NCBI GenBank assembly: GCA_963798485.1
Contig: CAWCTR010000025.1
Span: 1 to 32,827 of the forward strand
DNA from: an uncultured delta proteobacterium
GTDB lineage: Bacteria > Desulfobacterota > Desulfomonilia > UBA1062
Direction: 5' to 3'
DNA length: 32,827 bases
Position numbers and translations under genes: made by a program. Positions 1 through 32,827 of this stretch are shown here, piece by piece (the stretch's first letter is position 1; the number at the start of each line of letters is the position of its first letter). The notes under the pieces were generated by a model. The model was not told the DNA's origin. It was given only the letters and a program-made list of their open reading frames with translations, and did not search any database.

Positions 1-703
1 CGAACCCGCCTCCGCCAAAGCTGCCGAACCCCCCTGAACCCCCGCGTCCGCCTCCCCAGGAGGGTACCAAGGAGAATTGCCTGAAGGAGGCCCCCGGAAC
101 GGGAGCGGGGCAGCCAAAGAGCAGGATGATTACGAATATGATAACACCGAGAAAGGCGCCTATGGGAGAGCCATGGGGGCGTCTGCCTGATTGCCTCACC
201 TCCGGTAATCCGCTGAGCTTTATGCCCTGGGCATCTGCAATGGTGAGTGCGATCACAGAGGTCGCGTCCATCACCCCCTTGGTATAATCGCCGGCCTTGA
301 ATGCCGGGACAAGGTATGATCTGCCGATGCTCCCCAGCATGCTGTCTGGCAGAATCTGCTCCATGCCATACCCGGTCTCGAACCGGTACTTCCTGTCCTT
401 GACTGCGATGAGCATGAGCAGGCCGTTGTCCTTGCCCTTCCGGCCCAGCCCCCATTTCTCCGCCTGCTGGAGGCTGTACTGCTCAATGGGAATACCTTCC
501 GTACTTGGTACGGTAAGGATGATCATCTGAACGGTCGTCTTCTGCTCGAGCTCCTGCAGTAACCCGGCCAGCCTGCTTCTGGCCCCCTCTTCGATGACGC
601 CGGCATTGTCTACTACATAGGAGGCCGGCTGGCCTTCTGAGGCAAGGACACCCAGGGGAAAGAGCATGCATACAAGGAGAAGGAGCTTAAACCGCCATTG
701 CAT
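1..703 (-). CDS. TPM-domain (YgcG-family) membrane protein, 3' end outside window
   Basis: Not in the ORF track; translated by hand from ATG at 703: MQWRFKLLLLVCMLFPLGVLASEGQPASYVVDNAGVI...LEQKTTVQMIILTVPSTEGIPIEQYS...AEKWGLGRKGKDNGLLMLIAVKDRKYRFETGYGME...TM helix...GGGRGGSGGFGSFGGGGF. Signal peptide, TPM motifs and Gly-rich tail; start overlaps the end of the upstream gene. Confidence 0.92.
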   Translation of the reverse strand, partial: MQWRFKLLLLVCMLFPLGVLASEGQPASYVVDNAGVIEEGARSRLAGLLQELEQKTTVQMIILTVPSTEGIPIEQYSLQQAEKWGLGRKGKDNGLLMLIAVKDRKYRFETGYGMEQILPDSMLGSIGRSYLVPAFKAGDYTKGVMDATSVIALTIADAQGIKLSGLPEVRQSGRRPHGSPIGAFLGVIIFVIILLFGCPAPVPGASFRQFSLVPSWGGGRGGSGGFGSFGGGGF

Positions 704-1439
704 CTGTGGCCACACTAAGGTCATTGGTAATCCTATAGACCTCTTTGAAAAGGCCCATTATCTGATCGCGATTGAGGAAAAATTTCTTGCCGGCCTTCAA
801 TGCAGCAATCTCTCCAAGGCTGGACAGAGGAATGTGATATACAGCCTCTGCCTCCATCAACACATCCGCCTTTCTTGCTGGAGGCTCCTTTGGGGCCTGG
901 ACAAGGAACAGCATGGACCTCAGTAATGCGAAGAATCCGGGCAGGGCCTCCAGGAGCAGCGCCCTGACCATTCTTGTCCTGCCCCCGCAGGAGACATAGC
1001 CGCGTTGCAGGTGGATGAGCTTAGCCTTGAGGTCGCGCTCGCACTGCAGTCTTAGCTGGGCCTTATCGATGGCGACCTTCCCGAAGTGATCTGCGCCATA
1101 AAGGGTCTTGTGAAAGAGCTTGATGTCCAGGAACTCTATGGGGAACACATCCAGAGAACGCCTTATGTACTCCTCGGTCATAATGAGCGGGCTCCTGATG
1201 CGGTTTTTTTTGAACCTGGTCATTGAGACAAGGATATCAAGTTCTCTTTGATCCGTTTGGGTAAGCACGAGCACGGAATTGATATCAGACTGACCAGGGA
1301 TGAAATCGCCCGTAATACAGCTGCCTGTCACGGATAGCGACAGGAGGCTCGATGAAAGCTTTGAGAGCAGCTCCTGGGCGAAGGGCTGTAAAACTCTTGC
1401 AGCCTCGCCGGGGATGCCTTTCAGTTCGAAATCAGCCAT
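687..1439 (-). CDS. Nucleotidyltransferase-fold protein of the type found beside TPM/LemA genes
   Basis: 250-aa ORF with pol-beta-like motif VTGSCITGDFIPGQSDINSVLV, then DVFPIEFLDIK and LRLQCERDLK; AAGGAG RBS before ATG 1439. Confidence 0.8.
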   Translation of the reverse strand: MADFELKGIPGEAARVLQPFAQELLSKLSSSLLSLSVTGSCITGDFIPGQSDINSVLVLTQTDQRELDILVSMTRFKKNRIRSPLIMTEEYIRRSLDVFPIEFLDIKLFHKTLYGADHFGKVAIDKAQLRLQCERDLKAKLIHLQRGYVSCGGRTRMVRALLLEALPGFFALLRSMLFLVQAPKEPPARKADVLMEAEAVYHIPLSSLGEIAALKAGKKFFLNRDQIMGLFKEVYRITNDLSVATDAMAV

Positions 1440-1842
1440 GGATAACTCCTTTGGTAAGGTATTGTATCACGCGGATGTATTCCATCCAAGCCTGAAGTCT
1501 CCACATGGGAAAGGGCCTCTGGCGGCATCTGAATAAATCCGTTAGCCCGGCAGTAGGATCTCAGATAAAAAAATAGCCAGAAGAAGTTTAGGTTTAAGGA
1601 CAAAGCACGAGAGGTCTTGTCCCCTCTTCTGGCGTAAAGGAGGTCAGAACAACACTTGTTGTAATTACATTTATGACACACAATGCATGCCTGGTCAATA
1701 AGAAAATGATCCATGGATCAAACTTATGTTATTTTGTATGCTTTATAATATGTCTTACAAGCAGACATAGCAAAACACTCCTTTTATATGAGGTATTCCT
1801 GATTAAACACCTATGCATATACGCTACTGATAGCGGGGCTGT

Positions 1843-4266
1843 TTAAAAGGTTTCGTTCCTCAGCCTCATGGCATTGGCAATGACGGACACCGAGCTGAAG
1901 CTCATGGCTGCTGCTGCTATCATGGGCGACATGATAATCCCGAAGAAAGGATAGAGTATCCCTGCTGCAATGGGCACACACAGGATATTATAGAAAAACG
2001 CAAAGAAGAGATTTTGTTTGATATTGCGCATGGCGGCCTTGCTCAGAAGCCGCGCCCTGGCAATGGCCCGCAAGTCTCCCTTGATAAGGGTAACATGCGC
2101 GCTGGCAATGGCGATATCCGTCCCGCCTCCCATGGCAATGCCCACGTTTGCCTGAGCAAGGGCCGGGGCGTCATTGATGCCGTCGCCGGCCATGGCGACC
2201 AGGCGGCCTTGGCCTTGTAACTTTTTTATCACATCAACCTTTTCCGCAGGCAATACCCCGGCAACGACACCACGGATGCCAAGCTTCTTGGCAATAGCCT
2301 CGGCTGCGGATTTTCTGTCGCCGGTAAGCATGACCAGGTGCAGTCCGTCATTGATAAGCATGTGAACAGCGGATTTGGAGGTTTCCTTAATGGCATCCGA
2401 AACCGCGATGACCCCTTGCGCCTTCCCGTCAACAGCAATGTACATCACGGTTGCACCCTGGCTTGAAAGCTGCTCCGCCTGTGGCTGAAGCCAGCCGGTT
2501 TCAATATGAAGGTCCTGCAGCAGGCTATCGTTTCCTAACGCGACCTCGTGGTTCTCCACAGTACCTGTTATCCCTTTCCCGGTATGTGCGGTAAAACCCG
2601 AATGAGAGACAGGTTGGATACCCCGGTTGAGGGCAGCCTGTACAATGGCCTGTGACAATGGGTGCTCGCTGCCTTTTTCGATGCTTGCTGCAAGATAGAG
2701 GAGTCTATCCTCATCGAATGCACCGCTCGGTATGATGGCATGAAGAGTGGGTCTGCCCTCGGTGAGGGTCCCTGTCTTGTCCACCACTACGGTATCCACC
2801 TTTTCAAAGGACTGGATGGCCTCGGCATCCCTGAACAGGACACCCATATGAGCGCCTTTTCCGGTGGCAACGAGGATGGACATGGGTGTCGCGAGGCCTA
2901 ACGCGCATGGGCATGCAATTATGAGCACCGACACAGCCGATACGATGGCATATGGAAGTCTGGGTTGCGGCCCATAGATCATCCATATGATGAAGGAGAT
3001 AAAAGAGACGGCAAATATCGCAGGGACAAAGTAGGAGGCCACTACATCTGCAAGCTGTTGGATAGGGGCCCTGCTCCTGCCGGCCTCGATGGTGAGTCGC
3101 ACGATCTGGGACAACAGCGTCTCGCTTCCAACCTTCTCGGCCTTCATGATAAACGAGCCGTTCCCATTCACCGTAGCCCCCACAACCTTGTTGCCAATGG
3201 CCTTTTCCACCGGGATGGGTTCGCCCGAGATCATGGATTCATCAATGGAACTTGCGCCTTCCAGGATGAGACCATCTGCTGGGACTTTCTCGCCGGGCCT
3301 CACCCGTAAAAGATCACCCGGGTGGATCATATCCAGGGGAATATCCTCTTCGTTGCCGCCCTCCCTGATGATTCGGGCGGTTTTAGGTGCGAGTTTCAAG
3401 AGCGACCTGATGGCGTCGCCTGTCCGGGACCTTGCCTTGAGCTCAAGGACCTGACCCAGGAGGACCAGGGTCACGATCATGGCGGATGCCTCAAAATATA
3501 CCCCCACTATCCCCTCTTTACCCTTGAGCGTTGCCGGGAAGAGCTCAGGGAGAAGGGTTGCAACAAGGCTATAGCCAAAGGAGACCAATACCCCCATGCC
3601 GATGAGGGTGAACATGTTAAGGTTCCTTGTTTTTATAGACATCCAGGCGCGAACAAAGAACGGCCAGCCGGCCCAGAGTACCACAGGGGTTGCTATCAGT
3701 AACTCAACCCACCCGAAGGCCTGTTCAGATGCAAAACCTTCAAAGAGATGTCCCGGCAGCATATGTCTCATGGCGGTAATCATCAGCGGGATGGTGAGCG
3801 CGAGCCCGAAAAAGAACCGCCTCTTCATATCTGTGTATTCCGGGTTTTCTTCTTCCTCCAGAGAAGGCGCCATGGGTTCCAGGGCCATGCCGCACTTGGG
3901 ACAGACGCCGGGGCCATCGGTGATGATCTCGGGGTCCATGGGGCAGGTATATTTCCCCGTTGCCGATTCCGGCATCATGACAGGCGAAAGCGCCGCAGAA
4001 AGGCTTGGATCTGCCAAGCGGTTACTATATGTCTGGGGGTCCTTTTTGAATTTCTCAAGGCACTTGGGATTGCAGAAATAATAGGCAGACCCCTTGTATT
4101 CATAAGGTATGTAGGCATCCTTGTCTGTCGTGCGCATCATGCAAACCGGATCAATATACTCTGCCTGAGCCGGTTCAGGGGAACAATGAGGACAGCCCTT
4201 GATAGAGGTCTGGATCTGAATACCTTTGTCCATAATCTTCATGGGTTTGTCCGGCGGGTTGTCCAT
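1843..4266 (-). CDS. copA: Copper-translocating P1B-type ATPase with N-terminal YHS and heavy-metal-binding domains
   Basis: DPVC...YYFCNPKC (YHS), YTCPMDPEI...[39 protein letters not shown] and MSFSSVSV motifs. Start placed at ATG 4266 (AGGAGG RBS) rather than 4296. Confidence 0.95.
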
Positions 4267-4336
4267 TGAATGCCTCCTGCCTGGGTTTTTCCACACAAGT
4301 GTTGCTGATCTTAGATAATGCCGCAGTTAAGGGAGA

Positions 4337-6307
4337 TCAAGGGTATAATGGATCTTTACGCTCAGATGCCTTGACCGGCAATGCATCCTCGGCAAAAAGG
4401 GTTTCGGTCTTGATGATTTCCTCCATCCGGAGTTTGTCCGGAGAGAGGCTCTCCAGGAGCAACACAGGAGAAATGGTCCTGCCCTGGTTAAAGGCGAGAC
4501 GCAGCATCGTTGGATCGGAATATTCAAGATAATCAGCCACGGCCAGAGATTTGCCCTCCTTCACCACGCATGCATCAGGTGTGAGCGACAGGGTAAAAGG
4601 TCTGAGGGTCTTGTAGATAAAGGCCCGGACCTGCCTCAGCTTGCCCTCAACACAGGAGATGACGCATGACCCTGCCGGCAGGTGTGCATTGAGGCGCGTC
4701 ATGATCTCCTTGGGGTTAACGGGGTGCTTGAGTTCGATGGATACATACTCGCATTTCGAGGCGATTCCGTAGGAGGTGGGGGGGGTGGTGCTGAGTTTCA
4801 TGATGGGGCTGAAGCCCTGGGAGTAGATCGCATCGAGACCGGCCCTCCGAACGGCCCTCCTGAACATCTCCTGGAATTCCCGGGGAGAGAGAAATCGCAA
4901 CCCTTCCTCTTTGGAAATGCCGACTACATAAGAATATGCCCCATGGGCCGGCCACTCGTGAAAGAGGTGAATGGGCTCGGGTTTTTGTCTTATTATGTTG
5001 GATAGCCCTGCTGCGCAAACCCCGCACTTGTTGCAGTCCCCGTCCCTGCAGTCGAGAGTGGGTCTTGCGCTATGGGCGCGCATGCGCTCTGCGAGCAGAA
5101 AGCCTTTCTCAATGCCCATGTCGATAAAGTCCCATGGCAACGCCTGCTCTGTTTTCCTTGGCCCAAGATATGATGCCGCATCGATCCCCGCCGCAGCAAA
5201 GGCCTCGTCCCAGGCGTGCATATTCAGCGTGTCGCCCCAGCCGTCCAGATAGGCCCCGCGTCGGTGCGCCTCAAGGAGAAGGCGCGAAAGACTCACATCA
5301 CCACGGGCGAACACCCCTTCTAAAGATGACAGCCTCGAGTCATGCCATTTGAGCGTGATGCTTCTATGACGCAGTTGTTTCTGGAGGAGGTTCACCGCCA
5401 CCTGGTACTGGCCGGCCGATATCTGCCCCTCCCACTGGAAGGGAGAAAACGCCTTGGGGATAAAACAGGAGATGCTGATGGTGAGGTTGCCCCTGAAGGC
5501 CTTGGAAAGCTTGCGCGACAGCTCGCTGATGGCCTCGATATCGGCCTCTTGTTCCGTAGGGAGGCCCACCATGAAATAGAGCTTGAGCGATCTCCACCCG
5601 AGCTCCCGGATGAGCGAGGCGCTCCTGAACAGGTCTTCTTCCGTGTTGCCCTTGTTGATCACCGCCCTCAAACGCTCCGTGGCGGCCTCGGGCGCCATGG
5701 TGAACCCCGGCTTCTTGACCGATGCGATGAGGTCTGCCACGGTGCGGGTGATGCCTTCCACCCGTAAAGAGGGGATACTCACCGAGATCTCCCTGGACGG
5801 ACAATGGACCGACTCGATGAGCTCGTTTACGTAGCTCAGGTCGGTCATGGAAAGGGCCATCATGCCGACTATGTCACACCCTGTTGTTGCAAGGCCTTTT
5901 CTATAGGATTCCAGCACGGATGGATAGGAACGCTCGCGGTAGGGCCGGTATATCATACCAGCCTGGCAGAACCTGCACCCGCGTGTACATCCCCTGGCAA
6001 CCTCTACGCCGATGCGGTCGTGGACGATCCCGATATGCGGCAGCACCGGAGAGCCCGGGAAGGGATAGAGGTCCAGGTCCGGCAGCACCCGCCGGCGAGG
6101 CCGCTTGGGATTTCCGGGGAGATACACGCCTTGGATCTCGGAAAAGGCCTGGAGCCGCTCCTTACGGTTTCTCGTAGCCAGGCATATCCCGGCCATCTCC
6201 TGCACGATCTCCTCGCCGTCGCCGATCACCACAAGGTCGAGAAATGCCATAACCGGGGTGGGGTTTGCGCAGAAGGTGCCGCCTGCGATCACGATTGCGG
6301 TCGACAT
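4337..6307 (-). CDS. TIGR03960-type B12-binding radical SAM protein fused to TIGR03936/DUF2344 domain, C-terminal portion (frameshifted)
   Basis: RGCTRGCRFCQAG CxxxCxxC motif, APEAATERLRAVINK, LKLYFMVGLPTE, LPWDFID, DC...CNKCGVC, then LRFLS...YSQGFSP typical of the radical-SAM-linked domain. Confidence 0.88.
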   Translation of the reverse strand: MSTAIVIAGGTFCANPTPVMAFLDLVVIGDGEEIVQEMAGICLATRNRKERLQAFSEIQGVYLPGNPKRPRRRVLPDLDLYPFPGSPVLPHIGIVHDRIGVEVARGCTRGCRFCQAGMIYRPYRERSYPSVLESYRKGLATTGCDIVGMMALSMTDLSYVNELIESVHCPSREISVSIPSLRVEGITRTVADLIASVKKPGFTMAPEAATERLRAVINKGNTEEDLFRSASLIRELGWRSLKLYFMVGLPTEQEADIEAISELSRKLSKAFRGNLTISISCFIPKAFSPFQWEGQISAGQYQVAVNLLQKQLRHRSITLKWHDSRLSSLEGVFARGDVSLSRLLLEAHRRGAYLDGWGDTLNMHAWDEAFAAAGIDAASYLGPRKTEQALPWDFIDMGIEKGFLLAERMRAHSARPTLDCRDGDCNKCGVCAAGLSNIIRQKPEPIHLFHEWPAHGAYSYVVGISKEEGLRFLSPREFQEMFRRAVRRAGLDAIYSQGFSPIMKLSTTPPTSYGIASKCEYVSIELKHPVNPKEIMTRLNAHLPAGSCVISCVEGKLRQVRAFIYKTLRPFTLSLTPDACVVKEGKSLAVADYLEYSDPTMLRLAFNQGRTISPVLLLESLSPDKLRMEEIIKTETLFAEDALPVKASERKDPLYP

Positions 6308-6708
6308 CGCCGCGCTCGGCTGCCAAGAAGAGGGATGCCTGCCATCTTCAGCATGCCCAGCATGGTGGTAAAGGAGAGCTCATATAAAAGCGAGAACCCC
6401 ACGATATCGAACTGTGAGATGGGCCTGCCTTCTTCGAGGCTCGTTAAGGGGATACCATGCCGGATAAGCTGTTCGGCAAGGTCATGCCAGGGGGCGAAGA
6501 CACGCTGTGCCCAGATGCCGGGCATGGAATTGAGGATGTTATAGAGGATCTTGATGCCCGCGTGCGACATGCCGATCTCGTAGACATCCGGGAATGCCAG
6601 GGCAAAGCGGACCTTAACCTCATCATCCGGTTTGATGACCTGGTTGACTTCTCCCCCGATATATCTGGCAGGTTTGGTTATGGATTCAAGTAAATTGAAG
6701 ATGTTCAT
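6289..6708 (-). CDS. TIGR03960-type radical SAM protein, N-terminal portion (frameshifted)
   Basis: KPARYIGGEVN, FPDVYEIGMSHAG, RVFAPW, FDIVGFSLLYELS motifs. Likely start ATG 6708; joins the downstream ORF via indels near 6323 and 6298. Confidence 0.85.
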   Translation of the reverse strand: MNIFNLLESITKPARYIGGEVNQVIKPDDEVKVRFALAFPDVYEIGMSHAGIKILYNILNSMPGIWAQRVFAPWHDLAEQLIRHGIPLTSLEEGRPISQFDIVGFSLLYELSFTTMLGMLKMAGIPLLGSRARRCRPQS

Positions 6709-6856
6709 TATTGCCTTTGTATCCCATAGCTGAATTTTAAAGTCCTCTAGGGTAGCCACAGATATTCCCAAGAGTCAATGCTGCAATCTCGCCGGACGCA
6801 TTCATCCTTGCCTGGCCTGACGGGTCATGATAATGGGGGGAATACAGGAGAAGACA

Positions 6857-7300
6857 ATGTCAGAAGAGAAGCTCACCTTGGGGGAATATTTCAAGAGGGA
6901 ACGGGAAATCAAGGGCATCGATCTTAAAGAGATTGAGGAACGGACAAAGATCTCTGCCCAGACCCTTATATTTCTCGAGGCAGACCAGCTTGACATGCTC
7001 CCGCCCAGGACCTTTCTGAGGGGGTTCCTGCGCGTTATCAGCAAAGAGTTCCATTTCGATGAGGAGGAACTCCTGGCGCACCTGGAAGAGACACTGACAT
7101 CTCATGAGCATAAAAACAAGCAGGCAAAGGTGGTGTCATATCGCAATAAACCTACAATGCCTGTTATCCTGGTCATCATTGCGGTCGTGCTGATCGCAGT
7201 AGTCGTCTTCGCGGTGGCGCTTAAAAGATGCGGACAGGAGCCACCAGGTGACCAGAAGACCGGCAGCCTCTCCCAGGTCTATGCCTCCACATCCCTTTGA
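6857..7300 (+). CDS. RodZ-like helix-turn-helix membrane protein (HTH_25 plus one TM helix)
   Basis: LGEYFKREREIKGIDLKEIEERTKIS...LEADQLDMLPPRTFLRGFLR is RodZ-like; hydrophobic helix follows; CAGGAG RBS before ATG 6857. Confidence 0.85.
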   Translation: MSEEKLTLGEYFKREREIKGIDLKEIEERTKISAQTLIFLEADQLDMLPPRTFLRGFLRVISKEFHFDEEELLAHLEETLTSHEHKNKQAKVVSYRNKPTMPVILVIIAVVLIAVVVFAVALKRCGQEPPGDQKTGSLSQVYASTSL

Positions 7301-7368
7301 GGTTACCCTCAAGCCCCCTTTTATGAGCCGGCTGAACCTTAGCTGACGCCGCCGCAAACAGGCCAAAG

Positions 7369-8085
7369 ATGCCGCGATACACTTGTGAGGCCATCATCCT
7401 GCACACAACTGATTTTATGGAATCGGACAAGATCGTGCACGCACTCACCAGGGAACAGGGACTCATTTCCGCCATTGCCAAGGGTGCACACCGGAGCAAG
7501 AAGAGATTCCCGGGGACATTGGAGCCTTTCTGCGAGGTGACACTGGAGGTCCATCAAGGCCGCGGCCCCGACCTGCAGCGCATAGAGTCGGCATCCCTGA
7601 TCAATGCAAACCTGGGGATACGTGAGGACCTCTCCCTTATCGGCTACTCCTGTGTGCTTCTGGAGGTGGTTAAGGAGAATCTCGGGCCTTACGATCCGTC
7701 GCCTGTTACCTACGAATGCTTGCGCAAGGCCCTTTCGGTCATGGATCCCTGCAGGCAGTGGTTTCCCCTCTGGAGCATCTCCATGGTGAATATCCTGCGC
7801 TCGCTGGGGTATGGCATCGATTTTGAGTCCCTTGCCCTGGGCCTGGATCACTCAGGTAATGGCACCGGAGCAGCCAGGACCGGCCTTTCTACGGAGGCCT
7901 GCATGTTCCTGGAGAAGGGGGCTAGGCTGGAGCCTGATGTACTGGTCAGGATCAATGTGAGCCATCAGGCCAGGAAAGAGATCACCTCATACCTGTTGCG
8001 CCTGTGCTCCAAGTTCTCCGAGAGACCCCTGAAAACCGCCATGTTCCTGGCAAAGCTGCTTGACCTGGATATGAACCAATGCTAG
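7369..8085 (+). CDS. recO: DNA repair protein RecO
   Basis: EAIILH...[38 protein letters not shown]-terminal motif; conserved position before glyQ-glyS. Confidence 0.93.
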
Positions 8086-8095
8086 TGGTGAGACT

Positions 8096-8956
8096 ATGGA
8101 TTTCCAGGAATTAATATTGAATTTACACGATTACTGGTCTCGGTACGGTTGCCTCATTGCCCAACCCTATGACCTTGAGGTCGGCGCCGGTACCTTCAAC
8201 CCTTCCACGTTCCTGCGGGTTCTGGGGCCGGAGCCATGGAACGTCGCCTATGTCGAGCCCAGCAGAAGGCCCACTGACGGACGCTACGGGGAAAACCCCA
8301 ACAGGCTCCAGCACTACTACCAGTATCAGGTCATCCTGAAACCGTCGCCGCTCGATGTCCAGGAGATCTACCTGGACAGCCTGAGACAACTCGGCATCGA
8401 TACCCTCGAGCACGATATCCGCTTCGTGGAGGACGACTGGGAATCCCCAACGTTAGGCGCGTGGGGTCTCGGCTGGGAGGTGTGGCTGGACGGCATGGAG
8501 ATCACCCAGTTCACCTATTTCCAGCAGGTAGGGGGATTTGACCTCGATCCGGTATGCACCGAGATCACCTATGGCTTGGAGCGCATCGCCATGTATCTCC
8601 AGAACAAGGGCTCGGTCTATGACATACAGTGGAAAGATAACTGGAACTATGGGTATGTGCACCATAAAGGCGAGGTGCAGTGGTCCAAATACAACTTCGA
8701 GCTCGCCGACGTGCAGATGCTCCTGGATCTCTTCAGGCTCTACGAGGAAGAGGGCAAGCGTATCGCCCGGCAGCGTTTATGCCTGCCGGTCTATGATATG
8801 TGCCTCAAGTGCTCGCACATCTTCAACCTGCTGAACGCCAGGGGCGCCATCAGCACCACCGAGCGCCAGTCGTATGTGCTGAGGGTCCGCGAGCTGGCGC
8901 GTTCGGCCGCCAAGTTGTACCTGGAAGACATCCAGCAAGAAGCTAAGGTGGCGTGA
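8096..8956 (+). CDS. glyQ: Glycine--tRNA ligase alpha subunit
   Basis: [78 protein letters not shown]. Confidence 0.99.
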
Positions 8957-11031
8957 TGGCAAAGACTCTGCTCTTCGAGATCGGCACCGAGGAGATCCCA
9001 TCGGGTTTCATCGTCCCTGCGCTGAACTTCATGAAGGCCTCAATCACCGAAAGGCTTTCCACGCTAAAGTTCGAGCACGATGAGGTACGGATGTTCTCTA
9101 CACCCAGGAGATTCGCCTTCAGGATAGCCGGCATGACCGAGACCCTGCCGGATGCTACTGAGACCAAGATGGGCCCGCCGAAAAGCATATCCTTCGACAA
9201 GGACGGCAACCCCACCAAGGCAGGCCTCGGGTTCGCCCAGACCTGCGGCGTGGATATCACTGGGGTTAGCATCGCAAAGACGCCGAAGGGAGAATACCTA
9301 AGCGTTACCAGGAATATACCCGGGAAATCTGCAATGGAAGTCCTGCCTGAAATGCTCGAGGAGATGATCCTCAAGATCCCGTTCACCAAGACCATGCGAT
9401 GGTCAAACCCTGATGTGCGTTTTGCCCGGCCCGTGCATTGGATACTGGCCATGTTCGGACCCGACGTGCTCCCGGTGAAATTCGGCAATATCAAGGCAGG
9501 CAGGCTCACCTACGGCAACAGGTTCATGACGAAAGACGCTATCGAGATATCAAGCCCTGATGCCTACGAGCAGATCCTTGAGGCGGCCTATGTCATCCCG
9601 GACCTTGCCAAGCGGAAAGACACCATCTGGAAGGCCCTTGAAGGCCAGGCTAAGAAGATAGGCGCCGAGGTCCTGGACAGGGACCTGCTTGCCGAGGTGG
9701 CGGACCTGCTGGAATACCCGCACCCTATCATCGGCACCTTTGACGAGGCGTTCTTAAGGCTCCCCAAGGAAGTCCTGGTCACGGTCATGAAGCACCACCA
9801 GAGATACTTCCCCATGTATGCCGCAGGTGACGGTTCTAAATTGAAGGCATCATTCGGGGCCTTCAGCAATATCGTACCCAAGGACGATGCCGTTGTGAGG
9901 ACAGGCAACGAGCGGGTGCTCAAGGCCCGGTTGGATGATGCCCGCTATTTCTTTGATGAGGACCTCAAGGTGCCCTTGAAGGTGTATGCAGATCGCCTGA
10001 AAAACGTCATCTTCCACAAGGACCTGGGCACCTCCTATGAAAAGGTGGACCGGTTCAGCGAGGTAGCACTGGCCCTGGCCGAGAAGCTCGCGCCGGATAA
10101 AAAGGCACGGGTGAAAGAGGCGGCCTCCCTGTGCAAGGGCGACCTCAACAGCCTTATGGTATGCGAGCTGCCCGAGCTCCAGGGAATCATGGGCAGGGAA
10201 TATGCCCTGCGTCAGGGCATCGACCCTGAGGTGGCCGTTGCCATCCGCGAACACTACCTGCCGGCATCCGCCGAGGATAAGCTCCCATCCGGTGTGGTGG
10301 GTGACCTCATCGGCATGGCAGACAGGATCGACACCATCTGCGGCTGCTTCGGCATCGGCATGGTGCCTTCCGGCACCTCTGATCCGTATGCACTCCGCAG
10401 GCAGACCATTGCCATCTTGAACATCCTGCTGGGCAAGCTCTACCATGTCTGTATTTCATGGCTTGTGGATGCCTCACTCAAACAGCTCACTGCCAAGCTG
10501 AAAAGGCCGGCAGAAGATACGAAGAAGGATGTACTCGCCTTTTTCGCAAACCGCTTTGCCTCCATCCTCCAGGGCAGGGGAATTCCCGGTGATGTGATAG
10601 AATCCGTCATAGGGACCTTTGACGACCCCGTAGACACCTTTCAGCGGGCCCAGGCCCTAGCGACCATGCGTAGCGATCCCTGGTTCGAATCCATCTGTGC
10701 GGCAAGCAAGCGGGTGGAAAATATCCTTAAAAAAACTGTCCCGACCTCGGATGTGATCCCGGCCCTGTTCGCCCAGGACGAGGAAAGGGCCTTGCACAAG
10801 GCCTTCCAGTCTATGGAGGGTGCATTTGTCGCCCATACCCAAAAGGGGGAGTACATTGATGCACTCAAACTGCTTGCAGGTCTCAAGGACCCCATTGACA
10901 GCTTCTTCGAAAAGGTCCTCGTCATGAGCGAGGATATCAAGATCCGCGAGAACCGCATTGCCTTGCTTAAAGGACTGGTTGTGCTATTCGACAAGGTGGC
11001 CAAGTTTTCAAAGATATCCACCCAGCAGTAA
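8956..11031 (+). CDS. glyS: Glycine--tRNA ligase beta subunit
   Basis: LLFEIGTEEIP, TPRR, MRWS...FARPVHW, GNERVLKARLDDARYFF, ELPELQGIMG, PSGTSDPYALRR. TGATG overlap with the glyQ stop. Confidence 0.98.
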   Translation: MAKTLLFEIGTEEIPSGFIVPALNFMKASITERLSTLKFEHDEVRMFSTPRRFAFRIAGMTETLPDATETKMGPPKSISFDKDGNPTKAGLGFAQTCGVDITGVSIAKTPKGEYLSVTRNIPGKSAMEVLPEMLEEMILKIPFTKTMRWSNPDVRFARPVHWILAMFGPDVLPVKFGNIKAGRLTYGNRFMTKDAIEISSPDAYEQILEAAYVIPDLAKRKDTIWKALEGQAKKIGAEVLDRDLLAEVADLLEYPHPIIGTFDEAFLRLPKEVLVTVMKHHQRYFPMYAAGDGSKLKASFGAFSNIVPKDDAVVRTGNERVLKARLDDARYFFDEDLKVPLKVYADRLKNVIFHKDLGTSYEKVDRFSEVALALAEKLAPDKKARVKEAASLCKGDLNSLMVCELPELQGIMGREYALRQGIDPEVAVAIREHYLPASAEDKLPSGVVGDLIGMADRIDTICGCFGIGMVPSGTSDPYALRRQTIAILNILLGKLYHVCISWLVDASLKQLTAKLKRPAEDTKKDVLAFFANRFASILQGRGIPGDVIESVIGTFDDPVDTFQRAQALATMRSDPWFESICAASKRVENILKKTVPTSDVIPALFAQDEERALHKAFQSMEGAFVAHTQKGEYIDALKLLAGLKDPIDSFFEKVLVMSEDIKIRENRIALLKGLVVLFDKVAKFSKISTQQ

Positions 11032-11033
11032 TC

Positions 11034-12113
11034 ATGAAGAAGTCCCATCCCGCCGAGGGTATCAGGAGGCGGCCTGAGGCAGCAAGCAAGGCCGACATGA
11101 GGGATGCCTTCTCTATCGATGTGGACCGTATTCTCCACTCACAGGCCTACACCTCCTATATCGACAAGACACAGGTGTTCTATCTTGTGGGCCACCAGGG
11201 CATTTCCCACCGGGTGATCCATGTACAGCTGCTGTCCCGCATCGCAAGGACCATCGGCAGGAAGTTGGGACTCAATGATGACCTCATCGAGGCCATTGCG
11301 ATCGGCCACGACATCGGCCACCCGCCTTTTGGGCACGATGGGGAACACTACCTCGATGAGCTCTGCGGGAGCGCCGGAATCAATCCTTTCCGGCATAACC
11401 TCCAGGCCATTCAGGCACTTGAACGCATCGAGAAATCAGGCCATGGCCTCAACCTCACCCTCCAGGTCCTTGACGGCATCCTGTGCCATAACGGAGAGAT
11501 GAACGAACAATCCGTATCCCCCGGCAACGGCGCTACCTTTGAGGATCTCGATTGCAAGATGGAAGCCGCCCTCAGGGGTGAAAGCCCTTGGCCCATGACA
11601 ATGGAGGGCTGCCTTGTCCGGGTGGCGGACACGGTGAGTTACATTGGAAGGGATATCGAGGACGCTATTTCACTCGGTATCATATCAAGGGATGATCTCC
11701 CGAATTCAGTGATACGGGTGCTCGGGGACACCAACGGCAAGATCGTCTATGCCTTGGTTGAGGACCTCGCCCGACATTCTTCCGGAGATGCCATTGTGTA
11801 TACGCCTCGTATATTCAAGGCGCTGACGGCCTTGAAGGAATTCAATTACGAGAAGATCTATACCAACCCCTTAGTAAAGGCGGAGTCCAGCAAGATCAAG
11901 GCAATGTACTCGCTGATATTCTCCCGCCTCGTGGAAGATGTAGTGGAGAAGGATCGGTCGTCTAAGGTCTTCACGAACTTCCTGGACAGGCTTCCCGAAC
12001 GATATATGATCTCCCATAATCCCTTTGAGATGGTTCGTGACTTCATTGCAGGGCTGACCGATTCAGGCTTCCTGCGACTCTTCACCGAGATGTTCGTGCC
12101 GAGGGTATTATAA
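11034..12113 (+). CDS. HD-domain deoxyguanosinetriphosphate triphosphohydrolase-like protein
   Basis: DVDRILHS, DKTQV, HRVIHV, GHDIGHPPFGHDGE, FRHN, VADTVSYIGRDIED, DFIAGLTD motifs of the dGTPase family. Confidence 0.9.
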   Translation: MKKSHPAEGIRRRPEAASKADMRDAFSIDVDRILHSQAYTSYIDKTQVFYLVGHQGISHRVIHVQLLSRIARTIGRKLGLNDDLIEAIAIGHDIGHPPFGHDGEHYLDELCGSAGINPFRHNLQAIQALERIEKSGHGLNLTLQVLDGILCHNGEMNEQSVSPGNGATFEDLDCKMEAALRGESPWPMTMEGCLVRVADTVSYIGRDIEDAISLGIISRDDLPNSVIRVLGDTNGKIVYALVEDLARHSSGDAIVYTPRIFKALTALKEFNYEKIYTNPLVKAESSKIKAMYSLIFSRLVEDVVEKDRSSKVFTNFLDRLPERYMISHNPFEMVRDFIAGLTDSGFLRLFTEMFVPRVL

Positions 12114-12127
12114 TTGATGATACGGTC

Positions 12128-12155
12128 TTGATAAAAGAAGAAAGAAGGTTATTAT
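12128..12155 (+). promoter_or_regulatory. Putative sigma-70 promoter for the small RHH gene
   Basis: TTGATA (12128-33), 16 bp spacer, TATTAT (12150-55) in an AT-rich intergenic region. Confidence 0.4.
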
Positions 12156-12240
12156 TATTCTCTGTCACTATTAAAAGAAAAGAATTAGAAGATAAACGGT
12201 GCACCAGTAGTGAGAACGAAAATTAATAGAGAGGTGTATA

Positions 12241-12480
12241 ATGGGTGTAAGGGGAAGGAAGCCGTTGGCGCTGAGAAGTGGAGATAAAAAAGCGGTATTG
12301 ATCAAAAGAAACTATTATATTGAGGAACGATATGCAAAGGCCCTTACCGTGCTTTCCGCTTTAACGGGTAAAGAGCTTTCTTTGCTGGTAAATGAGGCAA
12401 TCCACAATCTGATTAATAAATACCAGCCGATGACGGATATAGACCTTCTTCGATTGAAAGTGATTAAAAAAGAAGATTAA
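12241..12480 (+). CDS. Small putative ribbon-helix-helix (CopG-like) DNA-binding protein
   Basis: 79 aa, GAGGTG RBS. IKRNYYIEERYAKALTVLSALTGKELSLLVNEAIHNLINKY has the strand-helix-G-helix pattern of RHH proteins. Confidence 0.65.
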   Translation: MGVRGRKPLALRSGDKKAVLIKRNYYIEERYAKALTVLSALTGKELSLLVNEAIHNLINKYQPMTDIDLLRLKVIKKED

Positions 12481-12522
12481 GGTGCACAGAAATAAACGCA
12501 CAGAATGAACAGTAAATGGTTC

Positions 12523-13779
12523 CTATTTCCACGTCCTCTCGTCCACCAATAACTTGGTGTCAGCAGAAAGGCTGCCTGGTTTAAGGAACTCCACGCTATC
12601 CACCTTGACAGTACAGATCTCCTGAAAGGTCTTTTCAAACCGCGCCTGTAATTCATTATCCAAGAAATGGGCAGCTTGGGCGTCGAGCCTGGCGGTCAGG
12701 GTGTCCCGGTGGCCCGAGCGGCTGATTACAAGCTGAACAACGAGGCCGGGGAAGGCTTCACAGACCATCTTTACCTGGCTTGGGGCAATGAACATGCCTC
12801 GGACCTTCACTGCGTCGCCCACCCTGCCGGCAATTCCTGAAAGCCTTAGGCATGTCCTGCCGCAGGGGCAGGGCTCTTCAATGATGCTTGAGAGGTCACC
12901 CGTTCCGAAGCGCAGCAGGAAGAAGATGCGGTTCAACCTTGTCACTACTACCTCTCCCAGTTCCCCGGGCTTGACGGGCTCTCCCGTTGCCGGGTCTACA
13001 ATCTCCACGATTACCTCCTCGCAGAGGTGCCAACCTTTTTTATAAGTACACTCATAGGCCACATCCCCCACCTCGGTTGCCCCGTACATCTGAAAGGTAT
13101 CGATGCCGTATTCTGTTTCAAAGAGCTGTCTCAGCGACGGTTGCAGCGGCTCGGCAGCGAAGCTCGCGCGCTTCACCTTGAAATCTTTCGCAAAGTCGTA
13201 GCCCATTTCCGTTGCCTTGGTGATGATTGCCATGAGGAAGCTCGGGGTCCCGGTGTAGCCCGTAACATTCAGGTCCTTAATAAGCTGGACCTGCTGCTGG
13301 GTGGCAGAAGATCCCGAGGGCACCACGGTTGCCCCGACCCTGTTAAGCCCTCCATGGAAGGTGAGGCCGGCCGCCACCATATGATAGGAAAAGGCATTAA
13401 GCACGATGTCTCCTTGCGCGAACCCTGCTGCCTTGTAGGCCCTGGCCCAAAGCGGGTCGTCGGAATTGAGGTGAGGTTCATAAACCGGACCCGGAGAGAT
13501 GAAGATGCGCTCGATAACGGCATCCGGATCGGCCAGAGAGCCGTAGGGAGGGTCTTGGGCCTCAATGCCTACAAGCTGCTCCCGTGATATAATAGGGAGC
13601 TTCACAAGGTCTTGGACGGTTTGAATATCAGTCGGGTTCAAAGAGCGATCCTGGAGGATCGACCTGAGCTTCGGCGAACGCTCAAAGCCAAGCCGAACCA
13701 TCTCGGAGAGCCTCTTGTTCTGGTATGTCTCCCGCTGTTCGCGGGTCATAATTTCAAGATCGTCTAGATAATTGTTCAC
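12523..13779 (-). CDS. Phenylacetate-CoA ligase family (PaaK-like) protein
   Basis: DLVKLPI, FSYHMVAAG, YTGTPSFL, MYGATEVG, IVEIVDP, GEVVVT, LRFGTGDLS, CPCGRT, GRVGDAVKVRGMFI; GTG start with GGAG RBS. Confidence 0.88.
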   Translation of the reverse strand: MNNYLDDLEIMTREQRETYQNKRLSEMVRLGFERSPKLRSILQDRSLNPTDIQTVQDLVKLPIISREQLVGIEAQDPPYGSLADPDAVIERIFISPGPVYEPHLNSDDPLWARAYKAAGFAQGDIVLNAFSYHMVAAGLTFHGGLNRVGATVVPSGSSATQQQVQLIKDLNVTGYTGTPSFLMAIITKATEMGYDFAKDFKVKRASFAAEPLQPSLRQLFETEYGIDTFQMYGATEVGDVAYECTYKKGWHLCEEVIVEIVDPATGEPVKPGELGEVVVTRLNRIFFLLRFGTGDLSSIIEEPCPCGRTCLRLSGIAGRVGDAVKVRGMFIAPSQVKMVCEAFPGLVVQLVISRSGHRDTLTARLDAQAAHFLDNELQARFEKTFQEICTVKVDSVEFLKPGSLSADTKLLVDERTWK

Positions 13780-13819
13780 TTTAAGCCCCCTCTCCTCCTA
13801 CGATTTACTCACCACGTGC

Positions 13820-14632
13820 CTACAGCCACCGTTTTCTGCGCTTATACGACTTCACGTCACGGTATGACCTGGCTGCGCCGCCTGCGCTTACCCCGAGGTA
13901 GAACTCCTTCACGTCGGGGTTCTCTTTCAGGTTGTCCGCCTCTCCCTCCATCACGACGCGGCCATTCTCCATGACATAACCATAGTGGGCGATCTGCAAT
14001 GCCATATTGGCGTTCTGCTCCACCAGGATGATGGTGGTCCCCTGTTCTTCGTTGATCCGCCGGATGATCCGGAAGATCTCTTTCACGACGAGCGGGGCGA
14101 GGCCGAGCGATGGCTCGTCTAAGAGGAGCAGCTTGGGATGGGCCATGAGTGCCCTGCCCATGACCACCATCTGGAGCTCGCCCCCGCTGCAGTAGCCGGC
14201 CAGGGCCTTCCTTCGCTTCACCAGGGCGGGGAAATAGTCATATACAAGCGCCAGGTCCTTCTTGTAAGGCTTTAACCAGCGGGTGGCTGTGCCGACCTTC
14301 AGGTTCTCTTCAATGGTGAGGTACTTGAAGGGCTGCCTGCCCTCCAGGACCTGGATGATGCCGAGGCGGGTGATCTCCTCGGGAGACAGGTTCTGGACGA
14401 GCTTGGAGTCGTACATGATACTGCCGTCCGTAACCTTGCCGTTTTCCGGCTTGAGCAGTCCGGATATGGCCTTGAGCGTCGTGGTCTTGCCCGCACCGTT
14501 ACTCCCGAGCAGCGACACGATGCGGCCGCGCAGTACCTTGAGCGACACCCCCTTGAGCACCTGGATTACATCCGAATAGACCACGCTGATGTTGTTGAGC
14601 TGGAGCAGGGTATCGGTAGTTAAGTCTTCCAT
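13820..14632 (-). CDS. Liv-type (HAAT) ABC transporter ATP-binding protein, LivF-like
   Basis: Walker A GSNGAGKTT, CSGGELQM, LLLLDEPSLGLAP, VEQNA. Start placed at ATG 14632 (GAGG RBS), not 14752. Confidence 0.93.
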   Translation of the reverse strand: MEDLTTDTLLQLNNISVVYSDVIQVLKGVSLKVLRGRIVSLLGSNGAGKTTTLKAISGLLKPENGKVTDGSIMYDSKLVQNLSPEEITRLGIIQVLEGRQPFKYLTIEENLKVGTATRWLKPYKKDLALVYDYFPALVKRRKALAGYCSGGELQMVVMGRALMAHPKLLLLDEPSLGLAPLVVKEIFRIIRRINEEQGTTIILVEQNANMALQIAHYGYVMENGRVVMEGEADNLKENPDVKEFYLGVSAGGAARSYRDVKSYKRRKRWL

Positions 14633-14642
14633 TGCTTGAACC

Positions 14643-15713
14643 TCAGTAGGAGAACGGCCACAGCCGGAAGGTGGACCGGACGATGCGCCATAGTTCTGCA
14701 AGCCCCTTTGGCTCAAAGAGGATAAACAGGACAATGGCCAGACCAAAGGCAAACTCGCGCAGCGATGCCATGTTGAGTCCGAACCCGCTCAGTGCGGATA
14801 TGTTCATCATGGCATCCGTTGCAAAGCGCAAAACCTCATTGAGGCCCGTGATGAAGATCGCCCCGAAGATGGAGCCCGGGATGCTGCCGAGTCCCCCGAT
14901 AATGACCATGGCGATGTATTCCACTGAGAGCCCCAAAGTAAAGGGCTCTGTGGATATGCTCCTCATGTAGTATGCCCACAAGGCCCCTGCAAAGCCTGCA
15001 TAGAAGGAGCTGACGGCAAAGGCGAGCAGCTTGTAGAAGAAGATGGGTATACCCATGCCCTCTGCGGCCCGGTCATTGTCGCGGATGGCAATGAAGGCCC
15101 TGCCATAGCGTGTTCTCATGAGGTTGGATGCGACAAAGGTGAGGCCAACTAGGCAGACGAAGATCAGATAGAAGAACCGCCTGTCCGAGTCGATGGCAAG
15201 CCCGAACAGTTTGGCTGCAGGCAGCATGATGCCCATGGTCCCCCTGGTGAGGCTGTCCCAGTGCACCAGGATGTATTCGATGATAAACTGGCCGGCCAGC
15301 GTCGCGATGGTGAGGTAGAGCCCCTTGAGCCTGCCCGAGGGGATGCCGAAGATCATACCCACGAAGGCGGTGACGATCCCTGATGCCGGGATCGAGATCC
15401 ACAAGGGAAGGCCGACCCTCGTGGCCAGGATGGCCCCTGCATACGCCCCTACGCCGAAGAAGGCCCCGTGGCCCAGCGAGATCTGGCCTGTGAACCCGAT
15501 GAGGATGTTCAGGCCCAAGGCGGCAATGGCCGCGATCCCCGTCATGTTGATGACATAGAGCAGATACGGCGAGCTGATAAAGGGCACTACCCCGAAGAGG
15601 AAGGCGAGCCCGAGGAAGGCCCACATGCGGCCGAAATCCGTCTCGAAGATGGTAAGCTCCTGGCCGTAGTGTTCCTTGTAGTTCCCGCACGGGTGGAATT
15701 GAAGCCGCTTCAT
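14643..15713 (-). CDS. Liv-type ABC transporter permease, LivM-like
   Basis: GLNILIGFTGQISLGHGAFFGVGAY, RLKGLYLTIATLA, GRAFIAIRDN, IIGGLGS; likely start ATG 15713. Confidence 0.93.
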   Translation of the reverse strand: MKRLQFHPCGNYKEHYGQELTIFETDFGRMWAFLGLAFLFGVVPFISSPYLLYVINMTGIAAIAALGLNILIGFTGQISLGHGAFFGVGAYAGAILATRVGLPLWISIPASGIVTAFVGMIFGIPSGRLKGLYLTIATLAGQFIIEYILVHWDSLTRGTMGIMLPAAKLFGLAIDSDRRFFYLIFVCLVGLTFVASNLMRTRYGRAFIAIRDNDRAAEGMGIPIFFYKLLAFAVSSFYAGFAGALWAYYMRSISTEPFTLGLSVEYIAMVIIGGLGSIPGSIFGAIFITGLNEVLRFATDAMMNISALSGFGLNMASLREFAFGLAIVLFILFEPKGLAELWRIVRSTFRLWPFSY

Positions 15714-15714
15714 G

Positions 15715-16593
15715 CTACACCCTCTCGATCTCAACCAGGCCGAAGAGGCCGTAGGGCTTGATGAGCAGGATGATGACCAAGACGATATACGGGATCACGT
15801 CGCGCAGTGACGGCGATATGTATCCGCTCGTAAAGGTCTCCAGCAGCCCGATGATGATCCCGCCGATAATGGCCCCGCCGATGCTGTCCAGTCCGCCCAG
15901 GATGACCACCGGGAAGACCTTGAGCCCGATGGAGCTGATCTCGTGCACATTGATACCGTTGATGATTCCCAGCACAATGCCGCTCATGCCTGCGACCATG
16001 GCGGCGATGGCCCAGGAGAGGGCAAAGACCTTCTTCACGTGGACGCCTAAGGACAGGGCGGCAGTCTGGTTGTCGGCCACGCTCCGCATGAAGATGCCCT
16101 GGGGCGAGTACTTGAAGAAGAGCCCGAAGAGCAGCAAGAAGCAAACACCCAGCAGAGAGGAAGCCACATATACCGGGGGGATGTAGATAGTGCCTATTTG
16201 TATGGCAAGGGCCTTTGGCAGGAAATCGGGGTAGGTCTGGAGGTTGCCCCCGAAGAAGAACAGGAGCAGGCCCTTGAACATGGATGCCAGGCCCACGGTG
16301 AGCATGATGACAAAGATGAGCGACTCGCCGATTAAGGGCCGCAGGAAGAGGCGCTCCACCACAAACCCCAGCACGAAGCTTCCGGCAAGGGTGATGAGGA
16401 AGGCCAGCACCACCGGTACCTTGACCCACGCTACCAGCACGAGGAAGAGATACGCGCCTATGGCCATGAGCTGGCCGTGTGCGAAGTTCAGCACGGACGA
16501 CGATTTGAAGATCATGACAAAGCCCAGCGCGGACAGGCCGTAGAGAAGCCCGACGCTCAGGCCGTTTATGAGGAGCTGTAAGAAGAAGTCCAT
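15715..16593 (-). CDS. Liv-type ABC transporter permease, LivH-like
   Basis: LQLLINGL...ALGFVMIFKSSSVLNFAHG, MRSVADN, VVILGGLDS, KPYGLFG. Confidence 0.94.
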   Translation of the reverse strand: MDFFLQLLINGLSVGLLYGLSALGFVMIFKSSSVLNFAHGQLMAIGAYLFLVLVAWVKVPVVLAFLITLAGSFVLGFVVERLFLRPLIGESLIFVIMLTVGLASMFKGLLLFFFGGNLQTYPDFLPKALAIQIGTIYIPPVYVASSLLGVCFLLLFGLFFKYSPQGIFMRSVADNQTAALSLGVHVKKVFALSWAIAAMVAGMSGIVLGIINGINVHEISSIGLKVFPVVILGGLDSIGGAIIGGIIIGLLETFTSGYISPSLRDVIPYIVLVIILLIKPYGLFGLVEIERV

Positions 16594-16620
16594 GTATTCT
16601 CTCCTGGTTCGTGCCTTTCT

Positions 16621-18573
16621 TCAAAAAACCGTTATCACATGGGCTGTTGTCTCGACCATGCCCACCTGGCCGTCGCGGTAGCGGACCTTGCCCTTGACCG
16701 GCAGCTCGCTCAGACCTGTGTACATGGCCTCGATCATGGGTAGGTAGAGGCCGTAGACAAAGCGCCTCCGCACCTTGCCGGTGCGGGTGAGTTCCTCATC
16801 GTCGGCATCGAGGAGCTTGTAGAGCAGGATGAACCGCTTTATCTTCATGGGCCCGGGCAGCTGTTCGTTCACCTTCTTCACCTCTTCGAGGATGAGGTGC
16901 TCAACCTCGGCCCGCCCGGACAGGTCCGTATAGGTGGTGTACGGGATCATACGGTCCTCGGCCCAGTTGCCCACATTTCCCAGGTCGATGTTGATGAGCG
17001 CCGTGATAAAAGGCCGGCCCTCACCGAAGATGATGGTTTCCTTGATATATAAGGAAAATTTGAGCCTGGTCTCGATGAAGTCAGGGGAGAAGGCATTGCC
17101 TTCCTTGTCCCTTATGATGTCCTGCTTCCGCCCGATAATGACCAGGTGGCCGTCGTCGTCGAGGTAGCCGGCATCCCCTGTCAGAAACCAGCCGTTCTCA
17201 AAGGCCTTTTCCGTGGATTCATAGTCATTGTGGTAGCCTGCGAAGACCGAGTCGGAAAGCAGCATGACTTCCTGGTCTTTGGATATCTTCACCTCGGTGC
17301 CGGGCAGGGCCTTGCCCACGGTCTCCGGTTTTACCTCGTCATCGGGCTGCACCTGGAAGATGCCGCAGGTCTCGGTGAGGCCGTAGCACTGCTTCAGGTT
17401 CAACCCGCAGGCCCTGAAAAAGCGGATCACATCAGGGCTGATGGGGTGGCCGCCGGTGTAGGCGCTGATGAAACCCGAGCAGCCCACCCTGTCGAGCAGG
17501 GGGTTGAACACGAGGGCCTTGGCCATACCATTGAGGAGGCGCAGGCCAAACGGTATGGGCTTCCTTAATGCTTTCCGGTCCACACAGGCTGTGCCGATGC
17601 GTTCGGCATAAGTGAACATGGCGCGGTTGACGGGCCCGGCATCGTCGATCTTCACCCGGATCTTTGAAGCCAGGTCCTCCCAGAAGCGTGAAGAGGAGAT
17701 GAGGAGGCTAGGCCCGATCTCCCGGAAGTCGGCCGTCACGGTCTCGGGCGTCTCGGGGAAGTTCATGGTCATCCCGCCGAGCAAGGCCACGCCGAATCCC
17801 CACATCTGGTCCACGATCCAGGCGGGCGGGGTCATGGAGAGCCAGTTGGACCCGATGCCCACCGGGTTGGATTCTATCCATTTCCTGCCCATTGCCGCAT
17901 AGTTCCGGTGGGTGAGCATGGCGAGTTTGGAGATGCCCGTAGTGCCCGATGTCAGGATCATGTGGCACACCTCGTCCGGCTTGCCCTTGGCCATCTCCTC
18001 GGCGAACAGGCCCGGATGCCTGGCCTCGTGCCTTTTCCCTAGGTCAAGCAGGTTTTTATAGCTTATGAGGAGCTTGTTCTCCGCATACCCCCGCATGCCC
18101 GTGGGGTCCACGTAGATGATCGTCTGGACGTGCGGGAGCTTGCCCTGCTGCTCCAACAGCTTGTCCACCTGCTCCTGGTCCTGGACCAGGATGAAGCGCG
18201 CCTGGATACGGTTCAGCGCAGAGGTAAGCTCGCTCGCCACGGCAGAGGTGAAGAGGTTCAGGCTGACAGCGCCCATGCCCTGAGCGCCAAGCTGGCTGAA
18301 CAGCCACTCGGGGTGGTTGTTCAGGATCATGCCTACATGGTCGTGCCGGTTGAGGCCTAAGGCCTTGAGCCCAAGCCCGGTATACTTCACATAAGAAAGG
18401 TAGTCTTCCCAGGTGAAGGCCTGCCAGACGCCATAGGTCTTCTCCCGGATGGCGATGTGTGCGTGGCCGAGAAGTCCGGCCTGATGATCAAGGATCTGGG
18501 GCAGGGTGCACGTGGAAAGCCTGTCCAGGTGAACGGGGCTGACCTTGGGAAAAGTCTTTCCGCTTATGCCCAT
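16621..18573 (-). CDS. Long-chain acyl-CoA synthetase-like AMP-binding protein
   Basis: TSGTTGISK, YGLTET, TVGK, WFLTGDAG, IIGRKQD, ELTRTGKVRR adenylate-forming motifs. Confidence 0.92.
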   Translation of the reverse strand: MGISGKTFPKVSPVHLDRLSTCTLPQILDHQAGLLGHAHIAIREKTYGVWQAFTWEDYLSYVKYTGLGLKALGLNRHDHVGMILNNHPEWLFSQLGAQGMGAVSLNLFTSAVASELTSALNRIQARFILVQDQEQVDKLLEQQGKLPHVQTIIYVDPTGMRGYAENKLLISYKNLLDLGKRHEARHPGLFAEEMAKGKPDEVCHMILTSGTTGISKLAMLTHRNYAAMGRKWIESNPVGIGSNWLSMTPPAWIVDQMWGFGVALLGGMTMNFPETPETVTADFREIGPSLLISSSRFWEDLASKIRVKIDDAGPVNRAMFTYAERIGTACVDRKALRKPIPFGLRLLNGMAKALVFNPLLDRVGCSGFISAYTGGHPISPDVIRFFRACGLNLKQCYGLTETCGIFQVQPDDEVKPETVGKALPGTEVKISKDQEVMLLSDSVFAGYHNDYESTEKAFENGWFLTGDAGYLDDDGHLVIIGRKQDIIRDKEGNAFSPDFIETRLKFSLYIKETIIFGEGRPFITALINIDLGNVGNWAEDRMIPYTTYTDLSGRAEVEHLILEEVKKVNEQLPGPMKIKRFILLYKLLDADDEELTRTGKVRRRFVYGLYLPMIEAMYTGLSELPVKGKVRYRDGQVGMVETTAHVITVF

Positions 18574-18582
18574 GGCAAGCCC

Positions 18583-19434
18583 CTATGCCCCTTCCTGAGC
18601 GTCCAGGCCCAGGTCCGTGGTGTCCCCGAGATAGGCCTTGATGACCTCGGGGTGGTCCTGGATCTCTTCGGGAAGGCCTTCGGCGAGCTTTTCGCCGAAG
18701 TTGAGCACAATGACCCGCTCGGAGATGCTCATGACAATGGACATGTCATGCTCCACCAGGATCATGGTCTGGCCCCAGCCGTCGTGCAGCTCTAAAAGGA
18801 AGCGCACCATATCTTCCTTTTCTTCCAGGGTCATGCCGGCAAAAGGCTCGTCCAGCACCAGAAGGCTGGGCTCCGAGGCCAATGCCCTGCCCAGTTCCAC
18901 CCGCTTGCGCAACCCATAGGGCAGCGAGCCCACAAGCTCTTTGCGGATGGACTGCATTTCAAGAAAGTCGATTATCTCTTCCAATATCTCGTGATGCCTG
19001 ATCTCTTCTGTTTTGACCGAGGGGGAATACAGGCACGCCAGGGCGAAGTTGTATGATGACCGGCTATGGCGGGCCAGCAGCATGTTCTGGAGAACGGTCA
19101 TGCCCGGGAAGAGCTCGATGTTCTGAAAGGTCCTTCCGATTCCGAGCGAGGTAAGTTTGTGGGTGTGCATATGCACGATGCTCTGCCCATTAAAGATAAT
19201 ATCGCCGCTTGTCGCCTTATAGAAACCCGTGATGCAGTTCAGCAGGCTTGTCTTGCCTGCGCCGTTGGGCCCGATGACAGCCACGAGCTCGCCGGTATGG
19301 ACCGACAGGTCCACATTCTTGACAGCCTGGATGCCGCCGAAGGCGAGAGACAGGCCTTTGACCTCAAGCTCGGCCTGCCTCGCCGCCATCTTATCGGCGG
19401 AGAATATTCGTGGATGCCCTCGAAATGCCCTCAC
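18583..19434 (-). CDS. Liv-type ABC transporter ATP-binding protein, LivG-like
   Basis: FGGIQAV, GPNGAGKTS, RTFQNIELF, LPYGLRKRVELGRAL, LDEPFAG, VEHDM; alternative start ATG 19389. Confidence 0.93.
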   Translation of the reverse strand: MRAFRGHPRIFSADKMAARQAELEVKGLSLAFGGIQAVKNVDLSVHTGELVAVIGPNGAGKTSLLNCITGFYKATSGDIIFNGQSIVHMHTHKLTSLGIGRTFQNIELFPGMTVLQNMLLARHSRSSYNFALACLYSPSVKTEEIRHHEILEEIIDFLEMQSIRKELVGSLPYGLRKRVELGRALASEPSLLVLDEPFAGMTLEEKEDMVRFLLELHDGWGQTMILVEHDMSIVMSISERVIVLNFGEKLAEGLPEEIQDHPEVIKAYLGDTTDLGLDAQEGA

Positions 19435-19447
19435 TACGGATCCTTTG

Positions 19448-20656
19448 CTACTTCAGTATCTGGATCTTGTCCTTGCCCGGGGTGAAGAAGTTAGTCAGGG
19501 GTGTGAAGGTGCCATTCTCATGGATCTGGACGATCCTGCCCTTAAAGGAGGCGCCATGGTCGTCCTTGGTGTAGGTAATATTGGGCACTAACCCGCCGAA
19601 GTCCTCATTGTTGAAGGTTTCCATGGCCTTGTTGATGTTCTCGGGTGTGATTTGTCCGAACTTTTCCTGGGCCCTTATGAAGGCCTTCTCCATGATCATG
19701 CCTACGACCACGCCCTCCCAGTAGGCGGTGTCAAAGGAGTCGACGGTCTTGTAACGCTTCCAGAGCTCTGTCATGATCTTCATTCCGGGGGCCTTGTCCG
19801 TCGGCAGGCCGCCGCAGAACTGCATCTTCACGCGGTCACGGATGAGGCCCTTGCCGTTCTTGAAGAAGTCGGGGTCAGTGGAGGTCCAGGTACCTATGAA
19901 GACAGGGTTGTAACCGATCCGGTCCGCGCACTTCAATGTGCTTATGATAGCAGCGGGGAGCATCTGCATGAATACATACTGGGCGCCCTTCTGTTTGAGC
20001 CGTAAGAGCTCGGTGGTGAGGTCCACGGTCTGGGGCGGGAATTCCTCAATGGAGACGAGATCGATATTTTTTGTCTTGGCGTACTCTTTGCTCGGCTCGT
20101 GGATGGAGCGGCCATAGGGGTTGTTGTAGGTCAGCAATCCGACCTTCGGTGCGCCGGGTCCCTTGTGCACGGCAGCGATATATTCCATGACCGCATGGCA
20201 GTCGAGCTTGTAGTTGCCGAAAGGCAGGTACATGTAATCAACCGGCGGCTGGAGGATCTCCCAGGCAGTGGAATAGTTGATGGCCGGGATCTTGAACTGC
20301 TGCAGCAGCGGCTTTGCCTGGATGCCTTCCCCGGCGCTCCAGGTGGCTATCATATCCACCTGGTCCTGCATGGCGAATTTCCTCACCGCAGCTACTGCCT
20401 CTGGCGCCTTATACGCGGTATCCACGGTGATCATCTGGATCTTGCAGCCTTTGACACCGCCCTTGACCTCATTGACGTACTTGAAGTAATCCTGCTGCCC
20501 CTTGGCATGGTACTGGCCCCATGTGGATGCCGGGCCGGTGAGGTTGATGGCGGCGCCCACCTTGATATCCTTGGCATCGACAGCCGGAGCCGCAAGGATG
20601 CAGGCAACGAGCAGCAGTCCTCCCATGATTAATGCATTGGTTACTCTCCCCTTCAT
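19448..20656 (-). CDS. Liv-type ABC transporter periplasmic substrate-binding protein
   Basis: Signal peptide, IKVGAAINLTGP, YVNEVKGGVKG...VDTAY (periplasmic binding protein type 1); GGAGGT RBS; first gene of the operon. Confidence 0.93.
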   Translation of the reverse strand: MKGRVTNALIMGGLLLVACILAAPAVDAKDIKVGAAINLTGPASTWGQYHAKGQQDYFKYVNEVKGGVKGCKIQMITVDTAYKAPEAVAAVRKFAMQDQVDMIATWSAGEGIQAKPLLQQFKIPAINYSTAWEILQPPVDYMYLPFGNYKLDCHAVMEYIAAVHKGPGAPKVGLLTYNNPYGRSIHEPSKEYAKTKNIDLVSIEEFPPQTVDLTTELLRLKQKGAQYVFMQMLPAAIISTLKCADRIGYNPVFIGTWTSTDPDFFKNGKGLIRDRVKMQFCGGLPTDKAPGMKIMTELWKRYKTVDSFDTAYWEGVVVGMIMEKAFIRAQEKFGQITPENINKAMETFNNEDFGGLVPNITYTKDDHGASFKGRIVQIHENGTFTPLTNFFTPGKDKIQILK

Positions 20657-20722
20657 AACACTACCTCCCTTAGAGTTTTTTTACTATCCACCACACCGGT
20701 GATGGGATACCTCATCATGAAC

Positions 20723-20770
20723 AAAAAAAAGCCGTAGGTAGACAAAACCGGTCTCCCTACGGCTTTTTTT
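20723..20770 (-). terminator. Intrinsic terminator of the Phe attenuator
   Basis: Minus strand GCCGTAGGGAGAC-cggtttt-GTCTACCTACGGC (12/13 bp stem) followed by T8 (20730-20723), about 66 nt upstream of the SBP start codon. Confidence 0.9.
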
Positions 20771-20805
20771 GACTAGATCTAAAAAAGCTTAAGCGCAGGC
20801 AGACC
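20750..20805 (-). promoter_or_regulatory. Antiterminator of the Phe attenuator
   Basis: Minus-strand GGTCTGCCTGCG (20805-20794) pairs with CGTAGGGAGACC (20761-20750; terminator 5' arm) at 11/12 positions including one G-U pair. Confidence 0.82.
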
Positions 20806-20858
20806 TACTCAAAGAAGAAGAATCCGAAAGAATTATTTGTCAGATGTCTAGGTGCCAT
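20805..20858 (-). CDS. Phenylalanine-rich attenuator leader peptide MAPRHLTNNSFGFFFFE
   Basis: ATG GCA CCT AGA CAT CTG ACA AAT AAT TCT TTC GGA TTC TTC TTC TTT GAG TAG; 5 Phe in the last 7 sense codons; stop abuts the antiterminator arm. Confidence 0.85.
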   Translation of the reverse strand: MAPRHLTNNSFGFFFFE

Positions 20859-21129
20859 AGACTAGGCCCTTTAAAGAAAACTCCCTAAGAAGTCAAGGGA
20901 AAACTGGCAAGAGGTGTAATGTGGGCAGCATATGAAGCACAGGTATTTTTTAAATGGGGAAGGAAAGAGTTGCAGAGTATTAAATATCCTCACTGGCAAT
21001 CAATAAACCAGGTATATAAGGGCCGGATTCACATTTTCACCTATTTGTTGTGTTAAACCGGAGACCATCCACAATTTATCCGGATCATGAACTCCCTGGC
21101 CCATATCTTTTGTCTGTAACATAAGTATT

Positions 21130-21177
21130 TTCTAATGTTATTCTAATGATCATTTAATCTTCTCCCATGTATAGGAT
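21130..21177 (+). promoter_or_regulatory. Putative OmpR/PhoB-family response-regulator box and -10 element
   Basis: TTCTAATG at 21130 and 21141, ATTTAATC at 21152 (11-bp period), then TAGGAT at 21172-77 upstream of the 21211 gene. Confidence 0.45.
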
Positions 21178-21210
21178 CAACATCTTAAAAAACAATTTGG
21201 AGGTAATATC

Positions 21211-21504
21211 ATGAAAAAGGTTATTAGTCTGATCGCAGTACTGGCACTGTTATGCTTCACCACGATGGTTTTTGCAGCAGATGCAGCGAAGGCAGATGCA
21301 ACGAAAGCTGCTCCGGCAGCTACCGCTGTTACAAAACCCGCTCCTGATGCAGCCAAGGGTGATGTGGCAACTCCTGACAAGGCCAAAGTAGACAAAAAAG
21401 CAAAGAAGGTTAAGAAGGCAAAGAAGGTTAAGAAGGCAGCAGTAAAGAAGGACGAGAAGAAAGATGCAGCAGCTCCTGCCCCGGCAGCACCGGCCGCTCA
21501 GTAG
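21211..21504 (+). CDS. Secreted Ala/Lys/Pro-rich low-complexity small protein (Asr-like composition)
   Basis: GGAGGT RBS; Sec signal MKKVISLIAVLALLCFTTMVFA; KKAKKVKKAKKVKKA tract. Confidence 0.85.
   Translation: MKKVISLIAVLALLCFTTMVFAADAAKADATKAAPAATAVTKPAPDAAKGDVATPDKAKVDKKAKKVKKAKKVKKAAVKKDEKKDAAAPAPAAPAAQ
21400..21438 (+). repeat. 18-bp in-frame tandem repeat (AKKVKK x2)
   Basis: GCAAAGAAGGTTAAGAAG twice plus GCA. Confidence 0.85.
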
Positions 21505-21530
21505 TAAGGTAAAATAAAGAGGTCTGGAGG

Positions 21531-21938
21531 ATGAAAAGGTTAGCGCTACTGATATGCGCCCTTGGGGTTTTCTCCCTCACCTGTTTCGGACAGGATACGG
21601 TCCTGCCCGCACAGAAAGGGGAAACTCCTCCTCCAGCCTCTCTTTCTCAAAAGATAACCAAAGCCAAACCCTTGGAAGTGAAGGGTCATACAGAGACAGT
21701 GATCTTGGCTGATCCGTCGAAGGGCATCAGACCCAAGATATCAATCACAGGTGAAGACGGCAAGCACTATACCTTCCTGGTGAGGGCCACAACCACCATA
21801 TATGGACAAGACTGGAAGGCCATAGCCCTCGACAAGATTGTAAAAGGTCAGCAGGTAAGGGTTCAATACATCACCAACAAAGATGGCATGTCCGTAGCAT
21901 TATCCATCAAGCCGGTCAGCAAGGAAAAACCTCTGTAA
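21531..21938 (+). CDS. Secreted hypothetical protein with small beta-barrel (DUF5666/OB-fold-like) domain
   Basis: GGAGG RBS, signal peptide, TFLVRATTTIY...IALDKIVKGQQVRVQY...VALSI pattern. Confidence 0.75.
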   Translation: MKRLALLICALGVFSLTCFGQDTVLPAQKGETPPPASLSQKITKAKPLEVKGHTETVILADPSKGIRPKISITGEDGKHYTFLVRATTTIYGQDWKAIALDKIVKGQQVRVQYITNKDGMSVALSIKPVSKEKPL

Positions 21939-21985
21939 TACACCTGATAATTCCGGGTTTCGTTTCATCAATCCTTTTTCTGTAA

Positions 21986-22079
21986 TGCCATTCTGACACT
22001 TTTAGTGGTGCTGCTTAGGGCATTTTGTCATTTTGTACCTGCCCAGGCCCTATCAGAAGGCTTTTCTGCCAATATGGCA
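21986..22079. promoter_or_regulatory. Putative enhancer (UAS) sites for a sigma-54 activator
   Basis: TGCCA-ttc-TGACA (21986), TGTCA-ttt-TGTAC (22026), TGCCA-ata-TGGCA (22067, perfect dyad); 40-41 bp period. Confidence 0.55.
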
Positions 22080-22114
22080 ATATCAGGGAAAACCAGTTTC
22101 TTATTATTGCCTGT

Positions 22115-22127
22115 TATCAATAAGTTA
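22115..22127 (+). promoter_or_regulatory. IHF binding site
   Basis: TATCAA-TAAG-TTA matches WATCAAN4TTR exactly and lies between the UAS and the -24/-12 promoter. Confidence 0.7.
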
Positions 22128-22142
22128 TAAATTGCCAGCACT

Positions 22143-22157
22143 TGGCACGCCCCTTGC
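22143..22157 (+). promoter_or_regulatory. Sigma-54 (-24/-12) promoter
   Basis: TGGCACG-CCCC-TTGC is a perfect TGGCACG-N4-TTGC match, about 50 nt upstream of a start codon with RBS. Confidence 0.85.
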
Positions 22158-22205
22158 CTTCTATAAGATAGAAAGAAAAAAACAAACCCCAGGGAGGGCA
22201 AGACA

Positions 22206-22382
22206 ATGATGACATTATGGATCGTAATCGGCGCACTGTTCATGACCGGCATTGGTATCAGGTTCACCTACAGGGTATTGGGACTCACTCCGGCAGAAGC
22301 AACCGCAGTGTTCATCATAGTAGTCACCTTGGTTACCATCAACACCGGTCCGGCACGTGAGATCCTCATGAACCTGTTCTAA
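22206..22382 (+). CDS. Small two-helix membrane protein (58 aa), not in ORF track
   Basis: MMTLWIVIGALFMTGIGIRFTYRVLGLTPAEATAVFIIVVTLVTINTGPAREILMNLF; GGGAGG RBS; directly downstream of the sigma-54 promoter. Confidence 0.8.
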   Translation: MMTLWIVIGALFMTGIGIRFTYRVLGLTPAEATAVFIIVVTLVTINTGPAREILMNLF

Positions 22383-22423
22383 GACCGGACAGGGATAGGA
22401 AAGGATAAGGAAGGAGGAAGGCC

Positions 22424-22663
22424 ATGAAGACAAAGAAAGAAAAGATCGAAAGGGCACTGGCTAACAGGCTCAGCAGGATAAGTGCATACAGCTTAGTGCT
22501 CGTTACGATGACCTTCCTCGGCCTCTATGGTGGCATGTATCTCGATAAGGTTCTTGGCATGGCACCCAACTTCACGATGATAGGACTGGTGGCTGGCATC
22601 GTACTAGGCTTCAAGGGGTTCATCCAGGAAGTCATGATCGAGAGAAAGGTAAAGAGGGCTTAG
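22424..22663 (+). CDS. AtpZ/AtpI-family (ATPase gene-1-like) small membrane protein
   Basis: GLYGGMYLDKVLGMAPNFTMIGLVAGIVLGF matches the G..G..LD..LG..P.F...G...G...GF pattern; AAGGAGG RBS. Confidence 0.78.
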   Translation: MKTKKEKIERALANRLSRISAYSLVLVTMTFLGLYGGMYLDKVLGMAPNFTMIGLVAGIVLGFKGFIQEVMIERKVKRA

Positions 22664-22719
22664 CCATGACAATCATCTTTGTAACCATAGGCTTCACAGC
22701 CTTCCTGGCACTGACTGCA

Positions 22720-23348
22720 AGGTTCTTGAAACGAGCAGAGCACGCTCCCAGGACAGAGAACAATCAATAATCAGGTTCTCAAGGCTTGATGAAAAGCAGA
22801 GCATAGACCAGTTCGACTTCTCGTTCCATCCGTCCAGAAAAACCAACAAGTCCAGAATCCTTAACCTTCTCGACCTGGAGTTCATCATAGAGAGGAAAGA
22901 CGTCATCCTCATCGGCAATCCCGGAGTGGGCAAGTCCTTCATTGCCAAGTGCCTGGCTTACGCCTCGACTCAGGCAGGCATAAAAACGCTGTTTGTATCC
23001 ACCATGGAGATGATCAACCAGCTCATAGCTGCGGAGGGTGACAGGACCATCCTGAAGAAGCTCCATTACTACCAGTCATTCGATCTGCTGGTCTGCGATG
23101 AAATCGGCTATCTCCCCCTCGGGTCCCAGGGCTCCAACTTCTTCTTCCAGGTCATAAGCGCCCGCCATCAGAAGAAGTCCACGCTCATCACCACGAACCT
23201 GCCGTTCTCGGAGTGGGGAAACGTATTCGACAACACCACGGCCGCCACAGCCATAGCAGACAGGCTGGTACATAACTCTGAAATCATAATATTCGAGGGG
23301 CCAAGCTATCGGAAACGAGACAGGAAAGAACAGAAGAAATCTGAATAG
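22720..23348 (+). pseudogene. istB: IS21-family helper ATPase IstB, 5'-truncated
   Basis: The frame of ORF 22926 extends upstream as RFSRLDEKQSIDQFDFSFHP...VILIGNPGVGKS (Walker A), then LLVCDEIGY, LITTNLPFSEWGNVF, AIADRLVH, GPSYR. No start codon for the N-terminus and no istA. Confidence 0.88.
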
Positions 23349-23516
23349 ACCGGGAGGCTATAAGCTCAAAAGCTATAATACAGGGAGGCTTTAAAATACG
23401 GCCCGGCCGATTAAATGCGGATTCAATCATCCCCCGCAGCACGTCTCTGCGCCCTGCATATCTCCCTGCAGCTTTTTAAACGATGATTTCTGCCGGGTTC
23501 TTGGCCGATGATAACA
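22720..23516 (+). mobile_element. IS21-family remnant (partial istB plus right end)
   Basis: istB fragment followed by ...CGATGAT...GGCCGATGATAACA ending in CA at 23516 with a repeated CGATGAT motif, as expected for an IS21 right end. Left boundary approximate. Confidence 0.7.
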
Positions 23517-23890
23517 GCTGGCAGCGTTTAGAAATAAAGGAATCAATGTGTCTGACACAACGAAGGAGACCCTATTACCGTATGAGACACAATATGCTTT
23601 CATCAGAGATTTGTTGGAGTATAGAAAGGTGCGTTATGGTCTGTCCCAACTAAATCAATTGATAGAGCATATCGATCCAAGCATTGGCACAGAGGGTCCT
23701 TGCAATTTCATATACCATAAAAAAACGCTAATACACAATGATATCAATATCTTATATCAGTTTTCAGGGTCGACTAACTAGAGAAATTAATTCTCGGACT
23801 TTTGCAATTGGCTATTTACAATATATTAAGTCTAATGTAATTTATTGATTGAATTGATATGGAATACATCTATGAAATGGAAATTGCATT

Positions 23891-23985
23891 TTACTAATAA
23901 GTGCCTAATTGAGAAGATCACCAATAAGCCTATGAAGAGCTTTTGCGTATGAATTTAGTTCGGCTTAATATGCACTTCTTAGTAA
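23891..23985. repeat. 95-bp element bounded by 14-bp inverted repeats (possible MITE)
   Basis: TTACTAATAAGTGC (23891-904) and GCACTTCTTAGTAA (23972-985) are 13/14 complementary. Confidence 0.5.
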
Positions 23986-24041
23986 CTTCAAGGGCACAAT
24001 AATATTTAAGGACAAAATCATTCAAGGGGTAGATTGCTTTA

Positions 24042-25187
24042 ATGGGCCTATTTAGAGTCATCCTTGCGTTATCTGTTGTGTTGTTCCATGTAAATGGGGG
24101 CAATGGTTATTGCATAGCTGGAGGCAAAGCAGCTGTTCAATGTTTTTTTATTATTTCAGGCTTTTATATGTCCCTAATATTGAATGACAAGTATACTGAT
24201 AAATCTTCTAATAAGACCTCCCTTTTACTGTTTTACACCAATCGAATATTCCGTTTGTTGCCTTTGTATTACTTTTTTTTAATAGTCTCACTATTCTCAC
24301 TATGCCTTTGCTTCTCGCTTAATATTTCTCATTACAACTCTATCCCGAATTATTGTAACATAAACTATTTTAATAGGTTGGACATAACAACAAAAGTATA
24401 TCTAATCATTTCCCAATTTCTTGTTATTGGAATGGACTTATCTAATTTTCTTGGCATTAACCTCAATAATGGCAGTTTATTTATAAGTTCTACTGCGGTT
24501 CACCAAACCCCTTCATGGGCATTTTTTTTCATTCCACAGGCATGGACCTTAAGTCTAGAATTTTATTTCTATCTACTTGCACCATTCTTTGTGAAAAGGA
24601 CAAATATTCCAACTACAATCATTGTGATAATACTATGTTTTATTATGCGATTTTTTATTTATTTGTATGGATATAACTATACTCCATGGACTTATAGATT
24701 TTTCCCGACTGAACTGGCACTGTTTTTGTTGGGGACCTTGTCATATCAATTGTATTTGTTCCTAAAAAGCAAAAACCTATTTCATAATTTAATTTCCATC
24801 ACAATCTCTGGTACTATTTTTATTTTAGCCTTCTGTTACCAATTCTTGCCACAACAAAATTCAGTTCCTTGCTTTTTTAATGATGCACAATTAATTTTTT
24901 ATTCGACTGTTATTATTGGATTGCCGTTTTTATTTCATATCAGCAAACAAAACAGTATTGACCGTTTTATTGGTGAACTTTCATATCCTATATATTTGTG
25001 TCACCTAATAATTATACCATTTTTTGGTGTACCAATTGTTTATAGTGAAACTGCTGCTGATATTTTTTATATTTTATTTTTCACTATTATATTTTCTATT
25101 TTTTCTGTAATCTTTATCCAAAAGTATGTTGATAATTATCGACAAAGACGTTATCAGATTATGTGTAGTACCTCAGAAAAAATCTGA
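24042..25187 (+). CDS. Acyltransferase-3 family (OafA-like) membrane O-acyltransferase
   Basis: FRVILALSVVLFH, AVQCFFIISGF, NRIFRLLPLY, AWTLSLEFYFY, IGELSYPIYLCH; polytopic hydrophobic protein. Confidence 0.92.
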   Translation: MGLFRVILALSVVLFHVNGGNGYCIAGGKAAVQCFFIISGFYMSLILNDKYTDKSSNKTSLLLFYTNRIFRLLPLYYFFLIVSLFSLCLCFSLNISHYNSIPNYCNINYFNRLDITTKVYLIISQFLVIGMDLSNFLGINLNNGSLFISSTAVHQTPSWAFFFIPQAWTLSLEFYFYLLAPFFVKRTNIPTTIIVIILCFIMRFFIYLYGYNYTPWTYRFFPTELALFLLGTLSYQLYLFLKSKNLFHNLISITISGTIFILAFCYQFLPQQNSVPCFFNDAQLIFYSTVIIGLPFLFHISKQNSIDRFIGELSYPIYLCHLIIIPFFGVPIVYSETAADIFYILFFTIIFSIFSVIFIQKYVDNYRQRRYQIMCSTSEKI

Positions 25188-25557
25188 CAAGGAGTATCCT
25201 TTCTGAAACAAACAGGGAACCTTTTCAAAAAGCAGTTTCATCCAAGCCTGTAATCAGTTCAACAATGATGAGATAACAAAGGAAGAGCTGATATCAAAAA
25301 CAGTTTCCATTGGATTTATTACCACCCCCAATTTCGAGGGTGGGTTAGCAGGTTTATATAGTCTCCTTAGCTCACCAGTTTTTTCACTGCCTCGATGACC
25401 GGTGCAGTGAACAGAGCTACAAGGACTGCATACAGGGCAAAAGATCCGACTGCCCAAGTAAGATATATCTTCTCATAAAGATACTTCAGAGATGGGAGAT
25501 GGTGTCTCAGTATATTTATATTGAATATCAATAGGATAATCATATACAAAATAAAAT

Positions 25558-26286
25558 ATGGTTAAGGATATAACTCTTGGTATTGTTTGCCCTATGGCAA
25601 ATGAGTTCGATAATTGTGAGCAGTTTGTCAAGGATGTAATAGAAGTTTGCAATGAGTATGAATTTAAATCAATTTCTTTATTGGTAATTTTTGACAATGC
25701 ATGCACTGACGGCACGTTTGATAAATTAAAGTCTTTATCCAATGAACTTCCGGAACTGGTTGTGATATTTTCTCCTGAGAATAGATGTGTTGTCGATGCA
25801 TACCTTCGTGGTTATAGAGAAGCACTGAAAATGGGGTGTGATTGGATATTGGAAATAGATGCAGGATATAGTCATCAGCCTTCTGATCTCCATCATTTTT
25901 TTAATAAAATGCAACAAGGGTATGACTGTGTGTTTGGAAGCAGATTTTGCAACGGAGGTAAATATATTAACAGCCTGAGTACACATTACTTAATAAGCCG
26001 TGGTGGAACAATCCTTACTAATATCCTTCTCGGTACAAAGTTAAAGGATATGACAAGTGGATTTGAGCTTTTTACTCGTGATGCTTTAAAAAATATATTA
26101 GATAAAGGGATTACATCTCACGGTCCGTTTTTCCAGACAGAAATCAAATTTTATGCACACAACTTTAAAATAGCCGTGGTCCCTATACAGTACCATTCAA
26201 CCGGTCAAACAGCTAAACTTAAATACATTTTTGATTCGTTAGAATGTTTGTGGAGATTATTTCAAAGGAGAGTTGCCACTTCTTAA
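25558..26286 (+). CDS. Family 2 glycosyltransferase, dolichol/polyprenol-phosphate-sugar synthase-like
   Basis: IVCPMANE, DNACTDGT, EIDAGYSHQP, DCVFGSRF, LKDMTSGF, FQTE motifs of DPM1-like GT2. Confidence 0.9.
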   Translation: MVKDITLGIVCPMANEFDNCEQFVKDVIEVCNEYEFKSISLLVIFDNACTDGTFDKLKSLSNELPELVVIFSPENRCVVDAYLRGYREALKMGCDWILEIDAGYSHQPSDLHHFFNKMQQGYDCVFGSRFCNGGKYINSLSTHYLISRGGTILTNILLGTKLKDMTSGFELFTRDALKNILDKGITSHGPFFQTEIKFYAHNFKIAVVPIQYHSTGQTAKLKYIFDSLECLWRLFQRRVATS

Positions 26287-27574
26287 GGGTACCTCTAATA
26301 ATTCTCCCAGCCAAGCGCATATATAAAGTGCATTAACTTATTGAATATGTTATATAATTGATAGATTAAATGGAGCTGAAGGGGGGGATGATGAAGCAAC
26401 TGGGATTATTTGACTGGGGGAATCGTTATACCAGGATCGATAAAGGTGGAGACCCTCTGATGAAGCTGAATAAGGTCATTGACTGGGAGGCGTTCCGTCC
26501 GTTGCTCATGAATGTGAGGGAGAAGGAGCGCAAGAACAATGCAGGAGCGAAGCCATACGATGTGGTGTTGATGTTCAAGAGCCTGGTGATCCAATCGCTG
26601 TATAACCTTTCTGATGATGAGTTGGAGTATCTGCTATTAGATCGTCTGACGTTCATGCGGTTTTTAGGCCTTGGTCCTGGGGAGAGGGTACCGGATGCGA
26701 AGACGATCTGGTTGTTCCGGGAGCAGCTGAAGGAGGCCGGGCTTGTGGAGAAGCTGTTCAAGAACTTTGATCGATATTTGCAGGAGAGCGGGTTTGTAGC
26801 ACGGAAGGGGCAGATTGTGGATGCCAGCATTGTGTCGGTACCAAAACAGAGGAACACCCGTGAGGAGAACGCACTGATAAAGGAAGGTGGTAAGCCTGGA
26901 GAGTGGAATGAGCCCAAGAGTCGGCAGAAGGACACTGATGCCCGGTGGCTCAAAAAGAACGGCAAGAATTATTATGGGTACAAGAACCATGTCAGCGTTG
27001 ACGTGAAGAACAAGCTTATCCGAGGTTATACTGTTACTGATGCCAGTGTGCATGACTCTCAGGTATTTGGAGATCTTCTGCAAGGGGGTAACAGAAGCAG
27101 GGATGTGTATGCAGATTCTGTATATCGATCTGAGGAAATCCTGGAGATGCTGCGCAAGCAAGGATATCGCGAGCATGTACAGCGTAAGGGTTATCGGAAC
27201 CGGAAGCTTACGGAATGGGAGAAGCGAGGGAATCACACACGCTCAAAGATACGATCCCGCATCGAGCATGTATTTGGAGTGCAGGCCATGATGGCAGGAG
27301 ATCTGCTATTGAGGACGATTGGGATTGCTCGAGCGTGGGTCAAAATCGGGCTGAGGAACCTTGCCTACAACATGTTTCGTTTCCAAACACTCGTGGCTGC
27401 CAGGTGAGGTATGCCTGAATGGATTAAATCATGTTCCAGGGAGAGAATAAACCACGGGTGAGGCCGTAAAAACTCGATAATTGCACATCACAACAGGCAG
27501 ATTCCAGGAGTAATGCGTAGGTGAATCAACTCCAACATGATGCTTCCATAAAAAGTGAATTATTCGAGGTGGCC
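26287..27574 (+). mobile_element. Complete IS5-family insertion sequence (1288 bp)
   Basis: Left end GGGTACCTCTAATAATTC versus reverse complement of right end GGCCACCTCGAATAATTC (15/18). TTAA duplicated at 26283-86 and 27575-78; GC higher than flanks. Confidence 0.93.
26370..27407 (+). CDS. IS5-family DDE transposase
   Basis: LYNLSDDELE...DRLTFMRFLG...VPDAKTIWLFRE, IVDAS, DTDARW, YYGYKNH, ASVHDS, YADS, RSRIEHVFG. True start may be ATG 26388 or 26391. Confidence 0.96.
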   Translation: MELKGGMMKQLGLFDWGNRYTRIDKGGDPLMKLNKVIDWEAFRPLLMNVREKERKNNAGAKPYDVVLMFKSLVIQSLYNLSDDELEYLLLDRLTFMRFLGLGPGERVPDAKTIWLFREQLKEAGLVEKLFKNFDRYLQESGFVARKGQIVDASIVSVPKQRNTREENALIKEGGKPGEWNEPKSRQKDTDARWLKKNGKNYYGYKNHVSVDVKNKLIRGYTVTDASVHDSQVFGDLLQGGNRSRDVYADSVYRSEEILEMLRKQGYREHVQRKGYRNRKLTEWEKRGNHTRSKIRSRIEHVFGVQAMMAGDLLLRTIGIARAWVKIGLRNLAYNMFRFQTLVAAR

Positions 27575-27597
27575 TTAATTTCTTGCTTGAGGAAATT

Positions 27598-28614
27598 ATG
27601 AACACCCCAATATCAATAGTTGTGACTTCGATAGCTAAACCCAATAGGGCACTTAGCTGTTTAGCAGAAGGTTGCATCAATCATGGGTTACGACTCATAG
27701 TAATAGGAGATGTTCTTAGTCCAGCAGATTTTCATATTAATAATTGTGACTTTATCAGTATAAAAATGCAGAAGCAGCTTGATTTAATATATCCAAAGCT
27801 ATGTCCAGAACGACACTATGCACGTAAAAACATTGGTTACCTTATGGAAATTAAAAAGGGAGCAGAGATTATCATTGATACCGATGATGACAATATCCCA
27901 TATAAATCATTCTGGAACCAAAGGAATCGTGAAGTTGATGTTTCAACTATTAATACCCCTGGCTGGGTAAATGTGTATCGATATTTTACTGATGAATTGA
28001 TATGGCCTCGTGGATTTCCTCTTAATAAAATAAACGTGCAGAATCAACCATATGAATCATTACCTTTGAAAACAATGGATTGTCCAATACAACAAGGATT
28101 GGTCAATGAAGACCCTGATGTTGATGCTATTTTTCGATTAGTTTTCTCCCAGACAATACATTTTAGAGAAGATAGGAAATTGGTACTGGCTAAAGGTTCA
28201 TGGTGTCCATTTAATAGTCAGAATACAACATGGTGGTCTGATGCCTTCCCTCTATTATATCTCCCATCCACCTGCTCTTTTAGAATGACGGACATCATAC
28301 GCAGTTTTGTTGCACAACGTATTGCATGGGAGAATGAATGGACAGTTCTCTTCCATGAACCTAACATGTGGCAAGAACGTAATGAACATGATCTGATGAA
28401 AGATTTTAATGATGAGATTCCAGGTTATTTAAATAATGATCGTATCAGTAATGAATTGAAAAAGTTATCCATAAGAAAAGGGATAAATAATCTTATGTAT
28501 AATTTAGAGAATTGTTATGAAAAATTAATGGAGATGGGTGTTATTAATAAGAAGGAAATCAGTTTGCTTAGTGCATGGATTAAAGATTTAGAAGATATAA
28601 AGCAGAGAAGATAG
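27598..28614 (+). CDS. STELLO/DUF288-like glycosyltransferase
   Basis: IVVTSI, HYARKNIGYL, IDTDDDN, WPRGFPL, QQGLVNEDPDVDAIFRL, CPFNSQNT, FRMTDIIRS, QERNEHD; GAGGA RBS before ATG 27598. Confidence 0.88.
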   Translation: MNTPISIVVTSIAKPNRALSCLAEGCINHGLRLIVIGDVLSPADFHINNCDFISIKMQKQLDLIYPKLCPERHYARKNIGYLMEIKKGAEIIIDTDDDNIPYKSFWNQRNREVDVSTINTPGWVNVYRYFTDELIWPRGFPLNKINVQNQPYESLPLKTMDCPIQQGLVNEDPDVDAIFRLVFSQTIHFREDRKLVLAKGSWCPFNSQNTTWWSDAFPLLYLPSTCSFRMTDIIRSFVAQRIAWENEWTVLFHEPNMWQERNEHDLMKDFNDEIPGYLNNDRISNELKKLSIRKGINNLMYNLENCYEKLMEMGVINKKEISLLSAWIKDLEDIKQRR

Positions 28615-28681
28615 AAACTATCGAAGTGAATGACAAAAAGTATGTAAAATATAGCCCATGCTGGGTGAGTAAAATTGGCCG

Positions 28682-28711
28682 CAACGCCCTTATTTTTAAG
28701 GGTGGTGTTTT
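28682..28711 (+). terminator. Possible intrinsic terminator after the STELLO-like gene
   Basis: CGCCCTTA-tttt-TAAGGGTG hairpin followed by GTGTTTT. Confidence 0.4.
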
Positions 28712-28804
28712 CAATTGCTTATTGTTATGATTAGTTTTAAATTGAAAAAACCATGACCGAGGTTCTAATCAGATAAAATTGAATCACTTTGTGAGAACAC
28801 ATAT

Positions 28805-29359
28805 ATGAAAAAAACGAAACAGAACAAGCACAAAAATATAACTTCTATAAAGCAACCATCTATTCCTGAACATGCAGAAGGATCATTTATGAAAACAGAT
28901 AGGTGGTCTATTATAATTATAACTGTGATTGTGATAGTGATTTTAATTTGTACATATTTTTTATGGCCTAAGGTAACAATAACTCCTGGAAAAATCATCA
29001 ACCCTAGAGAACCCTTTAATACCTCATTCATTATTCAAAATCATTCTATTTATTCAATCTATGGCATAAAAAGTGAATGTCTAGTTCTTAATATTGAAGA
29101 TGATAACCATCATATATTTAATAGGTTAACGGCTAATATAGATACTGGATATATAGAAAAACTAAGTCAAAGTGAAGCAAAGCTAATAATTTTCAAATTA
29201 AATATAACTACTAAAGAGTTGGAGCGGAGCGTACTGAAAGCTAACATTAAATTTCTACTATCATACAAATTACCATTTATTGGATTACAATTATCAAAAT
29301 CTTTTCCTTTAACGGTTCAGAAAACCTCGGCAAATACATACAAATGGTTTGCAAATTGA
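28805..29359 (+). CDS. Hypothetical single-pass membrane protein
   Basis: 184-aa ORF in very AT-rich DNA; one strongly hydrophobic helix followed by a beta-rich domain; no family recognised. Confidence 0.65.
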   Translation: MKKTKQNKHKNITSIKQPSIPEHAEGSFMKTDRWSIIIITVIVIVILICTYFLWPKVTITPGKIINPREPFNTSFIIQNHSIYSIYGIKSECLVLNIEDDNHHIFNRLTANIDTGYIEKLSQSEAKLIIFKLNITTKELERSVLKANIKFLLSYKLPFIGLQLSKSFPLTVQKTSANTYKWFAN

Positions 29360-29707
29360 TAATATAAAACACAAAATATACTTTTATTTTAAATATGAGT
29401 TGCAATCTAAATCTAGATACACGCCTACACAAGATCTTCTTTAAAAAGATGAATGAAAGTATGGATTTCATTCAAATCGTCACGTATCTGTTATGAAAAT
29501 GATAGACTTTGTATGTCTCAACCCAAGATCTACAGTTTTCAACTATCTTAAAACCAAGAAGAAATAACAGATTATAATGATCTTTGAAAAGGAACTCTGT
29601 TTAGATTTCATTGAAAGGATGAACATGGTATAAGAGATATATTCAATTTGATTATTTACTCTTTGCGAGGGGTATAATCAACTAATACCAAGTTTGAGGA
29701 TAATAAT

Positions 29708-30274
29708 ATGAAAAGAATACTCATAATTGTATGTTTCATCTTATTGCTTTTCAGCCCGCTCTTCGCTAACTACAAAGAGGCTCTAAAAAAAGGTGATTTT
29801 GCAGGAGCTCTGAAGGAACTCAAACCACTTGCCCAGAAGGGAGATGCAAAGGCGCAAGAAAACCTTGGTTTAATGTATGCCACAGGACGAGGTGTGCCAC
29901 AAAACTTGGTAGAGGCAGAAAAGTGGATCAAAAAAGCGGCGGAACAGGGACTGCCCGAGGCACAATATAACCTTGGGATAATATATTTCAACGGCCAGGG
30001 AGTACCTCAAAACAATGCTGAGGCGATGAAGTGGTTCAGAAAATCTTCAGATCAGGGATATCCCAGAGCGCAATACAGTCTTGGAGTTATGTATTTTCAA
30101 GGGTTAGGTGTGCCCAAGAATTTAGTACAAGCATACATGTGGTGGTATTTAGTAGGGTCACAAGGAAATCGGGATGCAGCGAAAGCCATTAACGACATAA
30201 AAGGAAAAATGACCTCTGCTCAAATTTCAGAGGCTAAAAAACTAGCAAGCAAATGGAAACCACCAAAGAAATGA
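29708..30274 (+). CDS. Secreted Sel1-repeat protein
   Basis: Signal peptide; AQENLGLMYATGRGVPQN, AQYNLGIIYFNGQGVPQN, AQYSLGVMYFQGLGVPKN; GAGGA RBS. Confidence 0.95.
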   Translation: MKRILIIVCFILLLFSPLFANYKEALKKGDFAGALKELKPLAQKGDAKAQENLGLMYATGRGVPQNLVEAEKWIKKAAEQGLPEAQYNLGIIYFNGQGVPQNNAEAMKWFRKSSDQGYPRAQYSLGVMYFQGLGVPKNLVQAYMWWYLVGSQGNRDAAKAINDIKGKMTSAQISEAKKLASKWKPPKK

Positions 30275-32808
30275 GACGTTTTATTATGAAAGGGTCTTCT
30301 GAAAAATTATCTTCTAAAATTTTAATAGTAGCATTTCTTTCGATTTCTATTATTGCTGTTTACTACCAAGTAAAGAATTTCGAGTTTGTCATGTATGACG
30401 ACCTCGGGTATGTAAGAGATAATCCCATGGTGAAGCTAGGGATTGCTCTTGATAGTATTCGATGGGCCTTTTCTTCGATCGGATATCAAGGCAACTGGCA
30501 TCCTGTCACGTGGCTTTCGCATATGCTCGATGTGGAATTTTACGGCTTGAATCCTGGGATGCACCATCTTACCAATGTCATTTTCCATATTGCTAATACA
30601 TTGTTATTGTTTTTCCTCTTCTATCGACTGACTAACGAAAAGTGGAAGTGCGCTGCCTTTGCGGCATTGTTTGCTCTCCATCCTCTTCATGTTGAGTCAG
30701 TTGCATGGGTATCCGAACGTAAGGATGTTCTGAGCACCTTTTTCTGGATTCTCACTACATGGAGTTATGTTTGGTATGTTGAACATCGTGGTGTCAGAAG
30801 ATATCTCCTTGTCATGATGTTTTTTGTCCTTGGTCTTATGGCAAAGCCCATGCTGGTAACACTACCATTCACATTGCTTCTCCTTGATTTCTGGCCTATC
30901 AAGCGGCCAGAGTTAGTAAAGCCCGAAGGTGAAGTCTCATCTAAGAACATGAGGAATATTATAGTTGGTATACATTGGGCAGGAGTTGGTTCCCTTATAT
31001 GGGAGAAAATGCCTCTTTTGATCCTGTCAGGTATATCAAGCATAATAACATACCTTGCTCAAAGTCGAGGCGGAGCTGTGAGCATCTTTTTGCCGATCAG
31101 CAGCAAGATTGCAAATGCAGCTATAGCTTATTGTACCTATCTCTGGAGGATGATTTGGCCTTTTAACCTGGCAGTAATTTATCCCTATTACAAAATGGTT
31201 AACCCGCCCATTGTGGTCGTCTCCTTCTTTTTATTAATACTAATGACGCTGCTTGCATTTAAATATACTAAACGTTTCCCTTTTCTCATCATGGGGTGGC
31301 TTTGGTATCTGGGAACTCTCATTCCGGTCATAGGGATTGTCCAAGTCGGGTTTCAGTCCACGGCTGACAGGTACACCTATGTCCCCTTCATAGGGATATT
31401 CGTAATACTTGTTTGGGGTATATCCGCTTTTTTGGAGCAATGGCAGATACGTAAAAAAAATGTCTTGGTAGTATTCTTTATTTTAATTATCCCGATTCTG
31501 ATGTTTGTGACTTGGGTACAAGTCAGCTATTGGCAGGACAGTATTACCCTCTTTGGCCATGCACTTGATGTGACAAAAGATAATTTCCTTGCACATGAAA
31601 GATTCGGTGCAGCTCTCTCTGAAAAGGGGGATGTTAAGGGATCAATTTATCACTTCAATGAAGCGCTGAAGATTTTTCCAAAGTTTGTCATTGCCCATGT
31701 TGGATTAGGAGGAATGCTGGTAGGAATGGGTAAATATGATGAAGCCACAAAACAGTACAGTGAAGCCCTAGAGCTTGATCCGAAGAATGCCTTTGCCCAT
31801 GTTGGATTAGGAGGAACGCTGGCAGAAATGGGTAAATATGATGAGGCTGAAAAGGAGTTTAACAAAGCCCTTGAGATTGATCCCAAGAATGATCCTAAGA
31901 ATGTCATTGCTTATATAGGGTTGGGATCTGTCCTGGCAGGAAAGGGAAAAATAAGTGAAGCAATTGGAGTTTTCAATGAAGCCCTGAAGCTTGATCCCAA
32001 CAATGCAAATGTTTACTTTGGATTGGCAACTATCCTTATCGGAAAGGGAAGTAACGATGAGGCAATAAAGAATTATAATAAAACATTAAAAAACAACCCT
32101 GGTTATATAGAAGCACTTGTAAATCTTGGAAATTTAATGCTGAGCAAGGGGAATTATGATGAAGCTATCCGTTATTATCTTGAAGTAATAGAGAGATATC
32201 CTCATCAGGCTGAGGTTTACAACAATTTGGGGTCAGCTTATTGCAATATAGGAAACCTCAAGAAAGCCATTGAATACTTCCAGGAATCATTACGGGAGAA
32301 ACCGGACTATGCTTCAGCGGCTGCGAATTTGAAAACTGCACAAATGAACCTGATAAATTTTGAAAAGCAACTTCCGCAGATTCAAGATGCAATAAAGGTA
32401 AATCCTCAGAACCCAATGCTTTATACAAAACTCGGTGACGTCAACAGGCTCATGGGAGAATACGATAAGGCCGCTGCCCAGTATCAAAAGGCGCTCTCTA
32501 TTCAGCCCAAATACATCCAGGCCATGTATGGCCTTGTGCTTGTTTATTCCATCGGGGAGGGGGATTATGCAAAGGCACTTGATATGTTGCAGAGAATGCG
32601 ACAGATTCAACCAGAGAATCCCGAGATCTGTTACAACATTGCATGCATTTATGCAAAGCAGAATAGGGATGCTGAATCCATCATTTGGCTCAAGCAGGCA
32701 GTAGATAAAGGTTTCCGGAATTGGGATCAGATCAAGAACGACCCTGACCTTGCTAACATTAGGAACACTTCTTATGTACTTGGATTGATGAAGAACTGTA
32801 AAACTTAG
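30271..32808 (+). CDS. TMTC-like polytopic membrane protein (GT-C-type) with C-terminal TPR array
   Basis: FVMYDD first-loop motif, NWHPVTWLSH, HPLHVESVAWVSERKD, LMAKPM, YLWRMIWP, ADRYTYVP, WQDSITLF, then many TPRs and a YNIAC...DPDL end domain. ATGA overlap with the Sel1 stop at 30271. Confidence 0.9.
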   Translation: MRRFIMKGSSEKLSSKILIVAFLSISIIAVYYQVKNFEFVMYDDLGYVRDNPMVKLGIALDSIRWAFSSIGYQGNWHPVTWLSHMLDVEFYGLNPGMHHLTNVIFHIANTLLLFFLFYRLTNEKWKCAAFAALFALHPLHVESVAWVSERKDVLSTFFWILTTWSYVWYVEHRGVRRYLLVMMFFVLGLMAKPMLVTLPFTLLLLDFWPIKRPELVKPEGEVSSKNMRNIIVGIHWAGVGSLIWEKMPLLILSGISSIITYLAQSRGGAVSIFLPISSKIANAAIAYCTYLWRMIWPFNLAVIYPYYKMVNPPIVVVSFFLLILMTLLAFKYTKRFPFLIMGWLWYLGTLIPVIGIVQVGFQSTADRYTYVPFIGIFVILVWGISAFLEQWQIRKKNVLVVFFILIIPILMFVTWVQVSYWQDSITLFGHALDVTKDNFLAHERFGAALSEKGDVKGSIYHFNEALKIFPKFVIAHVGLGGMLVGMGKYDEATKQYSEALELDPKNAFAHVGLGGTLAEMGKYDEAEKEFNKALEIDPKNDPKNVIAYIGLGSVLAGKGKISEAIGVFNEALKLDPNNANVYFGLATILIGKGSNDEAIKNYNKTLKNNPGYIEALVNLGNLMLSKGNYDEAIRYYLEVIERYPHQAEVYNNLGSAYCNIGNLKKAIEYFQESLREKPDYASAAANLKTAQMNLINFEKQLPQIQDAIKVNPQNPMLYTKLGDVNRLMGEYDKAAAQYQKALSIQPKYIQAMYGLVLVYSIGEGDYAKALDMLQRMRQIQPENPEICYNIACIYAKQNRDAESIIWLKQAVDKGFRNWDQIKNDPDLANIRNTSYVLGLMKNCKT
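31687..31902 (+). repeat. 102-bp TPR-coding tandem duplication plus 12-bp duplication
   Basis: Units at 31687 and 31789 share TTGCCCATGTTGGATTAGGAGGAA and AATGGGTAAATATGATGA; GATCCCAAGAAT GATCCTAAGAAT encodes DPKNDPKN. Confidence 0.85.
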
Positions 32809-32827
32809 CACTAAGTTGAGGATCTCC

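What the first reader, a model, noticed from the sequence alone, without database searches (positions are those of the whole stretch)
20723..20896. Unannotated phenylalanine leader-peptide attenuator controlling a transporter/CoA-ligase operon
Seen: a 17-aa uORF MAPRHLTNNSFGFFFFE (20858-20805). A 12-nt segment starting at its stop codon pairs 11/12 with the 5' arm of a 13-bp terminator stem followed by U8, so the two hairpins are mutually exclusive. TTGACT lies at 20896-91 upstream. Established: this is the geometry of classical attenuators such as pheL and pheM, where stalling at Phe codons frees the antiterminator. Unusual: the regulated genes are not pheA or pheST but an ABC importer with acyl-CoA ligases, so the leader hints at the pathway's purpose. 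I cannot exclude earlier comparative-genomic mention.
Basis: partly seen in the sequence, partly recalled or inferred. Interest (0 to 1): 0.88.

Follow-up and report, generated by a model that had tools for sequence, protein, structure and literature searches.

The report
Phenylalanine leader-peptide attenuator before transporter operon
A short phenylalanine-rich upstream reading frame with a switchable terminator, conserved in many uncultured sulfate-reducer relatives, most likely turns on a transporter and acyl-CoA ligase operon when phenylalanine runs short; the mechanism is classical but the regulated genes are unusual.

Summary
On the minus strand lie TTGACT (20896-20891), a 17-codon uORF MAPRHLTNNSFGFFFFE (20858-20805), a strand starting in its TAG stop that pairs 11 of 12 with the terminator's 5' arm, and a terminator (12 of 13 pairs, U8) 66 nt before a LivK-type binding-protein gene.

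The uORF with its Phe run is present upstream of 23 of 26 orthologous genes in relatives. A variant in Smithella/Syntrophales MAGs lacks the TAG stop, so the frame reads through the same RNA strand. Terminator and antiterminator pairings are kept in 92-98% of cells. C's in the U-rich tract fall at codon position 3.

Folding with ribosome masks gives the antiterminator when the A site is on Phe codons and none at the stop. No Rfam family matches and no paper was found.

I read it as a new member of the classical leader-peptide attenuators, switching on under Phe-tRNA shortage.

Sister leaders rich in Tyr/Phe precede iorAB-paaK in the same genome. One with eight Tyr codons precedes an ADP-forming acyl-CoA synthetase elsewhere. 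This suggests aryl-acid salvage into aromatic amino acids, which is inference only.

The parts
20891..20896 (-). -35 hexamer TTGACT of the leader promoter
   Evidence: TTGAC is invariant in 23 of 23 aligned leaders.
20868..20873 (-). Candidate -10 hexamer TAAAGG, 17 nt after the -35 (inferred)
   Evidence: T24 is invariant and A25/A26 are at least 90% conserved. Not called by the scanner. The transcription start site is unknown.
20805..20858 (-). Leader uORF MAPRHLTNNSFGFFFFE plus TAG. Phe codons at 20828-20826 and 20822-20811.
   Evidence: The ATG is invariant. The Phe run is present in 23 of 26 orthologous upstream regions. Codon periodicity is shown.
20794..20805 (-). Antiterminator 5' strand (G of TAG plus GTCTGCCTGCG). 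Pairs with 20750-20761.
   Evidence: 11 of 12 pairs here. 98.2% of cells paired in 23 leaders and 96.8% in 34.
20781..20788 (-). Spacer GCTTTTTT. Pairs with the A-run plus GC (20762-20769) inside the antiterminator conformer.
   Evidence: MFE of the stop-to-5'-arm segment is -25.6 kcal/mol. The element is visible in most class-1 leaders, but pairs were not counted.
20771..20780 (-). Segment B, AGATCTAGTC. Pairs with 20801-20810 (last codon, stop, GGTCT) and so competes with the antiterminator.
   Evidence: MFE. 94.3% of cells paired in 23 leaders. Region energy -16.2 kcal/mol.
20764..20770 (-). A7 run before the terminator
   Evidence: It extends the terminator against the U-tract, or pairs with the spacer U-run.
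20723..20763 (-). Intrinsic terminator: arms 20763-20751 and 20743-20731, loop 20750-20744, U8 20730-20723
   Evidence: -25.4 kcal/mol with A/U extension, -18.3 for the core. 97.3% of cells paired. Six compensatory pairs in 34 leaders.
19448..20656 (-). First regulated gene: periplasmic binding protein (Peripla_BP_6, HAAT/LivK type)
   Evidence: Pfam E = 1.2e-47. Nearest solved chain is 3lkb, E = 4.8e-35.
18583..19434 (-). LivG-like ABC ATPase
16621..18573 (-). 650-aa AMP-binding acyl-CoA ligase (FadD11-like, below the curated cut-off)
   Evidence: Pfam E = 5.9e-56. NCBIfam 245.8 bits against a cut-off of 950.
15715..16593 (-). LivH-like permease
14643..15734 (-). LivM-like permease
13820..14752 (-). 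LivF-like ABC ATPase
12523..13779 (-). PaaK-family acyl-CoA ligase (divergent)
   Evidence: NCBIfam PaaK models score 235.9 and 196.7 bits against cut-offs of 700 and 646.3.

Best explanation
This is a ribosome-mediated (leader-peptide) transcription attenuator that reports the supply of charged tRNA-Phe.

Proposed mechanism:
1. Transcription starts a few bases before the uORF.
2. A ribosome translates the 17-codon leader.
3. If Phe-tRNA is plentiful, the ribosome runs to the TAG. It then covers the following 12 nt, which are the 5' strand of the antiterminator. In the Smithella/Syntrophales variant it reads through that strand instead. The terminator hairpin forms and transcription stops at the U8 tract.
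4. If Phe-tRNA is short, the ribosome waits on the five Phe codons, 6 to 21 nt before the stop. The strand GGUCUGCCUGCG stays free and pairs with the terminator's 5' arm as soon as that arm is made. An inner U-run/A-run helix supports the pairing. RNA polymerase then reads into the operon.
5. Without any ribosome, the stop region pairs with segment B (20780-71) and the terminator forms.

What is shown and what is inferred:
- Shown: the parts, their conservation and the alternative pairings.
- Modelled only: the dependence on ribosome position.
- Inferred: translation of the uORF and the response to Phe.

The operon therefore switches on under Phe shortage.

My weaker inference (about 0.45) concerns what the operon does. 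I propose it imports an aryl acid such as phenylacetate and activates it to the CoA thioester. Indolepyruvate:ferredoxin oxidoreductase then carboxylates it reductively, and transamination gives Phe. The alternative is that it imports Phe itself.
For: Conservation of the uORF:
- An ATG uORF of 16 to 20 codons carrying FFFF(F) and ending in TAG occurs in 23 of 26 upstream regions of orthologous binding-protein genes. All 23 are orthologues of at least 70% identity. The 3 without it are 58-61% identical.
- The ATG is invariant, while the N-terminal part varies in sequence and in whole codons.
- Ten further leaders in Syntrophales/Smithella MAGs keep the Phe-rich part and the RNA strand. There TAG is replaced by GAG/AAG/GGG, so the frame runs through the strand to a stop in segment B.

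Coding signature, in the frame anchored on the RNA motif and not on any ORF call:
- C occurs at position 1 in 0 of 306 codons, at position 2 in 22 and at position 3 in 104.
- This is the TTY pattern of Phe codons, not that of a plain U-tract.

Pairings:
- Terminator: 97.3% of cells paired in 23 leaders. In 34 leaders 92.1% are paired, six pairs have changes on both sides, and 0 of 500 shuffles reach the observed score.
- Antiterminator: 98.2% and 96.8% of cells paired, against 29-43% for slid controls.
- Antiterminator covariation score is 0.221 against 0.191 for shuffles; 4 of 500 shuffles reach it. Pair 40:110 occurs as G-U 14, G-C 10 and A-U 8.
- Where the 5' arm changed together with the 3' arm, the upstream strand still pairs through G-U.

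Ribosome masks on transcripts cut just after the 5' arm, counting leaders with at least 8 antiterminator pairs out of 23:
- A site at -21: 22.
- A site at -15, -12 or -9: 23 each.
- A site at -6: 14.
- A site at -3 or at the stop: 0.

Other support:
- The antiterminator conformer is -25.6 kcal/mol, against -18.3 for the terminator core.
- The element occurs once per genome in 27 of 122 genomes of the class; the reversed control gives 0.
- It travels with the operon, not with the upstream gene, which differs between lineages.

Sister leaders:
- MFQKTATQAYYYGFYFRKGVCP plus a terminator precedes iorA-iorB-paaK-ACT-ABC in the same genome. It has DNA matches in 21 of 61 genomes, counting this one.
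- A leader with eight consecutive Tyr codons on the same GGTCTGCC...GGGCAG scaffold precedes an ADP-forming acyl-CoA synthetase in another family.
Against: - There are no transcript ends, ribosome footprints or reporter data. The only RNA libraries found hold short contigs of relatives and show nothing about starts or ends.
- In this genome and its near relatives the uORF has no Shine-Dalgarno sequence. It begins about 9 nt after the candidate -10, so initiation would have to work on a very short 5' end. The start site is inferred.
- Antiterminator covariation is one-sided, through G-U, relative to the commonest pair. The sequences are closely related, so much of the agreement could be inheritance.
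- With the full-length leader at equilibrium, the terminator is the MFE whatever the mask. The switch must therefore be kinetic, which was not simulated.
- With no ribosome, 12 of 23 truncated leaders still fold the antiterminator at equilibrium.

Against the aryl-acid reading:
- The genome has a prephenate dehydratase, so it is not visibly a Phe auxotroph.
- The PaaK-like ligase scores far below the PaaK cut-offs.
- The nearest solved binding protein is named as a branched-chain amino-acid binder.
- The same operon occurs without the leader in L068-L073.
Confidence: 0.8

Rival explanations
1. The attenuator is the same, but the transporter imports phenylalanine itself, as LIV-type systems can. 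The two CoA ligases would serve another purpose, or a different substrate that shares the operon.
For: The binding protein, permeases and ATPases all belong to the HAAT/Liv family. The nearest solved chain, 3lkb, is named an amino-acid binding protein. Inducing an importer of the missing amino acid under starvation is the simplest logic.
Against: A 650-aa acyl-CoA ligase sits between the ATPase and permease genes in 22 of 22 loci that reach that far. A PaaK-family ligase ends the operon in the window. Sister aromatic leaders control iorAB-paaK and an ADP-forming acyl-CoA synthetase. Both point to CoA thioesters of aryl acids.
Confidence: 0.3
2. The U-rich tract is an RNA element, not codons. 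On this view the leader is a protein- or ligand-controlled switch, or simply a terminator with an accidental ORF, and ribosome position plays no part.
For: - UUUGA at the end of the Phe run can pair with UCAAA after segment B.
- Class-1 uORFs lack a Shine-Dalgarno sequence.
- No translation data exist.
Against: - The ATG is invariant and all length changes are whole codons.
- C's fall at position 3, with 0 of 306 at position 1.
- Class-2 uORFs carry GAGG-like sites before their ATG.
- The same scaffold carries eight Tyr codons instead of the U-rich run in L135, so the tract is exchangeable as codons.
- No Rfam riboswitch or T-box matches.
Confidence: 0.07
3. The leader is an independent small gene or small RNA with its own terminator. 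The transporter operon would then be driven by a separate promoter in the 66 nt after the terminator.
For: The leader has its own strong -35 and a strong terminator. Terminated attenuator RNAs are known to act in trans in other bacteria. An example is rnTrpL of Sinorhizobium, seen only as abstracts in the listing.
Against: No promoter-like site was found between 20722 and 20657. The element is always directly upstream of this operon and occurs once per genome. The conserved competing pairings would have no purpose for a constitutive terminator.
Confidence: 0.05
4. The nascent peptide senses free phenylalanine in the ribosome exit tunnel, as TnaC senses tryptophan. The ribosome is held at the stop codon, rather than the system sensing tRNA charging.
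For: The stop codon lies inside the regulatory strand. A ribosome held there would favour termination, which gives the same direction of regulation.
Against: Apart from the Phe run, no residue is conserved. The stop codon is lost in the class-2 leaders. The Tyr and mixed-aromatic sisters fit codon sensing better.
Confidence: 0.03

Closest known systems
pheL-pheA and pheM-pheST leader-peptide attenuators of Escherichia coli and other gamma-proteobacteria
   Same: A short uORF with a run of Phe codons, an intrinsic terminator before the first structural gene, a competing antiterminator, and de-repression when Phe-tRNA is short. The pheL description comes from the abstract of PMC3082878 in the listing. 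The details for pheM are recalled.
   Different: - No sequence or structure match to any Rfam leader family.
- Found in uncultured Desulfobacterota.
- Regulates an ABC importer with two acyl-CoA ligases, not pheA or pheST.
- The antiterminator 5' strand begins in the stop codon.
- Its competitor (segment B) lies downstream inside the antiterminator loop, not upstream in the coding region.
trp operon attenuator (trpL), the textbook four-segment model
   Same: Ribosome position decides between the antiterminator and the terminator, and untranslated RNA terminates (recalled).
   Different: In the model here the pairings are 1:B, 1:3 and 3:4, not 1:2, 2:3 and 3:4. The sensed amino acid is Phe.
T-box leaders with aromatic specifier codons before amino-acid transporters in Firmicutes
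   Same: The regulatory logic is the same: uncharged tRNA switches on uptake genes by antitermination (recalled).
   Different: There is no T-box structure. Sensing is through a translating ribosome, not through direct tRNA binding.
Proline-codon leaders of the Salmonella mgtA and mgtCBR transporter operons
   Same: A leader uORF whose translation speed sets an RNA structure and so the expression of transporter genes. For mgtCBR I saw only the abstract of PMC3641672 in the listing.
   Different: A different amino acid, a different organism and a different terminator type. These are not homologous.
Aryl-acid route to aromatic amino acids through indolepyruvate oxidoreductase in Methanococcus maripaludis
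   Same: A proposed sink for the imported and CoA-activated acid. Passages of PMC4162585 cite Porat et al. for aryl acids as substrates of a second pathway via this enzyme. This genome has iorA above the curated cut-off, with iorB and paaK just below theirs, behind an aromatic-rich leader.
   Different: The link to this operon is inferred from regulation and gene content only. No enzyme or transport activity was tested.

Membership tests
Leader-peptide (ribosome-mediated) transcription attenuators | Short uORF in the 5' leader enriched in codons of the regulating amino acid | tested here: met
   5 of 17 codons are Phe, four of them consecutive. The feature is conserved in 23 of 26 orthologous regions and in 10 class-2 leaders.
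Leader-peptide (ribosome-mediated) transcription attenuators | Intrinsic terminator between the uORF and the first structural gene | tested here: met
   12 of 13 pairs plus U8, at -25.4 kcal/mol. 97.3% and 92.1% of cells are paired, with six compensatory pairs.
Leader-peptide (ribosome-mediated) transcription attenuators | Antiterminator that shares a strand with the terminator | tested here: met
   20794-20805 pairs with 20750-20761 at 11 of 12 positions. 98.2% and 96.8% of cells are paired, against 29-43% for slid controls. Covariation is one-sided only.
Leader-peptide (ribosome-mediated) transcription attenuators | A stall at the regulatory codons favours the antiterminator; a ribosome at the end of the uORF favours the terminator | tested here: inconclusive
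   Equilibrium folding with masks agrees: 22-23 of 23 leaders at the Phe codons from -21 to -9, and 0 of 23 at the stop. This is a model, not a kinetic simulation or an experiment. On full-length RNA the terminator always wins.
Leader-peptide (ribosome-mediated) transcription attenuators | The uORF is translated | not testable with these tools
   Only indirect signs are available: an invariant ATG, whole-codon indels and codon periodicity. There is no Shine-Dalgarno sequence in class 1. The RNA libraries were uninformative.
Leader-peptide (ribosome-mediated) transcription attenuators | Read-through rises when the cognate tRNA is poorly charged | not testable with these tools
   This needs reporter or in vitro transcription-translation assays.
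Rfam amino-acid leader families (Phe, Thr, Trp and others) and T-box | Match to the family covariance model at its gathering score | tested here: not met
   The 10 weak matches all have E >= 0.18 and fall below gathering. The best is 23.4 bits against 45, and Thr_leader scores 18.7 against 55 on the wrong strand.
Phenylacetate-CoA ligase PaaK (TIGR02155 / NF041878 equivalogs), for the 418-aa protein | Score above the curated equivalog cut-off | tested here: not met
   196.7 bits against 646.3 and 235.9 against 700. This is family-level likeness only. The paaK of the sister operon scores 639.4 against 646.3.
HAAT / LivK-type ABC importer | Peripla_BP_6 binding protein with two BPD_transp_2 permeases and LivG/LivF-type ATPases in one operon | tested here: met
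   Pfam and NCBIfam matches. The gene order is conserved in all 23 related loci as far as each locus reaches. Substrate was not tested.

The most novel reading that the evidence does not exclude
The Phe leader is one of a set of exchangeable aromatic-codon attenuators in Desulfobacterota:
- Phe here.
- Mixed Tyr/Phe before iorAB-paaK-ACT-ABC.
- Eight Tyr codons before an ADP-forming acyl-CoA synthetase.

Together they would define a starvation regulon for building aromatic amino acids from environmental aryl acids. The steps would be uptake, CoA activation, reductive carboxylation by indolepyruvate:ferredoxin oxidoreductase, and transamination.

If so, the widespread iorAB-paaK clusters and the LIV-type importer plus CoA ligase operons of these anaerobes, usually taken for catabolic genes (recalled), would work in the anabolic direction.
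Probability: 0.4. Interest if true: 0.72.

Novelty: new member of a known kind. Interest (0 to 1): 0.58.

Why it matters
The mechanism is textbook, so the value lies in what the leader says about the genes behind it. LIV-type importers with embedded acyl-CoA ligases are common in anaerobic Desulfobacterota (recalled) and, as far as I recall, have no assigned substrate.

A sensor that opens only under Phe-tRNA shortage says that the operon supplies phenylalanine. Two sister leaders back this up: the Tyr/Phe leader before iorAB-paaK and the Tyr-only leader before an acyl-CoA synthetase. Together they give a directly testable hypothesis. These uncultured syntroph relatives may top up aromatic amino acids from phenylacetate-type fermentation products of their neighbours.

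The element also gives an unannotated, easily recognised cis-regulatory family for genome annotation. The Phe and Tyr versions on one scaffold are a natural example of swapping the sensed amino acid by swapping codons.

Tried and rejected
- **Rfam.** Nothing reached a gathering score for either leader.
- **Consensus promoter/terminator scan.** It flagged neither element, so it is not informative here.
- **Other small ORFs in the leader.**
  - The 30-aa TTG frame at 20745-20653 gets its 'GFFLF' from the terminator U-tract. I rejected it as a by-product.
  - I did not pursue the 42-aa frame across the promoter and did not check whether it is conserved.
- **Upstream gene of relatives.** It is a radical-SAM protein. 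It is absent here and differs between lineages, so it is not part of the unit.
- **Full-length equilibrium folding with ribosome masks.** The terminator came out in every case. I replaced this with folding of transcripts cut after the 5' arm.
- **RNA evidence.**
  - Two metatranscriptome runs were found, each holding 0.05 of the sampled words and kept as contigs.
  - The laid pieces are 80 to 277 letters long, and every one differs from the window at some letters.
  - Some lie on the binding-protein gene and on 20818-20906.
  - They cannot show starts, ends, strand or level, so no conclusion was drawn.
- **Mis-spaced pattern.** My first pattern had six N where five were needed and found nothing, not even in the window's own genome. 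Searches used the corrected pattern.
- **Own-genome search for further copies.** The strand motif occurs 12 times, but only once in a leader context. A generic scan for codon-run uORFs before terminators gave 6 candidates. Two of them are aromatic: this one and the iorA leader.
- **Phe auxotrophy.** Rejected, because a prephenate dehydratase domain is present.
- **Literature.**
  - I found no paper describing a Phe leader before an ABC transporter, a CoA-ligase operon or iorAB, nor leader peptides in Syntrophus, Smithella or Desulfomonile.
  - Subscription journals and supplementary files were not searchable, so earlier mention cannot be excluded.
- **Not done.** I did not run structure prediction, a complex prediction or a covariance model. 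None of them would decide translation or Phe response.
Full report
**What is in the window**

Read on the minus strand, the stretch 20896-20657 holds the following parts in order.

- TTGACT at 20896-20891.
- After 17 nt, TAAAGG at 20873-20868.
- An ATG at 20858 that opens a 17-codon frame, MAPRHLTNNSFGFFFFE, closed by TAG at 20807-20805.
- The strand G-GTCTGCCTGCG at 20805-20794.
- GCTTTTTT at 20788-20781.
- AGATCTAGTC at 20780-20771, called segment B here.
- An A7 run at 20770-20764.
- A hairpin GCCGTAGGGAGAC / GTCTACCTACGGC at 20763-20751 and 20743-20731, with 12 pairs and one G/A mismatch.
- A T8 run at 20730-20723.
- After a further 66 nt, the ATG of a 402-aa gene at 20656.

The MFE of the 251-nt leader pairs the stop region with segment B and forms the terminator. 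Its energy is -78.8 kcal/mol, z = -3.09, and 1 of 200 shuffles folds as well.

**The genes behind it**

The genes on the same strand are:

| Coordinates | Product |
|---|---|
| 19448-20656 | Peripla_BP_6 binding protein |
| 18583-19434 | LivG-like ATPase |
| 16621-18573 | 650-aa AMP-binding ligase; closest NCBIfam model is FadD11, 245.8 bits against a cut-off of 950 |
| 15715-16593 | Permease |
| 14643-15734 | Permease |
| 13820-14752 | LivF-like ATPase |
| 12523-13779 | 418-aa PaaK-family ligase, far below the PaaK cut-offs |

The order binding protein, ATPase, ligase, permease is kept in all 23 related loci L051-L073 as far as their DNA reaches. L060 ends inside the ATPase gene.

Record titles of the closest loci name MAGs of 'Desulfomonilia', 'delta proteobacterium', Syntrophaceae, Syntrophales, Smithellaceae and Smithella.

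**Conservation of the leader**

- The leader DNA matches in 22 of 61 genomes, counting the window's own. All are in the window's own family: 21 of 36 other genomes there, and 0 of 24 in the second family.
- I cut the 420 nt upstream of 26 orthologous binding-protein genes. Locus L044 was left out because it lacks the 5' end.
- 23 of these 26 carry an ATG uORF of 16-20 codons ending in FGFFFFD, SFFFFFG, INFFFFD, GFFSFFFFE or similar, followed by TAG.
- The three without it are the most distant orthologues, at 58-61% identity.
- In the alignment of these 23 leaders, the -35 TTGAC, the ATG, most of the Phe run and TAGGTCT are invariant. The N-terminal part of the peptide varies freely and differs in length by whole codons.
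- A pattern made of the strand, the two terminator arms and the T-run occurs exactly once in each of 27 of 122 genomes of the class. That is 26 of 51 in the family and 0 of 70 in the other family.
- The reversed control pattern never matches.
- In an even sample of the phylum the pattern occurs in 8 of 401 genomes, three of them in other families.

**A second form of the same leader**

The second form appears upstream of orthologues at 69-74% identity in Syntrophales and Smithella MAGs (L058-L067).

- The peptides read, for example, MADVNHNIVGRFFSFFSFFGKVCLLRS.
- The codons GAG/AAG/GGG stand where TAG stands here. The frame therefore runs through the same GGTCTGCCT strand ('VCL') and stops in segment B.
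- These uORFs have GAGG-like sites before their ATG.
- L066 was missed by my filter but shows the same kind of uORF in the sequence printed.
- Six further orthologues at 62-67% identity (L068-L073) have the operon but a different upstream region and no Phe uORF.

Several loci are the same genomes as those, so the counts are not independent.

**Is the U-rich tract codons or just RNA?**

I anchored the reading frame on the RNA motif GGTCT, not on any ORF call. I then counted the 27 nt upstream in 34 leaders.

- C never occurs at codon position 1 (0 of 306).
- C occurs 22 times at position 2 and 104 times at position 3.

This is the TTY pattern expected of Phe codons.

In locus L135 the same scaffold (GGTCTGCC ... 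GGGCAG ... T-run) follows MATNLQSTGAYYYYYYYYVTGLPAG, with eight Tyr codons in place of the U-rich run. The tract is therefore exchangeable as codons.

**The pairings**

| Helix | Sample | Cells paired | Further detail |
|---|---|---|---|
| Terminator | 23 leaders | 97.3% | One compensatory pair |
| Antiterminator (strand after the stop with the 5' arm) | 23 leaders | 98.2% | Six pairs vary on one side |
| Stop region with segment B | 23 leaders | 94.3% | |
| Terminator | 34 leaders, both forms | 92.1% | Six pairs change on both sides; 0 of 500 shuffles reach the score |
| Antiterminator | 34 leaders, both forms | 96.8% | Nine one-sided pairs; score 0.221 against 0.191, reached by 4 of 500 shuffles |

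Slid controls for the 23-leader counts give 21-48%.

Where the 5' arm changed together with the 3' arm (A-U to G-C, U-A to C-G), the upstream strand still pairs, as U-G or G-C. Pair 40:110 occurs as G-U 14, G-C 10 and A-U 8.

The sequences are related and the changes are G-U mediated. This is good evidence of maintained pairing, but it is not proof.

**How it most likely works**

Transcripts were cut just after the 5' arm. Bases up to 11 nt beyond the first A-site base were forced single-stranded. The table shows how many of 23 leaders then fold an antiterminator of at least 8 pairs as the MFE.

| A-site position relative to the stop | Leaders with at least 8 antiterminator pairs (of 23) |
|---|---|
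| -21 (Phe codon) | 22 |
| -15 (Phe codon) | 23 |
| -12 (Phe codon) | 23 |
| -9 (Phe codon) | 23 |
| -6 (last Phe codon) | 14 |
| -3 | 0 |
| Stop codon | 0 |

- Without a ribosome, 11 of 23 fold the stop-region/segment-B hairpin and 12 fold the antiterminator.
- In this genome the antiterminator conformer, including an inner GCUUUUUU/AAAAAAGC helix, is -25.6 kcal/mol.
- The terminator core is -18.3 kcal/mol, or -25.4 with its A/U extension. The region containing the stop-region/segment-B hairpin is -16.2.
- On the full-length RNA the terminator is always the equilibrium structure. The choice must therefore be made during transcription, as in other attenuators.

The direction is thus clear. Phe-tRNA shortage gives read-through. 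Plentiful Phe, or no translation, gives termination. The steps after 'the parts exist and are conserved' are modelled or inferred.

**Open points**

- The class-1 uORF has no Shine-Dalgarno sequence. It begins 9 nt after the candidate -10, so its mRNA would have a 5' end of only a few bases. The start site is unknown.
- RNA libraries gave only short contigs of relatives.

**What the operon is for**

Starvation-type control implies that the operon raises the Phe supply. There are two readings.

- Import of Phe itself, since all transporter parts are of the Liv family and the nearest solved binding protein is 3lkb.
- Import and CoA activation of an aryl acid for conversion to Phe.

I lean to the second reading, at about 0.45 against 0.3, for three reasons.

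1. The ligase is embedded in the transporter genes in every locus that reaches that far.
2. A generic scan of this genome for codon-run uORFs before terminators found one other aromatic case. It is MFQKTATQAYYYGFYFRKGVCP, whose TAG lies inside a strand that mimics the terminator's 3' arm.
   - It lies directly before iorA (737.9 bits, cut-off 650.9), iorB, paaK (639.4 against 646.3), an ACT-pair protein and a second Liv-type importer.
   - That leader has DNA matches in 21 of 61 genomes, counting this one.
   - 22 of 24 fetched loci show an aromatic-rich uORF.
3. The Tyr-only leader of L135 precedes a 706-aa ADP-forming acyl-CoA synthetase.

Aryl acids feeding aromatic amino-acid synthesis through indolepyruvate oxidoreductase is reported for Methanococcus maripaludis. 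I saw this in passages of PMC4162585 citing Porat et al.. The rumen work on phenylacetate is recalled only.

Points against the second reading:

- The genome encodes a prephenate dehydratase.
- The 418-aa ligase is only family-level PaaK.
- No substrate was tested.

**Comparison with what is known**

The element works like the pheL, pheM and trpL attenuators. It is not a member of any curated RNA family.

Its topology differs in detail. The antiterminator strand starts in the stop codon, and its competitor lies downstream inside the antiterminator loop.

Its targets are uptake and activation genes, not biosynthetic or synthetase genes.

Seven literature searches found no description of it.

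**Verdict**

This is a real, conserved, unannotated Phe leader-peptide attenuator. It is a new member of a known kind.

Its main interest is the functional hint it gives for a common but unassigned operon type. It also shows Phe, Tyr/Phe and Tyr versions of such leaders placed before genes of aryl-acid metabolism.

Noticed in passing
L080:2184-2310 (G000 contig C18, about 64,680-64,810, plus strand): A second aromatic leader lies in the same genome. The uORF MFQKTATQAYYYGFYFRKGVCP has its TAG inside a strand that mimics the 3' arm of the following terminator (GGTCATGGGCAAAACCCATGGCC plus T7). It sits directly before iorA-iorB-paaK, an ACT-pair gene, a Liv-type binding protein, two permeases and two ATPases. 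It has DNA matches in 21 of 61 genomes, with varying Tyr/Phe mixtures. No Rfam match.
   Followed up: partly
L135:1553-1630 (minus strand of the locus; genome G269, another family of the phylum): The uORF MATNLQSTGAYYYYYYYYVTGLPAG has eight consecutive Tyr codons on the same GGTCTGCC...GGGCAG...T-run scaffold. It is followed by a 706-aa ADP-forming acyl-CoA synthetase and then a DDE transposase gene.
   Followed up: partly
window 21000-24000: The region upstream of the leader is lower in G+C (43-48%). It holds a truncated IS21 IstB-like ORF (22926-23348) and two small ORFs without Pfam matches (21211-21504 and 21531-21938). In relatives a radical-SAM gene on the same strand lies there instead, so this genome seems rearranged just upstream of the promoter.
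   Followed up: partly
L058-L062, L064 and L134, downstream of the leader terminator: Some class-2 leaders carry a second terminator-like hairpin with a T-run (GGCCGTGGA...TCCACGGCC TTTTTT) a few bases after the first, giving tandem terminators.
   Followed up: no
window 20657-20722: Between the terminator and the Shine-Dalgarno sequence of the binding-protein gene lies a small hairpin, CCCATCACCGGTGTGGTGG. It recurs with small changes in several of the closest relatives. Purpose unknown.
   Followed up: no
L068-L073, 500 nt upstream of the binding-protein gene: Orthologous operons at 62-67% identity lack the Phe uORF. Instead they share a TTTTTTACTTGC promoter-like box and a long leader of about 300 nt with GGAGGTGGTGG-like stretches, perhaps a different control element.
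   Followed up: no
window 24001-32827: G+C drops to 32-45% over the last 9 kb. An Acyl_transf_3 protein lies at 24042-25187, so this may be a horizontally acquired surface-polysaccharide region.
   Followed up: no
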